A DNA stretch of 64,000 bases from an uncultured virus (IMG/VR IMGVR_UViG_3300009370_000013) (lineage: Duplodnaviria; Heunggongvirae; Uroviricota; Caudoviricetes): IMG/VR virus record IMGVR_UViG_3300009370_000013. One strand, 5' to 3'. A program made the translations under genes and the position numbers. Positions 1-64,000 of this stretch are shown here, piece by piece (positions within the stretch are counted from its first letter, which is position 1; the number at the start of each line of letters is the position of its first letter). Under the pieces are notes generated by a model. The model had not been told where the DNA came from. It saw only the letters and a list, made by a program, of their open reading frames with translations, and did no database searches.

Positions 1-1
1 A

Positions 2-196
2 ATGGCAACATATTCTACACTTAAAAATATACCTATGATACAACCAACGATTAAGAAATATTTGTGGCGACACGTAAGGTCAAACTTTTTAAGAATAGAC
101 GCAGACGAAATGGCTATTGCTGTTTATCTGCCTATTCAGCAATTTCGCAAAGCACCAGCAAGTAGAGTATGGGCAGACAGTAGGAGAGCAATCTGA
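2..196 (+). CDS. gp2: DNA end protector protein (T4 gp2-like), C-terminal part, truncated by window edge
   Basis: C-terminal motif IKKYLWRHVRSNFLRI...AVYLP.QQF...VWADSRR resembles T4-like gp2; T4-like context. Confidence 0.7.
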   Translation: MATYSTLKNIPMIQPTIKKYLWRHVRSNFLRIDADEMAIAVYLPIQQFRKAPASRVWADSRRAI

Positions 197-203
197 TAGT
201 AAA

Positions 204-344
204 ATGGCAAAGAGAACATTATGGAGAGTTTTGATAGTTAAAATCAGGATGTGGTATGCTGACGTTAGAGGACACCACGGACATAGATGGAACTACGAAC
301 CATCCGAACATTATATGGGCAGACACCCAAAGGATAGGAAATAG
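204..344 (+). CDS. small hypothetical protein (46 aa, MAKRTLWRVL...)
   Basis: ATG at 204 within track ORF 117..344; fills the gap between gp2 and the next gene. Confidence 0.5.
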   Translation: MAKRTLWRVLIVKIRMWYADVRGHHGHRWNYEPSEHYMGRHPKDRK

Positions 345-346
345 AA

Positions 347-1360
347 ATGGCAATATTTAGAGCAGGGAAACGTATCGGTAATTTTGATATCCGAGTAGGA
401 CTTCCAAGAGATAAGTCATTAGATGACGTTGAAGGCGATAAAAGATTAAAAGAAAAATTTATTTCTGGAAATAGAAGCGTAAGTTCCATTAATAGATTTA
501 TGTCTGCTATATCAAAGGGTGAAGGTATTGCTAGAGCAAATAGATTTTTAGTTAGATTTTTTCCACCAAAATTTAAAGTAAAAATTGATAAAGATATTGA
601 CCATCTTGAAACTGCTGATTATCAAGGAAGTACTGGTAAGTACGGCAGTAATTATCATATGGATGAAATGAATAGAAATGTGGAGTTATTTTGTTCTAAA
701 GCAACGTTGCCATCAAGAGATATTAAATCAGAAAATGTTGTAACTTATGGACCTGGTAGACAAATGCCTCAAGCATATCATTTTAATTCAAAGATTGAGT
801 GTACATTTATGGGGGATAAGTATTTAAGACAAAGGGCGTTTTTTGAGGAGTGGCAAAATTTAATGTTTAATTCTAAAACTCACGATTTAACTTACTATGA
901 TAGTTATATAGGTTCTATGGACATTTATCAGTTGGGTATGTATAAAGAAGATAAGGAAACTCCTGAAAATAGGGCAGGAATGTCAGACAATTTAAGAATT
1001 ACCTATGCAATAAGATTGCACGAAGTATATCCAGAAACAATTGGTGAGGTACAATATCAAGCATTAACAGACGATATGATACCTATGGAAATGCCTATAT
1101 CATTTGCATTTAGAACTTGGGAAAATTTAACATTAGACCAAATGGGTAAATCAAATATTGGTAAGACCGAAGCAGGTATGCCACACACTACTACTGATAG
1201 CACGAAAGGTCTTATGGGTATGATTTCTAAATTACCACCAGAGTTAAGACGTGCAGGTAGAGATATAGCTAATAAAATTAGAAGAGATATACCAATTGGA
1301 AGAGCAACAGGAGGAAGAGTATTTCCACCATATGGAAAGAGTTTTCCACCGTTCTTTTAA
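347..1360 (+). CDS. baseplate tail-tube initiator / tail-tube-like protein (gp54/gp19 family)
   Basis: ARANRFLV, FCSKATLPSR, FFEEWQNL, LHEVYPETIG motifs typical of the tube fold; position between gp2 and gp26. Confidence 0.7.
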   Translation: MAIFRAGKRIGNFDIRVGLPRDKSLDDVEGDKRLKEKFISGNRSVSSINRFMSAISKGEGIARANRFLVRFFPPKFKVKIDKDIDHLETADYQGSTGKYGSNYHMDEMNRNVELFCSKATLPSRDIKSENVVTYGPGRQMPQAYHFNSKIECTFMGDKYLRQRAFFEEWQNLMFNSKTHDLTYYDSYIGSMDIYQLGMYKEDKETPENRAGMSDNLRITYAIRLHEVYPETIGEVQYQALTDDMIPMEMPISFAFRTWENLTLDQMGKSNIGKTEAGMPHTTTDSTKGLMGMISKLPPELRRAGRDIANKIRRDIPIGRATGGRVFPPYGKSFPPFF

Positions 1361-1392
1361 TATAATATAATATAATAAAAAAGGAGTAAATT

Positions 1393-2130
1393 ATGGCATT
1401 GCCGATATTAGAAACAGCGACATTTGAGTTGACTTTACCATCTAAAAATGTGAAAGTTAAGTACAGACCTTTTCTTGTAAAAGAAGAGAAAATTTTGTTG
1501 CAAGCGATGGAATCAGAAGACAATAAGGCTTTGATTGACGCATTGAAACAAATAGTACATACTTGTACATTTGGTTTTATAGATGTTGATACATTGCCTA
1601 CCTTTGATTTAGAATATATTTTTTTACAAATAAGGGCAAAATCAGTTGGAGAAAAAGCAACAGTTAAATTGTTGTGTCCAGATGATAGAGAAACTTATGT
1701 TGAAAAAGAAATAGATTTATCTAAAGTTGAGGTACACGTTGATGATGGTCATACAAATAAGATTGTGATTGATGAAACGAAAAAGATTGGGATTATTATG
1801 AGTTATCCTACAATCAATACAGTTGATCCAAAGTTGAGTGTCAAAGGTATGAAGACAGCACAATTATTTGATATGTTAGCAAATTCAATACATCAAATAT
1901 ACGAAGGCGATAAAATGCATTCACCTGCAGATTATACCAAGGAAGAATTAAACAAGTTTATAGAGAGTTTAGACGCAAAAACATACAAAAAGATTAATAC
2001 TTTTTTTGATACTATGCCTAAATTAAAGCAAGAGATAGAATTAGAGAACCCGAAGACAAAGGTCAAGAGTTTAGTGACTTTGCAAGGGTTAACGGATTTT
2101 TTCGTATTGCCCTCTCTCACGAAAGTTTAG
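1393..2130 (+). CDS. gp26: baseplate hub assembly protein (gp26-like)
   Basis: MALP..ETATFELTLPS...KYRPFLVKEEKILL, DLEYIFLQIRAKSVGE, C-terminal GL.DFF; AGGAG RBS. Confidence 0.85.
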   Translation: MALPILETATFELTLPSKNVKVKYRPFLVKEEKILLQAMESEDNKALIDALKQIVHTCTFGFIDVDTLPTFDLEYIFLQIRAKSVGEKATVKLLCPDDRETYVEKEIDLSKVEVHVDDGHTNKIVIDETKKIGIIMSYPTINTVDPKLSVKGMKTAQLFDMLANSIHQIYEGDKMHSPADYTKEELNKFIESLDAKTYKKINTFFDTMPKLKQEIELENPKTKVKSLVTLQGLTDFFVLPSLTKV

Positions 2131-2294
2131 AGAATTACTATCAAGTGAATTTTGCATTAATGCAACATCATAAATATTCATTATCTGAACTAGAACTTAT
2201 GCTGCCTTGGGAGAGGGAAATATATGTGAATTTGTTATCAAACTATATAAAACAAGAAAATGATAAGATGGCGTTGAGAAACGCAGGTAAATAG
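2097..2294 (+). CDS. gp51: baseplate hub assembly catalyst (gp51-like), in the -1 frame relative to gp26; first ATG only at 2160
   Basis: Translated by hand: FFRIALSHESLENYYQVNFALMQHHKYSLSELELMLPWEREIYVNLL...; NF.LMQHHKYSL.ELE.M.PWEREIY is the marine T4-like gp51 signature. Confidence 0.75.
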   Translation, partial: FFRIALSHESLENYYQVNFALMQHHKYSLSELELMLPWEREIYVNLLSNYIKQENDKMALRNAGK

Positions 2295-2306
2295 TAGAGG
2301 AATTAT

Positions 2307-2627
2307 ATGGCAGACGATTTAATAAAAGTAAAAAAGACAACTGAAGAGTATGAACTAAAGAAAAGCGACCTTGTTCCTGATGAAGGAGAAGACGCTGCTA
2401 CTTGGTATAATAAGACAGCAGGTCTATTAGACAAATTTAGGGTTATACCTAGAATGGTAATGTTGGCATATATCTATGCCTTCTATAAATCAGTAACTTG
2501 GTTTATGCAATTACCAGACCCAACCAATTCACAGGCAATGTACATATCAACTATAGTTGGTGCTGGTGCTGCCTTCTTTGGATTATATGTTGGCAAACCA
2601 GGTGCGAAGTTACCTAAAAAGAAATAG
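2307..2627 (+). CDS. small two-TM membrane protein (holin-like topology)
   Basis: Two hydrophobic segments, basic C-terminus KLPKKK, GAGGA RBS. Confidence 0.55.
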   Translation: MADDLIKVKKTTEEYELKKSDLVPDEGEDAATWYNKTAGLLDKFRVIPRMVMLAYIYAFYKSVTWFMQLPDPTNSQAMYISTIVGAGAAFFGLYVGKPGAKLPKKK

Positions 2628-2629
2628 TT

Positions 2630-3082
2630 ATGGCAAAAAATAGATTAGATATATCAGACCAAACGGCAGTAAGTATGCCTATGAAGAACTTAATTGCTAT
2701 AATCGGTGCCGTTGCCGTTGGCGTGTGGGCATATTTCGGTGTGATTGAGCGATTGAATAAATTGGAAACTAATACAACATTATTAGAAAAAGATTTAACA
2801 CAAGCAGAAACAGCTCTAGTTGCTGATATAGAGAAGAACAACGAATTTAGGATCAAGTGGCCGAGAGGTGATTTAGGTTCACCGCCTGCTGATTCCGAGC
2901 AATTTATGTTGATTGAATTTTTAAGTGGACAAGTAGAACAAATCCAAAAAGATTTACAGAATATGATGAACAATGCAGTTAACATTGAGAGGTTGCAGAA
3001 AGATATGGAGAAGGTTCTAGCAGACGTAGAGAAATTAAAGGACAAAATAAGAAGTGTCAAAAACGGAAATACAGGAGGATAA
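2630..3082 (+). CDS. membrane-anchored coiled-coil protein
   Basis: Single TM (LIAIIGAVAVGVWAYFGVI) followed by heptad-like segments. Confidence 0.6.
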   Translation: MAKNRLDISDQTAVSMPMKNLIAIIGAVAVGVWAYFGVIERLNKLETNTTLLEKDLTQAETALVADIEKNNEFRIKWPRGDLGSPPADSEQFMLIEFLSGQVEQIQKDLQNMMNNAVNIERLQKDMEKVLADVEKLKDKIRSVKNGNTGG

Positions 3083-3085
3083 GAT

Positions 3086-3385
3086 ATGGACGCAACAACA
3101 CTAGTGACCATCATCACAATGTTTATTGTGACCAATACTTCAAGCGAATTTGTTAAGTATGATGGACTGATGGATTGTCTTAAAGACAAAAGAAAAATAG
3201 AAAAAATGAAAGATGGTCGTAGAGTTATTTGTGGACCATCTATGGCAGAAATAGATAAAGATGGCAACATTGTCAGTATAAAAAACAAAATGCCTGACCA
3301 ATCTGGTAGTTTAAAACTAGGTGGCACGGCGAAGTCTTTAACAGAAAAGAAAAAAGAAAAAAAGACTAAAGTATTAACGCAATAG
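3086..3385 (+). CDS. hypothetical exported protein with CLxxKRxxE motif
   Basis: GGAGG RBS, hydrophobic N-terminus, two Cys. Confidence 0.55.
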   Translation: MDATTLVTIITMFIVTNTSSEFVKYDGLMDCLKDKRKIEKMKDGRRVICGPSMAEIDKDGNIVSIKNKMPDQSGSLKLGGTAKSLTEKKKEKKTKVLTQ

Positions 3386-3395
3386 GATAGATGAT

Positions 3396-4430
3396 ATGAA
3401 AAAAATATTAATGAGTTTATTAGTTGCTCTATTTTTAGTAGGTTGTAATACAACAAAGAGTATTAAAATAGAACAAGAAGTCGGTCTCTTAAAAACCGTA
3501 CAAGAAAGAGGTTATGTTATTTGTGGAGTTAATGCAGGTCTACCAGGATTTTCTGCTCAAGATGACGCAGGAAACTGGAGTGGTTTAGATGTAGATTTCT
3601 GTAAGGCAGTTGCCGCTGGTATATTTGGTGACGCAAGTAAAGTAGAATTTGTAGGATTAAATGCTAGTCAAAGATTTCCAACATTGGCGTCTGGCAATAT
3701 TGATGTACTTGCAAGAAATACAACGTGGACAATTAGTCGTGATGTTAACTTGATGTTTGAATTTGCAGGTGTTAACTATTATGATGGACAAGGATTCTTG
3801 ATACCTACTGATTTAGATATTAAAACCGCTACAGAATTAGATGGTGCGTATGTATGTATTACAAAAGAAACTACAAGTGAATTAAATTTAAATGATTACT
3901 TTGCAGAACAAAATATGGCATATGTGCCAGTATATGTTGAAGGTAATAAAGACGCAAAGGCAAAACTATTTAATGGTGATTGTGATGTATTCACAACAGA
4001 CGCTTCTGGTTTAGCAAGTGCTAGAGCAGGTGCAGAAGACCCTAGTAAATGGTTAGTATTACCTGAAATTATATCTAAAGAACCATTAGGTCCACTTGTA
4101 AGACAAGGCGACCAAGAGTGGGAAGATGTAATAAGATGGACACATTTCATTATGATAAATGCTGAAGAGGCAGGTATTACAATGTACAATGTAGATTTAA
4201 TGTTAACTTCAAAGAATAAAGAAGTTAAAAGAATATTAGGTGTTGAAGGTTATATCGGTCCTATGTTAGGACTTGGTATGAAATTTGGTTATAATATTAT
4301 CAAACAAGTAGGAAACTATGGGGAATCATTTGAGAGAAATGTAGGACCTAATACTCCACTTGCATTAGAACGAGGATTAAATAATCTTTGGAAAAACGGT
4401 GGCGTAATGTACGTACCACCAATAAGATAG
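3396..4430 (+). CDS. aapJ: general L-amino-acid ABC transporter substrate-binding lipoprotein (AapJ/BztA/YhdW family)
   Basis: RG.VICGVNAGLPGFS, GLDVDFCKAVAA, RNTTWT.SRD, YYDGQGF, PEIISKEPLGP.VRQGD, VGNYGE.FERN, RGLNNLW..GG.MY.PP.R; lipobox LVGC. Confidence 0.9.
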   Translation: MKKILMSLLVALFLVGCNTTKSIKIEQEVGLLKTVQERGYVICGVNAGLPGFSAQDDAGNWSGLDVDFCKAVAAGIFGDASKVEFVGLNASQRFPTLASGNIDVLARNTTWTISRDVNLMFEFAGVNYYDGQGFLIPTDLDIKTATELDGAYVCITKETTSELNLNDYFAEQNMAYVPVYVEGNKDAKAKLFNGDCDVFTTDASGLASARAGAEDPSKWLVLPEIISKEPLGPLVRQGDQEWEDVIRWTHFIMINAEEAGITMYNVDLMLTSKNKEVKRILGVEGYIGPMLGLGMKFGYNIIKQVGNYGESFERNVGPNTPLALERGLNNLWKNGGVMYVPPIR

Positions 4431-4438
4431 GGAGAACT

Positions 4439-4927
4439 ATGTTTAAAAAATTATACGATATGATAGGATTTAGAAACGGTGATACTAAATGGTTATTAAA
4501 GATTTTAGCAGGTTTATTTTTAATTGCAATAGTATTTGGTGTAGTATTGCATAGTACAAGAGCCAATGCAGATTGTACAGGTTGCGGAGATGATGGACAC
4601 CAAATTTGTCCAGTAGAAGGTGCTGACCACGAACACAATAAACCAGAAGTAGTATTTGCAGTATGTGTATTTGCAGATGGTTCATTAATTGACCATAAAG
4701 GTGCAAATAGTATGTCCGATTGCTTAAAGACTAAAAGAGAAGTAGAGAAAAAGTGGAGAAACAAATCTGAAGAAACAGATAGTGTAGAAATAAATGGTAT
4801 CACTTACAAGATAGACGGAGAAAGTTTAGCATTTATGTGTGATTTAGTTGACGCAAGAGTACATCATTATAATGATGGTTCGTGGGAAATTGTAGAAATT
4901 CTAGGCAAACATAAGAAGGACGAATAA
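4439..4927 (+). CDS. hypothetical membrane-anchored Cys-containing protein with CLxxKRxxE motif
   Basis: ATG 4439 with GGAGA RBS; N-terminal TM; SDCLKTKREVEK. Confidence 0.6.
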   Translation: MFKKLYDMIGFRNGDTKWLLKILAGLFLIAIVFGVVLHSTRANADCTGCGDDGHQICPVEGADHEHNKPEVVFAVCVFADGSLIDHKGANSMSDCLKTKREVEKKWRNKSEETDSVEINGITYKIDGESLAFMCDLVDARVHHYNDGSWEIVEILGKHKKDE

Positions 4928-5067
4928 TGATAAACGCAATAAAAAGATGGTGTATTGAAGTTTCAAAAGAACTATGTAATGAAACTGTTAATACAGCAGG
5001 AACTATTTGTGATAAAACAAAGAAAGCAAATGCTGACTTTGTTAAAGCAATAATGGATAGTATCTAA
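4927..5067 (+). CDS. small hypothetical protein (46 aa, MINAIKRWC...)
   Basis: TAATG overlap with the previous stop; open to TAA 5065-5067. Confidence 0.45.
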   Translation: MINAIKRWCIEVSKELCNETVNTAGTICDKTKKANADFVKAIMDSI

Positions 5068-5078
5068 TAGGATAATCA

Positions 5079-7073
5079 ATGGCAGAATCGGTAGTAGTTG
5101 CTGATAACGTAGAGTTAATAGCAAATAATATACAATCTAAAGTAGGCGCAACTCTTATTGGGTTGAGAGGAACTGCTAAAGCAACTACTGATACACAATC
5201 AGAAGGTGCCACAGGCATACTAGACAATATCAAAAAATTACAGACCACAGCAGTAGAGAAACTAACTGAAATTTGGGAAGTGCTTGCTGCTCAATTAAAA
5301 TTTGATGAAAATGAGGCTAGGAGATTAAGAGAAGAAAGAAAAGACCAATTTAAAAAAGCTAAATTTAAAGGTGGAACTGGTAAATCTATAGATGAAACTG
5401 CTGGGGAAGTAGGTGATAACGAAGGTGGAGGTTTATTAGGATGGATTGCTAAAAATCCATTTTTATCTGCTCTCTTTATTACTGGTGTTGGTAGTTGGAT
5501 GACAACTGCCAAAGCATTTTTAGTTAAATTTGGTGGTACATTATTAAGAGGTGGGTTCTATGCTATAGTTGCCAAGATGATAGGTGACGCAATAGTTAAA
5601 AAGATAGGTGCAGAAGAAGGCTCAATGACTGAACAAGCATTTAGTAAATATATACCTATGAGTATATTTGGATTTATGATGACAAGAACTTTACCAGGTG
5701 CGTTGATAGCAGTTGCTGCTACAGGTATGTTTAGTGTAATAGAATATTTAACTGGTAAGAAAAATTTTAAAGACGTATCTGGTTTTGATTGGGGTGCTGC
5801 CTCTTTGTCAGGTGTTGCTGCCACATTTGGTATAGGTTCAATATTAACAATGGTTGGGGCGAAAGGTGGTGCAATTGCAACATTAGGTGGTATGCTTGCC
5901 GCTTGGCCAGTTGTGTTAACAGTTGGAATTGGTGTCGCATTAGGTGTAGGAATAAAATGGTTGGCTGGTAAAATAGGTGAGTATAAAATATCTGTACTTG
6001 ATGATTTAGATGAATTTGGTAAGTTGACTCAAGATGAATTTGAGAAGAGATTAAAAGAACAAAAATCACATTGGTTTGCTAGGATGTTTCCATCATTAGC
6101 AGGTACCGTAGGCATTGATTTAACCGATATGCAAAAAGCGAATATAACAAGTGGTGATATGGTATCTAATATTAAAAAGAAAAAAGAAGTAGACCCTAGA
6201 AATGCAATGATTATAGAAGGTATTGCTGATAATCTTCTTAACTTATCAAATAAAGGATTGAAAGATGTTCTATCAGATAAACATAGAGCTTCCGAACATA
6301 TGGATTTTTTAAATGATATGGAATATTTGATACAATCACAAGCATTTGGTCCTGAAAAAAGTGCTGAATTTTCAAAATTATTGAGTGCTCATAAGAATCA
6401 AATCCAAAAAATGAGTATGGAAATACATACAGAAAATCAGCAAAATCAGAAAAAGACAGCATCCTATGTAAATGATATTATACAAGGGAAGACAGAAGGT
6501 TCATCGGATGAAATGGAAGTTTTAAGGAAAATGAATTTTATGCCAAGATATGAATCAATTTCAGGTTTGGCAGGTTTGGAAGCAGAAAGAATGAAATTTT
6601 TAAGTGATTTAGGATATAAACACGGTATAAAAGAAGGAGAAGCTGCTCCATATAGTCTAAAGGCGACTATGAGTCCCGAGAATTGGGAAAAATTACAAGC
6701 GATGGAACAAGAAATGCATACTATGAGGATATTGAAAAAAGAGTTAGACCGTGATGTAGGTATGCGACTTGGTAAGGACTTTGATTATGAGAAACAAATT
6801 AAATTGTTAGGACTAGAAGATTTTTTAACTCTTTATTATCAGTCGTTAAATGTACAAATTGAAAAAATAGGTAGAAAGTGGAAGTTGATGGAGAACAACC
6901 GAAGTTATCCACAAAATATTGATGCCTCTACTATTGTTAATCAAAGTAATGCAAAGAAAAATAATGTAGTAAATTATACAGGTACTATTTTTGGAACAGG
7001 TAGACATCAACCAGATGTTAATAAACCAAATTCTTTGCTACCACCATCTATGCGCCAGGTTGGTGCCTATTAA
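5079..7073 (+). CDS. probable tape-measure / tail length protein (gp29-like)
   Basis: 664 aa, helical, Gly/Ala-rich hydrophobic core, N-terminal coiled coil; sits in the hub cluster after gp26/gp51. Confidence 0.55.
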   Translation: MAESVVVADNVELIANNIQSKVGATLIGLRGTAKATTDTQSEGATGILDNIKKLQTTAVEKLTEIWEVLAAQLKFDENEARRLREERKDQFKKAKFKGGTGKSIDETAGEVGDNEGGGLLGWIAKNPFLSALFITGVGSWMTTAKAFLVKFGGTLLRGGFYAIVAKMIGDAIVKKIGAEEGSMTEQAFSKYIPMSIFGFMMTRTLPGALIAVAATGMFSVIEYLTGKKNFKDVSGFDWGAASLSGVAATFGIGSILTMVGAKGGAIATLGGMLAAWPVVLTVGIGVALGVGIKWLAGKIGEYKISVLDDLDEFGKLTQDEFEKRLKEQKSHWFARMFPSLAGTVGIDLTDMQKANITSGDMVSNIKKKKEVDPRNAMIIEGIADNLLNLSNKGLKDVLSDKHRASEHMDFLNDMEYLIQSQAFGPEKSAEFSKLLSAHKNQIQKMSMEIHTENQQNQKKTASYVNDIIQGKTEGSSDEMEVLRKMNFMPRYESISGLAGLEAERMKFLSDLGYKHGIKEGEAAPYSLKATMSPENWEKLQAMEQEMHTMRILKKELDRDVGMRLGKDFDYEKQIKLLGLEDFLTLYYQSLNVQIEKIGRKWKLMENNRSYPQNIDASTIVNQSNAKKNNVVNYTGTIFGTGRHQPDVNKPNSLLPPSMRQVGAY

Positions 7074-7382
7074 ATGATAACAATACTAGAAAACGCAAAA
7101 AATAGATTAACAGAATTAACCAATACAAATAGAAAAGTATTTGTTAGACTATCTGTAAAGGGTGGTGGTTGTGCTGGGTTTGGGTATGATTGGTCGTTTG
7201 AAAATGAATCTAAACCAGATGATATTCTTGTTGATGGTATATTATTAGTAGATAAAGTATATGAAATGTATCTATTAGGTATGCAATTAGATTATAAAAA
7301 CGATTTATTTGGTTCTAATTTTGTATTCAATAACCCTAAAGCCAAATCCTCTTGTGGTTGTGGCACATCATTTAGTATTTAA
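7074..7382 (+). CDS. iscA: A-type Fe-S cluster carrier (IscA/SufA/HesB family)
   Basis: RLSVKGGGCAGFGY and FNNPKAKSSCGCGTSF; three conserved Cys. Confidence 0.92.
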   Translation: MITILENAKNRLTELTNTNRKVFVRLSVKGGGCAGFGYDWSFENESKPDDILVDGILLVDKVYEMYLLGMQLDYKNDLFGSNFVFNNPKAKSSCGCGTSFSI

Positions 7383-7806
7383 GACCTAAATTCTTTTCAG
7401 TAAGTAACTTAAACTCCATATTATTATTTACACAATATGCTCTGGCTGCTTGCCATTTTGCCTTATTTTTAATGTAGTTAAATGACTCACGCATAAATGC
7501 TTTTGTCTTTATTTTAGGTTTTTTAGGTTTAACAGTTTGTCTTGATGGTTTAATTTCAATCATATACTTTTTATTCTTTATTGTTTTAATGATGAAGTCT
7601 GGAAAGTATCTATGAAATTTCTTGTCTAATGGATTATAGTATCTGATAGGTAACTCTTCACTTGCCCAAACTAAAACATCAGGATTTTGGTCGCAATAGT
7701 GCATAAACCTACGCTCTAATAGTGACCTATACACTATCATATTAGGGTTGCCTACATACTTTCTAGGGTACGTTGGTCTGTAAATTCCTTTGTAACTCTT
7801 TCTCAT
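7372..7806 (-). CDS. gp4: head completion nuclease (gp4-like)
   Basis: YKG.YRP..P.KYVG, YRSLLERRFM.YCD, WASEE, HRYFPDF, IEIKP, N.AKW.AA. Confidence 0.9.
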   Translation of the reverse strand: MRKSYKGIYRPTYPRKYVGNPNMIVYRSLLERRFMHYCDQNPDVLVWASEELPIRYYNPLDKKFHRYFPDFIIKTIKNKKYMIEIKPSRQTVKPKKPKIKTKAFMRESFNYIKNKAKWQAARAYCVNNNMEFKLLTEKNLGLKY

Positions 7807-7823
7807 ATATTACCTATAAATCA

Positions 7824-7831
7824 TATAAATA
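7824..7831 (+). promoter_or_regulatory. T4-type late promoter TATAAATA for gp48
   Basis: Exact motif 36 nt upstream of ATG 7867. Confidence 0.7.
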
Positions 7832-7838
7832 TTAGAAG

Positions 7839-7846
7839 TATTTATA
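7839..7846 (-). promoter_or_regulatory. T4-type late promoter TATAAATA for gp4
   Basis: tatttata on + strand upstream of the gp4 start. Confidence 0.7.
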
Positions 7847-7866
7847 ACAAGGACCTAAATATACAA

Positions 7867-9105
7867 ATGACAAAAATATCAGAATTCATAAGAAATGGTG
7901 TAGCAAACTTTGTTACTAACACCGCTCTTGGCGGAATGCTCAATCTCAACAAGAATAGTGGTAATAATTCTGGAATGCCTAAACAACTACAAATAAATGC
8001 CTCACCATTTGAAATACCACCTACACCAATAGAGCGTATAACAGCAGACCCTTTAGGGTTTGAAAACATACAATACCCAGCAGACCTTGGTAGTGCTGAA
8101 CTAGGTCACTACATACTATTTTTTACATTAACAAATAGAATGGTTAGTGATAAAGAAGCAAGTATGGATTTAGCATATTCAAAATCATTAGGTCTTGTAA
8201 CAGGTGATACTGGCGAAGGTGATATTAAATATAATGCTCAAGAAAATAAACCAATAGGTTCACCAGCGTTATCCAGCAAATTTGGAACTACAGGTATTGG
8301 CACATATACAAGTACAAGGTCAACTAATTTAAGAACACAATATACCCAAGGAAAAGGTACTAACAAAGTTAAGTATGCTGTACAACAAGTTGCTTTAGAT
8401 AATACAGTATTAACGGAAGTACCAGATGGTCAGATTGTAACTTCGGCGATTGCATTGTATATGCCACCAGATGTTAAGGTATCATACAAGGCAACTTGGG
8501 AAACAGATGACGCTGAACTGGCAGGTGATATAGCAGAAGTAATTAAAGGTGTGAAAAAAGCGGGTACTGTTGGAGAAATGTTTGGTGAAGCAATCAAAGG
8601 TGGTATCGGTGCTGCTACAGGATTTATTAAGAAACAAGGAGGTGAACTTTTAGCAGGTTTTGGGGGTGGTGACGCATTTAAATTAACATCAAAGGCATTT
8701 GGTATGGCAATCAACCCACGAGCAGAAATGTATTATGAAGGACCACAATTTAGACAATTTCAATATAGTTTTAAATTTTGGCCTAGAACCCAGGATGAAT
8801 CTCATAGAGTACAAAATATAATTAAATTATTTAAATATCATATGCACCCAATAACAGATGAAGATTACTATGGTAGGATGTTTAGAATACCATCTGAATT
8901 TGAAATACATTATCTATGTAAAGATGGAGTAAATGAAAAATTAAATAAAATATCAAGATGTGCATTATCAGATTGTGAAGTTAGTTATAATCCAGACGGC
9001 AATCCTAAATTCTTTGAAGATAATTCTCCAGTAAGTTATCAAATAAATTTAACATTTAAAGAATTAGAATATATGACTAAAGATAAAATGGAAAAAGGTT
9101 ACTAA
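7867..9105 (+). CDS. gp48: baseplate tail-tube cap (gp48-like)
   Basis: IALYMP, G.AINP..E..YEGP.FR.F...FKF.PR...E, IIKLFKYHMHP, F.ELE..TK. Confidence 0.85.
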   Translation: MTKISEFIRNGVANFVTNTALGGMLNLNKNSGNNSGMPKQLQINASPFEIPPTPIERITADPLGFENIQYPADLGSAELGHYILFFTLTNRMVSDKEASMDLAYSKSLGLVTGDTGEGDIKYNAQENKPIGSPALSSKFGTTGIGTYTSTRSTNLRTQYTQGKGTNKVKYAVQQVALDNTVLTEVPDGQIVTSAIALYMPPDVKVSYKATWETDDAELAGDIAEVIKGVKKAGTVGEMFGEAIKGGIGAATGFIKKQGGELLAGFGGGDAFKLTSKAFGMAINPRAEMYYEGPQFRQFQYSFKFWPRTQDESHRVQNIIKLFKYHMHPITDEDYYGRMFRIPSEFEIHYLCKDGVNEKLNKISRCALSDCEVSYNPDGNPKFFEDNSPVSYQINLTFKELEYMTKDKMEKGY

Positions 9106-9106
9106 T

Positions 9107-9637
9107 ATGTATTTTGCTCAATTTCCAAAATTAGTCTATGATATAAAAGGCAATAATAATTATAAGGTTGTGCCTGATATATTCAGAAGAATAAAAGTAA
9201 AAAATAAAATAAAAGATAACGTACCATTGTTAGATAAGTATGAGGTAAAAGATGGCGAAACTCCTGAAAGTTTAGCATATAAAGTATATGGCAATTCAAA
9301 TTATCATTGGATTATTTTATTGTTAAATGATATTACAAATATCTATTACGATTGGCCACTCTCTAGTATTGCATTTAATGAATTTGTTAATGACAAATAT
9401 GATGATCCAGGCGCAATACATCATTATGAAAAAGTACAATCAAGTGGTAGACAAATAGGTAATGGACCTGAAGATTATTCCCATATGATAGAGTGCAATT
9501 CAACGGACACAGGTGCAGGTCCAGTTACTAATTTTGAATATGAAATGAGAATACAGAATAAGAAAAGATTAATTAAAATATTAGATACGACATATGTTGG
9601 AACTTTTGTTGAAGAATTTAGAAGTTTGATAAGATAA
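9107..9637 (+). CDS. gp53: baseplate wedge subunit (gp53-like, LysM-like)
   Basis: MYFAQFP, Y.VKDGETPE.LA.KVYG...YHWIILL.N, DWPL, HHYE, VTNFEYE...N.KR.IK. Confidence 0.9.
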   Translation: MYFAQFPKLVYDIKGNNNYKVVPDIFRRIKVKNKIKDNVPLLDKYEVKDGETPESLAYKVYGNSNYHWIILLLNDITNIYYDWPLSSIAFNEFVNDKYDDPGAIHHYEKVQSSGRQIGNGPEDYSHMIECNSTDTGAGPVTNFEYEMRIQNKKRLIKILDTTYVGTFVEEFRSLIR

Positions 9638-9641
9638 TGAT

Positions 9642-11156
9642 ATGGCAAACGATAATAGAATAATACGTCCAGGTGATTATACTTTAACCAAAGCAGAAAT
9701 ATTATCTTACAGATTGGTTGATGGTGAACAACCATTTAGAATAGATATTAGAGGTATAATTGCTACAATATCATTAACTGAAAACATTGAGAATCCATTT
9801 ATGGAAGGTGTCATACAACTTTATGACGCAAATGATATACGTACATTATTACCTATCACAGGTTTAGAAAGATTACATTTAAGATTTAATACCCCAGGTG
9901 TTAGCGGAGTAAATGCCGTTGCTCCTACAGGTGATCCATTCTACATTTACAAAATAGAAACAGTCAAAGAAGACCAATCAGCAAATAAAGTATTGATGTA
10001 CGATATACATTTTTGCTCAAAAGAAGCATATTATGATTCAATGAGAAAGGTAACAAAGGTTTATAATGGTAATCCTGAATTGGGAGTTGAGGATATAGTT
10101 AAAAGTAAGTTTTTTCTTAATAGTAAAAAGAGGTTGTTTGTTGAACCAACAAAAACTAAAACTAAAATGGTGATACCTAACTGTAGTCCTGTACAGGCAA
10201 TTAATTTATTAGGAAAGAAAAGTGAATCAAAAAAATATAATAATTCAGGTTATCTATTCTTTGAAACACCAGAAGGATTCCATTATAGAAGTATTGAATC
10301 TTTATTGGCAGTAGATGGAGTTACGGCTAGACCAACAAAATGGTGGTACAGTCCATCTATTAAAAACATACGTAATCCAAGAACTGGTGTGATAGAGATT
10401 CATAAAGGAATGCACCAAGTTGAAGATTGGCGATTAGATGATTCAGTTAATATATTGGACAATATAAGTTACGGTGCTTATTCAAGTAAGTTAATAGAAT
10501 TTGATCCCTTTTATAAAACCATTACGACAAATAAATTTAATTATATTAAAGATTGGTATGACCATTTTAATACTGAATCTAAAGATGTACGTAGTCCACA
10601 TTATAATACACCAATGCCATTACCTAAAGCAACGTTTGATGGTAATAAAAAATACATTGCAGAAGAATATGATTCCGTTGTTCATCTTAAATGTAGTACA
10701 TCAAATACCTATGGTATATCCATTGATAAGGATAGTCATAAGAATTTAACGCAACAATCCATATCTCAAAGAGGATTATTGCAACAAGGGTTACTGTCAT
10801 TGATAGTGCCAGGCAATAGTTTAATCCACGCAGGAGATGTGATAGAATTTGAAATGCCATTTTATAGACCAGTAGGGGATTCAAAACCACGAAGGTTAAA
10901 TCCACAATGGTCTGGACGATATTTGGTTGCTTCTATAAAACACGATATTGATACTTCCGAAAAGAGTGAATATCAAATGACTATCAATGCAGTTAAACAA
11001 ACACCTAAATTTGATTATCTTGCTGAGGAAGGTAGTTGGGCAGATGGAATAAAAGGTTGGGGTACATATGATATTAATAAATTGGATAAAAATATGGAAG
11101 TAAGAGCCGATAAAGCAAAGAATAGAAGACTACTCAATAGGATGAAAACTTTTTAA
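9642..11156 (+). CDS. baseplate hub protein (gp27-like position and fold)
   Basis: Between gp53 and gp5; LPI.G.E.L, FFET..GFHYRSIE.L, VPGN..I.AGDVI, SG.YLV..IKH motifs of hub proteins. Confidence 0.6.
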   Translation: MANDNRIIRPGDYTLTKAEILSYRLVDGEQPFRIDIRGIIATISLTENIENPFMEGVIQLYDANDIRTLLPITGLERLHLRFNTPGVSGVNAVAPTGDPFYIYKIETVKEDQSANKVLMYDIHFCSKEAYYDSMRKVTKVYNGNPELGVEDIVKSKFFLNSKKRLFVEPTKTKTKMVIPNCSPVQAINLLGKKSESKKYNNSGYLFFETPEGFHYRSIESLLAVDGVTARPTKWWYSPSIKNIRNPRTGVIEIHKGMHQVEDWRLDDSVNILDNISYGAYSSKLIEFDPFYKTITTNKFNYIKDWYDHFNTESKDVRSPHYNTPMPLPKATFDGNKKYIAEEYDSVVHLKCSTSNTYGISIDKDSHKNLTQQSISQRGLLQQGLLSLIVPGNSLIHAGDVIEFEMPFYRPVGDSKPRRLNPQWSGRYLVASIKHDIDTSEKSEYQMTINAVKQTPKFDYLAEEGSWADGIKGWGTYDINKLDKNMEVRADKAKNRRLLNRMKTF

Positions 11157-11285
11157 TTATGAGAACAACTGAAAGACCCTCGGAGATTCGCAAAATTTTG
11201 GGGTTTGCTAACGCAAGACGTGTAAGAACTACCACTCCAGCAGGTCTCTTTAGAGAATATGACAGAACTATGACACAGCATATTA

Positions 11286-11300
11286 GAACAAATATAGAAC
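11286..11300 (+). promoter_or_regulatory. candidate alphaproteobacterial LexA (SOS) box GAAC-N7-GAAC
   Basis: GAAC aaatata GAAC, 18 nt upstream of a TTGACA -35. Confidence 0.5.
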
Positions 11301-11318
11301 AACTCCGAACTTCACCCA

Positions 11319-11347
11319 TTGACAATGTGAGCGGAATAGTGTATAAC
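11319..11347 (+). promoter_or_regulatory. sigma70-type promoter TTGACA-N17-TATAAC
   Basis: Consensus -35, exact 17 nt spacer, 5/6 -10 match. Confidence 0.7.
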
Positions 11348-11476
11348 GCAGACCAACTGAGCAGACCACAGCAAGGTCGCCAGGTATACCTAAGCGAGTA
11401 CAGCCACATTGCGAAGCCACACAGCCATCCGACGGTAACCAAGATGTGTTCGGATTGGCTATTAGGTACAATAATA

Positions 11477-11633
11477 CCTTTTACGCAAAGGTGCGTAAAG
11501 AGTGCGTAAAGAACTCGGAAGGTACGCAAACTCGCCTGCGTAAAGGAAATAGTTTACGCAGAATGCACACGAACCTGCGTAAAGGTTGCGTAAAGGATAA
11601 CTAAATAATATTATATTGCGTAAGTGCTACGCA
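11477..11633. repeat. array of ten TGCGTA(AAG) motifs in mixed orientation
   Basis: Forward copies at 11492, 11503, 11537, 11576, 11587, 11617; reverse (TACGCA) at 11482, 11523, 11555, 11628. Confidence 0.85.
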
Positions 11634-11664
11634 TTAAAAGAAAAACAATATGGGAAAAAACTAA

Positions 11665-12762
11665 ATGGCCACGACAAATATTTTAGGATTTCAGAACTTC
11701 ATTTACTTTCACGGTGTCGTTGAAGATAGAAACGACCCAATGCAGGTTGGCCGAGTGCGAGTGCGTTGTCTTGGCATACATACAGATGATAAAGAAGTTT
11801 TGTCTACAGAAGATTTACCTTGGGCGCAAGTCATACTGCCTGTTACATCACCAGGCATAAGCGGTCTTGGACACTCGCCGACCTTTTTGGTTGAAGGCAG
11901 TTGGGTCTTTGGATATTTTAGAGATGGCGCAAGTTGTCAAGAGCCGTGTGTAATTGGTTCAATGCCAGGCAATCCCATTGCGAAAGGCGACTCTACAAAA
12001 GGTTTTGCCGACCCGAATGACATTTATCCTAAACATATAGGTGAGAGTGATGTCAATAGACTGGCGGTGAACAGTACTAGTACTCCTCACGAAAGTTTAA
12101 CATTGCGTAAAGAATTGCGGACTAAAGGCGTACCGACGGCAGACTTTAACGCAACGAAGGCAAGCAATTATTCCGATATGCCTGCAAGTGATGGTGACAC
12201 CTGGGATGAAAATGAAATTACCTATAACGCTGTTTATCCTCATAACAAAGTTTATGAAAGTGAACAAGGGCATATTTTTGAAATAGACGATTCAGTTGGC
12301 ACCGAAAGAATTTATCAGGCGCATAGAAAAGGCACCTCTTATGAAATTGATCCTGAAGGCAACATTACTTACCTTAACAAAAAAGATATTTACAGTATTA
12401 CAACAGGTGACAGTCGTTACAGTATCGGCGGGAAAAGTGACATTACTATAGATGGTCGCCACAAGATTTTTATTAACAAAAGCCAACAAGCCAATAACAA
12501 TTACGATATACAAATAGGTCCCAATGCCAATGTGAATATACAAGTGGACAAAGGCAATATCAATTTGGTCACCGTAGAAGGCAACATCAATGTCAATAGT
12601 GGAGGTGATTATAATTTGAAAGTAAAAGGCAACTACTCTTCTGTCATAGAAGGCTATAAATCAGAAATCATTGAAGGCACGAAGACATCAAGTACCACAG
12701 GCGCTGTCGTACACAAAGGGTCTACAATTGACTTAAACCCAGGCAGTATGCCAGGTCAATAA
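11665..12762 (+). CDS. gp5: baseplate central spike (gp5-like: OB-fold plus beta-helix, no lysozyme domain)
   Basis: GVVEDRNDP..GRVRVRCLG.H, LPWA, GSWVFGYFRDG..Q.P, YP.NKV.ESE.GH.FE.DD. Confidence 0.9.
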   Translation: MATTNILGFQNFIYFHGVVEDRNDPMQVGRVRVRCLGIHTDDKEVLSTEDLPWAQVILPVTSPGISGLGHSPTFLVEGSWVFGYFRDGASCQEPCVIGSMPGNPIAKGDSTKGFADPNDIYPKHIGESDVNRLAVNSTSTPHESLTLRKELRTKGVPTADFNATKASNYSDMPASDGDTWDENEITYNAVYPHNKVYESEQGHIFEIDDSVGTERIYQAHRKGTSYEIDPEGNITYLNKKDIYSITTGDSRYSIGGKSDITIDGRHKIFINKSQQANNNYDIQIGPNANVNIQVDKGNINLVTVEGNINVNSGGDYNLKVKGNYSSVIEGYKSEIIEGTKTSSTTGAVVHKGSTIDLNPGSMPGQ

Positions 12763-12933
12763 CATATATATTCAACTCAAAAATAAACCAAAACGGAATC
12801 TGAAAAACGAGGCCAGAGAAAACGCATTTGTTTAAAAAATTAAAAAATTTAAACTATAAATGCAATAACAGACACAAACAATATACACACTTCCTTTTCC
12901 AGAAAAAAACCGGCCAGCATAAATATCTCTATA

Positions 12934-13302
12934 ATGTCCATTACAAAAGAATCATACGCCGACTTAAAAGAGTACTGGGACTTTCAACGTAAGATAGAAT
13001 ACAATAAAGAGAAACTTCGGTTGATGTCCAAAGAAATGCACGGTAAAGTGTATAACCAAATGGGGTTAATGTCCGAGCAAGAACTCTTTGATAGTATCTG
13101 GACTAAACTTCCACAAGAGGCCTATGAAACACCAAGTGTTAATTGGATACCAGAAAATGAGGATTACAGATTTGAATGGGAAGGCGAACCCAAAGACCAA
13201 GTTAAAGCAATCCCATATTCTGGAGCCGATACAAAGCCAGGACGTAAAGTAGTCCTACGTGCAAGAAATAAATTAGATGAGGTTTTTCCTTGGGATGATT
13301 AG
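12934..13302 (+). CDS. hypothetical protein
   Basis: 122 aa ORF preceded by a CATAAATA late-like motif. Confidence 0.6.
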   Translation: MSITKESYADLKEYWDFQRKIEYNKEKLRLMSKEMHGKVYNQMGLMSEQELFDSIWTKLPQEAYETPSVNWIPENEDYRFEWEGEPKDQVKAIPYSGADTKPGRKVVLRARNKLDEVFPWDD

Positions 13303-13426
13303 CGTTTATATACTATTCATTGTATTTGTTATAATGGCTGTAATTCTTGGAAACTTATAAATTATATATAGACGTGTAGTGTCTGCAAGAATGCTCCAAG
13401 TACCTAAGCACCAAAAACGTCAAATT

Positions 13427-13702
13427 TCAATATCTCTTTCCTTTTACATAGTTTTTATTCCACAAATAGATATAATGTCCTTGTCTTTTATACGTAATAG
13501 TTAAAGGTTTCCATCTGTCGTGTAAACGTAATGTTTTTATATAGGCAATACAATATTCTGGTTCCCAATCTACAATTCTTACACGAAATGGTTGTTTACT
13601 ATATAAGGCTTTTTGGCAGTAAACGATAAAGTCTACGTCAGCAAAGGTGTGACTATGATGGCTTGATTCTATGATGATTTTGTTTTTAGACGGTACAACC
13701 AT
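13427..13702 (-). CDS. hypothetical protein
   Basis: 91 aa ORF directly downstream of a late and a sigma70 promoter on the minus strand. Confidence 0.55.
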   Translation of the reverse strand: MVVPSKNKIIIESSHHSHTFADVDFIVYCQKALYSKQPFRVRIVDWEPEYCIAYIKTLRLHDRWKPLTITYKRQGHYIYLWNKNYVKGKRY

Positions 13703-13712
13703 TCTAAAGTTA

Positions 13713-13720
13713 TATTTATA
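13713..13720 (-). promoter_or_regulatory. T4-type late promoter TATAAATA
   Basis: tatttata on + strand, 10 nt before ATG 13702. Confidence 0.6.
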
Positions 13721-13722
13721 AG

Positions 13723-13751
13723 AGTATACTGCTTATTGCAGTAAATGTCAA
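13723..13751 (-). promoter_or_regulatory. sigma70-type promoter TTGACA-N17-TATACT
   Basis: Reverse complement reads TTGACA tttactgcaataagcag TATACT. Confidence 0.75.
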
Positions 13752-13810
13752 GTCTGAAATTTTTGCGAATCTGAATCAATCGTAGTACCTCTAAGCGTGG
13801 GCGCAGGTCT

Positions 13811-13818
13811 TATAAATA
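13811..13818 (+). promoter_or_regulatory. T4-type late promoter TATAAATA
   Basis: Exact motif followed by AGGAG RBS; heads the 13838-18228 gene run. Confidence 0.7.
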
Positions 13819-13837
13819 GTATTATAGGAGATTATGT

Positions 13838-14275
13838 ATGAATAAAAGTAATGTTAATATTATGGAGACCTTTGCACAAAAAATAGCGCAAGAACAAGAC
13901 GCAGGTATCTATCCTGCTACGTATGACTTTAACGCAAGTCCTAAAGATTCCAAATTTTTAGATGATATCGCAAACAACACACCCAACTCGGGTATGTTTG
14001 ATTCAGTCAAGAAAAAATCAAAAAAGAAAAAACATCAAGTCATTAACTTAAATAACTATGAACGTTATTGGGATAACTCAACACCCACAGGACACCAAAT
14101 AAGAATAATATGTCAAGATGATTCTACTTTAACACTCAATCTGAATTGGCCGAAAGGATATAACCCACGAATACACGATATAGACGAAAGGACAATATAT
14201 GGCGGAATTAAAAGCAAATCACAAAGACTTAAAAAGAAAAGTAAATCTACAGGAGGCAGTAAGAAAGAACGATAG
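13838..14275 (+). CDS. hypothetical protein
   Basis: RBS and late promoter; 3' end overlaps the next ORF. Confidence 0.55.
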   Translation: MNKSNVNIMETFAQKIAQEQDAGIYPATYDFNASPKDSKFLDDIANNTPNSGMFDSVKKKSKKKKHQVINLNNYERYWDNSTPTGHQIRIICQDDSTLTLNLNWPKGYNPRIHDIDERTIYGGIKSKSQRLKKKSKSTGGSKKER

Positions 14276-14381
14276 GTCATTTACTTCTTGGCGAGAATTG
14301 AAAGACTTAAAGAAAATGAAACTCGCATTGAAAGACAAACTACAGTATGAAAAACGCAACACAACAATTTCTAAAGTATAG
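14199..14381 (+). CDS. small coiled-coil protein (DUF465/YdcH-like)
   Basis: LKANHKDL...LKDLKKMKLALKDKL pattern; AAGGA RBS. Confidence 0.5.
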   Translation: MAELKANHKDLKRKVNLQEAVRKNDRSFTSWRELKDLKKMKLALKDKLQYEKRNTTISKV

Positions 14382-14829
14382 ACCAAACGCACAATACATA
14401 GAAAAGGTTGAACATAGACCGAATAGTAATTATCAAAGACGTGAGTGTATTACTATGTCCGTTGTAGAAGCAAAAAACTTTGGTACGAAGTTTATTACAG
14501 GTTGGTTGGTTGATAATTATAATGAAAGTATCAATGCAACACCAATCATCCATCATTGTTGGAACATAGATAAAGGAGTGCATTATGATACGATACCAAA
14601 AAAAGAAACTAAATATGATTACGTTATGGATCCAGATGTTAACAAACCTTATAGTTATCAAGGCATATATTATATCTCACCAGTAATATATTTAACAGAT
14701 ACAGAACTAAAGATAATAGTACGTGATGGACGAAAAGCAACGATTACAGAAGAAGAACATAAAAGGTTTTATAATGAAAGACAACAAGAAGCAGTTTTAC
14801 AAAAAATGGATAAAATAAGGAAAGAATAA
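14347..14829 (+). CDS. hypothetical protein
   Basis: 160 aa ORF with C...GW...HHCWN...YD.T motif (possibly transglutaminase-like Cys/His/Asp). Confidence 0.55.
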   Translation: MKNATQQFLKYRPNAQYIEKVEHRPNSNYQRRECITMSVVEAKNFGTKFITGWLVDNYNESINATPIIHHCWNIDKGVHYDTIPKKETKYDYVMDPDVNKPYSYQGIYYISPVIYLTDTELKIIVRDGRKATITEEEHKRFYNERQQEAVLQKMDKIRKE

Positions 14830-14831
14830 CT

Positions 14832-15017
14832 ATGTATGATGAAATGAATGGACTACAAGTACTATGGTACTTATTAACAAATTGGGAAGAAGGAAAGGGT
14901 CTTTGGTTGATAATTGGATTTGCAATGATTGTCTTATGTTTTTCAATATGGGCAGATAAACATTTTGATAATGACGGATACAAACCTAAACCAAATGAAT
15001 ATGATTATTGGATATGA
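14832..15017 (+). CDS. small membrane protein
   Basis: One hydrophobic helix; tight packing with neighbours. Confidence 0.5.
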   Translation: MYDEMNGLQVLWYLLTNWEEGKGLWLIIGFAMIVLCFSIWADKHFDNDGYKPKPNEYDYWI

Positions 15018-15790
15018 CAGATAATAACGATAAATTTAATCCACATTTTTTAAATCACCGTAAACATAAAGAGTTTATGCAACCTGTTGAAGACGAACAA
15101 AGGGGTGGTAATTTAAATTTTGGTCCTTATGTGGCAATGTATTATGTTCATCAAGAGTTATTAGAAGGACTTACTGAAAGAGGACAAAAACTAATACCAG
15201 GTTCAGTCAATGAAAACTTAGCAGGGATAATAGAAGACCAACGAGGTTTTGGTTTAGAAGATAAAAAATGGTTTATAAAAGAGTTTCAACGATACATTAA
15301 TGATTACGTTAAAGCGTCAGCGAACTATATTGGACAACCTTTTACAGAAGACCGATTTTCAACAAAATTTACACTTATGAACTTATGGATTAATTATATG
15401 AAAGAGAACGAAGCTAATCCTGAACATACACACGATGGAATGTTATCTTGGGTTATCTTTTTAAATACGCCAGACTTAACAGAAGAAAGAAAAAATTATA
15501 AAGGCAAGAGTTTTGGTCCAGGTGGTGTTACGTTTCATTATGGTGAACAAGCTAATCCAACTTGGGCAGAACACTCATATGGTTATAATCCTCAAATGGG
15601 TGGTATGTGGATATTTCCAGCACAATTAAGACATCAAGTAATTCCTTTTAAAACAAAAGGAACAAGAATAAGTGTATCAGGCAATTTATACTTTAATCAT
15701 CCTAAAGCTGAATCAAAGACACTTGAAGAAGTAAAATTAAAAAAAGAAGAAAGTAGCTTTGCTTCAAGAATAGCCGCTGAAATAAAGTAA
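15008..15790 (+). CDS. putative 2OG-Fe(II) oxygenase (TIGR02466-like)
   Basis: W.N......NPEHTH, LSWVIFL, IFPA.LRH.V.PF, RISVSGN. Confidence 0.8.
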   Translation: MDMTDNNDKFNPHFLNHRKHKEFMQPVEDEQRGGNLNFGPYVAMYYVHQELLEGLTERGQKLIPGSVNENLAGIIEDQRGFGLEDKKWFIKEFQRYINDYVKASANYIGQPFTEDRFSTKFTLMNLWINYMKENEANPEHTHDGMLSWVIFLNTPDLTEERKNYKGKSFGPGGVTFHYGEQANPTWAEHSYGYNPQMGGMWIFPAQLRHQVIPFKTKGTRISVSGNLYFNHPKAESKTLEEVKLKKEESSFASRIAAEIK

Positions 15791-16569
15791 TGAAACAAGA
15801 AGCGTTGCAATGGTTTATGGAGTTGCAAAAGTTAATTTGTCAGACTATTGAAGAGTTAGAAACTAAAGCAAAATTTAAAGATAACAAATGGAAATTTGGT
15901 AACTTTAAAACAATTAAAGGTGATGTGATTGAAAAGGGAGGTGTCACCTTTAGTAATGTTGTAGGTAAGTTTCCAAAAGACTTTGCAAAAGAAATCCCTG
16001 GTACAAAACATAGTAGAAACTTCTGGTCAACAGGAGTATCAGTAGTATTACATCCAAAGAATCCTAAAGTACCTGCAATACATTTTAATACAAGATATAT
16101 TGAAACAGAAAAAAGTTGGTTTGGTGGTGGTACAGATATGACACCGTGTTTGAAAGATGATGTAGAAAGAAATTTATGGCATTACAGATTAAAACAATTA
16201 TGTGATAGACATAATAAACTTTATTACAAAACATATAAGAAATGGTGTGATGAGTATTTTTATTTACCCCATAGAGAAGAAACAAGAGGTGTAGGTGGTA
16301 TCTTCTTTGATTACAAATATGGTAAGAAACATTTTGAATTTGTTAAAGATGTTGGTAGAACCTTTTGTCAATTACTTAAAGAGATTATAACACCAAAGAT
16401 GAATTTAAAATATACGAAGCAAGATAAATACACACAACTATTAAAACGTGGACGATACGTTGAATTTAATTTAATGTATGATAGAGGAACAAAGTTTGGA
16501 TTGAGAAGTGGAGGAAATCCTGAAGCAATATTAATGTCTATGCCACCAGGTGCGATATGGGAAGAATAA
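15790..16569 (+). CDS. hemF: oxygen-dependent coproporphyrinogen III oxidase
   Basis: EKGGV.FS.V.G, TGVS.VLHPKNP.VP..HFN.RY, WFGGG.D.TP, KKWCDEYFYLPHR.E.RGVGGIFFD, RGRYVEFNL.YDRGTKFGL. Confidence 0.95.
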   Translation: MKQEALQWFMELQKLICQTIEELETKAKFKDNKWKFGNFKTIKGDVIEKGGVTFSNVVGKFPKDFAKEIPGTKHSRNFWSTGVSVVLHPKNPKVPAIHFNTRYIETEKSWFGGGTDMTPCLKDDVERNLWHYRLKQLCDRHNKLYYKTYKKWCDEYFYLPHREETRGVGGIFFDYKYGKKHFEFVKDVGRTFCQLLKEIITPKMNLKYTKQDKYTQLLKRGRYVEFNLMYDRGTKFGLRSGGNPEAILMSMPPGAIWEE

Positions 16570-16573
16570 TATA

Positions 16574-17368
16574 ATGAGATTAATACAACCGATATTCGCC
16601 AGTAATACTACAAGAGAAACTGGACTAGGAGAAGATAATAAAATCTTTAATGCAAAAGAAGTTAAAGAACGTGTTAAGAAAGATATTGATTTAGGAGTAA
16701 AAGAATTTCTTTTATTTTACATACCTGAATTAAAGTTATTTAACTTTGAGGAAGTTTGTTTAACTGCCGCTAGTCTTTCAACGTTACCTATAAAATTAAA
16801 TGTTGATGTATGTTTATGTTCTTACACGCAAGACGGACATTGTTGTGTAACAGGAGACCAAGAAAAAACAGATGACCTATTACTACAATCAGCCGTAGAG
16901 ATTTACACAGCGTCAGGTGCTACAGTAGCGCCAAGTGATTGTCAAGACAATACAGTTAAGAATATTAAATCAATTAATAATGGTCAGATACCTGTAATGA
17001 GTTATAGTACAAAATTTCGTTCAACATTTTATAGAGGTTGGCGTGATGTAATGAAGATACCAAAAGGTATTCATAGACCCTATCAATTAGATGTTAGCGA
17101 TAGACATAAGGCAATTGCAAGGTCTATAAAATATTCAGATGATGGCGCAGATGAATTAATGGTAAAACCTGGTATGACAAGTTTAGACTTAATTGAACCA
17201 ATAAGAAATATTACAAAGAAACCTGTAGGTGTATATCAAACATCTGGAGAATGGTTAGGTATTGGTGCGCCTGGTAGTTTAGAAGAAACATATCACATAT
17301 TCAAAAGAGCAGGTGCTTGTTATATGATAACTTATGGTGCAAGACGATTATGCCGACATCACTTATAA
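16574..17368 (+). CDS. hemB: porphobilinogen synthase (ALA dehydratase), shortened
   Basis: DVCLCSYT.DGHC Zn motif, APSD, MSYSTKF, YQLD, GAD.LMVKPG, YQ.SGE, KRAGA..ITY; alternative GTG start at 16550. Confidence 0.88.
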   Translation: MRLIQPIFASNTTRETGLGEDNKIFNAKEVKERVKKDIDLGVKEFLLFYIPELKLFNFEEVCLTAASLSTLPIKLNVDVCLCSYTQDGHCCVTGDQEKTDDLLLQSAVEIYTASGATVAPSDCQDNTVKNIKSINNGQIPVMSYSTKFRSTFYRGWRDVMKIPKGIHRPYQLDVSDRHKAIARSIKYSDDGADELMVKPGMTSLDLIEPIRNITKKPVGVYQTSGEWLGIGAPGSLEETYHIFKRAGACYMITYGARRLCRHHL

Positions 17369-18228
17369 TAGGATCAAGAGGAAGTAAATTAGCACGTATC
17401 TATGCTGAAAAAGCTAAAGCAGTATTAAACAAAGAAGTAATTATCAAAGAAATTGAAACCAAGGGCGACCAACTTAAAGATGTAAGACTTTCTGAAGCTG
17501 GAGGTAAAGGACTATTTTCTAAAAAGATTGAAGAAGAATTATTAAGTAAAAAAATAGATATAGCCGTCCACGCATTAAAAGATATGCCAACGGAAGAAAC
17601 AGAAGGTTTATTAACAAACTGTTTTTTAGAAAGAAACGATCCAAGAGAAATTTTAATTAGTAGAGATAATAAACACTTAAAAGATTTAGCTCCAAATTCA
17701 ATTATAGGTACTTCTTCATTTAGAAGAGAATTCCAATTAAAAAGAATAAGAGAAGACCTTAATTATAAGTTAATAAGAGGAAACGTTGATACACGAATTA
17801 AAAAACTAAATGATGGTTTATTTGACGCTATAATTTTGTCTTATGCAGGAATTCAATCATTAGGTTTAGAGAACAAGATTTCTCAAACGTTTTCTACTAG
17901 TGAAATGATACCTTGTGCTGGTCAAGGAGTTATTGCTTTACAATGTAGAGATAATGATGAAGAGATAATTGAGTTATTAGAAAGTGTTAATCATACAGAA
18001 ACACACAATTGTGTTAAGGCAGAAAGGAACGTGCTTAAGATTATAGAAGGAGATTGTGATACAGCGGTAGGTGTATTTGCAAATATTGATGGTAATACGA
18101 TAAATCTTGAAGCAGAACTATTTTCACCAGATGGTAAAGATAGATTCTATTCAAAATCATCTAAAACTATTGATAAAGCAGATGAGCTAGGATTAGAGAT
18201 AGGCTATTTATTAAAATCTAGTAATTAG
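17350..18228 (+). CDS. hemC: hydroxymethylbilane synthase (porphobilinogen deaminase)
   Basis: IGSRGSKLA, TKGD, GGKGLF.K.IE, DIAVHALKDMP, GTSS.RR, IRGNVDTR..KL, P.AGQG, AER...EGDC. Confidence 0.95.
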   Translation: MPTSLIIGSRGSKLARIYAEKAKAVLNKEVIIKEIETKGDQLKDVRLSEAGGKGLFSKKIEEELLSKKIDIAVHALKDMPTEETEGLLTNCFLERNDPREILISRDNKHLKDLAPNSIIGTSSFRREFQLKRIREDLNYKLIRGNVDTRIKKLNDGLFDAIILSYAGIQSLGLENKISQTFSTSEMIPCAGQGVIALQCRDNDEEIIELLESVNHTETHNCVKAERNVLKIIEGDCDTAVGVFANIDGNTINLEAELFSPDGKDRFYSKSSKTIDKADELGLEIGYLLKSSN

Positions 18229-18431
18229 TCTTGTTCAGAATACAACGTTTGCGAGTATAATGCTAAAATAAACATAGCAATTCCTAACAATGACAAAGTA
18301 CCACATAAAAACCAATTATCGTTCATAGGAATTCCGTTATAACCGCCGTCAATTGCGCCGACAGCGCCGATTAGACAGAAAGTTCCTCCTATTGATAAAA
18401 TAATTGTTAAATATTCAAGTATTTTTTTCAT
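18225..18431 (-). CDS. small two-TM membrane protein
   Basis: AAGGAG RBS, own sigma70 promoter, two hydrophobic helices. Confidence 0.65.
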   Translation of the reverse strand: MKKILEYLTIILSIGGTFCLIGAVGAIDGGYNGIPMNDNWFLCGTLSLLGIAMFILALYSQTLYSEQD

Positions 18432-18459
18432 AATGTTCTCCTTTTCAACTTATACGTTA

Positions 18460-18488
18460 AATATACACTAAAAATTTAGGAAAGTCAA
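18460..18488 (-). promoter_or_regulatory. sigma70-type promoter TTGACT-N17-TATATT
   Basis: Reverse complement TTGACT ttcctaaatttttagtg TATATT. Confidence 0.65.
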
Positions 18489-18537
18489 GGGAAAAATTTA
18501 AAAAAAATGAGAAAAATCAAGGTTTTTTTAGTTATGT

Positions 18538-18552
18538 GTTCGCTTTTTGTTC
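18538..18552 (-). promoter_or_regulatory. candidate alphaproteobacterial LexA (SOS) box
   Basis: GTTC gcttttt GTTC on + (GAAC-N7-GAAC on -), intergenic, 49 nt upstream of the -35. Confidence 0.5.
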
Positions 18553-18644
18553 TAGTTTCTTGTGGAAACGTTCATAATTGCAGATTTTCCTATGATATAG
18601 ACAAATTTCCGAATCGGGAAGCAATTTATCTTTGTAATTTTTAG

Positions 18645-18652
18645 TATAAATA
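18645..18652 (+). promoter_or_regulatory. T4-type late promoter TATAAATA
   Basis: Exact motif 7 nt before ATG 18660. Confidence 0.65.
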
Positions 18653-18659
18653 CTATATT

Positions 18660-18821
18660 ATGACTTATTGCAACAATTGTGGGAGAGAATCCCATTGCGG
18701 AAAGCCAAAGTACGAAATGATGGAAGCAAGAAAATTGGAAATCTGTAAATATTGTAGATGTGATGATAAAAAATGTAGTGCGAAAAGGAATAAACAGAAT
18801 GTCAAAAGAAAAAAAGTTTAA
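18660..18821 (+). CDS. small Cys-rich protein (53 aa, possible Zn-binding)
   Basis: Hand translation MTYCNNCGRESHCG...ICKYCRCDDKKC...; follows late promoter. Confidence 0.55.
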   Translation: MTYCNNCGRESHCGKPKYEMMEARKLEICKYCRCDDKKCSAKRNKQNVKRKKV

Positions 18822-19005
18822 ATTTACAGATAATAAAGAAATAAATCAAGAAATATCTGCTACGAGTTGGAAAAAGGCAGTTAAATCTTTCCAAAATAAA
18901 GTAAAAACGCCATTAATCTTTATTGAGTGGATAAGTAAGAAAGGTCAAGAGATGACCAAGTGGCAAAAACTACCTATTGGTAGAAAAGACAAGTTAGGAA
19001 AGTAA
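18799..19005 (+). CDS. small basic hypothetical protein
   Basis: ATG 18799 with AAGGA RBS inside track ORF 18760..19005. Confidence 0.55.
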   Translation: MSKEKKFKFTDNKEINQEISATSWKKAVKSFQNKVKTPLIFIEWISKKGQEMTKWQKLPIGRKDKLGK

Positions 19006-19008
19006 ATT

Positions 19009-19371
19009 ATGAGTAATATTGATACGTTAGTAGAACAATTGGGAAAATTAACAGTTATTGAAGCGGGTGAATTAGCAAAAAAACTTGAAAAGACTTGGGG
19101 TTTAGATTTAAATGCTATAATGAGTACACCAGCGGCAGTAGTAGAAGAAAAAGAAGAGTCTTTATTCAAAATTACACTAACAGGTTTTGATCCTGATAAA
19201 AAAATTAGTGTAATTAAAGCAATTAGAGCATTTAAAGATATGGGATTACTAGAAGCAAAGAATTTTGTTGAAGGAGTCCCTTCTGTAATTGCAGAAGACC
19301 AACAAAAAGAAGAAGTAGATAAAATAAAAGCAGACATTGAGTCTGCTGGAGGAAAAATAGAGGTAAAATGA
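19009..19371 (+). CDS. rplL: 50S ribosomal protein L7/L12 homologue
   Basis: LTV.E..EL.K.LE..WG N-domain, Ala/Glu hinge, KKISVIKAIR...GL.EAK.FVEG.P, AGG.IEVK. Confidence 0.92.
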   Translation: MSNIDTLVEQLGKLTVIEAGELAKKLEKTWGLDLNAIMSTPAAVVEEKEESLFKITLTGFDPDKKISVIKAIRAFKDMGLLEAKNFVEGVPSVIAEDQQKEEVDKIKADIESAGGKIEVK

Positions 19372-19472
19372 TAGAACCAATAGACACGAAAAAAGTAAAA
19401 GAATGGTTTACTAAAAGTTCAGTACCTAATTGGGTATTAATAGTTATAGTAGCCATTTGGATATTAGCATAA
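19368..19472 (+). CDS. small membrane peptide (34 aa)
   Basis: ATGA overlap with rplL stop; C-terminal hydrophobic helix. Confidence 0.4.
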   Translation: MIEPIDTKKVKEWFTKSSVPNWVLIVIVAIWILA

Positions 19473-19476
19473 AGTA

Positions 19477-19779
19477 ATGCCAAAAATTTGTAGGGATACA
19501 ATAGATTTAGGTACAACAGGACATCCTTGTACAGCAGTTATAGGAGTTAAAGCAACACAATTTACAGTTAAAGCAAATGGTATACCAATTGTTAGACTTA
19601 ATGATCCTGCTTTACCACATACGTGGCTTGTAGGTATTTATTGTGTCCCACACGGTGGAGCTAAAGTTAATATGGCGTCAACAACAGTTCGTGCTGAAGG
19701 TAAGGGTGTAGCAAGAATTGGAGATTCTTTTGATTTTGGAGCAATGTATCAAGGTTCATCTAACGTAAGAGCGGGATAA
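19477..19779 (+). CDS. PAAR spike-tip protein (gp5.4-like)
   Basis: TTGHPC, VKANGIPIVRLND, PH, S.TVRAEGKGVARIGD, GSSNV.AG. Confidence 0.85.
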   Translation: MPKICRDTIDLGTTGHPCTAVIGVKATQFTVKANGIPIVRLNDPALPHTWLVGIYCVPHGGAKVNMASTTVRAEGKGVARIGDSFDFGAMYQGSSNVRAG

Positions 19780-19783
19780 ACTG

Positions 19784-19791
19784 TATAAATA
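19784..19791 (+). promoter_or_regulatory. T4-type late promoter TATAAATA embedded in an inverted repeat
   Basis: actgtata-aa-tatatacagt; ATG 8 nt downstream of the motif. Confidence 0.65.
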
Positions 19792-19799
19792 TATACAGT

Positions 19800-20282
19800 A
19801 TGGGACAACAAAATCAGAAATTTAAATCAGATTATACTAGTGAGGTAAAAAGCTCTAGTACGAGGCAATCTAGGAAGTTTAAAGATATAGATTTAAATTT
19901 TACTAGGCATCCAATTACCAACGATATTGGTACACTTGAGGATGCTAATGCTATAAAGAGGTCTGTAAGAAATTTGATATTAACAAATTACTATGAGAGA
20001 CCTTTTCATCCAGAATTGGGGTGTGGTGTAAGACAACTTCTTTTTGAAAATTATACACCAATGACTTCTATATTTTTAAAAAGAAAAATAGAAGAAGTTT
20101 TACAAAATCACGAACCAAGAATAAGTATAACATCTATCGTTATTAATGATAATAATTTTGTAACTAACAGTCCATTTGGTGATGATGTTGATAGTAATAG
20201 ATTAGTAGTTGAAATACATTTTTATATTATTGGAGTGCCAGGTCCACAATCAATGTCGGTAGAATTACAAAGGTTAAGATAA
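19800..20282 (+). CDS. gp25: baseplate wedge subunit gp25
   Basis: FKDIDLNF..HP, AIKRSVRNLILT...ERPF.P.LG.GV..LLFE, EPRI. Confidence 0.92.
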   Translation: MGQQNQKFKSDYTSEVKSSSTRQSRKFKDIDLNFTRHPITNDIGTLEDANAIKRSVRNLILTNYYERPFHPELGCGVRQLLFENYTPMTSIFLKRKIEEVLQNHEPRISITSIVINDNNFVTNSPFGDDVDSNRLVVEIHFYIIGVPGPQSMSVELQRLR

Positions 20283-20285
20283 TAA

Positions 20286-22139
20286 ATGTCGCAACATAAA
20301 TTAAATGTATCAGAATTAGATTTTGATAAAATTAAAGTAAATTTAAAAACTTTTTTACAAAGTCAAACACAATTTCAAGATTTTGATTTTGAAGGTTCTG
20401 GTTTATCTATTCTAATAGATTTACTATCTTACAACACTCACTATTTGTCATATATTGCTAATATGTCAACTAATGAAATGTATTTGGATAGTGCTGATAT
20501 TAGAAATAATATTGTATCAATTGCGAAGATGTTAGGTTATACTCCATCATCTCCGAGAGCACCAAGAGCGTCTATTGATATTCTTGTTAATGGCGCAATA
20601 GGTTCCTCAGTTACAATGCAGAAGGGAACAGTTTTCACAACTACAGTTGATAAAATAGATTATCAATATACAACTAATTCAGATATAACAATTGCACCAG
20701 TAAATGGAGTTTATACATTTGAAAATGTAACTCTTTATGAAGGAACATTGGTTACATTTAAATATACAGCTGACGCAACTGATAGTGACCAAAGATTTTT
20801 GATACCATCTATTAGTGCAGATACTTCAACTTTAAAAGTTACAGTTCAAAATAGTAATACAGATACAACACAAAGTGTTTTTACTTTAGCTGGTGGTTAT
20901 AATAATGTATCAAGTTCTTCAAAAGTTTATTTTATACAAGAGAGTCAAGATGGTCAGTTTGAAATTTATTTTGGTGATGGTGTAACAGGTAAGAAATTAG
21001 ATGATGGTAATATAATTATTTTAGAATATATTGTTACCAATCAAGAAGAATCAAACGGTGCTTCAAAATTTAATTTATCAGGAAACATTGGTGGTTATAC
21101 AGACGTAACTATAACAACTGATTCAAATTCACAAGGTGGTTCAGTTTCAGAATCAAATCAATCAATAAAATTTAATGCACCATTAAATTATGCCGCTCAA
21201 GATAGAGCAGTTACAGCAACTGACTATGAAACAATAGTTAAATCAATTTATCCAAATGCATTATCAGTAAGTGCGTGGGGTGGTGAAGATGACGAAACTC
21301 CAACTTACGGTGTTGTAAATATTTCTATTAAAGCAAAATCAGGAACAGTATTATCAGATACATCAAAAGCAGATATAGTAACTCAATTAAAACCTTATAA
21401 CGTTGCTTCAGTAAGACCAATTATAAAAGATCCAGAAACAACTTCTGTATTAATTACTTCAAATGTTAAGTATGACGCAAAGGCAACAGCAAAAACTTCT
21501 GATACTATAAAGGCAGATGTTATTGATACATTAATAAATTATAATTTAGAAAACTTACAAAAGTTTGATTCAGTATTCAGATATTCAAAGGTAACAGGTT
21601 TGATTGATGGTACAGACGATAGTATTTTATCAAACATAACAACTGTTAAAATAAGAAAAGTTTTCCAACCGATACTTTTAACATCTTCAAAATATAATAT
21701 CTATTTTAGAAATGCATTATATAATCCACACTCTGGACATATGGCAAGTACAGGTGGAATATTAAGTTCATCTGGATTTAAAATTGATGGTAATGATAAC
21801 GAATGCTTTTTTGATGATGACGGCGCAGGTAATGTTCGTTTATATTATGTAGCAAGTGGAGTAAAATCTTATTTAAATTCAACACAAGGAACAATTGATT
21901 ATAGCACAGGTGCAATAACACTTAATTCATTAAACATTGCTAGTATATCAAATATTAGAGGCACAACTTCAACAGTAGTTGAATTAACAGTAACACCAAG
22001 TTCTAATGATGTTGTTCCAGTTAGAGACCAAATTGTTGAAATGGATATTGCAAATTCAACTATAACGGTTACTGCCGATAGTTTTGTAGGAGGAAGTGCT
22101 GAGGCAGGTGTGGGATACACAACTACTTCCAGTTATTAA
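20286..22139 (+). CDS. gp6: baseplate wedge subunit gp6
   Basis: ELDFD.IK..LK.FL, DFDFEGS.LS.LIDLL.YNTHY, FGDGV.GK, Q.RAVT..DY, WGGED. Confidence 0.95.
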   Translation: MSQHKLNVSELDFDKIKVNLKTFLQSQTQFQDFDFEGSGLSILIDLLSYNTHYLSYIANMSTNEMYLDSADIRNNIVSIAKMLGYTPSSPRAPRASIDILVNGAIGSSVTMQKGTVFTTTVDKIDYQYTTNSDITIAPVNGVYTFENVTLYEGTLVTFKYTADATDSDQRFLIPSISADTSTLKVTVQNSNTDTTQSVFTLAGGYNNVSSSSKVYFIQESQDGQFEIYFGDGVTGKKLDDGNIIILEYIVTNQEESNGASKFNLSGNIGGYTDVTITTDSNSQGGSVSESNQSIKFNAPLNYAAQDRAVTATDYETIVKSIYPNALSVSAWGGEDDETPTYGVVNISIKAKSGTVLSDTSKADIVTQLKPYNVASVRPIIKDPETTSVLITSNVKYDAKATAKTSDTIKADVIDTLINYNLENLQKFDSVFRYSKVTGLIDGTDDSILSNITTVKIRKVFQPILLTSSKYNIYFRNALYNPHSGHMASTGGILSSSGFKIDGNDNECFFDDDGAGNVRLYYVASGVKSYLNSTQGTIDYSTGAITLNSLNIASISNIRGTTSTVVELTVTPSSNDVVPVRDQIVEMDIANSTITVTADSFVGGSAEAGVGYTTTSSY

Positions 22140-22145
22140 TGACAA

Positions 22146-24731
22146 ATGGCAAAATTTAATGATAAGATTTCTACAATACTTTCTGGTCAACTACCTGAAT
22201 TCGTAGTTAGTGAACATCCAAAGTTTGCTGAATTTCTTAAAGTCTATTACCAATTACTAGAGTCCGCTGAGTTATCAGTAACTTCTGTTAAATCTACAGA
22301 AGGTATCTTATTAGAAACAGAAACAGACCAAGCAAATAATTTAGTTTTAAATGCAAGTTCTTTAGGTAGTACAAGAACATTACTTGACGCAGGTGATAAA
22401 GTTATTTTTGAAACTTATTCTGGTACTGAATATGGAAAATTTACTCGTGGAGAAAATATAACAGGACAAACTTCTGGTGCAACTGCTGTTGTATTAACAG
22501 AAGATTTAGATACTGGACGTTTATTCATATCTGCTCAAGATAAATTTATAAAAGGTGAAATAGTTGTAGGTGGTAGTTCAAATGCATATGCAACAATAGA
22601 TAATTATAAACCAAATCCAGTAAATAATATTGCTGACCTAGTTAACTTTAGAGATCCAGATAATGTAATTAGTAATTTCTTATCAAATTTTAGGGATGAG
22701 TTTCTTGCAACATTACCAGATACATTAGCAAATCAAGTTGACAAAAGAAGTCTTATAAAAAATGTTAAATCACTTTATCGTTCAAAAGGAACGAATAGAG
22801 GACACGAAATATTTTTTAGAATATTATTCAATGAAGAATCACAAACCTTTTATCCAAGAGAACAAATATTAAGAATATCAGATGGTAAGTATGATACATT
22901 AAAAGTTTTAAGAGCTATTGCTGATATTGGTAATACAGCACAATTAGTTGGAAGAACAATTACAGGTGCAGATAGTGGTGCCTATGCAGTTGTTGAAAAT
23001 GTTACCAATTTTCAAATAGGTGCAGATACAGTTACAGAATTTATTTTAAATAGTGATTCTATTCAAGGCACATTTCAAATTGGAGAACAAATACAAGGTT
23101 CTGCTTCTGATACAGATGATTGGTATATTAAAGCAACTATAACTGGTATTCCAGGAACAAAATCACTTACAAATGATGGTGCATTAAATGAAACTACTGA
23201 TACAATTAAAGTTATTGCAGGTGGTATAGGTGCTATATTTAATATTGATGAAGTTGGTTCTGGTGGAATTACAGATATTGTAATTAATAATAAAGGAATA
23301 AATTATGAAGTCGGTGATAAATTAGTATTTGATAATACTGGAACAAACGGAAGGGATGCTGCTGGATTTGTAAGAGTTATTAATGGTGGTATTGCAGGTG
23401 AAGATTCTGACCAAATAGTTTTAGAAGATGGTACTATGGCAGCAGACCCATATTTTGGTAATAGTATTATGCAAGAATTAGGAACAGGCACAGGAACAAT
23501 TGAAAAAGTATTTTTAACTTATAGTGGTACAGGATATACTTCTTTACCTGGCGTAACTATAACATCATCAGGCGGTTCAACTGGAAGTGTAAATGCGTGG
23601 GGTGATGAAATTGGAAGAATTATTGCATTAAAAACAATTGAGTTAGGAAAAAAATATCAAGACGCTCCTAGTCCTCCAGTATTAGAATTTTATAACAGTT
23701 GTGTATTAACAGGTGTTAGTGGTGCATTTACAGTAGGGCAATCTTGTACAGTTTCAGGTGGACAAGGAACAATTGTTTCATATAACACTTCTACAAATGT
23801 ATTAAGAATTAAAAATATTACAGGTGCATTTACAGAAGGTCAATTATTATCAGCAGATTCAGGTGGGTCAGGAACTATTGCTAAAATTGATGTTGCAACA
23901 GCAAATGTCAATGTAGTTTCAGTTTCAGATACAGATGGACAATTTATTAATGAAGATGGTAAACTTTCTGAAGTAACAATGAAAGTACAAGATAGTAGAT
24001 ACTATCAAGATTTTTCTTATGTATTAAAAGTTGCTAGTTCTATTGCAGTATGGCGGGACGCATTTAAAAAGACAATGCATACAGCAGGATTCTATTTTAC
24101 AGGTCAAGTAGATATTACAAATAGATTAAGTGCTAAAGGATCATTACCATTAGTTGGTGCTGTTTCTGGTAGAACGGAAGTTGAAATACCATTAATTGCA
24201 ATTCTTAATACTTTATTCTCGGTGATATTTGGTAGAAGATTAGGAACGATAGATGATGGAACATCTTTAAGAGCAAAACCTCTTGAACCAGGAGCAATTG
24301 ATTTAGACCATAATACAAATGAACATTTTGAAGCAAATCAAAGGGATGTAACTTTAACAAGACCTGGATTAACAATAGATTATTTGAGTAGAAAAAGGGC
24401 AACAATAGGTGGTCAATTTGTTAAAGCTGGTTACGCATATGCTGGACCAAAATGGGGAACACTTAATAAGTATGCAAATACTATATTTAATACTTCAATT
24501 GGTGGTACAGGACATACGTTTGAACAATTAAATAATTTAAAAGTATTTGGAACAAGAACTAGTTTAGATGGTCAAGGTGGAGTATTCTTAATGTCTTCAC
24601 ATCCTGAAGGACAGAAAGTTAAAATGGCTCTTGCGTTTCCTTCATTCTTAACTTATAGTAGTAATGAGTTCAGTAATACAGTAACTAACTTCTCTCAAAC
24701 AGGACCAACTTTTGATGATACAACACCGTAA
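22146..24731 (+). CDS. gp7: baseplate wedge initiator (gp7-like)
   Basis: QLPEFV..EHP.F..FLK.YY, IKN...LYRSKGT, QDS.YYQDFSYV.K, H.AGF; follows gp6. Confidence 0.8.
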   Translation: MAKFNDKISTILSGQLPEFVVSEHPKFAEFLKVYYQLLESAELSVTSVKSTEGILLETETDQANNLVLNASSLGSTRTLLDAGDKVIFETYSGTEYGKFTRGENITGQTSGATAVVLTEDLDTGRLFISAQDKFIKGEIVVGGSSNAYATIDNYKPNPVNNIADLVNFRDPDNVISNFLSNFRDEFLATLPDTLANQVDKRSLIKNVKSLYRSKGTNRGHEIFFRILFNEESQTFYPREQILRISDGKYDTLKVLRAIADIGNTAQLVGRTITGADSGAYAVVENVTNFQIGADTVTEFILNSDSIQGTFQIGEQIQGSASDTDDWYIKATITGIPGTKSLTNDGALNETTDTIKVIAGGIGAIFNIDEVGSGGITDIVINNKGINYEVGDKLVFDNTGTNGRDAAGFVRVINGGIAGEDSDQIVLEDGTMAADPYFGNSIMQELGTGTGTIEKVFLTYSGTGYTSLPGVTITSSGGSTGSVNAWGDEIGRIIALKTIELGKKYQDAPSPPVLEFYNSCVLTGVSGAFTVGQSCTVSGGQGTIVSYNTSTNVLRIKNITGAFTEGQLLSADSGGSGTIAKIDVATANVNVVSVSDTDGQFINEDGKLSEVTMKVQDSRYYQDFSYVLKVASSIAVWRDAFKKTMHTAGFYFTGQVDITNRLSAKGSLPLVGAVSGRTEVEIPLIAILNTLFSVIFGRRLGTIDDGTSLRAKPLEPGAIDLDHNTNEHFEANQRDVTLTRPGLTIDYLSRKRATIGGQFVKAGYAYAGPKWGTLNKYANTIFNTSIGGTGHTFEQLNNLKVFGTRTSLDGQGGVFLMSSHPEGQKVKMALAFPSFLTYSSNEFSNTVTNFSQTGPTFDDTTP

Positions 24732-24736
24732 ATGAT

Positions 24737-24744
24737 TATAAATA
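24737..24744 (+). promoter_or_regulatory. T4-type late promoter TATAAATA
   Basis: Exact intergenic motif. Confidence 0.7.
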
Positions 24745-24765
24745 GTAAAGTAATTTAAGGAAGAA

Positions 24766-26268
24766 ATGGCAAAAAAATCAATAGATATAGGATCAGCAGC
24801 TAATGACGGAACAGGTAGTAACCTACGTGTTGGTGGTGGTATTATAAATGATAACTTTAATGAAATTTATACTGCTTTAGGTGACGGTAGTTCTATAGAC
24901 CAGAATAGATTACTTAATTTAGCAGGTGGTACTGGTATTGATACTACTTTAGTTGGTAATACTTTAACTTTTGATATTGACTCTACAGTTCTTACAGAAT
25001 CATCAACAGATACACTAACAAATAAATCACTTGATTTAGCAACTAATACTATTACAGGTACTACAGCACTATTTAATACTGCTTTATCAGATGATGATTT
25101 TGCGACACTTGGTGGTACAGAAACTCTTTCAAGTAAAACTTTAACTACTGCTACTCTTGGCAGTAAATTGACAAACGATACTGGTAATATGCAATTAGAA
25201 CCAGCTAGTGCAATTTTAGAAGTTAGAGGTGATGGTTCTTCCGCTGACGCAAAAATTATACTTAATTGCTACGCCAATACACACGGACAGACTATAGCAG
25301 CACAACCTCATAGTGAGGGTGTAACTAACACAATGTTATTACCAAAAGAGGGTAGCTCAACTTTAGTTTCAGAAATTGCAACACAAACTTTAACAAATAA
25401 AACATTAACAAGTCCAGTTATTAACACACCAACAGGTGATGTAGTATCATTATCAGGTTTTCAAACCCTAACAAATAAAACTATTTTAACTCCTATAATT
25501 ACAGGTTCTTTATTCAATATTGCAGATGATACATCAACAACTTCTTCCATAGAACAAGGAGATGTTTTTAAAATATCTGGTGGTACTGGTATAACAACAG
25601 TTGTAAGTGGTGATACTGTTACACTAACAGCTGGAGGACTTACAAATTCAGAATTAAGTGGTACTGCTGGAATTACAAATGCTAATTTAGCAAATGATTC
25701 AATTACTATTGGTTCTACAGCAATTTCATTAGGATCAACTGCTTCAACAATAAATGGTTTATCACTAATAGGTTCTGCTTATATAACAGTTAGTGGACAA
25801 AATTCAGCAATAAGATTTAATCACGCAAACTTAGCAGCCTTTCCTAATTCAACTACTTATTCAGGTACACCTGCTTTAGATGAAACAACACTTAAACCTT
25901 ATATAGCAACTACTTCAGGTTGGGTTGAAATGTTAACAGAAAATTCTAGTGCTGATGATATTTCAAATATAAGTATGACAGGAATTACTAATGGACAAGT
26001 ATTACAATGGAATTCTTCAACTACAAAATTTGAACCAGCTGCTGCTGCTAGTGCTACACCTTTCACAACAGATAAATCACACGTAGGTGATGGTTCAACA
26101 ACAGGATTTACAATTCTTGCTAGTAGAACTGTAGATAATATTTTAGTATTTGTAAATGGTATTTGTTTAGTACCAACAGACGATTATACATATGCTGGAA
26201 CAACATTAACTTTCATAACAGCACCTGCCGCTAGTGCAGAAATAGTAATAAGATATTTAGGATCATAA
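24766..26268 (+). CDS. baseplate/fibre structural protein with gp9/gp10-like N-terminus
   Basis: I.IG..ANDGTG..LR.GG..IN.NF.E.Y; QTLTNKT repeats. Confidence 0.7.
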   Translation: MAKKSIDIGSAANDGTGSNLRVGGGIINDNFNEIYTALGDGSSIDQNRLLNLAGGTGIDTTLVGNTLTFDIDSTVLTESSTDTLTNKSLDLATNTITGTTALFNTALSDDDFATLGGTETLSSKTLTTATLGSKLTNDTGNMQLEPASAILEVRGDGSSADAKIILNCYANTHGQTIAAQPHSEGVTNTMLLPKEGSSTLVSEIATQTLTNKTLTSPVINTPTGDVVSLSGFQTLTNKTILTPIITGSLFNIADDTSTTSSIEQGDVFKISGGTGITTVVSGDTVTLTAGGLTNSELSGTAGITNANLANDSITIGSTAISLGSTASTINGLSLIGSAYITVSGQNSAIRFNHANLAAFPNSTTYSGTPALDETTLKPYIATTSGWVEMLTENSSADDISNISMTGITNGQVLQWNSSTTKFEPAAAASATPFTTDKSHVGDGSTTGFTILASRTVDNILVFVNGICLVPTDDYTYAGTTLTFITAPAASAEIVIRYLGS

Positions 26269-26269
26269 A

Positions 26270-27568
26270 ATGGGAATTAGAACAAGAAATAGAGCTAACA
26301 ATGTAAATACAGATGGCACACCTTTAACTTTAGGTGCAAGTGTGCAACCAGTTAAAGATGATGTAACAGCTTTGGCTTTGAGAGAAGCAACAAACGAATC
26401 GTCTGCTGCTTTCAATTTGCCTAATACTTTTATAGATACGTTTTCAGATGACACAAATCTAGGAACACAAACAGATGTAGATAGAGTTAGTGGTCATATA
26501 ACAACTGCTATAACAACTGTTGACGAATGGGTAAGCGACGCTAATACTTTAGCATTATTACATTATAATGGTTCTAATGGTGGGACAGTATTTACAGATA
26601 GTTCTTCACACAATAGAACAATAACTAGACGTAATCAACCTACTACAAATACAGGAACTAAAAAATTTGGAAGTGCTTCTGCTTTCTTTGATGGTTCAGA
26701 TGACTCTTTATCAATGCCTGATAGTGATGATTGGATTTGGGGGACAGGTGATTGGACTATGGAAACTTGGATATATATGAACGTCAATACAGGCACACAC
26801 GGATATGATATATTCAACCAAGCAAAAACAGATAGTACAGATGTAGGTGGTGCTTGGCATTGGGGTATTAGTCCTAATGCAGGAATGAAACAAAAATTTA
26901 ATGTTTATCATAGAAATAGTACAACAACAGCAGATGATTTTTCTTTTGAATCTGGTACTGCTATGTCAACAGGTCAATGGTATCATATGGCAGTAGTTAG
27001 AGATGGAGGTACAATAAGATTTTATAAAGATGGTGTACAAGATGGTTCTGCTTCTGTACCAACTTCTTCTGGTGGTCATTTAATGACTGGTGCTTTAGGT
27101 GGTCAAGTATGGATAAGTAAAAGAGCTTATACTGACTCTTATGGTGTTCTTAACGGTTATTTAGATGAAATGAGAATATCAAATAATTGTAGATATCCTA
27201 ATGGAACAACTTTTACTCCACAAGAACGTACAACATCAACAGCAACAGGAACATTAATTCAATCAGCTAATACAGTAGATGTAGCTAAAACAAAAGTAGC
27301 TGGAACAATGCTTTATAAAGATGGTATTGGAACAGGAGTTATCGGAACGGATTTAAAAATATATTTCAGTTGTGATAATGGTTCAAATTGGACTGAAGCG
27401 TCAAGTTATGATACTATTACTCCAGTCTATAGTACTGGTGTTAAACAAGTCCGTTTGGGAGAAACAACTTGTACAAGTGGCACAGGAGTTATTTACAAAG
27501 CTGTTTGGGCGAACCAGGCAGATACTACTAAAGAAACACAACTCCACGGAATAGGAATTAATTACTAA
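26270..27568 (+). CDS. virion protein with LamG/concanavalin-A-like lectin domain
   Basis: FG..S..FDG..D.L, DWTMETW, WYH.AVVR.G...FY.DG, GYLDE.RIS. Confidence 0.75.
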   Translation: MGIRTRNRANNVNTDGTPLTLGASVQPVKDDVTALALREATNESSAAFNLPNTFIDTFSDDTNLGTQTDVDRVSGHITTAITTVDEWVSDANTLALLHYNGSNGGTVFTDSSSHNRTITRRNQPTTNTGTKKFGSASAFFDGSDDSLSMPDSDDWIWGTGDWTMETWIYMNVNTGTHGYDIFNQAKTDSTDVGGAWHWGISPNAGMKQKFNVYHRNSTTTADDFSFESGTAMSTGQWYHMAVVRDGGTIRFYKDGVQDGSASVPTSSGGHLMTGALGGQVWISKRAYTDSYGVLNGYLDEMRISNNCRYPNGTTFTPQERTTSTATGTLIQSANTVDVAKTKVAGTMLYKDGIGTGVIGTDLKIYFSCDNGSNWTEASSYDTITPVYSTGVKQVRLGETTCTSGTGVIYKAVWANQADTTKETQLHGIGINY

Positions 27569-27580
27569 TTAGAAAACTTG

Positions 27581-27588
27581 TATAAATA
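27581..27588 (+). promoter_or_regulatory. T4-type late promoter TATAAATA
   Basis: Exact intergenic motif. Confidence 0.7.
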
Positions 27589-27606
27589 TAGATAAAGGAA
27601 ATAAGA

Positions 27607-29067
27607 ATGCCAGCAATTATAACAAATAAATTCAGAATACACAACTCGGAACAATTCCACGAAGCGTTTTCTGAAGCGTCAGGAAATACTTTCTATTTAG
27701 GTATAGGAAGACCTCAAGCATTTACGACTTCTACAAGAGGAGATGGAAGAACAAATAATGAAGGTACAGATTTATTACCTGTGACTCCTGCAGACAACGA
27801 AAATACACAAAATTTTACATATGATGATATGCTTGCTTGTAAAAAAGTAGCAAGTACAAATGCTGGATTTGTAATTCCTAGAAGAAATTGGACGACTGCT
27901 ACTGTATATGATTATTACAGACACGATTATGGAGAATACATTACTGGAACAACAACAGTACAAACTTCAAATAGTGGTGCAGGTACTTTATATGACGCAA
28001 CTTTTTATGTTCTAACTACAGCAAGAAACGTATATAAATGTTTAGATAATAATAATGGTGCGAATTCAACTGTAGAACCTACAGGAACATCAACAACAAT
28101 ATTAGCAACTGCTGATGGATACAAGTGGAAATATATTTACACTTTAACTGCTGCTCAACAAGCAGAATTTTTATCAGTAGATTTTATGGCAGTTGGTACA
28201 AATGGAACAGTTAATGCTGCTGCTGTAGATGGTGCAATCAATATAGTAAAAATTAAAACAGCGGGTTCTGCTGGTACAGATGGAACACATACAGGTGTTC
28301 CAATACGAGGAGATGGATCAAGTGGAGTTTGTTCAGTAACCATTGCTTCAGGTGCAGTTACAGCGGTAACCGTAACTACTCCAGGAACAGGATATACTTA
28401 CGCATATATTAAACTTGCAGATATAAATGCTGCTGGTGGTGGTTCATTAATTACTACAGAATTAGATTGTATGATTGAACCAAAAGGTGGACACGGATTT
28501 AATGCAGTACAAGAGTTAGGTGGATTTTTTGTTATGTTGAATACAAGTTTAGAAGGAACAGAATCAGCTAATTCAGGTGACGTAACTGTTGCAAATGATT
28601 TTAGAAAAGTAAGTTTAATAAGAGACCCGAAATCAGGTGGTACTGCTGCTTCTGCCGCTACATTGAGAGCAACTACAGCAGTTGTTGGTGCGTCTAGTAA
28701 TTTAACATTTTCAGTTGATGAAAAAATTTCACAAGCAAGCACAGGTGCAGTTGGTAAAGTAGTAGAGTGGGATCCAACAAATAAAATATTATATTATATT
28801 CAACCAAGACACAATGATGAGGGAATAGATACTAACGGTAATCAGACAGCATTTAGTGGCACAAATATTATTACTGGTGCAGATACAAACGCAACTTTAA
28901 CACCTGCTACGACAACAGGTACAGTTAATAGTCAAACATTTTCAAACGGATATTCTAGTTCGGAAATTGACCACGGTTCAGGTGAAATAGTTTATGTAGA
29001 AAATAGAGCGCCAATCACTAGAGCTGCTGACCAAACCGAAAATATCAAATTGATTATAGAATTTTAG
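27607..29067 (+). CDS. gp8: baseplate wedge subunit gp8
   Basis: AIITNKFR, VYKCLDNN, DGYKWKY.Y, P.GGHG.N...ELG, NDFR, SGE..YVENR.PITR..DQTE.IK.I.EF. Confidence 0.92.
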   Translation: MPAIITNKFRIHNSEQFHEAFSEASGNTFYLGIGRPQAFTTSTRGDGRTNNEGTDLLPVTPADNENTQNFTYDDMLACKKVASTNAGFVIPRRNWTTATVYDYYRHDYGEYITGTTTVQTSNSGAGTLYDATFYVLTTARNVYKCLDNNNGANSTVEPTGTSTTILATADGYKWKYIYTLTAAQQAEFLSVDFMAVGTNGTVNAAAVDGAINIVKIKTAGSAGTDGTHTGVPIRGDGSSGVCSVTIASGAVTAVTVTTPGTGYTYAYIKLADINAAGGGSLITTELDCMIEPKGGHGFNAVQELGGFFVMLNTSLEGTESANSGDVTVANDFRKVSLIRDPKSGGTAASAATLRATTAVVGASSNLTFSVDEKISQASTGAVGKVVEWDPTNKILYYIQPRHNDEGIDTNGNQTAFSGTNIITGADTNATLTPATTTGTVNSQTFSNGYSSSEIDHGSGEIVYVENRAPITRAADQTENIKLIIEF

Positions 29068-29076
29068 GGGAGTTAA

Positions 29077-32000
29077 ATGCCAAGTCCAACAGATTTTAAC
29101 TTATCGCCCTATTATGATGACTTTAATGAAAGTAAAAAATTTCATAGAGTTCTTTTCAGACCAGCATTTGCTGTACAGGCGAGAGAGTTAACACAATCAC
29201 AGACGCAATTACAAAACCAAGTAGAAAGGGTTAGTGACCATCTATTTGAAAAAGGTTCTATGGTTATACCTGGAGAAATCGGGTACGACTTAAATTACAC
29301 TTCAGTAAAACTTTCAGCAAAATCAAACTCAACTTTAGCAGATTATAACGGAGTAGAATTAACAGGTGCAACTTCAGGCGTTGTTGCAAAAGTTATAGGT
29401 GTATCTGTAGCTGATGGAACTGATCCAGATACATTATTTGTAAAATATACAAAAACTGGAACAGACAATGTAGCAGTTTCTTTTACTGATACAGAAATTT
29501 TAGATTGTACAATTAATGCTTTGGCTGCTACAGCGACTGTTGCTTCAACACATTCAGGTAGTGCTGCCGAAGTTCAAGCAGGAGTTTATTACATTAATGG
29601 ATATCACGTTGAAGTTTCAAAACAAACAGTAGTACTAGACAAATATACAAACACACCTTCATATAGAGTTGGTTTATTAGTTACAGAATCTTTTGTAACT
29701 CCAAATGAAGATGTAAGTTTAAATGATAATGCTCAAGGAACATCAAATCAAAATGCTCCAGGTGCTCATAGATTTAAAATACTTTTAACATTAACAAAAC
29801 TATCTTTAGCTTCAACAGCAGACGCAAACTTTGTAGAGTTGTTAAGATTAAAAAATGGTATTATTCAAAATCAAGTTAGAACAACAGAATACGCTGTAAT
29901 AGAAGATACTTTTGCTCGTAGAACATATGACGAGTCAGGTGATTATGCATTAAGAGATTTTGATTTAGATTTAAGAGAACATTTAGTATCAGGAGATAAT
30001 AGAGGTATCTATACATCAGGTCAAGGTGGGGACGCAACTAAAATTGCTGCTGGTATGGGACCAGGTAAAGCATATGTTCGTGGTTATGAATTAGAAACAA
30101 TAGGTACAACTTTTGTTGATATTGATAAGACAAGAGATTTTGATACAGAAAATAATTTCAAAACAAGATTTAGTTTAGGTAATTACTTAAACGTAACTAA
30201 CGTTTATGGTTCGCCAGATGTTGGTTTCGTTTCAGGAGATTCAGAATCATTTAAAAATATTACTTTACATAAATCAGCAACTACTGTTAGAGGTACTCCT
30301 AATAATGGTGCTGAATCAAGTATTAATTTAATAGGAAGAGCAAAGTCAAGAGGATTTGAATATTCATCTGGTACTGCTTCAAACAATATTTTTTCATTTG
30401 GCGGTTTAACAAGTTCTGTTTTTAAACATTATCTATTTGATGTAGAAATGTTTAATCATTTAAACATACTAACTGCTCAAGGTTTTACTACTGGTGAAAC
30501 TGTAACATCATCATCTGGTGCGACTGGTACAGTTCAATCATCATCAACTACAGAAACACAAGCAATTAATAATATAACTCAAGCAAATCCTACAGTAGTT
30601 CAACACGCAAGTTCCCATAATTTTAAAGATGGACAACAAATTACAATTGCTGGCGTTGGAAGTTCTTGGGCAATTGATTCAGTAGTAGTAACTGGTGGAA
30701 CATTTACAGTTAGAGTAATTAATGCTACAGATTATAATTTATACAAAGAAGATGGAATAACTACTGTTAATTGTACAAATCCAGGTACAGGTGGAACATC
30801 AACACACGGAGTTGTAGTAGTTTCAAATGTACAAGGTACTTTTCTTCCAGGTGAAACAATTACAGGTGGTTCTTCAAGTAATACAGCAGTTATACAAGCA
30901 GATGTTTTAGGACGTAAAGGGTCAACAGTTTTTGGTCCTTCTGATATTAAACAAGTTGCAATGGCAGGTTCTCCAACGTATACTGCTGATGTAGTGAGAG
31001 ATAATGCTAGTATGACAGGTACAATATCTGTCGGAGGTGCAGGAACAATAGTTAGTGGATTTGGTACAAGATTTACAGATGAATTAAAAATTGGAGATAA
31101 AATTACATATACAACAAATACACCTCTTTCTGAAACAAATGAAGTTGCTTATATTATTAATGATACAAGTTTTGCAGTAACTTTAGGTGCAGGTGGTGAT
31201 GTTAGCAAATCATCTTTTACTAGAGGACGAGGTGCAGTAAAAGAACCAAGTAAAAATATTTCAATATTTGAAATGCCAAATGAAACAGTTAAGACATTAA
31301 AGACAACTGTTAATTCAGGAATAACTGATACAAACTTTTCTATACGAAGAGCATTTACAGCAACATTAGGATCAAATGGTGACGCAACTATAACATCAGG
31401 AACAAATGAAACATTTAGTGGATTAGCAGAAAAAGATTTTTCTGTATCTATTATGTCAATGGGTGCAGGTACAGGAGGAGAAGTTGGCGCTGTATTAAGT
31501 TTAAGTGGTACTAACCATTTAGCGGGTGATATATTTACATTAGGTGGTTCTCCAACAGGTAAAACTTTAACATTAACTTTTGGTACTGATTATGCAGGAC
31601 ATAAAGTAAAAATATTAGCAACAGTTAATAGAAGTGTTGCAGGTTCTAAAACTAAAACTTTAGCTTCAGCACAAACAGTACAGATATCAACTCAAGCAGA
31701 AGTAGAAAGTGGAGTATGTGGTCTAGGTAAAGCAGACGTTTATAAAATTAATAATGTTTATATGTCAGCAGATTTTTCTACAAATGCTATTGCTGGTGAT
31801 ACAGATATTACAGATAGATTTACTTTAGATACAGGACAAAGAGATAACTTCTATGACATTGGAAGACTTAAATTAAAAAATGGTGCAATAACTCCAATAG
31901 GAAGATTACTAGTTAATTTTGATTACTTCTCTCACGGTTCTGGAGATTATTTTGATGTAGACTCTTATGCAGGTGTTGTTAACTATGAAGACATTTCAAA

Positions 32001-35000
32001 TTATTCTTCTGACACAACAGGAAAAATATTTAGATTAAGAGATTGTTTAGATTTTAGACCAAGAGTAGATGACTCTTCAACAATAAATTCAGGTATTCAA
32101 GACCGTTCTTATGACGGCACAGGTGCTTCTACAGTTGATATGGTTAAATTTGGATCAGATATTACTTCTGATTTTGAATACTACTTACCAAGAATAGATA
32201 AAATCTTTTTAGATAAAGAAGGAAATTTTAAAGTTTCTAAAGGTGCAAGTGCATTGGTTCCTCAAGTTCCAAAATCTTTAGATGGCGCAATGCTATTATA
32301 TACTTTAGAAATGCCATCTTACGTTTTATCTTTAGATGATATTACTGTTAAAGCAGTTGATAATAGAAGATATACAATGAGAGATATTGGTTATTTAGAA
32401 ACTAGAATTGAGAATATGGAATATTATACTCAATTATCATTGTTAGAAACACAAGCACAAAATTTACAAATACAAGACGCAAATGGTTTTGATAGATTTA
32501 AAAACGGAATTATAGTAGACAACTTTAGTGGTCACAATATAGGTGATGTAGGAAATATAGATTACAAATCATCTATTGATATGGCAAGAGGTCAATTAAG
32601 ACCTATGTTCAATGAGGACGCAGTACAATTAATAGAAGCAGATGATGATGGTACTGCTATTTTAGCAACAGATAGAACGGATGGAACATATCAAAAAACT
32701 GGAGATTGTTTAACATTACCTTATACTGAAACTGCTTTAATAACACAACCTTTCGCAAGTAAGAGTGTCAATGTTAATCCATTTGATGTCTTTACTTGGT
32801 CAGGTGCAATAGAATTAACTCCACCAAGTGATGAGTGGAAAGAAACAGAACGAAGACCAGAATTAGTTATAAACAATGTTGGTGGTTTTGATACGTTAGT
32901 TTCTGGAATTCCAAACAATGGTTTACAAGGTGTTGAAATAGGAACAATATGGAATGATTGGCAAGATTTTTGGTCTGGTTCAACTAGAGATGTCGCAAGT
33001 AGACAAGTTGGTGGCGGAAGAGCAGGAAGAAGAGTATTTGCTGTTGATGAAATAGAAACTGCTCAAAATGTTCAACAAACAAGAACAGGATTAAGACAAA
33101 GATTAGTTCCTCAAGTAGTAAGAAATTCAATAGGCGATAGAATTGTTAATGTTGCTTTTGTACCATTTGTTAGAAGTAGAACAATATCATTTAGTGGAAC
33201 AAGGATGAAACCAAATACAAGAGTTTATCCTTACTTTGATAATATTGCAATAGCAACTTATTGTACACCAACTGGCGGTTCATTAGGAGGCAATATTGTA
33301 ACCGACGCCAATGGTGCGTGTTCAGGTACTTTTGCAATTCCTGATCCAACTAATAATTCAAATCCAAGATGGCGTACTGGTCAAAGAGTATTCAGATTAA
33401 CAAGTTCAGTTACAAATGATACAAGTACAGATGTAGAAACTTCAGGAGAAGCAGATTATGTCGCAAGAGGAATTTTAGAAACTGTACAGAATACAATTAT
33501 ATCAACAAGAGAACCTAGACTTGAAAGACAGGCTACAACTGAAAACAGAAGTATTACAAGAACATCTACAAGACGAAGTGAAAGAACGGTTGGTTGGGTT
33601 GACCCATTAGCACAAACATTTATGATTGATGATGTTGGTGGTGTATTCTTAACTTCTGTTGATTTATTTTTCGGTACTAAAGATAGTAATATTCCAATTA
33701 CAGTTCAAATAAGAGAAGTTGTAAATGGATATCCAGGATCAACAATATTACCATTTAGTGAAACAACAATAAATCCAGGTTCAGTTAATACAAGTGCTGA
33801 TGGAACAGTAGCAACTACATTTACTTTTTCAGGTCCTGTATATGTACAAGAAAATGTTGAGTATTGTTTTGTTGTACTTGCAAACTCAAATGAGTATAAT
33901 GCTTATGTTGGAAGATTAGGTGAAACAGTATTAGGTTCTGATAGAACAATATCACAACAACCATATGCTGGTGTTATGTTTAAATCTCAAAATGGTTCAA
34001 CTTGGACTGCTGAACAAAACGAAGATATTAAATTTACATTAAAGAGAGCAGAATTTGCAGACGCTGTTGGTAGAGTTACACTTTGCAATGACGAATTACC
34101 AGCAAGAAAACTTAAAAACAATCCTATTAGAACAACGCAAGGTTCAGATGTAGTTAGAGTTTATCATCCAAATCACGGAATGCATAGTACATCAAACAAT
34201 GTAACTATATCTGGAGTTCCTTCAGGAACATACAACGGATTAGCGCATAGTTCAATTAATGGAACATATACAAGTATATCAAACATAACTTTAGATAGTT
34301 ATGATATACAAATACCAGGTTCAACAACCGCAACTACAAACGGAGATATTGGAAGTAATGCTGTTTATGCAACACAAAATAGATTGTATGATGTTATGAA
34401 TTTAAACTTATCAACAATGAGTTTACCAGGTACGAGTATATCTTATAAATTAAGACCTACTACTGGACAATCAATACACGGTTCAGAAGCAGAATTTAGT
34501 ACAGTTGCAGTTGCAAACGCTGGGTCTATAATTGCAAATGATAATATCTATTGTACTTCACCTAAAATGGTTGCAAGTCAAATAAATGAAACAAATGAAA
34601 TGAACGGTTTAAAATCTTTGTATGTAAATGTAGAAATGACAAGTACAAGTACTAAACTATCACCACTTATAGATTTACAAAGAATTAGTGCATACACAAT
34701 ACAAAATAGATTAAATAATCCAACATCTGGTAATACACCAGACTTTGTTGCTGATACTGCTCCAACTGGAAGTTCAACAGCAGGTGTGTACTTAACTAGA
34801 CCTATTGTTATAGAAAATAATTCTACTTCTCTTGATATAAGACTATCAGCAAATGTTCGTTCAAGTTCATTAATTAGACTTTATTACAGAACATCTGGTG
34901 GTTCTGAAACTAGAAAAATTGAAGATATAAATTGGTTGCCATTTAATTCAGATGGTAGCGAAGATATTTCAATTCCTCCTGCAGAAGACGATAGTACATT

Positions 35001-35133
35001 TAGAGAATACAAATATACAGCAAGCGGATTAAATGATTTCACTTCATTTCAAATTAAAATTGTAATGAAAGGGTCTATATCATCTTATCCACCAATCTGT
35101 AAAGATATGAGAGGAATTGCATTAGCAATATAA
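29077..35133 (+). CDS. large virion structural protein (VrlC / DUF4815-like)
   Basis: N.SPYYDDF, LFRP..AVQARELTQ.Q, APGAHR, ARRTYDESGDY, DNRRYTMRDI, DPLAQTF. Confidence 0.85.
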   Translation: MPSPTDFNLSPYYDDFNESKKFHRVLFRPAFAVQARELTQSQTQLQNQVERVSDHLFEKGSMVIPGEIGYDLNYTSVKLSAKSNSTLADYNGVELTGATSGVVAKVIGVSVADGTDPDTLFVKYTKTGTDNVAVSFTDTEILDCTINALAATATVASTHSGSAAEVQAGVYYINGYHVEVSKQTVVLDKYTNTPSYRVGLLVTESFVTPNEDVSLNDNAQGTSNQNAPGAHRFKILLTLTKLSLASTADANFVELLRLKNGIIQNQVRTTEYAVIEDTFARRTYDESGDYALRDFDLDLREHLVSGDNRGIYTSGQGGDATKIAAGMGPGKAYVRGYELETIGTTFVDIDKTRDFDTENNFKTRFSLGNYLNVTNVYGSPDVGFVSGDSESFKNITLHKSATTVRGTPNNGAESSINLIGRAKSRGFEYSSGTASNNIFSFGGLTSSVFKHYLFDVEMFNHLNILTAQGFTTGETVTSSSGATGTVQSSSTTETQAINNITQANPTVVQHASSHNFKDGQQITIAGVGSSWAIDSVVVTGGTFTVRVINATDYNLYKEDGITTVNCTNPGTGGTSTHGVVVVSNVQGTFLPGETITGGSSSNTAVIQADVLGRKGSTVFGPSDIKQVAMAGSPTYTADVVRDNASMTGTISVGGAGTIVSGFGTRFTDELKIGDKITYTTNTPLSETNEVAYIINDTSFAVTLGAGGDVSKSSFTRGRGAVKEPSKNISIFEMPNETVKTLKTTVNSGITDTNFSIRRAFTATLGSNGDATITSGTNETFSGLAEKDFSVSIMSMGAGTGGEVGAVLSLSGTNHLAGDIFTLGGSPTGKTLTLTFGTDYAGHKVKILATVNRSVAGSKTKTLASAQTVQISTQAEVESGVCGLGKADVYKINNVYMSADFSTNAIAGDTDITDRFTLDTGQRDNFYDIGRLKLKNGAITPIGRLLVNFDYFSHGSGDYFDVDSYAGVVNYEDISNYSSDTTGKIFRLRDCLDFRPRVDDSSTINSGIQDRSYDGTGASTVDMVKFGSDITSDFEYYLPRIDKIFLDKEGNFKVSKGASALVPQVPKSLDGAMLLYTLEMPSYVLSLDDITVKAVDNRRYTMRDIGYLETRIENMEYYTQLSLLETQAQNLQIQDANGFDRFKNGIIVDNFSGHNIGDVGNIDYKSSIDMARGQLRPMFNEDAVQLIEADDDGTAILATDRTDGTYQKTGDCLTLPYTETALITQPFASKSVNVNPFDVFTWSGAIELTPPSDEWKETERRPELVINNVGGFDTLVSGIPNNGLQGVEIGTIWNDWQDFWSGSTRDVASRQVGGGRAGRRVFAVDEIETAQNVQQTRTGLRQRLVPQVVRNSIGDRIVNVAFVPFVRSRTISFSGTRMKPNTRVYPYFDNIAIATYCTPTGGSLGGNIVTDANGACSGTFAIPDPTNNSNPRWRTGQRVFRLTSSVTNDTSTDVETSGEADYVARGILETVQNTIISTREPRLERQATTENRSITRTSTRRSERTVGWVDPLAQTFMIDDVGGVFLTSVDLFFGTKDSNIPITVQIREVVNGYPGSTILPFSETTINPGSVNTSADGTVATTFTFSGPVYVQENVEYCFVVLANSNEYNAYVGRLGETVLGSDRTISQQPYAGVMFKSQNGSTWTAEQNEDIKFTLKRAEFADAVGRVTLCNDELPARKLKNNPIRTTQGSDVVRVYHPNHGMHSTSNNVTISGVPSGTYNGLAHSSINGTYTSISNITLDSYDIQIPGSTTATTNGDIGSNAVYATQNRLYDVMNLNLSTMSLPGTSISYKLRPTTGQSIHGSEAEFSTVAVANAGSIIANDNIYCTSPKMVASQINETNEMNGLKSLYVNVEMTSTSTKLSPLIDLQRISAYTIQNRLNNPTSGNTPDFVADTAPTGSSTAGVYLTRPIVIENNSTSLDIRLSANVRSSSLIRLYYRTSGGSETRKIEDINWLPFNSDGSEDISIPPAEDDSTFREYKYTASGLNDFTSFQIKIVMKGSISSYPPICKDMRGIALAI

Positions 35134-35137
35134 TAAA

Positions 35138-35359
35138 ATGGCAAACGGAGTATTGAAAGTTGAAGGACACTCAAATTTAGTTAGAGATATTAATACTAAT
35201 GCGATAGTTAGAACAAGTAATGAATATGCTATCTATATGAAAAGAATAAAACAAAGAGAAGAGAATGCAGACCAATTAAGAGGTATGTGTTCCGAGATAA
35301 ATAATTTAAAGAAAGAATTAAGAGAAATAAAAGATTTAATTAAGAAGGTTATAAAATAA
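35138..35359 (+). CDS. small coiled-coil hypothetical protein
   Basis: KVEGH.NLVRD..T.AI, C-terminal coiled coil; follows the VrlC-like gene. Confidence 0.65.
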   Translation: MANGVLKVEGHSNLVRDINTNAIVRTSNEYAIYMKRIKQREENADQLRGMCSEINNLKKELREIKDLIKKVIK

Positions 35360-35360
35360 A

Positions 35361-36293
35361 ATGGCTGTAAGAAATATAGCAATAACAGATACACTAGAAA
35401 CGTTTAGAACGCAATTTAATGCGTTAGCGGCAGATGACTTTGGCGATATAGGAACGTTAGACTCTTCATTGGCGGCAACAAGTGTTATAGGTGCTGTAAA
35501 TGAATTGTCTGCTCAAGTAGGTGCCGCTGAAGGTTGGAAGATGGAAGATTCTTCTTCAACTATACAGCAAGTTGGTGCAGGTCAAACTGCTATATTTAAA
35601 GGTGTTTCAAACCAAACAACTGCTGTTGTAACTGTTCCAGATACTTTAACAATTGGATTGACTAATAGTGTAACTATTACAACTCAATTAACATCTCCAA
35701 TTGTAGTTGCAGGAAATTTAACTTTAACAAATGGTTCTATTACAGATTCAAGTGGTACTATAGATTTTGGTAATGAAAATTTAACAACAACTGGTGACAT
35801 ACAAGCAAATCTTCTGACAGCGCCGAGTATTACAACTACAGGTGGGACGAGTACATTAGGAACAATTTTAATAGTTGGTAATACAATTTCATCTACAGAT
35901 TCTACTGTAATTCATTTTGATGATGATGTTCAAGTTGAAGGAACATTAAGAACAAATACTATGTCTGCTCGCACAGGAGATAGTGTTAGTTTTGGTAATA
36001 GTCATATATCAACAAATAATATAACAACAAGTGGGGCTATTTACTTAACAGGTGCAAATAGCAATTTAGGTATTTATTTTGAAGGTGCAACAAATGACGC
36101 ATTTAAAACATATATAAGACCTACAGACCCTACAGCAGAAAGAATAGTAACATTACCTGATTTAACTGGAACTGCAATTTTAGATACTTCAACAGCATAT
36201 GCAACAGGTGATATCTTTACAGCTTCATCAACTTTAATAATATACAACTCAGCGGGAGTAGCGCAAAAGACGATTGTTGGTAGTGCTACATAG
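35361..36293 (+). CDS. fibre/virion structural protein
   Basis: TDTLE.FR...N N-terminus; FEGAT.DAF.T.....DPTA.R..TLPD.TGT segment shared with 52060..52440. Confidence 0.65.
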   Translation: MAVRNIAITDTLETFRTQFNALAADDFGDIGTLDSSLAATSVIGAVNELSAQVGAAEGWKMEDSSSTIQQVGAGQTAIFKGVSNQTTAVVTVPDTLTIGLTNSVTITTQLTSPIVVAGNLTLTNGSITDSSGTIDFGNENLTTTGDIQANLLTAPSITTTGGTSTLGTILIVGNTISSTDSTVIHFDDDVQVEGTLRTNTMSARTGDSVSFGNSHISTNNITTSGAIYLTGANSNLGIYFEGATNDAFKTYIRPTDPTAERIVTLPDLTGTAILDTSTAYATGDIFTASSTLIIYNSAGVAQKTIVGSAT

Positions 36294-36304
36294 GAGATTT
36301 AATT

Positions 36305-37234
36305 ATGGCTATACGAGCTCCTTTATACTATAGCGGCGGTTATTTAAAAGAGATGTCTTCTGCCGAAGTAGACCAAATAATAGCACAAGCAATTTATCAA
36401 TATTCACAAACACCATCTGTTGCATTATCAGTAGTAGGTTCTGGTGGTAATGTTGGATCAATAACAGATACAAGACAACAAGCGGGTGCTATGTCAACTC
36501 ACGCTTCAGCTTTTCCATCTGAAGCAACAACAGCAGAACCTACAACGGTAACTATTACTTACGATAAAATAGAGCAAACTGTAACCTCTGGTTCAGCTCC
36601 AACTGATTCAGGAAAAACTTGGCCTGTCTATAGAACAGCAGGTAATGATATTCAAGCAATGACGTTGCAAGATGTTAAAGATACATTTATACATCCTGCT
36701 ATTGATTTATTGACAGCGGCGACTACAACAAGCGAACAAGCTGGAACATATCATATTAATGGTTCAAATAGTGTTGCAGGTTCTACTTTAGTTGACGCAA
36801 CAGCAATTTTTGTAAATACTCAAGCAGATACAACTGCTTATACAGCAGGTAATATTCCTGAAGCGTTAGACCAACCTACAACAATTCAAAATTATTATTT
36901 GCATAGAGTAGATGGTGTTGATACTACTATAACAAAAAGTCCAGTTTATATAACTGGTGGAAATGATTTACAAGAATATACAGAAGTTGCTTTTGAAACT
37001 TTATTAGCAAGTCATATTAAATATACTGCCGCTGCTTCAGTAGATGGTTATAAAATAACTTACAGTTATACAACAGGATTAAATAGAGGTTCTGGTATGG
37101 CAGATACAATATTAAATGGTACAGGAGATTATCAAACTTATCAAGCGGGTGCAGATGATTATAGAGCGCAAGAATTTCCAGATGGAACAGCGTCAGCAGC
37201 AAACACTTGGTATTTGAAGATAAATAAGAGTTAG
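36305..37234 (+). CDS. virion structural protein (possible fibre connector)
   Basis: Thr/Ala/Ser-rich 309 aa ORF, GGAG RBS, in structural operon. Confidence 0.55.
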   Translation: MAIRAPLYYSGGYLKEMSSAEVDQIIAQAIYQYSQTPSVALSVVGSGGNVGSITDTRQQAGAMSTHASAFPSEATTAEPTTVTITYDKIEQTVTSGSAPTDSGKTWPVYRTAGNDIQAMTLQDVKDTFIHPAIDLLTAATTTSEQAGTYHINGSNSVAGSTLVDATAIFVNTQADTTAYTAGNIPEALDQPTTIQNYYLHRVDGVDTTITKSPVYITGGNDLQEYTEVAFETLLASHIKYTAAASVDGYKITYSYTTGLNRGSGMADTILNGTGDYQTYQAGADDYRAQEFPDGTASAANTWYLKINKS

Positions 37235-37249
37235 AAATGAGATTTTATT

Positions 37250-38002
37250 ATGAAAATATTATTAACTGGTAGTGATGGATTTATTGGTAAAAATCTTTCA
37301 GTATGGTTATCAGAAAAACATTTTGATGTAATTGGTTTAGACCGTAATACAGGTAAAGAATTACTTACCTGTGATTTAAAATATGATGTTGATTGTGTTG
37401 TACATCTGGCAGGTCTATCTGGTGTCAGACAAAGTTTTGAAAATCCTACAGACTATTGGAAACAAAACGTTATCGTAAGTCAAAGAATATTTGACTATTT
37501 TAAAGATACAAGAATTTTGTATGCAAGTTCAAGTACTGCATATGAACCCTGGAGAAATCCTTATGCAATGAGTAAGTATAGTATGGAACAAATTGCTCCT
37601 GCAAATAGTTTAGGTATGAGATTTACTACTGTATATGGACCTGGTGCAAGAGATACTATGTTGATACCAAAAATTTTAAAAAATGATGTGCCATATATTA
37701 ATACAAATCATAGTAGAGATTTTATACACGTGTATGATATTTGTTCAGCGATTGAATCTATATTAAGACAAAAATCAATTACAGCATTTCCTGAAAAGAC
37801 AGGTGCAATAGATATAGGAACAGGTATTACAAATAAGTTAACTGATATGATGGACTACTTTGGAATTACTCCTGAAAAAAGAGTTGGTGGTGATACTGAA
37901 AGACTTGACAACAAAGCGAATATAGAAGCAATGACAAGTTATGGTTGGGAACCTCAATATGAAGTAAAAAAATATATAGAAGAAAATAGGAGAACGAATT
38001 AA
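37250..38002 (+). CDS. NAD-dependent nucleotide-sugar epimerase/dehydratase (extended SDR)
   Basis: TGSDGFIG, VVHLAG, YASSS, YAMSK, RFTTVYGP, RDFIHV.D. Confidence 0.9.
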   Translation: MKILLTGSDGFIGKNLSVWLSEKHFDVIGLDRNTGKELLTCDLKYDVDCVVHLAGLSGVRQSFENPTDYWKQNVIVSQRIFDYFKDTRILYASSSTAYEPWRNPYAMSKYSMEQIAPANSLGMRFTTVYGPGARDTMLIPKILKNDVPYINTNHSRDFIHVYDICSAIESILRQKSITAFPEKTGAIDIGTGITNKLTDMMDYFGITPEKRVGGDTERLDNKANIEAMTSYGWEPQYEVKKYIEENRRTN

Positions 38003-38535
38003 TGATAACAAAAGAAAATTTTATTACAGCAAACTTTATAGATAATGAAAGAAAAAATATTGAGATTTTATTAAGAGATGAAAAAAATGAAAAAGTTATT
38101 TCTCATATAGTTGAATACAGTACAGATGATCCAACTTGTCAAGAATTATTAAAGGTTTGTCCTTTAGACCAACTTCACGAAAATACTTGGCAAAAGAAAA
38201 AGGAAGAAACAAAAGCTTTTGAGGAACAAATTATAAAAATAGCAGAAAAGAAGGGTCTCTTTAAAAAGGTATTACAAATTACTAATAAATCTCAATCAGA
38301 AGTTTTTTTTAATGCATTGTTTGATTTTCTTTTAAGTTCTAAAAAGGAACATATAGACCGTTTATTTAATTTTAAATTATTTTTATTTGAATTAGAAGAA
38401 GTTAAACATTCTAAAAATGAAAAAGCAAAGAGTAATATTAGAAGAGCAAAAACACCTATAGCTGCTTTTAGAGAATATCTTAAAATTAGAGATGAATTGG
38501 TAAGACCATTTGCTGGTGATGATTTATATAATTAA
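38002..38535 (+). CDS. hypothetical protein
   Basis: 177 aa, TAATG-coupled to the epimerase. Confidence 0.65.
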   Translation: MITKENFITANFIDNERKNIEILLRDEKNEKVISHIVEYSTDDPTCQELLKVCPLDQLHENTWQKKKEETKAFEEQIIKIAEKKGLFKKVLQITNKSQSEVFFNALFDFLLSSKKEHIDRLFNFKLFLFELEEVKHSKNEKAKSNIRRAKTPIAAFREYLKIRDELVRPFAGDDLYN

Positions 38536-39098
38536 ATAAAGTAATTAGTCCACCAACCAGTCCAACCTTGTTCCATTAAATATTGACTTTGATTAAATAA
38601 CATAATACTATAATTATCATCTTTAGGTTTGTATTCATTACCTTTTACAGAATAACAAACTTTATCATAAGTGTTAACAACCAATTTTTCTTTTTCTAAC
38701 ATTTCATCAATACCTTTGTTATATTTTTCTTGCCACATTTTAGGGTCTTTTTTAAATGTATTATAGATGTAAGATTGGTCGCCAGTCCAAGATATAATAG
38801 ATGAATTAAATGTTGTATGGTCTCTATCTCTCCACCAAGCGTGTAAAACTGTTGGGTCTTTTCTAATTAAATTAGGTACTTTACCATAGATACAAATATC
38901 TAAATCAAAATATAAGTTTTCTCCATCTCTATAGATGTCAAACATTTGGAGTTTATTAAAAACACCTTTGTAATTTTCAGAAGATATAACAACAAATTCA
39001 TCATACTTTAAACCAGAGTAAGTATCAATCATATGTTTTAAATTCTTAACATACCAAGTACCAAACTTATCTCCTGTATTTACACAAATTATTCTCAT
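38532..39098 (-). CDS. GT-A fold glycosyltransferase-like protein
   Basis: IICV..G.KF...YV..L..M, NKL.MF, LYFDLD (DxD), FNSSI.SW. Confidence 0.75.
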   Translation of the reverse strand: MRIICVNTGDKFGTWYVKNLKHMIDTYSGLKYDEFVVISSENYKGVFNKLQMFDIYRDGENLYFDLDICIYGKVPNLIRKDPTVLHAWWRDRDHTTFNSSIISWTGDQSYIYNTFKKDPKMWQEKYNKGIDEMLEKEKLVVNTYDKVCYSVKGNEYKPKDDNYSIMLFNQSQYLMEQGWTGWWTNYFI

Positions 39099-40186
39099 TT
39101 CCAATAGTCCTTTATCCAATCATCTTTACAATGATGTATAGTTGTTAGAGGGTTAGCAAAATGTACAATCTTTATTTTTGGATTTGGTTTATCTAATATC
39201 ATATAATCTCCAAAACCATCTTCTATATATCTTCTATGGTTTATATCATTTTGTTTTTTATCTGAACCATATACTCCTACCCATTCTGGATTCATTAATG
39301 TTATGGTTATATTATTTTTATTGGCTCTATCTTTGATAAAATTTTGTTCACCAAAATATTTGTAATGTACTATATTATTATTATAATAAAATAGTTGCCA
39401 ATACTCTACAGCTTTTATAAAACTATCCCATATAACGGTACCTGTTCCTGATTTAAATTTTATAAAACCTCCTTGAATTTTTGGTGTTTGTCTTTTACCC
39501 CACCATTTATTGTAAGTTATTATTTCATTGTCTGCTACAGGCCATCCAATCATATCATCTACATTGCCTGTAATAATTTGGTCTATATCCATAATAATAA
39601 TTTCATCACCTGGTTTTTGATATGCAAATAGAGGTGAGAAGAAAGTTAGTTTGTGCCAATGATATTTTATATCACTATGAGGTTTTAAAGGTATTACTAC
39701 ATCTGCTTTGACATTTGGATTATCACTATAACATATAAACTCAAATGGTAGTGTACAGTATGTTTTTAATCCATTATAAAGTTTTGCAACATAATCAGGT
39801 GAATATTTTCCTTTAAAATAAACACAACATATTTTTATTTTTTGGTCTTTAACATTTGATTTATAATCTTGATGTTCATAATAATTTCTGTTATATTTTT
39901 CTCTTGCTTTGTTTATTGCTTGATGTAAAGGTACACTACAATATTTTTGACAAGTTAATGATGGATTAGTTTTTAATTCTTCAAAATATTCTTTCCATTC
40001 TTTACTATTAATAATATCTTCTACCTTTTCATTGTTTTTAAGTAATAAATGTTTTTGCATTAATCTTTTTATTTGAGGTTCTTGCCACCCTATAGGATTA
40101 TCTAACCAGCAACACGGCAGTAAATAACCAGTTGCTGTATAAGAAAGTTCTTTTTTATGCAGACATTTTGGATAAATTTTTACCAT
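39095..40186 (-). CDS. fusion of an N-terminal SPASM/Twitch-type Fe-S domain and a GT-A glycosyltransferase-like domain
   Basis: N-term C...GYLLPCCW...CQKYC; C-term ICCVYFKGKYSPDYV.KL, HWHKL.FF, MDID, GEQNF, IVHF. Confidence 0.75.
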   Translation of the reverse strand: MVKIYPKCLHKKELSYTATGYLLPCCWLDNPIGWQEPQIKRLMQKHLLLKNNEKVEDIINSKEWKEYFEELKTNPSLTCQKYCSVPLHQAINKAREKYNRNYYEHQDYKSNVKDQKIKICCVYFKGKYSPDYVAKLYNGLKTYCTLPFEFICYSDNPNVKADVVIPLKPHSDIKYHWHKLTFFSPLFAYQKPGDEIIIMDIDQIITGNVDDMIGWPVADNEIITYNKWWGKRQTPKIQGGFIKFKSGTGTVIWDSFIKAVEYWQLFYYNNNIVHYKYFGEQNFIKDRANKNNITITLMNPEWVGVYGSDKKQNDINHRRYIEDGFGDYMILDKPNPKIKIVHFANPLTTIHHCKDDWIKDYWK

Positions 40187-40848
40187 TCTATTTCTTTCAA
40201 TCCTTTACTAAATTTTTTTGGGAAAAACTTGTTCAATGAATTTTGTTTACTATTTAAATATAGATTTGGATGTTTAGGTTTATACTTATCTCTTGTACTC
40301 CAACGACCTGAATAAATTACATCAAATAGAATACCATTATCTCTTGCCATTTTGCTACAAGTTTCTATATCATTTTCATTGTAATTAAAAACAATATATT
40401 GCCAACGAGAAGTAAGACCCATTTTAGCACATAATTTCATCATTTCAAAAAGATGTTTGCCATCTTGGTGTATTCTATACTTATGGCTATCTTCAGGTAA
40501 ACCATCTATACCAAATAACCATTCTGCTTTAGGGTGTGCTTCAAATGCTTTTTTATACCACTTCATAGGTCTTTGTGAAGCAGCGGTATTAATTATTGTC
40601 GGTATATTATTGTCTGAACAATACTTTAATATTTCTATAAATTTTGGATGAAATATAGGGTCAGAAATTTGACCACAAAAAATTAATCCTTTAAAGTAAT
40701 TTGCCATTTTTTTAAGGTCATCTAATGGCATATCTTGACCTGGTATTTTAAATCCTATATCTCTAATAGCTTGTCGCAAACATTTTGGACATTCTAAAGG
40801 ACATCTAAAGGTTAAATCAATGTTAATATTTCTATCTTTAAAATTCAT
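40180..40848 (-). CDS. radical SAM protein (core only)
   Basis: CPLECPKC, FCGQISDP, FGIDG, WQYIVF.YNE; no C-terminal SPASM. Confidence 0.88.
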   Translation of the reverse strand: MNFKDRNINIDLTFRCPLECPKCLRQAIRDIGFKIPGQDMPLDDLKKMANYFKGLIFCGQISDPIFHPKFIEILKYCSDNNIPTIINTAASQRPMKWYKKAFEAHPKAEWLFGIDGLPEDSHKYRIHQDGKHLFEMMKLCAKMGLTSRWQYIVFNYNENDIETCSKMARDNGILFDVIYSGRWSTRDKYKPKHPNLYLNSKQNSLNKFFPKKFSKGLKEIEW

Positions 40849-42016
40849 TCCAAAGTTCACGCCAGTTAAAGTTTCTATGTTTAGATAAGTCATCACAATA
40901 TTTTTTCATTTCTTTATGGTTAGGATCAAAAGGTTTTAATAATAATTCTGATTTTATATAACTATAGTCAGGTAGTTTTTCATATTTTTTTAATAATATA
41001 TCTTTATCTTTTTGTTTTAGATTTCTTATTGATAACATAAAAGGTCCTCTAACTATATTTTGAAATGTCATAGGTATGCCAAAGTTGTCCCTATAGTAAT
41101 TTCTAATTTCAATTAAATCAAAAATGTTTAATATTGAAGAGGTCAAATTTATTTCTTTTATTAAATCTTTTGCCTCTTTTAAATTAGATTCAAATTTTAC
41201 TCTATCAATAGGATATCTCATCCAATCTAATTTTCTTCCATAGTGGTCACACGATACTCCAAATTCTATTTTTTCAAATTTATCAACATAATCAAATATA
41301 TTCCACTTTTTCCATCTTAATTCTGTTAAGTTGGTATTAAAATATAAAGTGATATGTTTTGCGTGTTCTTTTGGTATTTCATCTAAAAGTTCCCATTGTT
41401 TTGGTAATTGTAAAGGTTCCCCGCCAGTCATATTCATATAACCTAATAAATCAGCATTATCTAAAATATCTTTTTTAATATCATTCCATTCTTTATGATT
41501 TACACTTTTAAATGATTCATTTGCCCAACCCATAGTGGCACCAGCGATACCTGATAAAGCATTTGGACCATAAATTTCTTTCACTTCATTTCTTCTAGTA
41601 GATGAATTAAAAGGATGACACATATAACAACTCAAATTACAATAGGTGCTATGTACTCTTAATTTTATTCCTACTCTATTAGGTTCTAAAAGTATTCCTA
41701 AATTTTTACTAAATGTTTCTGACCCTACTCCATTTCTATATGATTCGCCACTTGTTTCTTCTAATTTATAACATACTCTACAAGCATCCACTTGTTTACC
41801 TGCTAACATTTTATTTCTTAACTCTTCCATTTCAGGAGATTTAAAAAATTTAAATGGTGTAGTGTTATTAACATTATATTTGTTTATAGGTATATATTGT
41901 TTTGCGTGGCAGCAAAGTCTATAACGACCAGCACTATCCGAATAAATTTCTTTAAAGGGCATAGTGCAATATGCCTTATTATCTTCATAGAATTTTTTTA
42001 TTTCAGATTCAAACAT
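40838..42016 (-). CDS. radical SAM protein with N-terminal Twitch-like domain
   Basis: CTMPF...RLCC...CRVC then CNLSCYMC, TGGEP, NTN. Confidence 0.88.
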   Translation of the reverse strand: MFESEIKKFYEDNKAYCTMPFKEIYSDSAGRYRLCCHAKQYIPINKYNVNNTTPFKFFKSPEMEELRNKMLAGKQVDACRVCYKLEETSGESYRNGVGSETFSKNLGILLEPNRVGIKLRVHSTYCNLSCYMCHPFNSSTRRNEVKEIYGPNALSGIAGATMGWANESFKSVNHKEWNDIKKDILDNADLLGYMNMTGGEPLQLPKQWELLDEIPKEHAKHITLYFNTNLTELRWKKWNIFDYVDKFEKIEFGVSCDHYGRKLDWMRYPIDRVKFESNLKEAKDLIKEINLTSSILNIFDLIEIRNYYRDNFGIPMTFQNIVRGPFMLSIRNLKQKDKDILLKKYEKLPDYSYIKSELLLKPFDPNHKEMKKYCDDLSKHRNFNWRELWNEF

Positions 42017-43158
42017 TATAATTTATAGTTCTGACAATATTTGGAACATTGAGATACTGGATTAGGTGTGTTCCAACTATCTGGTAATGTTTTTTGAAAC
42101 CATTGGTGAGAAATTATATCCATTAAATTAGCAGAAAATACATTAAGTTCTTTTTGGTGTTTTTGATATTCTTGCATAATTGGATGTTCTATAAATCGTT
42201 TTCTCATTTTTGGGTCGTTTTTATGATAGTAATGAGGATTACAGAAATAACAACAAGGTAAAACTTGACCATCTGGATTAATTACAACTTTGTTTCTAAC
42301 TCCCCATTCACAGTTAATCGGGCAAGTTTTTGCTTTTTGTTCTAATTTTTTCATTAATTTATGTTCACCTACACCTACTTTAATCTTTTGTGTTGTAAAT
42401 CTTCTTCTATCTATTCTGGTATAGTTTGGTCTATTATCAAGTTCACTTCTTGCTTGTGTATTGGAAAGTTCTTGGTGTGTTTGTCTAAAAACTTTTTGCC
42501 AATCTGGTGAGGTTGCTTCTAAAATTCCTGGTTTACCTTTAATAGAAAATTTTAAATTATCTCCTTCGTGCCATCTATCAGTTGCAACAAAATGGTGTCT
42601 TATTGAACCGTGATCCATACACATTTTTTCAATTTCAGGTAAATGTTTTTCATTATGTTTCCACACTAAAGTTTGTGTTCTTATTACTGCTTTCGTAAGT
42701 GCAAGTGTATCCATATTGTCAAATATTTTTTTCAAGAAAGTAAATTGTCTATAATTTTGGTGCATTTCTTGGTTTGTACCTTCAACACAAAAAACAACTT
42801 GTAGGTTTTTACCACCTGCTACACCTAAATCCCACCAAAACTCCTCATTTCTCAATGAACCATTTGTATTAATGCAAATAGAAACTTCGGGATGGGCATT
42901 TTCTTTAATATATTTTACCATAGGTAATATATCTGGATTGGTTAAACAATCACCCCAGGTTCCACAGAAATCATAATTATAAATGTGTTTACATAATTTT
43001 TCAGGAAGAGCTTGTTTAAATTCTTCTAAAGTCCAACTAATATCTGGTAACCAACTAGCTTTTTTTAAACCCATTGGATCGGTTCTATGACATTGAGGAC
43101 AACCAGCATTGCAACGAGTAGTTACATCTAGCATTATGTCAATAGGAAATTTCCACAT
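42016..43158 (-). CDS. radical SAM/SPASM-domain protein
   Basis: CNAGCPQC, CGTWGD, NTNGS; C-terminal C...INPDGQVLPCC...CSKYC. Confidence 0.88.
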   Translation of the reverse strand: MWKFPIDIMLDVTTRCNAGCPQCHRTDPMGLKKASWLPDISWTLEEFKQALPEKLCKHIYNYDFCGTWGDCLTNPDILPMVKYIKENAHPEVSICINTNGSLRNEEFWWDLGVAGGKNLQVVFCVEGTNQEMHQNYRQFTFLKKIFDNMDTLALTKAVIRTQTLVWKHNEKHLPEIEKMCMDHGSIRHHFVATDRWHEGDNLKFSIKGKPGILEATSPDWQKVFRQTHQELSNTQARSELDNRPNYTRIDRRRFTTQKIKVGVGEHKLMKKLEQKAKTCPINCEWGVRNKVVINPDGQVLPCCYFCNPHYYHKNDPKMRKRFIEHPIMQEYQKHQKELNVFSANLMDIISHQWFQKTLPDSWNTPNPVSQCSKYCQNYKL

Positions 43159-44036
43159 TATATTACCTCCCATAGTTCGTCAAATCTTTTGTTTATTAAA
43201 TGTACTAGTTTTGCTTTTGATATTATTTCTTTTGATATTTCATCATTAGCAAATTTACCTCCAGCTTCCATAATATAAGTATGCCATTCGTAAGGTAAAT
43301 TATACCATTGTAGTTTATATTTATCTACTAGATATTGAAAAAAGACTTCATTATTTGCAAAGAATAGTTTTGATATATTCTCTCCAAATAGTTTTTCTTC
43401 TTTTGCTTGGTTTAATATTGCTATCATATCATCTAAACGCTCTGTAAATTTTAGTTCTTTTATGATGGTTGAATTGCCTCCTAATATTGCTGTATTAGGA
43501 ATTAAATAATCTGCTTTATAATTATTGTCTATTGCTAGCATTGCTTTTTTACACATTGCTTTAACATACATATTATATCTGTCTTTATGGGACATTATAG
43601 TTTCAAAATCAACATCATTTTTTTTAAATTTTTTAATATCACTTTGAGACCAAGTATTTTCTTGGGTTGAATTAATTGCGTGAACACATATCTTATTCAA
43701 ATCAAATTTTTCAAAAAAGGATTCAGTTGTGTTAGGTACTACATCAAAATCAAAGTAAAGAACATTATCATATTCCTTACCTAACTCTTCCCATAAATGT
43801 ATCTTGTATAGATTGATGGTATCAAATTGATAAACATTATATTTCTTTTTAAATTTTTGCCAGTAGGTATCATTTTCATAAAGTCTATATTCAGCATTGC
43901 AATGCTTAGCATATTCTTTCTTAACATCTAATAGTTTTTGAAAATGTTTTTTTAATTGGACTTTGGTAACCTGGTGTCTATCCATTAAATTCGTATCATC
44001 ATTTTCTATATAGATACTATAAATTATGTTTTTCAT
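43158..44036 (-). CDS. glycosyltransferase-like protein
   Basis: NLYKIHL, VLYFDFDVVP (DxD), NNE.FF, EWH, LVH.INK.F; paralogue of next gene. Confidence 0.65.
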   Translation of the reverse strand: MKNIIYSIYIENDDTNLMDRHQVTKVQLKKHFQKLLDVKKEYAKHCNAEYRLYENDTYWQKFKKKYNVYQFDTINLYKIHLWEELGKEYDNVLYFDFDVVPNTTESFFEKFDLNKICVHAINSTQENTWSQSDIKKFKKNDVDFETIMSHKDRYNMYVKAMCKKAMLAIDNNYKADYLIPNTAILGGNSTIIKELKFTERLDDMIAILNQAKEEKLFGENISKLFFANNEVFFQYLVDKYKLQWYNLPYEWHTYIMEAGGKFANDEISKEIISKAKLVHLINKRFDELWEVI

Positions 44037-44910
44037 CAAACCTCCATACAACATCAAATTCTTTACAGACAGCGTGTACTATTTTTGTTCCTTTTTCTAT
44101 AAAGTGTTGTCTATCAAAAAAGTAATGCCATTTGTTATCAAACCATTGTACATTAACATTATTTGTTTTTAGTTTATAAGAAAAGATTGTTTCATTATCA
44201 TAGCGAAACATTTTGGTAATATTACTAGGGTACATACCATCTTTTTCATCTTTTAATTTAGTCATTAAATCTATTGTATCTTTAAACTCAGCAAAATAAT
44301 TTAGTTTAAGTATATCTTCTTTTCTAGCTCCAATGATACCAGTATTGATTACATCATTATCTGGTTGATGTCCTTTTTCAAGAAGCATAGCTTGGCAATT
44401 ATAATATTTTGCTGATGGACTTCTGGTACTTTCTACAAGGTCATCAATAGGAACACGGTTAACATTAACCATATGATTATTATGATAGACACAAATACCT
44501 TTTGATAAATCCCAAGCGTCAAAAAAGGAATCTTTGGTCACAGGTATAGCATCAAAATCTAAATACAAAATTTCATCATATTCTTTTGCTAATTGACAAA
44601 GTAAATGTATCTTGTAGAAATTGACTACTTCATATCCTGTTATTTCTGGAAAGTCTTTAAGTAAATTCTTTTCAAAGGTTTGATATTGTTTATCATACTC
44701 ATACATTAAGAAAGGTACACCTATAGCTTTACTATAGCGTTGTTTAGATTCAAGTAGTTTGTTGTAATGCTTTTTAAAAGCGTTTCTTACTTTATTAGCT
44801 TTTGCAAGTTTATTATAACTACCAATTCTAGCTGGCTCTAGTTTACCAAAATGTTCTTTCGCTGGTACATCAACATAGATACTATAAATTACTCTTTTCA
44901 TCATCCTCAT
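44017..44910 (-). CDS. glycosyltransferase-like protein
   Basis: NFYKIHL, ILYLDFDAIP (DxD), INTGII, DNETIF, KWH, IVH..K.F. Confidence 0.7.
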   Translation of the reverse strand: MRMMKRVIYSIYVDVPAKEHFGKLEPARIGSYNKLAKANKVRNAFKKHYNKLLESKQRYSKAIGVPFLMYEYDKQYQTFEKNLLKDFPEITGYEVVNFYKIHLLCQLAKEYDEILYLDFDAIPVTKDSFFDAWDLSKGICVYHNNHMVNVNRVPIDDLVESTRSPSAKYYNCQAMLLEKGHQPDNDVINTGIIGARKEDILKLNYFAEFKDTIDLMTKLKDEKDGMYPSNITKMFRYDNETIFSYKLKTNNVNVQWFDNKWHYFFDRQHFIEKGTKIVHAVCKEFDVVWRFDEKHNL

Positions 44911-44915
44911 ACTCT

Positions 44916-44923
44916 TATAAATA
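44916..44923 (+). promoter_or_regulatory. T4-type late promoter TATAAATA at the divergence point of the island
   Basis: Exact motif; a CTAAATA variant on the minus strand lies at 44933-44939. Confidence 0.65.
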
Positions 44924-44947
44924 TTACTAGACTATTTAGTAAAGATT

Positions 44948-45520
44948 ATGGATACAATATTACAGGTGATTGATAGGGTGACCACGGACAAACAAGTCAA
45001 GTCTATCATAAACTCAATAAACGATAACCAGGAAAAAAGCAAAGATTGGCTTATAGAAAAGTCAATAGAATACTTTAAATTTTTTGATAATCCTAAAATA
45101 TGTGTGGCTGCTGGTTGGTATGGTAATTTAGCGAATAAAATAAAATCAGGACTTGTAGAAAATGTAGTTATTTCTTTTGATAAGGACCCACAATGTAAAA
45201 CCATAGGACATCAACTTTATCCAGGTGTTACCTTTGCAACTGCTAAAATAGAATACTTTAATTTTAAAACATATGATGTAGTTGTATGTACTTCTTGCGA
45301 ACACCTTGAACAAAAGGTTATTGATGATATGTTGAAAAGAATAAAAAAGAGTGCGTTAGTTATATTACAATCAAACAATTATTTTAAAATAAAAGAACAT
45401 ATTAATTGTCATAATAGTGTAATAGAATTTGAGAAGACTTTAAAATTAGAAAAAATATTATATAGGGGTACTTTGAAATTGGAAAATTGTGATAGATATA
45501 TGGTGATAGGAGTAAAATGA
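44948..45520 (+). CDS. class I SAM-dependent methyltransferase-like protein
   Basis: VAAGWYG motif I variant, SFDKD, YDVVVCTSCEH, LQSNN. Confidence 0.7.
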   Translation: MDTILQVIDRVTTDKQVKSIINSINDNQEKSKDWLIEKSIEYFKFFDNPKICVAAGWYGNLANKIKSGLVENVVISFDKDPQCKTIGHQLYPGVTFATAKIEYFNFKTYDVVVCTSCEHLEQKVIDDMLKRIKKSALVILQSNNYFKIKEHINCHNSVIEFEKTLKLEKILYRGTLKLENCDRYMVIGVK

Positions 45521-46014
45521 AATACGATTTAGAAAGAATTAAAAAAGAATTATCAACATTGCCTGAATATGATTATCAAATATATTTACAAGGTGACACT
45601 AAAGATATGAATCCTATTGCACCTACTATTGGTCAAAATTATTTAATTGTTGATGAAACTGAAAAAAACTTTAATATTCCACTATTTGATATACCATATA
45701 TTAATTCAATTATTAAATTTAATAATATTGTAAGAACAAGATTAATGAAAATGAAACCTAAAACTTGCTACTATTGGCATAATGATAAAACTAAAAGACT
45801 TCATATACCAATACAAACACACGAACATTGTTGGTTGTTATTAAATGGTAAAATGGTTCATTTACCTGCTGATGGTACGGCGTATGTTATAGATACAACA
45901 CAAAAACATACTGCTTTAAATTGTTCAAAAGTAGACCGTATTCATATTGTTGGAGCATATCAAACCCAGTCTTTATCTTCCATAGACGTTGATAACCAGT
46001 TATGTTTGGTTTAG
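45517..46014 (+). CDS. aspartyl/asparaginyl beta-hydroxylase-like 2OG-Fe(II) oxygenase
   Basis: R.RLM.M.P..CY.WH.D, RLHIPI.T, HLPADG, T...HTA.N, RIHIV. Confidence 0.8.
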   Translation: MKYDLERIKKELSTLPEYDYQIYLQGDTKDMNPIAPTIGQNYLIVDETEKNFNIPLFDIPYINSIIKFNNIVRTRLMKMKPKTCYYWHNDKTKRLHIPIQTHEHCWLLLNGKMVHLPADGTAYVIDTTQKHTALNCSKVDRIHIVGAYQTQSLSSIDVDNQLCLV

Positions 46015-47270
46015 TATGGTGTTTGATTGGAATATTGACAGGTGTTGTCTTCGGAATTATACCTGGTGCAGGACCTTTTTTAGCAGTTGCAACAATCTAT
46101 CCTTTACTATTTTTTTTAGACCCTTTTAATATATTACTATTTTATATTTCACTTATTCTTACAACGAATTATACAAATTCAGTTACAAGTATTCTCTATG
46201 GAATACCAGGTGACGCTGCCGCTGTAACTACTGCTAGACACGGACATAATCTATTCTTAAAGGGAGAAGGACATCTTGCTGTAAGTACTAATGCTATTTC
46301 AAGTACATTAGGTTCTATATTTGCAATAGGTTTATTCTTAATATTTCTACCTAGTATCTATAGTATATTTCAATTTTATAATAGTACTATACAACTATCT
46401 ATTGTTTGTTTAGCAGTTTTATTATTAACTCTATTATCAAAACAAAAGATATGGAAGACTATACTTCTATTTTTATTTGGTGGTATATTAGCAAAGATAG
46501 GATTTGATAATATAACTTTTCAATCTTGGGGAACATTTGGTTTTGACTATTTAACTCTAGGTATTCCTTTTAGTGCTGTAATGATAGGGTTATATATTGT
46601 ACCTGAAATATTAAAGTTTAGAGATTTAAAGATGTCTAAACAAAAATCAATTAGAAAATTTGGTATAGCAAAGAGTACATTACCTGCAACTGGTGTAGGA
46701 AGTTTTGTTGGTTTTTGGTGTGGTCTTGTACCAGGAGTAACTAATATTTTAGGAAGTTATTTAAGTGCTAATTTAGTTAAAACAGATATAAAGAAAATAG
46801 CGGCAGCAGAATCAGCAAACAATAGTGGTGCGTTAAGTTCTTTGATACCTTTAATAGTACTTGGTATACCTATTGTTGGTAGTGAAGTATTAATTTACTA
46901 TTTAATACTAGCACAAGGATTTGTTTTTAATGTAGATAATCTATCTATCTTTACTAATATATTCTATTACATACCAATCATATTAGCAATATGTTTATTC
47001 TTATCTTGGAAGTGTTTTAATTTATTAGGTATGGTAGCATATCACTTGAAGAAACATAAAAATGTATTGACTTATTTTATATTACTTTTTATTTCTTTAA
47101 TGAGTATTATTATATATCCAGTAAGAGAGTGGTTGTTAATATCATTGGTTGTATTAAGTATAATAGGTTATTATTTAAAGAGAGTAGATACTTTTCCAAT
47201 ACTATATGGATATTTTTTAACAGATTTGTTTTGGGATAACTTAATGAGAGTAATGGTAATATACGGATGA
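46002..47270 (+). CDS. tctA: tripartite tricarboxylate transporter large permease (TctA family)
   Basis: G.IPGAG, SILYGIPGD, GL.PG, AAAESANN, LIPL..LGIP; many TM helices. Confidence 0.85.
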   Translation: MFGLVWCLIGILTGVVFGIIPGAGPFLAVATIYPLLFFLDPFNILLFYISLILTTNYTNSVTSILYGIPGDAAAVTTARHGHNLFLKGEGHLAVSTNAISSTLGSIFAIGLFLIFLPSIYSIFQFYNSTIQLSIVCLAVLLLTLLSKQKIWKTILLFLFGGILAKIGFDNITFQSWGTFGFDYLTLGIPFSAVMIGLYIVPEILKFRDLKMSKQKSIRKFGIAKSTLPATGVGSFVGFWCGLVPGVTNILGSYLSANLVKTDIKKIAAAESANNSGALSSLIPLIVLGIPIVGSEVLIYYLILAQGFVFNVDNLSIFTNIFYYIPIILAICLFLSWKCFNLLGMVAYHLKKHKNVLTYFILLFISLMSIIIYPVREWLLISLVVLSIIGYYLKRVDTFPILYGYFLTDLFWDNLMRVMVIYG

Positions 47271-48403
47271 AAAATTTAATACTAGGATATAAGAGAGGTT
47301 GGAATAAATGGGAATGCCTTTCAAGAGCATTGAAATCTATTGGTCAGGAAGTGGATGTAATTACCGAAGACTTTGATAAAATTGTAGGACCTTATGATAG
47401 AATTTTTACAGTTGCAGAAAGTTTATTACCTATACAAGCTGAATTGGAACAACTGTATGGTTTAACTAATCTATCACCAGAAGCAGCTGATATTTTATCT
47501 GATAAAAAAAGGATGGATGATTTTTGTATTGATATAGGTCTTAAAGAGTTTATACCCGATAGTGTCATACCTACAAAACCAGAAGATTTAGATATATTTA
47601 AAGATAGACCTTTTATAACGAAACCTATAATAGGTTCTGGTATAAAACATCAAAAAAAGTTTGATTATATATCTTTTAATAATAAAAAAGATTTTTTACT
47701 TTCAATTGGCGATAGTTCCTTTTTTACTGATAATCAAAAAGGGTTTAGAGATGAAAAGTTTAATAACAGACTTAATAGATATATGGCGCAGGAACAATTA
47801 CCTGACGAAGCAGAAGTTTGGGGTCCTTATTATTATGGAACAAAATGTTTATTTTGGAGTAAAGGTAAAATTAAACAATATAAACCTATAGAATGGATGA
47901 GTGTTCCTACTAGTGAAGTGCCTATAGATGTACAAGACAAATCTTCTTATTTTATGAATACTATGATTAAAAAATTAAACATAAAGAATATGTTTTTTTC
48001 AGGACCTGATTTTTATAAATGGGATTATCATTTAAAGATTATAGACGCTAATCCAAGAATAGGTCAAGGATTAAAAATATTAGATGATATTCATAATAAT
48101 AAAATTGTTAGTAATATATTATTAGAAAATCCTATGATATTTAAAAAACAATACTTATGGAAAATTTCTACTTTAAAACCAGGTAAGATTGAAAGTGTAA
48201 GTGATACTTCACATATCAAATATCTAGCAAAGAATAATTGGAAATTAAACCCTGGAATGATAATTCCAGAGTTTCAACATTTACTAATGGGTGGAGTTCG
48301 TCAAGCTTTTGTTATAGAAGGTACTAACGAGTCTGATATGCTAAAAACATACCAGACTGTTAATTCTCAATTGCAGGATTGTATTACTTATTCAACTCAA
48401 TAG
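47267..48403 (+). CDS. ATP-grasp fold enzyme
   Basis: LSDKK.M, PFITKP..GSG, MAQEQL, IIDANPRIG. Confidence 0.75.
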   Translation: MKNLILGYKRGWNKWECLSRALKSIGQEVDVITEDFDKIVGPYDRIFTVAESLLPIQAELEQLYGLTNLSPEAADILSDKKRMDDFCIDIGLKEFIPDSVIPTKPEDLDIFKDRPFITKPIIGSGIKHQKKFDYISFNNKKDFLLSIGDSSFFTDNQKGFRDEKFNNRLNRYMAQEQLPDEAEVWGPYYYGTKCLFWSKGKIKQYKPIEWMSVPTSEVPIDVQDKSSYFMNTMIKKLNIKNMFFSGPDFYKWDYHLKIIDANPRIGQGLKILDDIHNNKIVSNILLENPMIFKKQYLWKISTLKPGKIESVSDTSHIKYLAKNNWKLNPGMIIPEFQHLLMGGVRQAFVIEGTNESDMLKTYQTVNSQLQDCITYSTQ

Positions 48404-49148
48404 CAGCGTTAACTTTATAAACTAAAGATTCCGCATTTTCATTATTTAAAACATACGTAGTAGGTACTGCTGATAACCACGCTTCTGTTGTTGATAATTC
48501 TTTTACTATATTTCTATATTCTTCAAGAGCACCGTTTGAAGCATTAACTGCTACTAGGACATCAACAAACGCAAAGTCTAAATCACCATTAGCACTAAAG
48601 GCAATACATTTACCGTCTACCTCTACTTTATCTTGTTTAGTTTGAATTGTAAAAATTGTATCAGCGTCTTTACCTAGATAACCTCTAGTAGTAGCACCAC
48701 TACCGTCATATGGAACAATTTCAAAAGTTATATTATTTGCTGTACCATAGTTATCAAGAAACTTTTTAACAACTGGAGAATCACCCCACGTTGCTATCTT
48801 AATTGTTTGACCAGACATTTCACTAACAGACGAGTAAGTTCTACTACAAAGTATAGTTTCGTATGCTGTAACAGCAACGATTGTATTCTCGTTCATTTCA
48901 ACTGTTGGTAATGTTTCATCTGTCCATTCTGTACTCCACATAGTAAGAACATTTTTCTTGTTAAAATGTTTCTCGGCTATTACTGGATTATTTGCTTGTA
49001 CAAAAGTGTGATTTATTTTGTCGCCAATCATTGTGAGTACGGTTCTAAATGCACCATCATTTGATCCTGCATTTACGATTGTTGTTGTTCCAGCGAATGC
49101 TGAGATTGGCAATAATAACAACATCACCGTTAATATTAGTCTTTTCAT
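48384..49148 (-). CDS. periplasmic solute-binding protein, divergent TctC/Bug-like
   Basis: Cleavable signal peptide (..ISAFA), EIVPYDGSG..TRGYLG.DAD resembles TctC VPYxGxG motif; own promoter. Confidence 0.55.
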   Translation of the reverse strand: MKRLILTVMLLLLPISAFAGTTTIVNAGSNDGAFRTVLTMIGDKINHTFVQANNPVIAEKHFNKKNVLTMWSTEWTDETLPTVEMNENTIVAVTAYETILCSRTYSSVSEMSGQTIKIATWGDSPVVKKFLDNYGTANNITFEIVPYDGSGATTRGYLGKDADTIFTIQTKQDKVEVDGKCIAFSANGDLDFAFVDVLVAVNASNGALEEYRNIVKELSTTEAWLSAVPTTYVLNNENAESLVYKVNAAIELNK

Positions 49149-49174
49149 ATATTTCAATCCTTTTGTTATATAAT

Positions 49175-49203
49175 AATATATCATTATTTAGTGGATTTGT
49201 CAA
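49175..49203 (-). promoter_or_regulatory. sigma70-type promoter TTGACA-N17-TATATT
   Basis: Reverse complement TTGACA aatccactaaataatga TATATT; AAAGGA RBS downstream. Confidence 0.7.
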
Positions 49204-49223
49204 TGTTGCTTGCTTATAACCTA

Positions 49224-49231
49224 TATAAATA
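49224..49231 (+). promoter_or_regulatory. T4-type late promoter TATAAATA
   Basis: Exact intergenic motif. Confidence 0.7.
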
Positions 49232-49262
49232 GTATTATGAATTTAAAAATGGAGATAAATGT

Positions 49263-49466
49263 ATGATAACAATTGACAAAAAAGAGTATGATGAAACGAA
49301 GTTTAGTCCTGAATTACAGAATTGTATAGCAGTAAGACAAGAGATACAGGTAAGCAAAACTAGACATTTAATTGAGATTGAAAAGATAGATGTTTTAACT
49401 AAATATTACAACGAAAAAATAGTCAAATTGATTAAAAAAGAAGTACCAGAATCCGAGAAAAAGTAA
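49263..49466 (+). CDS. small hypothetical protein
   Basis: GGAG RBS; ITIDKKEY N-terminus followed by a helical segment. Confidence 0.6.
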   Translation: MITIDKKEYDETKFSPELQNCIAVRQEIQVSKTRHLIEIEKIDVLTKYYNEKIVKLIKKEVPESEKK

Positions 49467-49802
49467 ATGGCAGCAATAGCTAATCTAACGATAGACCAAG
49501 GCGCAACCTTCAGTTCAGACGTAACTGTAAAGGATGCTAATAGTCAGGCGTTTGACCTAACTGGTTATACGGCAGCGGCGAAGATGGCTAAAGGTTTTGC
49601 TTCTACAAGAACACGAATTAATATGACTACTTCAATAGCAGCAGACGCTACCACAGGAGTAGTTACTCTCTCATTAACAGCAACCGAAACAAGTGCTTTG
49701 GATGCTGAGAGATATGTATATGACCTTGAAATTACAAAGGATGCTGGAGTCACTAGAGTAATTGAAGGCATTATAACTGTAAGACCACAGGTTACTGTCT
49801 AA
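49467..49802 (+). CDS. small virion structural protein (Ig-like, BppU-N-like)
   Basis: NL.IDQGATF, DLTGYT, G...LSLT...T, RYVYDLEI, RVIEG...V.P.VT. Confidence 0.7.
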   Translation: MAAIANLTIDQGATFSSDVTVKDANSQAFDLTGYTAAAKMAKGFASTRTRINMTTSIAADATTGVVTLSLTATETSALDAERYVYDLEITKDAGVTRVIEGIITVRPQVTV

Positions 49803-49810
49803 TTAAATAT

Positions 49811-49818
49811 TATAAATA
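49811..49818 (+). promoter_or_regulatory. T4-type late promoter TATAAATA
   Basis: Exact intergenic motif. Confidence 0.7.
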
Positions 49819-49836
49819 TTCACAGGAGAGAATTGG

Positions 49837-50115
49837 ATGGCAGATATTACAGCCACGGTAGGGCAAAAAACTACTACAACAGCAAATATAAATGTAAATA
49901 CTGGTGATGGTCCAGAAGCAGTTTCGGTAACTTTACCATCTACGGTAGCAGTACAAAATTCTTCCCTAAAATTCGCTCTTCTTGGTGATGTTGACACATC
50001 AAATTTAGATGATGGCGCAATGATTCAATATAGGTCTAGTGATAATAAATTTGTAACTAGAACCGAAATAGTTACTACAACAGGAACACTATTATTTAAT
50101 TGTGGGAGTTTTTAA
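49837..50115 (+). CDS. small structural protein
   Basis: L.DVD....DGA..QY....KF fibre-type motif; ends in GSF like its neighbour. Confidence 0.6.
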   Translation: MADITATVGQKTTTTANINVNTGDGPEAVSVTLPSTVAVQNSSLKFALLGDVDTSNLDDGAMIQYRSSDNKFVTRTEIVTTTGTLLFNCGSF

Positions 50116-50125
50116 AAAATAGCAT

Positions 50126-51835
50126 ATGGCAACAGTAATACAGATAAAACGTTCATCAAGTACTTCAGCACCAGCTACATTAAAACTTGGGGAATTAGCA
50201 TTTACTTATGGAACAGGAACTCAAGGAAATCTAGGAGATAGATTATTCATTGGGGAAGGTGGAGTTGATGGAAATGGTGACGCAAATAATATATCAGTTA
50301 TCGGTGGACAATATTTCGCTGAAATGTTGGATCACGTTGCTGGAACATTAACAGCAAGCGGTGCTGTAATAGTAGACACAAATAAAGCAGTAGACGAATT
50401 CATTGTAGGTAATTCTACTAGTGTAGGTGGAACAATAAAATTTAATGAAGGCACAAATAATGGTGCAAACTTTGTAGGACTTAAAGCTCCTAACTCACTA
50501 TCAGCTACAACAACATTTGCATTACCAGGCGCTGATGGTTCTGCTGGTCAGTTCTTAAAAACTGACGGTGCTGGTAATTTAGAGTTTATGACTGTTAATC
50601 AATATATTGATTTAGCAGGTGATACAGGAACAGATACTTACAATACAGCTGAAACATTAACTTTCGCTGGTGGCGCAGGTATGGATACAGTTGTTACCGA
50701 TAACAATATAGAAATTCAGGCGAACACATTAACAGATTCAAATTTATCGGGTAGTGCAGGTATATCAAATTCTAATTTAGCAAATCCTCAAACAACAATA
50801 GGTAGTTCAGTATTAACTTTAGGTGCTACTGAAACAGATATTGCAGGATTAACTTCTTTAGTAATTGATGACATTACAATTGACGGTCAATCAGTTACAA
50901 CAACAGCGGCAAATAAAAATATTAATTTAACACCACACGGAACAGGTACAGTTATTTTACCAAGTGGTTATGAAGATAGAGCAGGATTTCAAAATCAATC
51001 AGTTGCAAACAAAGCATACGTTGACCAAGTTGCTCAAGGTTTAGATACTAAACCATCTTGTAAAGCAGCAACAACTGCTGATTTATCAGCAACTTATAAT
51101 AATGGAACAGCAGGTGTCGGTGCAACATTAACAGCAGATGTTAACGGTGCAATATCAGTTGACGATATAGCATTAAGTTTAAACGATAGAGTTTTAGTTA
51201 AAGACCAAACAGACGCAACCGAAAACGGTATTTATAAAGTTACAACTGTTGGTGATGGATCAACTGATTTTGTATTAACAAGAGCAACTCCAGAAGACCA
51301 ACCATCTGAATTAAGTGGTGGTTCATTTGTATTTGTAGAAGAAGGAACTATTGGTTCTAACAATGGATATACATTTACACATACAGGACAACCAGTATTT
51401 GGAACAACTGATTTAGATGTATCACAATTTTCTGGTGCAGGTCAAATTACTGCAGGTGCAGGTTTAGTTAAAGATGGTAATACGATAGATACAAATCCTG
51501 ACAATAGTTCAATTGAAGTTAGTGGAGACCAATTAAGAGTTAAAGCATTAGGTGTTACTAGTAATATGTTAGCAGGTGCAATTGCAAGTGATAAACTTGC
51601 TGATCCTTTATATTTTAAAGATGAGTCTTCAACACAAGGACAAGTAAGAGTCGGTGGTGTTTTAGAATTTTTAGCAGGAGAAGGAATTAATACTATTGCA
51701 AATGGTAATTCATTACAAATAGTTGGAGAATTAGCAAGTACATCAAACATTGGTGTTGCTTCTTTTTCTACTGATAACTTTACAGTTACCTCTGGTGACG
51801 TTGAGGTTACTACAGTAGATGGAGGAACTTTCTAA
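50126..51835 (+). CDS. tail fibre protein
   Basis: IQIKRS....P..L..GELA N-terminus, NK.YVD, DRVLVKDQ....NGIY, C-terminal DGGTF. Confidence 0.75.
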   Translation: MATVIQIKRSSSTSAPATLKLGELAFTYGTGTQGNLGDRLFIGEGGVDGNGDANNISVIGGQYFAEMLDHVAGTLTASGAVIVDTNKAVDEFIVGNSTSVGGTIKFNEGTNNGANFVGLKAPNSLSATTTFALPGADGSAGQFLKTDGAGNLEFMTVNQYIDLAGDTGTDTYNTAETLTFAGGAGMDTVVTDNNIEIQANTLTDSNLSGSAGISNSNLANPQTTIGSSVLTLGATETDIAGLTSLVIDDITIDGQSVTTTAANKNINLTPHGTGTVILPSGYEDRAGFQNQSVANKAYVDQVAQGLDTKPSCKAATTADLSATYNNGTAGVGATLTADVNGAISVDDIALSLNDRVLVKDQTDATENGIYKVTTVGDGSTDFVLTRATPEDQPSELSGGSFVFVEEGTIGSNNGYTFTHTGQPVFGTTDLDVSQFSGAGQITAGAGLVKDGNTIDTNPDNSSIEVSGDQLRVKALGVTSNMLAGAIASDKLADPLYFKDESSTQGQVRVGGVLEFLAGEGINTIANGNSLQIVGELASTSNIGVASFSTDNFTVTSGDVEVTTVDGGTF

Positions 51836-52056
51836 TGTTTGGTTGGATTAAAAGATTTATTAATAGAACAGTTAAGTCTTATGAACCAGTTAAACCAAAA
51901 ACAGAAGTTATAGCATTAAAAGATTTAAAGAACAAAACAAAAAAAGAATTAGAGAGAATTGGTAGAAAACTTGGAATTGAATTAGATAGAAGATTATCTA
52001 AAGCAAAATTAGTAAACAGAATTAAATTTAGAGCGAAATTAAGAAGGAAGAAATAA
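51835..52056 (+). CDS. small basic protein (Rho-N/HeH-like nucleic-acid binding motif)
   Basis: L..KTKKELE.IGRKLGIELDRR.SK..L. Confidence 0.55.
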   Translation: MFGWIKRFINRTVKSYEPVKPKTEVIALKDLKNKTKKELERIGRKLGIELDRRLSKAKLVNRIKFRAKLRRKK

Positions 52057-52059
52057 ACT

Positions 52060-52440
52060 ATGGCAACAAAAATAAAACCATACCGTACAGAAGTAGCAAC
52101 TCGTATTCCAGACGCAAATAATATGGATGTTGGAGAGTTGGCTGTTAATGTAACAGATGGTAAATTTTATATAAAAAAATCAGCTGGACAAATTAAAGAA
52201 ATTGGTGGTGCAGGTTCGGTAACTTTGCAAGACGCAACTAGTAATGGTTCTATTACAAATAGAGATATTACTATGAATGGATCAAATTTTATATTTGAAG
52301 GGAATTTAGAAAATGCGTTTGAAACTACTTTATCAGTAGAAGAACCAACAGCAGATAGAATATTAAAATTACCTAACACTTCAGGTACTATTGGTACTTC
52401 GGATGACGCATTAGCATATTCTGTAGTTTTTGGTTCATAG
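52060..52440 (+). CDS. short fibre-related structural protein
   Basis: GELAVN..DGK and FEG...AFET.L....PTADR...LP..SGT motifs. Confidence 0.6.
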   Translation: MATKIKPYRTEVATRIPDANNMDVGELAVNVTDGKFYIKKSAGQIKEIGGAGSVTLQDATSNGSITNRDITMNGSNFIFEGNLENAFETTLSVEEPTADRILKLPNTSGTIGTSDDALAYSVVFGS

Positions 52441-52455
52441 GTTTGTTGAAAGATT

Positions 52456-52803
52456 ATGCCGTCAACATTTAAAAATGCAGGAATAACTGTAGGGGTTTTA
52501 GATAATTCCTCAGCAGATTTATATACAGCAGGCGGTTCTGAAACTGCTGTAATTCACGCATTATATATTTCAAATAAAAGTGGGTACAGTACAGCAAAAG
52601 TTAATGTAAAAGTTACTACTGACGGTGGAACAACTTATAGACATATAGGTAAAAATTTAGAAGTTCCTGCTAACAATACATTAACTTTAGATAAACCAGT
52701 AAATTTGGAGAACAATGACGTATTAAGAGTGGTCGCTGATCCTTCTCCTGATTCAACTTCTGTTGATGTTGAGGCAGTAGCAAGTATATTGGCAATAACT
52801 TAA
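52456..52803 (+). CDS. virion structural protein (small beta-sandwich)
   Basis: FKNA, LYT, KP.NLE..D.L pattern; structural operon. Confidence 0.6.
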   Translation: MPSTFKNAGITVGVLDNSSADLYTAGGSETAVIHALYISNKSGYSTAKVNVKVTTDGGTTYRHIGKNLEVPANNTLTLDKPVNLENNDVLRVVADPSPDSTSVDVEAVASILAIT

Positions 52804-52825
52804 TAAATAAATATAGAGAAATAAA

Positions 52826-53446
52826 ATGGCTTATATAGTTCCTGGAGAAATAAAAAAACAAAAAGTATTCAATGGTATAAGACGTACTAAAGAGGGTATG
52901 TGTTATCTATCTTCTATCAATCCAAACTCTACTACTCAACCAATAGAAGTATCAAAGTACTATGAAGATGGTAAATCTGATAGTGTTGCTAGAGATGAAG
53001 GAGATTACCTTGAAGAAAGATTAGAGATGTTTGAAGTTCAATATTTCACAGGTGACGGTGCTACCAAACAATTTACAATATCAACACCAGTTTTAAATGA
53101 AACAAGAATAGCTTGTTTTATGGATGGTGTTAGACAAGAAGCATTTTCAACCTATACATTAACAGGTGGAACATCACTAAATTTCGTATTAATTCCAGCG
53201 GCAGGAGCTAGTATTGTGGTTGGTCAAATTAATAAAAGATATTATAATAATGATAGCGATAGGTACCAACAAATTAAATATTCAGATGATATAACAACTA
53301 CTTTTCTTATAAATAGTGATAGTGGAGATTTAGTTAGAAGAAGTAAGCAAGAAGCAGTAAGGTCAAAATTAGCAATTGATGACTTTAATACTTTTGAAGA
53401 TTTAACGGCAACGGTTAATACAACGACTTATCAAAGTGCTGTTTAA
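52826..53446 (+). CDS. virion structural protein
   Basis: FTGDG.T..F, DGVRQ, L.F...P small domain also present at the C-terminus of 24766..26268. Confidence 0.6.
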   Translation: MAYIVPGEIKKQKVFNGIRRTKEGMCYLSSINPNSTTQPIEVSKYYEDGKSDSVARDEGDYLEERLEMFEVQYFTGDGATKQFTISTPVLNETRIACFMDGVRQEAFSTYTLTGGTSLNFVLIPAAGASIVVGQINKRYYNNDSDRYQQIKYSDDITTTFLINSDSGDLVRRSKQEAVRSKLAIDDFNTFEDLTATVNTTTYQSAV

Positions 53447-53481
53447 AAATGGACAAAATTAGTAGGTAAATAGAGAGAAAA

Positions 53482-56400
53482 ATGGCAGATTTCAAATTAG
53501 GACGATTAAAGTTTAAATGGAGAGGCGATTGGGCAGGAACAACTGGCTACGTTATTGATGATATCGCAAAATATGGTGGTAATGCTTATGTGTGTATTCA
53601 AAACCACACGTCACCAGCAACAGAACAAGATTTTTATACAAGTCCTGGAACATTTACAGAATATTGGCAATTACACCAAGAATCACTTTACTTTAAAGGT
53701 GCATATGCTGACGGAACTTGGTACAAATTAAATGACCTAGTTTCTTATGGTGGTAAACAATACCGTTGTACTACTCAATACACATCATCAGGCACAGTTT
53801 TAGACCAGTCTAAATTTGAACAATTTAGTGATGGTATTATTTTTAAAGGTGATTATGCTTCTAGTACACAATACAAATTAAACGACCTAGTTAAGTATGG
53901 TGGTAGAACATATAGATGTACTACTGAACATACATCAGCGGCTGGTGGAGATATCAATATAGTTTTAGGAAACTTTGATATCTATAGTGAAGGTTTAGCA
54001 TTTAAAGGCGACTTCCAAGTTAACACATATTACAAATTAGATGATGTTGTTAAATTTGGTGCATATCAATATAAATGTATTGTTGCTCATACTTCGGGCG
54101 GTGCTCTATCAGATTTTGCTGAAGAAAATTTTTCAGTTTATTCAGAAGGTTTACAATTTGAAGATTCTTATAACGCTGCTACAGTTTACCAACAAGGTGA
54201 TGTAGTAACTTATGGTGGGTATTCTTATGTTTATGTTCAATCAAATGAATCTTCTGGCAATACACCAGGAACTCCAGCTGTACAAGAAACAACAGGTGGA
54301 GATATTACTACATCAACTGCTCACGGAAGAAGTGTTTCCGATTTAATTGAAGTAAGAGATATAGTAGTACAATGTGATACAGGACAGAAAACATATCCAA
54401 TACACTCAACTTCTACCCAATTTACAGTAGAGGCAACAAATTTAACAGCAACTGATTTACAAATTAATTTAGGAACAAGTGCTATTGCACAAACTTATGT
54501 AAGTGGTGGTACGGTTCTTAAATCTAATGGTACTAGATTAGCAATTACAGGTTTTAATTATAATACATCAACTGGTAAAGCAGTAATTACTACAGCAACG
54601 CACGGATTATCAGCAAGTGATACAATAGATGTATTTGGAGTTAAAACAACTTGTGCTTTTGGTACTAAAATTTATCCACAAGCACCTTATTCAGGACTTT
54701 ATCCTGTTAAAGCAAGTCCATCAGCTACAAAATTAAGTATCTTTTTAGCACCAAGTAATATTGACCATACTTATGTAAGTGGTGGTACAGTTAAATTAGC
54801 AACAGTTTCAAATGTTGGAAGTTCAACTGCTCTTACTGGTTTTTCTTATGATAATGCAACAGGACTTATTACAGTAACATCTGCTACTCACGGATTAAGT
54901 AGAAATGATTTAGTTAAATTAGATAGTATAGTAGTTGAATGTTCAACAGGACAAAAAACATATCCTAATACTACAAACTATTCAGGAATATTTAAAGTTT
55001 ATGATGTACCTGATTCAAGTACATATGTTGTTGCTACTGATAAATCAGCAATTGTTCATACTTATGTAAGTGGTGGTACTTCTCAAAAGATTTCATATAC
55101 TACAAGCGCAGATAAAAATATTTCAAACTTTATTTATAATCGGTCAAATAAAAAGTTTTGGGATGTAGTAACTACAGGTTTTAAAGCACAAGGTGTTTAT
55201 GTACACGGAACATTATACAAAACTGGTGATACAGTTCAGTATGGTGGTAATTCTTATGTATGCGTATTAGACGCTCAAAGTCAAAGACCTTCATTAAATA
55301 CTGGTGTTGTAAATACAACTTATTGGTCTTTAGTAGTTGAAGGATTTAAATGGACAGGTGCATATAGTACATCTACAACTTATAATATTGGTGAAACAGT
55401 TAGATATCTTTCTAACTCTTATGTAAATTTAAAAGACCAAGTTCTTAATATAGAACCAGGTACAGATGGAACAGTTTGGCAAGGAATTGCTTTAGGTGAC
55501 TCTGGTGCTGTATTACAGACTCGTGGTGATATGATTACGCAGTCCGAAGCTGGTACTGCTAGATTACCTATAGGTCTTCCAGGTTCAGTATTAACTAATG
55601 ATGGTTTTGATGTTCTATGGTCTGGTAATTCTGCTAAAAATGTTATATGGGTTTCTCCAACAGGAGTAGATGGTGATTCAGGATCAGAAAGTCAACCTTA
55701 TAAAACATTAGCATATGCTGTTAAACACGCAAAACACCACGCTATTAGAGAAATAAAAGACCAGTCTGGTGGTATCGGTGGTACGGAAGACGTTTATAAT
55801 AATATTCGTGGAATTTCTTCAAGAGAGTTTGAAGTTAGTCAATACAATATAACTACTAATACTTTTGAAATTCAAATGGGAACTGACACCAATGCTCATA
55901 CTTATGTAAGTGGTGGTACAGTTAGAAAAGCAGATGATACTACTTTAACAATAACTAATGCTCCATATGTTCATAGTACAGGTGTTATTACAATTCACAC
56001 TTCTACAGCTCACGGATTATTAGCAGGTAATAAAGTAAGATTATGGGGATTAAATTATACTTGTGCTAACGGTGCAAAAACATATCCAGAAGTTGGTGGT
56101 CCATCACTCTATAGAGTTAATACTAAAGGTGGTTCTGTTAAAGTTGATATAGTTAACGGTTCAGCTAACCATAAAGTAGATGAGTGCGTTAGAATTGATG
56201 GTAATGATATAGGGTTTACAGGTCCTACAGGTGGAGATGTAACTACAGCAATTCCTCACGCTAGAAGTGTTGGAGATTTAGTTGAAATAAGAGATTTACT
56301 AGTAAGTTGTCCTACAGGAAATAAAACATATCCTGTAATTTCAACGAATACAGCATTTACAGTAGAAGCAGCAAATTTAACAACAACAACATTTCAAGTT

Positions 56401-59400
56401 GATATTGGAACAAGTACTACTGCACAAACTTATGTAAGTGGTGGTGAAGTTGTTAAATCAGATAACAGTAGACTAGCAGTTACAAATTTTGTTTATAATA
56501 TAGCAACAGGTAAAGCTGTAATTACTACAGCAACGAATGGATTATCAGCAAGTGATACAGTTAATTTATTTGGAATTAAAACAAATTGCGAATTTGGTGA
56601 TAAAATATATCCACAAGTTCCAGTTTCAGGAGTTTATCCTGTTGTATCAACAAAATCAGCTACAGAATTAAATTTCTTTTTACCACCAAGTAATGTTGCA
56701 CATACTTACGTTAGTGGTGGTACAGTTAGATTAGCAACAGTTTCAAATGTTGGCAGTTCATCAGCAGTTACTAATGCTGTCTATGATAATCTAACAGGAC
56801 TTATTACAGTAACAGCTACTTTACACGGATTAGCAAATGGCGATTTAGTTAAATTAGATAGTATATTATTCTCTTGTTCTATGGGAAGTAAAACATATCC
56901 TGATAATACTTTTAGTTCAGGAATATTTAAAGTTTATAATGTAGTTGACGCCAATACATATATTTTTGGTACTGACAAATCAGGATTTGCACATACTTAT
57001 GTAAGTGGTGGTACTTCTCAAAAAGTTACCTATGTAACAAGCGAACAGAAATCTGTTGACGCTTTCACTTATAAACGAGTTGGTGGTTCTAATGTTTTAA
57101 ACTTTAAAGTTAAGAGTACTGCAGGAGATACAATCAGACTTAAAAACGGTACTTTCACAGAACAATTACCAATGAGAGTAAGAGAAGGTGTTTCAATAGT
57201 TGGAGAAAGTTTAAGAAATACAAGAATACATCCAGCACCTGGAACAGGTTCTCAAATTGCAACAGTAGAATTAGTTAATAATACTAGTGGTGCAACAGAT
57301 GGTACTTACAATTATATTCACCAAGGAAGATCCGAAAGAAGTTATACAGTTTTAGATGTACCAACTGGTGATTCATTTACAATCAATGTAGGTACTGATG
57401 CTAGAGAACACACATATGTTGATGGTGGTATAGTTTCAAATGCCGCTTTTGGTAAATTTACGGTAACAAATGCTCCATATGTTCATAGTACAGGTGTTAT
57501 TACAATTACAACTTCATCTAACCACGGATTATCAGCAAGTGATAGTATCAAATTATCAGGTTTAAAATATCATTGTGATGAAGGAGAAAAAGTTTATCCA
57601 GAAAATGGGGATGCTTCAGTATGGAACGTAGTGATATCAGGTGGTGTGGCAACACAAATTATAACTTATCACGGTGGTATTAATTTTGAAGTTAATGATA
57701 TAATTACATTAAACTCGGCAGATATTGGTAACGGTGGTGACTTAACATTAAAAGTTAAAAAATTAGAAAATAACAAAGCTAGTAACTGGTTATTACTTAA
57801 CGAAAAAAATAATATAAGAAATATGACTTTCTTGGATCTTAATGAAAAGAAACAGTCAGGAGGATTATATCAAGTAACAGTAACATCAGGAACAGAATTT
57901 ACAGTTCAAATGGGAACATCAACTTTTGTACATACGTATAAGAGTGGTGGTCACGTTATAGCAGTTGGTAATGAATCAGTTAAATTAGGATTATCTAATA
58001 TTCTTTACAATAACTCCAACGGTAAGGTTACAGTTACTACAAGCAATGCTCACAGTTTAACTACAGGTGATTGGGTTACTTTAGGTAAAATGAAATTTGA
58101 ATGTGATTTAGGAGAAAAAGTTTATCCAAGTGGTCCTTACGAACAAGCTCTTACATCTTTAGACCCAGTTGGTAATATATATCTTACTTCACCTTATGTA
58201 CAAAACTGTACATCTTTAAATCCAGGTGCTTGTGGAGTTCAAATTGACGGTAATCTCCACTTACGTCCTTTCCCAAGAAGTTATAAATCAATGTTGGCAA
58301 ATGACTTTACACAAATTAATGAAGATGGAATTGGTATTCACATTTTAGGATATGGACGTGTTGAAGCGGTGTCAGTATTCGTATACTATTGCGACAAAGC
58401 CGTTTATGCAGAATCAGGTGGATTTATTCGTGCCTTAAACTGCTCACACGCATATGGAGAACAAGGTGTTGTTGCTTCAGGTACAAACGAAGCAGAAGTT
58501 CCTGTCAATCTTAAAACTCGTGGTATGATGTTGCAATGGGACAAAGATACTTTTGGTGGAACAGCAACTGCTTCAGATATAGAAAATTCAATTGCAGTAC
58601 AAGGTCAAGGTACAGCTACAATAGTAGGTAGTGAATCTGGCGCAACTGCTACACTTTTCAGATATAATGTATCATTACTATATTTACATATAGAAAATAT
58701 TACTGGTAACTTTAAACAAGGTGAAACAATTACAATTACAAAAGAAGATTCAACAACATTTACTGTTGATTTGGATTCTTACTTTGGTGGTCAATCAGGT
58801 TCTACAGGCGCAGATGTAACTACAGCACTTGCTCACGGAAGAACTTCTGGAGATTTAATTGAAGTATCAGATGTAGTATTGAGTTGTCTTGCTTCTGATT
58901 CAACAGTTATAGGAAATAAAACATATCCTGTAACATCTACTACTACACAATTTACTGTAGAGGCAGCAAATTTAACAGCAACAACATTCCAAGTTGATTT
59001 AGGAACAAGTAATACAGCACAATCTTATGTTAGTGGTGGAACACTTCTTAAAACTGGTGGTACTAGATTATCAATTTCAAATTTTGTTTATGATATAGCA
59101 ACTGGTAAAGCAATAATTACTACACCAACACACGGATTATCAGCGAGTGATACTGTAAATTTATTCGGAATTAAAACAAGTTGTGTATATGGAGTTAAAA
59201 TATATCCACAAGTACCTACTTCAGGAATCTTTAATGTTAAATCATCTTCGGCAGCTACTAAATTAAATTTCTTTTTAGCACCAAGTGATATTGAACATAC
59301 TTATGTTAGTGGTGGTACAGTTAAACACGCAACACCAACTAGTGTTGGTAGTGCAACTGAAATTACTGCTGCTAGTTATGATAATGTAACAGGACTTATT

Positions 59401-60771
59401 ACGATAACATCAACTGGTCACGGTTTAATAGTTAATGATTTAGTACAAGTACAAGGAATGCAATTCACTTGTTCAACAGGTAGTAAAGCATATCCTGATG
59501 ATATATTAAGTTCAGGAATATTTAAAGTTTATGATGTGCCTGACTCAAATACATATATCTTTGGTGTTGATAAATCAGCAATTGCTCATACTTATGTAAT
59601 TGGTGGTACTTCACAAAAAGTTACCATCGCTTCAAGTTCTAGTGTTAACGTTTCAGGTTTTGTTTTCAACAGAACAGCTGCTGCTCAACAAGGACAAAGG
59701 GGTCCTTTGATTGCAATGAAATCAGGTACAACAACTTTAAATGCTGTTGATATGATAGCATTAGCAAGTAATGTTAAATTCCCTAATGATAATACATTTT
59801 ATAGAGTAGGGTTAGTATCAGAAGAAGATACGGTTGCTGGAACAGCAGTAATAAGATTAACTCAAAATATTGGTTTGAGTAAAGCCAAAAATGAGGATAC
59901 AGTTAATAACATAACACAATTATACTCAAATATTCGTTTAACAGGTCACGACTTCTTGGATATAGGTACTGGTGATTTTACTACAACTAACTATCCATTA
60001 ACACCTACACAAGCGGCTGACCAGTCAGATGAAGTAACTGAAGTTAACGGTGGTCGTGTATATTGGGTATCAACTGACCAAACTGGTGACTTTAGAGTTG
60101 GTGATTTATTCAAAATTGAACAAGCGACTGGTAGTGCAACATTAAACGCAGACGCATTTAACCTTTCAGGATTAAGTGAATTAAAACTTGGTTCTATTGG
60201 TGCAGAATTAGGTGCTGCCATAAATGAATTTAGTACAGACGCAACTTTAGGCGGTAATTCAAATACAGCCATACCTACTGAAAATGCTGTTGTCGGTTAT
60301 ATGACAAGAGATAATGCAGGTACAGGTGCGTGGGTTCCACCAACAGGAACAACAGCACAAAGACCTGTAGGCGGTGAATTATTTGCAGGCGCTTTAAGAT
60401 ACAATTCTTCAATAATTTCTTGGGAAGGTTATAACGGAACAAGTTGGACAGGTCTAGCTGGAGGAACTCCTTGGACAACTCTAGTTGGAGATGGTTCAAC
60501 TGTACCTGTAGCAATAGGTGGACAAAGATTATTAATAGATACAAGTTTATTTGCAATGACAGTTAAATTGCCTGCTAGTCCACTAGTAGGAGATTCAATT
60601 GTATTTTTAGATTTAAATGGATCATTTCAATTAAGACCTTTAACTGTTGATAGAAATGGTCAAGATATTATGAATTTACAACAAGATATGATTGCTGATA
60701 TCAACCACGCAGGATTCACTTTAGTTTATACTGGATCAACAAATGGTTGGAAATTAGTAGAAGTAGCGTAA
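53482..60771 (+). CDS. giant tail fibre / adhesin (2429 aa) with CBM5/12-like repeats, beta-helix core and 12 inserted repeat modules
   Basis: LGRLKF.WRG.W N-terminus, Y..DD.V.YGG..Y.C...HTS repeats, P.KT..YA and GVSIVGESLRNT core, IRLTGHDFL.IGTG. Confidence 0.8.
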   Translation: MADFKLGRLKFKWRGDWAGTTGYVIDDIAKYGGNAYVCIQNHTSPATEQDFYTSPGTFTEYWQLHQESLYFKGAYADGTWYKLNDLVSYGGKQYRCTTQYTSSGTVLDQSKFEQFSDGIIFKGDYASSTQYKLNDLVKYGGRTYRCTTEHTSAAGGDINIVLGNFDIYSEGLAFKGDFQVNTYYKLDDVVKFGAYQYKCIVAHTSGGALSDFAEENFSVYSEGLQFEDSYNAATVYQQGDVVTYGGYSYVYVQSNESSGNTPGTPAVQETTGGDITTSTAHGRSVSDLIEVRDIVVQCDTGQKTYPIHSTSTQFTVEATNLTATDLQINLGTSAIAQTYVSGGTVLKSNGTRLAITGFNYNTSTGKAVITTATHGLSASDTIDVFGVKTTCAFGTKIYPQAPYSGLYPVKASPSATKLSIFLAPSNIDHTYVSGGTVKLATVSNVGSSTALTGFSYDNATGLITVTSATHGLSRNDLVKLDSIVVECSTGQKTYPNTTNYSGIFKVYDVPDSSTYVVATDKSAIVHTYVSGGTSQKISYTTSADKNISNFIYNRSNKKFWDVVTTGFKAQGVYVHGTLYKTGDTVQYGGNSYVCVLDAQSQRPSLNTGVVNTTYWSLVVEGFKWTGAYSTSTTYNIGETVRYLSNSYVNLKDQVLNIEPGTDGTVWQGIALGDSGAVLQTRGDMITQSEAGTARLPIGLPGSVLTNDGFDVLWSGNSAKNVIWVSPTGVDGDSGSESQPYKTLAYAVKHAKHHAIREIKDQSGGIGGTEDVYNNIRGISSREFEVSQYNITTNTFEIQMGTDTNAHTYVSGGTVRKADDTTLTITNAPYVHSTGVITIHTSTAHGLLAGNKVRLWGLNYTCANGAKTYPEVGGPSLYRVNTKGGSVKVDIVNGSANHKVDECVRIDGNDIGFTGPTGGDVTTAIPHARSVGDLVEIRDLLVSCPTGNKTYPVISTNTAFTVEAANLTTTTFQVDIGTSTTAQTYVSGGEVVKSDNSRLAVTNFVYNIATGKAVITTATNGLSASDTVNLFGIKTNCEFGDKIYPQVPVSGVYPVVSTKSATELNFFLPPSNVAHTYVSGGTVRLATVSNVGSSSAVTNAVYDNLTGLITVTATLHGLANGDLVKLDSILFSCSMGSKTYPDNTFSSGIFKVYNVVDANTYIFGTDKSGFAHTYVSGGTSQKVTYVTSEQKSVDAFTYKRVGGSNVLNFKVKSTAGDTIRLKNGTFTEQLPMRVREGVSIVGESLRNTRIHPAPGTGSQIATVELVNNTSGATDGTYNYIHQGRSERSYTVLDVPTGDSFTINVGTDAREHTYVDGGIVSNAAFGKFTVTNAPYVHSTGVITITTSSNHGLSASDSIKLSGLKYHCDEGEKVYPENGDASVWNVVISGGVATQIITYHGGINFEVNDIITLNSADIGNGGDLTLKVKKLENNKASNWLLLNEKNNIRNMTFLDLNEKKQSGGLYQVTVTSGTEFTVQMGTSTFVHTYKSGGHVIAVGNESVKLGLSNILYNNSNGKVTVTTSNAHSLTTGDWVTLGKMKFECDLGEKVYPSGPYEQALTSLDPVGNIYLTSPYVQNCTSLNPGACGVQIDGNLHLRPFPRSYKSMLANDFTQINEDGIGIHILGYGRVEAVSVFVYYCDKAVYAESGGFIRALNCSHAYGEQGVVASGTNEAEVPVNLKTRGMMLQWDKDTFGGTATASDIENSIAVQGQGTATIVGSESGATATLFRYNVSLLYLHIENITGNFKQGETITITKEDSTTFTVDLDSYFGGQSGSTGADVTTALAHGRTSGDLIEVSDVVLSCLASDSTVIGNKTYPVTSTTTQFTVEAANLTATTFQVDLGTSNTAQSYVSGGTLLKTGGTRLSISNFVYDIATGKAIITTPTHGLSASDTVNLFGIKTSCVYGVKIYPQVPTSGIFNVKSSSAATKLNFFLAPSDIEHTYVSGGTVKHATPTSVGSATEITAASYDNVTGLITITSTGHGLIVNDLVQVQGMQFTCSTGSKAYPDDILSSGIFKVYDVPDSNTYIFGVDKSAIAHTYVIGGTSQKVTIASSSSVNVSGFVFNRTAAAQQGQRGPLIAMKSGTTTLNAVDMIALASNVKFPNDNTFYRVGLVSEEDTVAGTAVIRLTQNIGLSKAKNEDTVNNITQLYSNIRLTGHDFLDIGTGDFTTTNYPLTPTQAADQSDEVTEVNGGRVYWVSTDQTGDFRVGDLFKIEQATGSATLNADAFNLSGLSELKLGSIGAELGAAINEFSTDATLGGNSNTAIPTENAVVGYMTRDNAGTGAWVPPTGTTAQRPVGGELFAGALRYNSSIISWEGYNGTSWTGLAGGTPWTTLVGDGSTVPVAIGGQRLLIDTSLFAMTVKLPASPLVGDSIVFLDLNGSFQLRPLTVDRNGQDIMNLQQDMIADINHAGFTLVYTGSTNGWKLVEVA
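54292..59673 (+). repeat. three ~850 bp imperfect internal repeats in the giant fibre gene (~54292-55143, ~56227-57078, ~58804-59673)
   Basis: Each starts TG(G/A)D(I/V)TT..(A/P)H.R and ends F.(Y/F).R, with shared DNA such as acttatgtaagtggtggt and cacggattatcagc. Confidence 0.85.
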
Positions 60772-60797
60772 TAAATAAATATAGAAGAGAATTATAA

Positions 60798-62231
60798 ATG
60801 AGTAAATTAACAGATTTTACAGTCACATCCGCTGAGAAAGATGACTTTTATGGATTCCATAGAGTTGCTCCTTCTCAAACGATACATAGAACCCTTACCT
60901 TAATTACTGGTAATGAAAGTGTATATGAATATACATTAGGAACAGGTTGGGATATTTCTACAATGGCATATACAACATCTTATTACGTAGGGTTTCACGA
61001 TTCAAATCCATTAAACACAACGTTTAGTACTGATGGAACAAAAATGTATACTATGGGCAATGCAGATAAACACGTTGATGAATATACATTGACTACAGCT
61101 TTTGATATTTCTACAGCAAGTTGGAGAACACATAAAGATGTATCTGCTCAAGATGATAATCCAAGGTCAGTAAGATTTAATCCAACAGGAACTAAAATGT
61201 ATGTTGTGGGTAGAGATGGTGTACCAAGTGCAGGTATAGCTGCTTGTAATATTAATGAATATGCATTAAGTACAGCTTGGGATATAACTACAGCAACTTA
61301 TACAGATTTATTTTCTTGTCTTGCTCAAGATACTGCTATTAGTGATATGCAATTTAATGCTGATGGAACTTTATTAATTGTTCTTGGCGATACTGGTAAT
61401 GATGTTAATGAATATGATTTAAGTACAGCGTATGATGTTTCTACAGCAACTTTCGTAGATGCTTTTTCTATCGGCGCTCAAGAAACAGCACCAGCTGGTT
61501 TAGGTTTTAATACAGATGGAACAAGAATGTTTATTGCAGGAACAGATGGAGATGATGTTATACAATATCCATTAGTAACAGGTTTTGATGTTTCAACTAC
61601 ACAAGCACTTACACACGAAGTTGGTTTAACTAATGCTCCTTCAGCACCAACAATGAACCCACGTGGTTTAACTTTTAATGCTGATGGAACAAAACTGTAT
61701 GTTATAGGAACTGCTGGTACGTTAATGATTGATGGTGGTGATGATGAATTACCATATAGTCACGTAGCTAGAAGTCAAAACACTATGACATTTCTTGAAG
61801 GAAATACGTATGTGTTTGATGTTTCTCAATCTGCTTTAGTCGGACACTCATTAAAATTCTCAACAACAGTTGATGGTACACATAAAGCAGGTGGAACTGA
61901 ATATATAACAGGAGTAAGTTCATCTGGTTCTCCTGGAACTCCTGGTGCGACAACAACAATTATTGTTCCAAGTAAAACACCAAGTACAGACCCAGGAAGT
62001 GCTGTAGATAAGTTGTATTATTATAATGGTGAACATCCAAGTCAAGGTGGTGAAATTTTTACACCTGAATGGAAAGGCAATTTACAGATAACTTACACAA
62101 ATGGAATTGATGATATTGAAACTAGATATAAAACTAAACATCAAGAAGATATTTTTGAGGATAGCGTACTATGGAAAAGAGGGTTGGACTTTACAGTAGT
62201 CAACGGAAACCTAACCATAGAAATGGGATAA
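60798..62231 (+). CDS. virion protein with beta-propeller-like repeats
   Basis: About five F(N/S).DGT.M.V.G....V.EY.L.TA.DISTA repeats, then TYVFD.S...H.L.FS...G...LYYY domain. Confidence 0.7.
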   Translation: MSKLTDFTVTSAEKDDFYGFHRVAPSQTIHRTLTLITGNESVYEYTLGTGWDISTMAYTTSYYVGFHDSNPLNTTFSTDGTKMYTMGNADKHVDEYTLTTAFDISTASWRTHKDVSAQDDNPRSVRFNPTGTKMYVVGRDGVPSAGIAACNINEYALSTAWDITTATYTDLFSCLAQDTAISDMQFNADGTLLIVLGDTGNDVNEYDLSTAYDVSTATFVDAFSIGAQETAPAGLGFNTDGTRMFIAGTDGDDVIQYPLVTGFDVSTTQALTHEVGLTNAPSAPTMNPRGLTFNADGTKLYVIGTAGTLMIDGGDDELPYSHVARSQNTMTFLEGNTYVFDVSQSALVGHSLKFSTTVDGTHKAGGTEYITGVSSSGSPGTPGATTTIIVPSKTPSTDPGSAVDKLYYYNGEHPSQGGEIFTPEWKGNLQITYTNGIDDIETRYKTKHQEDIFEDSVLWKRGLDFTVVNGNLTIEMG

Positions 62232-62271
62232 AAAATTATTTGAATTAACTAAAATGATAGAAGAGAACTAT

Positions 62272-62279
62272 TATAAATA
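62272..62279 (+). promoter_or_regulatory. T4-type late promoter TATAAATA
   Basis: Exact intergenic motif. Confidence 0.7.
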
Positions 62280-62300
62280 TAAATAAGGATCAAGAGAATT

Positions 62301-62927
62301 ATGGCAACTATAAATTTAGGAAGAATTAAACCAGTATTTCAAGGGGCATATAATGCTGCTACTGCTTATGTAGTGGATGATATTGCTACTTTTGGAGGCG
62401 AAACTTTTATTTGCATTTTAGCTTCAACTGGAAACGCAACTTCAAATGCAACCTATTGGTCTAAAATAGCCAAAAAAGGTGATGACGTAACACAACTTAC
62501 TACCCACGGCGATTTGCTGTTTAGGGATGCAAGTGGTGTACAAAGATTAGCGGCAGGCACAGCAAATCAAATGTTAATGACTAAAGGTGCTAGTGCTGAT
62601 CCTGTTTGGGGTTCTTCAACTTCAATTTTATGGGAAACTAAAACAGCTAATTTTACTGCTGTTTCTGGCGGTGCATATATATGCAATACAACAGACGGTG
62701 TATTTACAATGACACTACCTGCTACACCAGTAGATAACGACTTTGTTATTATCAATGATGGTATGGGAGTTTTTGATACAAAAAATCTTACAGTTGATAG
62801 AAACGGAAATAATATAGCAGGAAGTGCTACAGATTTAACAGTAGATAAAAAATATGCTAATTTCAGATTAACATTTAAAACAATACCAGATGTAACTTCA
62901 TCTTTTATTGGATGGTTAATTTCATAA
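62301..62927 (+). CDS. short fibre-related protein
   Basis: Mini-version of the giant fibre: LGRIK..F.G.Y N-terminus, GDL......RL..G, TLPA.P...D...D..G.F....LTVDRNG.NI C-terminus. Confidence 0.7.
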   Translation: MATINLGRIKPVFQGAYNAATAYVVDDIATFGGETFICILASTGNATSNATYWSKIAKKGDDVTQLTTHGDLLFRDASGVQRLAAGTANQMLMTKGASADPVWGSSTSILWETKTANFTAVSGGAYICNTTDGVFTMTLPATPVDNDFVIINDGMGVFDTKNLTVDRNGNNIAGSATDLTVDKKYANFRLTFKTIPDVTSSFIGWLIS

Positions 62928-62943
62928 TGAAAGATATAAACTA

Positions 62944-62951
62944 TATAAATA
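62944..62951 (+). promoter_or_regulatory. T4-type late promoter TATAAATA
   Basis: Exact intergenic motif. Confidence 0.7.
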
Positions 62952-62985
62952 GTATTACAAACAAAATTTTAGGGGAGAACATTTA

Positions 62986-64000
62986 ATGAGTTCATTAACA
63001 ACACTTTTAAGCGGCGGTAGTTCAGCTGGTGCAATAGACCACAGAAAAGAAGGTCTTCCGTTATTCGGTATGTGGGGAGATAACTCCGACGGTAATCATA
63101 ACGTAAACTACAGAGTCTTTGATTCTGGTTTTCAAAACGTAGGGTCTCCTTGGGGTGCTGTATGTAACTCAACAACAAACTATAGATTTGGTATGTTGTC
63201 GGATGCTTCTCACGCTTATACAGATAATGACCACGGTCAACACGTATCTCACGAAAATTTAACAACACAAGATTATACATCTTGGACATATTGGAATAAA
63301 TCAATATACCAATGTGACCAATATCCACACGCACAATATTATACATCTTCAAGAGATGGATTCGTATCTTGGCATTCTTACCACCAATACACATCTTCTT
63401 TTGAATATCAAAATGGATGGACAAAAATAAATATGGTTCTTCCAGAAGGAATTAGACCTAGACGTATGTTTGTTAATAGACGATTTACGTTAAGAGAAAG
63501 ATATCCAGGTCAACACGGTGCTCCGAATGTAGACACGTATGATTATACTTCTCACTTACTAGCAACATCTCAAACATATTCAACTGGTACTGGATACAAT
63601 GAGAAAACAAAAACTTTAGTTATGGTTCACTCTGGTGACGAAGGTGGAAATACTTCAAAAACTATTCACATTTTCAAATCTGCTAAATGTTTAAATAAAA
63701 TAGACAGAATTAAAGAATACTTTGATAACTTAACTTCAACTGAACACTTTACTGACACTTGGACTAATCAAAATGTTAAAGATTGGTGCGTTGTTGTTGG
63801 TAATAATGACTATGTTGGATTTGGATTAAAACAAAGTAATAGTAAAAGATACGGTGTATTTGATTGTTCAGTCAAAGGCGGAACTGCTCACCAAACTGGT
63901 GCAAGTAGACAATGGTCAACTTGGCAAGATTTTACAGGATCAACAACTACATCTTACGGTGCTAATAACGGACACCAATACTACAGTAAATTTATGACGA
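62986..64000 (+). CDS. probable virion/receptor-binding protein, runs off the window end
   Basis: ATG 62986 after GGGGAG RBS; MSSLTTLLSGGSSAGAIDHRKEGLPLFG...; absent from the ORF track, consistent with no stop before 64000. Confidence 0.7.
   Translation, partial: MSSLTTLLSGGSSAGAIDHRKEGLPLFGMWGDNSDGNHNVNYRVFDSGFQNVGSPWGAVCNSTTNYRFGMLSDASHAYTDNDHGQHVSHENLTTQDYTSWTYWNKSIYQCDQYPHAQYYTSSRDGFVSWHSYHQYTSSFEYQNGWTKINMVLPEGIRPRRMFVNRRFTLRERYPGQHGAPNVDTYDYTSHLLATSQTYSTGTGYNEKTKTLVMVHSGDEGGNTSKTIHIFKSAKCLNKIDRIKEYFDNLTSTEHFTDTWTNQNVKDWCVVVGNNDYVGFGLKQSNSKRYGVFDCSVKGGTAHQTGASRQWSTWQDFTGSTTTSYGANNGHQYYSKFMT

Follow-up and report, generated by a model that had tools for sequence, protein, structure and literature searches.

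The window, which in this work means the whole 64,000-nucleotide stretch analysed (uncultured virus, IMG/VR record IMGVR_UViG_3300009370_000013), carries hemF, hemB and hemC in tandem between structural genes, gp5 on the left (11665..12762, + strand) and PAAR and gp25 (19477..20282, + strand) with gp6 on the right. According to ORF calls and profile searches the four ORFs of the block are uninterrupted. These are, all on the + strand, a 2OG-Fe(II) oxygenase (15014..15790), hemF for an oxygen-dependent coproporphyrinogen III oxidase (15790..16569), hemB for a short, 264-aa Zn-type porphobilinogen synthase (PBGS) missing the N-terminal arm (16574..17368, ATG start), and hemC for hydroxymethylbilane synthase (17350..18228, ATG start). 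The oxygenase gene and hemF meet in a TAATG overlap (15788-15792), hemF and hemB are separated by 4 nt, and hemB overlaps hemC by 19 nt. For the oxygenase the ATG at 15014 is a likelier start than the TTG at 15008, because its ATGA overlaps the upstream stop. A conserved hydrophobic 68-aa ORF on the - strand (18225..18431), 88-100% identical in relatives, runs towards hemC and marks the end of the slot. On the other side a T4-type late promoter motif, TATAAATA (13811..13818, + strand), is followed by AGGAG and the first of four abutting or overlapping ORFs of 145, 60, 160 and 61 aa (13838..15017, + strand), which belong to no assigned family, are conserved in relatives and probably share one late transcript. 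The block has a GC content of 30-33%, gp6/gp7 one of 30-32%. An earlier note on this DNA had described abutting or overlapping heme genes, TAATG-coupled to an oxygenase, behind a late promoter at 13811 and inside the baseplate module; re-reading of the junctions and flanks bore this out, and added the four ORFs between promoter and oxygenase.

HemF, HemC and the upstream oxygenase

HemF and HemC scored above their equivalog cut-offs (331 vs. 297 bits for NF003727 and 318 vs. 164 bits for TIGR00212, respectively). HemF has the active-site motifs HPxNP, HxNxR, GGGxD, RGxGG, RGRYxEFNL and DRGT, and is ~68% identical to Pelagibacteraceae HemF. The HALKD, SSFRR, IRGNVDTR and GDCD motifs of HemC align with those of 4MLQ; we take them to represent the catalytic Asp, the substrate-binding Arg cluster and the cofactor-binding Cys. 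HemC is 77% identical to the Ca. Pelagibacter enzyme, and SAR11 looks to be the source of both viral proteins.

The upstream oxygenase has an H140-x-D142 motif and a distal RHQV at 206, and matches PF13759 and phrog_81; its TIGR02466 score (43 bits) is below the cut-off of 62.5. The dN/dS values in diverged pairs were 0.37-0.47. The functional coupling to the hem genes suggested by the earlier note did not hold up, and we rejected this protein as a heme enzyme: it belongs to a generic phage family, has a paralogue (55% amino acid identity) in the replication region of the complete genome described below, where five other 2OG-FeII_Oxy Pfam matches were found among 150 ORFs, and it is missing from four of 19 hem slots and often separated from the hem genes.

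A short HemB without the N-terminal arm

HemB scored above the cut-off of the Pfam ALAD profile (154 vs. 24.6) and below that of the equivalog NF006762 (144 vs. 297 bits), the latter because it is short and divergent. Its AF2 model (pLDDT 92) has the TIM-barrel fold, and the Foldseek matches listed were all PBGS (query TM 0.80-0.91). The window protein keeps the zinc-site cysteines C80/C82/C90, the Schiff-base lysines K147 and K198, and also R157 and Q171. In an alignment of 64 short-clade HemBs K198, C80, C90, R157 and Q171 are conserved throughout, C82 and K147 in 63, and the SGE and ITY motifs are near-invariant. Of the 64, 48 have just two residues ahead of the reference column and none has more than 13; an RLR-type arm motif is found in none, as opposed to 42 of 45 full-length relatives. 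Basic residues of the lid bind the second ALA. The lid position Q171-4 is His in the window and Lys or Arg in a single one of 22 short-clade rows; the Arg at Q-3 is invariant.

The Zn enzymes of E. coli (1I8J) and human (1E51, 5HMS), representing the morpheein type (PMC7729013), have in common with the viral HemB the TIM barrel, the two lysines, C-x-C-x7-C, SGE and ITY. The viral protein differs from them in the absence of the arm, in an Arg that replaces the allosteric-Mg Glu, in a helix after SGE that is shortened by ~10 residues, and in the displaced lid Arg. In PBGS the arm contributes to a network, found only in the octamer, by which the active-site lid is closed (PMC7729013). With the arm and the allosteric-Mg Glu lost, the viral HemB is, judging from its sequence, probably freed from the octamer/hexamer control of ordinary PBGS and would have lost its allostery. 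The Rhodobacter capsulatus enzyme (PMC535902), which is highly active as an oligomer smaller than the octamer, provides a precedent, although it is metal-independent and hexameric, whereas the viral HemB combines a Zn site with the absence of the arm.

The usual SAR11 hemB is ruled out as the origin of the viral gene: the proteins are only 25-30% identical, and the typical host HemB is Mg-type. The viral HemB appears to derive from a different, Zn-type lineage. The comparison with SAR11 proposed earlier thus points to SAR11 for HemF and HemC (from identities), and not to the usual SAR11 gene for HemB (from HemB trees). In eight SAR11-family genomes the sole hemB detected encodes a sister short HemB of 300-302 aa, in which the RLR arm motif is absent. 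Its grouping with the viral proteins had a UFBoot value of 100 in trees built on smaller sequence sets, to which long branches and AT bias may contribute. In the one such genome read fully, the short hemB lies within an ALAS/hemC/hemB/hemE/hemH/hemF/hemJ block, whose 492-aa HemC showed no HemD domain by Pfam. Since the cellular short proteins have retained the canonical lid Arg, they give only partial support to the viral one.

The arm-less Zn-type HemB had been overlooked in the earlier note. As far as we could find, such a viral protein is new to the literature, although viral hemB may be listed in supplements (PMC11480375, bioRxiv) or in the KO tables of PMC11360552. Whether the lid can close, and the enzyme be fully active, only in the octamer, as has been held, could be tested directly on a naturally arm-less PBGS.

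Viral context and variability of the slot

G001, a complete genome of 177,460 bp with terminal repeats, matches the window at 99.7-100%, and in 24 of 33 related viral hemB loci (74-100% amino acid identity) hemB is joined to gp5 and/or PAAR/gp25/gp6. Among 19 slots hemB is constant, and hemC, hemF, hemE, YbaN and a second oxygenase come and go: hemB directly precedes hemC in nine, and in ten hemC is replaced after hemB by a different, PF05118-type oxygenase. In relatives hemF and hemB are separated by a 277-aa ORF, which found no family in Pfam or PHROG, had unnamed look-alikes in the Atlas and gave an uninformative single-sequence fold (pLDDT 30). Another phage lineage has 12 cassettes with the order hemF-hemC-hemE-hemB. 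In the host hemC is in a tsaD-hemC-hemD arrangement and hemB is elsewhere, so the viral gene order, which had been called unusual for bacteria, is not that of the host. What had been called a tetrapyrrole operon is a tandem of three viral hem genes, not a fixed operon, since gene content varies across the slots.

The earlier note had named host DNA fused to the phage contig by misassembly as the outcome that would overturn its reading. The isolate-phage collection seems to favour this, as it yielded only nine hemB, two hemF and ten hemC records with 28-43% identity; most are short contigs without annotation or belong to assemblies of several contigs, and we read these as host DNA (two were examined). 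Nevertheless, misassembly is hardly credible and we regard host contamination as refuted, because synteny holds across independent assemblies: the same slot recurs in many divergent viral contigs, the host differs in gene order and HemB type, and G001 is complete. The hem cassette is viral and occupies a genuine auxiliary-metabolic-gene slot.

T4 core genes, S21, peptide deformylase, CsgF/G, L7/L12 and SAR11-like auxiliary metabolic genes, which are pelagimyophage markers according to PMC7029224, are present in the window or in G001. On these grounds the virus would be a T4-like SAR11 myophage similar to pelagimyophage group A (PMP-A), with its host assigned from gene similarity. According to the same paper (Zaragoza-Solas et al. 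2020), coproporphyrinogen oxidase, porphobilinogen deaminase and GMP reductase occur in a PMP-A 'deep ecotype' genome, and L7/L12, S21, IscA, TctA, peptide deformylase and heme oxygenase are listed among the pelagimyophage genes. All of these recur in the window or in G001; neither the formate dehydrogenase nor the ferrochelatase of PMP-A was detected in G001. Thus the guess that single hem genes may already be known from marine phages was correct for hemF and hemC. In the passages of its text, Table S5 and the ten supplements covered, we found no mention of hemB, hemE, the gene order or a variable slot.

Other heme genes of the phage and the host

A search of G001, in line with the earlier suggestion to look through the rest of the genome, added an ALAS gene (492 bits vs. 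a cut-off of 339), hemO and a bilin reductase gene; hemO and ALAS are 0.9 kb and 5.4 kb past the window's end. The reported absence of hemA, hemD, hemE and hemH was confirmed for the window (65 ORFs scanned), but for hemA it does not extend to the genome, where ALAS is present. A six-frame search of G001 yielded no HEM4, URO-D, ferrochelatase or HemJ match, corresponding to hemD, hemE, hemH and hemJ, and all four were present in three of three typical SAR11 genomes tested. No hemD was detected within 6 kb of 80 viral hemB loci by BLASTP with a SAR11 HemD query, which divergent forms could escape.

The genes valaS, hemO and pcyX were described in pelagiphage-like contigs by Wegner et al. (2024, PMC11480375), and G001 fits their 'broken cassette', with hemO and bilin reductase together, valaS nearby, and neck and terminase genes beside them. 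The main text of that paper mentions hemB, hemC and hemF nowhere; the present cassette is mid-pathway. With it, viral tetrapyrrole genes reach beyond the entry (valaS) and exit (hemO/pcyX) into mid-pathway steps, in viruses of the most abundant cells of the ocean, and this indicates that viral cassettes of this type arose on more than one occasion.

Expression and selection

The motif TATAAATA occurs 12 times on the + strand of the window, including 13811. It precedes the homologous first ORF in nine of 12 distinct relatives; in the remaining three this ORF is shorter and the motif is somewhere in the locus. Sigma-70 promoter-like sites were not above chance (22 vs. 28.6 expected). There were five terminator-like sites vs. 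1.9 expected, and the sole one on the + strand lies within hemC and its T tail is poor. In contigs from RNA libraries pieces of hemF were found in four of four studies, of hemB in at least three and of hemC in at least two. This is a weak signal without a silent control stretch, and the contigs may not represent transcripts; the runs, of which only contigs were used, contained no more than 15% of the sampled words.

The cassette genes are under purifying selection. Relative to the window, dN/dS was 0.18-0.44 for hemB (14 pairs below 93% identity; 0.44-0.80 in very close pairs with few changes), 0.13-0.24 for hemC (seven close pairs) and 0.06-0.27 for hemF, with 0.21-0.36 for the gp25 control.

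Possible roles of the cassette

We consider it likely that ALAS, HemB, HemC and HemF of the phage, expressed late, boost heme flux in the host. Late in infection the phage enzymes, with ALAS encoded elsewhere in the genome, would drive ALA to porphobilinogen and hydroxymethylbilane, the host HemD and HemE would follow, phage HemF would convert coproporphyrinogen III to protoporphyrinogen IX, and the host HemJ and HemH would complete heme. The heme would serve respiration, and part of it might enter the HemO/bilin reductase branch of the phage. We infer late co-transcription, the activity of each enzyme and the gain in flux. Against this reading stand the equivalog score of HemB, its missing arm, the displaced basic residue of the lid, and the lack of hemD near the viral hemB loci. 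It is quite unlikely that the viral HemB is a Zn- and substrate-binding variant without PBGS activity, which sequesters ALA, disturbs the host octamer or makes another condensation product. The loss of the arm and of the post-SGE residues, the displaced lid residue and the distance from the host HemB would suit such a role, but the Schiff-base lysines, Zn triad, SGE and ITY are all near-invariant, hemB stands immediately before hemC in nine slots and accompanies hemC in the 12 cassettes of the other lineage, and hetero-oligomers of viral and host HemB are improbable, because the sequences are too distant.

The end product might also be a bilin instead of heme, with the cassette and ALAS supplying the heme oxygenase and bilin reductase of the phage. 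Heme made only to be opened gains no iron, so both halves suggest that the pigment (or CO) matters; ALAS, hemB, hemC, hemF, hemO and bilin reductase genes co-occur in G001, hemF-hemB-hemO are contiguous in another locus (L351), and Wegner et al. (PMC11480375) called it enigmatic what hemO and the bilin reductases are for. We think this is unlikely, as hemO was within 6 kb of only one of the 80 viral hemB loci, a scan of 150 G001 and 65 window ORFs revealed no bilin-binding protein, and HemO could use pre-existing host heme. Hydroxymethylbilane closes non-enzymically to uroporphyrinogen I, a dead end. The earlier note had proposed that selected steps boost the flux or divert it; boosting is the best reading, and diversion, in which HemB and HemC outpace the host HemD and porphyrins build up to harm the host or bind metal, is highly improbable. 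Established chemistry and the lack of hemD in G001 and near the viral hemB loci would fit diversion, but the hosts have hemD adjoining hemC, and HemF, which acts solely downstream of the III isomer, is retained under strong selection, which favours through-flux.

The PF05118-type oxygenase of the slots raises a separate question. Its host orthologue adjoins hemB, in the position of ALAS in other genomes, and among 121 SAR11 genomes the oxygenase was found in 91, ALAS in 26, and both in none. Outside SAR11 this exclusivity fails: ALAS is present in seven of eight oxygenase-bearing genomes, and the oxygenase is beside hemB in none of the eight. In phages, G001 and four ALAS-bearing fragments have no orthologue of the oxygenase, and four oxygenase-bearing fragments have no ALAS; eight of these nine sequences are only 37-83% complete, therefore their exclusivity shows little. 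A gene of the threonine aldolase family adjoins the oxygenase homologue in four of the eight non-SAR11 cases, as expected for an amino acid beta-hydroxylase, which is only a hint; this partner was found in none of the 121 SAR11 genomes (one query, no positive control). It is conceivable, though we are doubtful, that the slot is a swappable tetrapyrrole-supply module with an octamer-free, active arm-less PBGS, and that this oxygenase is the ALA source of most SAR11. Phages would then enter the pathway by valaS, as the window phage, or by the oxygenase. Speculatively, the oxygenase might use 2OG and Fe to oxidise a C6 amino diacid at C3, e.g. 2-aminoadipate to 2-amino-3-oxoadipate, the Shemin intermediate, which yields ALA by loss of CO2. 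We found no published account of an oxygenase that replaces hemC in such slots and is mutually exclusive with the host ALAS. If it makes ALA, the SAR11 oxygenase may represent a third entry to tetrapyrroles besides the Shemin and C5 routes, and would explain heme in most SAR11, which have neither.

The tetrapyrrole gene block and its viral origin

All four ORFs of the block are intact in the window, in the tandem arrangement described in the earlier note: the probable ATG starts of the oxygenase, hemF, hemB and hemC are at 15014, 15790, 16574 and 17350, respectively, the oxygenase and hemF overlap in TAATG, hemF and hemB are separated by 4 nt, and hemB and hemC overlap by 19 nt. HemF (331 bits vs. 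297) and HemC (318 vs. 164) scored above the NCBIfam cut-off; HemB (144 vs. 297) and the oxygenase (TIGR02466, 43 vs. 62.5) scored below it and passed Pfam. The late promoter motif proposed at 13811, TATAAATA, is present (the + strand of the window has 12 such sites in all), with four unknown ORFs between it and the oxygenase, and the flanking genes, gp5 on one side and PAAR/gp25/gp6 on the other, agree with the proposed baseplate-module setting. The claimed coupling of this upstream oxygenase (15014..15790) to heme synthesis could not be sustained. The TAATG junction is by itself insufficient, and we rejected the oxygenase as a heme gene because it is a generic phage protein: it is a phrog_81 member, and G001, the near-identical virus genome, holds a 55% paralogue beside recombination genes and five other 2OG-FeII_Oxy matches.

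Over its full 64 kb the window is matched at 99.7-100% by G001 (complete, 177,460 bp, direct terminal repeats), which may come from the same source material and is not independent evidence. Host contamination joined by misassembly, which would have undone the earlier reading, is contradicted by divergent viral contigs with the same slot: 24 of the 33 viral loci found with HemB link hemB to gp5 and/or PAAR/gp25/gp6 (74-100% amino acid identity). The gene order differs, as claimed, from that of the host, because in a Ca. Pelagibacter chromosome hemC lies within tsaD-hemC-hemD and hemB about 690 kb away. Isolate-phage records gave only matches of 28-43% identity to the hem genes, which we read as host contigs, and none of hemF, hemB and hemC has a PHROGs family. 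The hemF-hemB-hemC cassette is viral.

When each relative was compared pairwise with the window, dN/dS was below 1 for all three genes: 0.18-0.44 for hemB in 14 pairs of <93% identity and 0.44-0.80 in four near-identical pairs, 0.13-0.24 for hemC (seven close pairs), and 0.06-0.27 for hemF (gp25 control, 0.21-0.36). Pieces of hem genes were present in RNA-library contigs of four studies; such contigs cannot demonstrate transcription, and the comparison had no silent control. The cassette is most likely a working flux-support set, which keeps the suggested boost of heme flux by selected steps and leaves the oxygenase out of it.

Other heme genes and other cassettes

Outside the window 157 ORFs were called in G001 and 150 scanned (seven short + strand ORFs were omitted, one long two-stretch ORF was judged by eye). 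The proposed search for hem genes in the rest of the genome revealed an ALAS (TIGR01821, 492 bits vs. cut-off 339; GTG start), a heme oxygenase and a ferredoxin-dependent bilin reductase, besides GMP reductase, S21, peptide deformylase and CsgF/G genes. Six-frame profile searches of G001 yielded no match to HemD, HemE, ferrochelatase or HemJ, all of which were present in three of three typical SAR11 genomes tested; the phage must therefore depend on the host for the remaining steps. Judged from its sequence, it is predicted to encode pathway steps 1, 2, 3 and 6 and the bilin branch. A CHASE2 plus adenylate/guanylate cyclase gene of G001 (L147:5877-7532) adjoins csgF/csgG on the opposite strand.

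The slot between gp5 and PAAR/gp25/gp6 is variable. Its content was counted over 19 distinct fully spanned slots, most of them located via hemB, hence the hemB count (19/19) is biased. The upstream oxygenase was present in 15 slots, a PF05118-type oxygenase in 10, hemC in 9, hemF in 8, a YbaN/DUF454 membrane protein in 6 (e.g. L049:7825-8235) and hemE in 2 (intact in L048:3719-4711, 307 bits vs. cut-off 303). A 277-aa ORF that belongs to no known family and separates hemF from hemB in close relatives (L004:5481-6314) occurred in 10; its Atlas look-alikes are mostly viral and without names. HemC and the PF05118-type oxygenase never shared one of the 19 slots, either one comes after hemB.

A short-HemB profile search gave 100 candidate stretches, 80 of which were examined. 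In these, short hemB also sits after gp43 and after gp23, hemF-hemC-hemE-hemB occurs in 12 loci, and BLASTP detected hemD, hemH, hemJ or ALAS within 6 kb of short hemB in none of the 80. Loci of other phage lineages (L352-L368, L043, L351, L371-L378) carry hemF-hemC-hemE-hemB, hemE-hemF-hemC, hemF-hemB-hemO or a lone short hemB, the last directly after gp23 or after gp43 and an exonuclease. The window HemC clusters with that of Ca. Pelagibacter (77% identity, SH 81), and the HemC of the hemF-hemC-hemE-hemB phages forms a branch apart from it, which suggests that phage hem cassettes were assembled at least twice.

A short HemB without the N-terminal arm

The window HemB is a 264-aa protein whose sequence begins with the first barrel strand. 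We compared 64 short-clade proteins, viral origin being established for part of them only, with 45 full-length relatives. Two residues precede the reference column in 48 of the 64 (maximum 13), and the RLR-type arm motif occurs in none of them vs. 42 of the 45 full-length proteins. Across the short clade there is hardly any variation in the Zn triad, the two lysines, R157, Q171, SGE or ITY, and the structural model shows a PBGS barrel at high confidence (pLDDT 92, query TM up to 0.91). The typical SAR11 HemB is of the Asp-rich Mg type with an allosteric Glu and is 25-30% identical to the viral enzyme (12/12), whereas the latter is of the Zn type and has Arg at the Glu position. In the phylogenetic comparison with SAR11 proposed earlier, HemC supports host affinity, and HemB argues against descent from the usual SAR11 hemB.

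The evidence on activity points in both directions. According to Jaffe's review (PMC7729013), secure PBGS lid closure requires octamer contacts involving the arm. Of 22 short-clade rows, only one has the basic lid residue (K/R) at Q171-4, and all 22 have an invariant Arg one position later than this canonical site, while cellular short HemBs keep the basic residue; we counted this displacement against activity of the viral enzyme. R. capsulatus PBGS, on the other hand, is described in PMC535902 as active without an octamer, a precedent relevant to the viral HemB. In 8 of 121 Pelagibacteraceae genomes the sole hemB match is a 300-302-aa form without arm motif, and in the one inspected whole it lies inside an ALAS/hemC/hemB/hemE/hemH/hemF/hemJ block, which we counted in favor of activity of arm-less HemB. 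The cellular short HemB and the viral clade are sister groups (UFBoot 100, 28 rows, with a long-branch warning). The arm-less Zn-type HemB deserves bench work.

The divergent heme block of these eight SAR11-family genomes (L221:3623-10597 in G034, and L222-L228) comprises ALAS, a 492-aa HemC whose long C-terminal extension is unassigned, short hemB, hemE, hemH, hemF and hemJ, and was probably acquired as a unit; the HemD profile had no match in G034, and katG and an FTR1-like gene were seen by eye upstream of the block.

ALA supply in SAR11

The slot oxygenase that replaces hemC is 48% identical to the Ca. Pelagibacter gene that diverges from hemB. Among the 121 Pelagibacteraceae genomes (completeness filter 85%; one, G051, unpublished) ALAS was above cut-off in 24, plus two fragments, and the oxygenase was found in 91; the two never occurred together (0/121), an exclusivity that may reflect few events as SAR11 genomes are related. 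Glutamyl-tRNA reductase, and HemL above cut-off, were found in 0/121, and the four genomes with neither ALAS nor oxygenase also lacked hemB. In each of the 30 best loci the oxygenase lies divergently to hemB, and ALAS occupies that position in all six loci checked (at least four genomes). The host relatives nearest to the phage HemC include G002, a complete chromosome with no ALAS match, therefore valaS may give the infected SAR11 cell a route absent in the host.

G001, which encodes ALAS, lacks an orthologue of the PF05118-type oxygenase (best 30%); in phages generally, the test of ALAS vs. oxygenase was made on fragments, which weakens it. Counting against a role of this oxygenase in ALA supply, many pelagiphages have it in the same slot with no adjoining hemB (hemB in 18/80 loci). 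Outside SAR11 the exclusivity also breaks down: seven of eight alphaproteobacteria with a homologue have ALAS, none has the homologue beside hemB, and in four a beta-eliminating-lyase (threonine aldolase family) gene adjoins it. Among solved structures, the nearest carry the label beta-hydroxylase (7V4F); chemistry via 2-amino-3-oxoadipate is speculation. The oxygenase, alternating with hemC and ALAS, deserves experimental study at the bench. One non-SAR11 alphaproteobacterium, G360 (L415), has the oxygenase and aldolase pair plus hemB, but neither an ALAS above cut-off nor a GluTR dimer domain.

Relation to published work and other features of the window

The earlier note asked that the three-gene set be checked. 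Two of the genes have been published for this phage group: Zaragoza-Solas et al. (PMC7029224) reported coproporphyrinogen oxidase and porphobilinogen deaminase from a deep-water PMP-A genome. A literature search covering few subscription journals found neither a phage hemB nor a PBGS without the arm, nor a third route to ALA. The main text of Wegner et al. (PMC11480375) describes valaS together with hemO and pcyA/X and does not mention hemB, hemC or hemF. The accessible parts of a 2026 review (PMC13564367) and of PMC3448164 hold nothing on Pelagibacter or a third pathway and nothing on ALA, respectively, that of PMC7527133 assigns Ca. Fonsibacter the glycine route, and the main text of PMC11360552 has nothing on heme.

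A full-length ribosomal protein L7/L12 gene (19009-19371, +) is preceded by a late promoter motif at 18645 and has 41 related viral loci; L7/L12 is already known for PMP-A (PMC7029224). The window also encodes an SBP_bac_3 solute-binding protein (3396-4430), IscA (7074-7382), which in other pelagiphages often follows the PF05118-type slot oxygenase, and an Asp/Asn-hydroxylase-like gene adjoining TctA (45517-47270). A low-GC minus-strand block (38532-44910) holds three radical-SAM genes and several ORFs without family, and within a 2429-aa fibre-like ORF a stretch of about 800 bp is duplicated at 80% identity (54292-57023).
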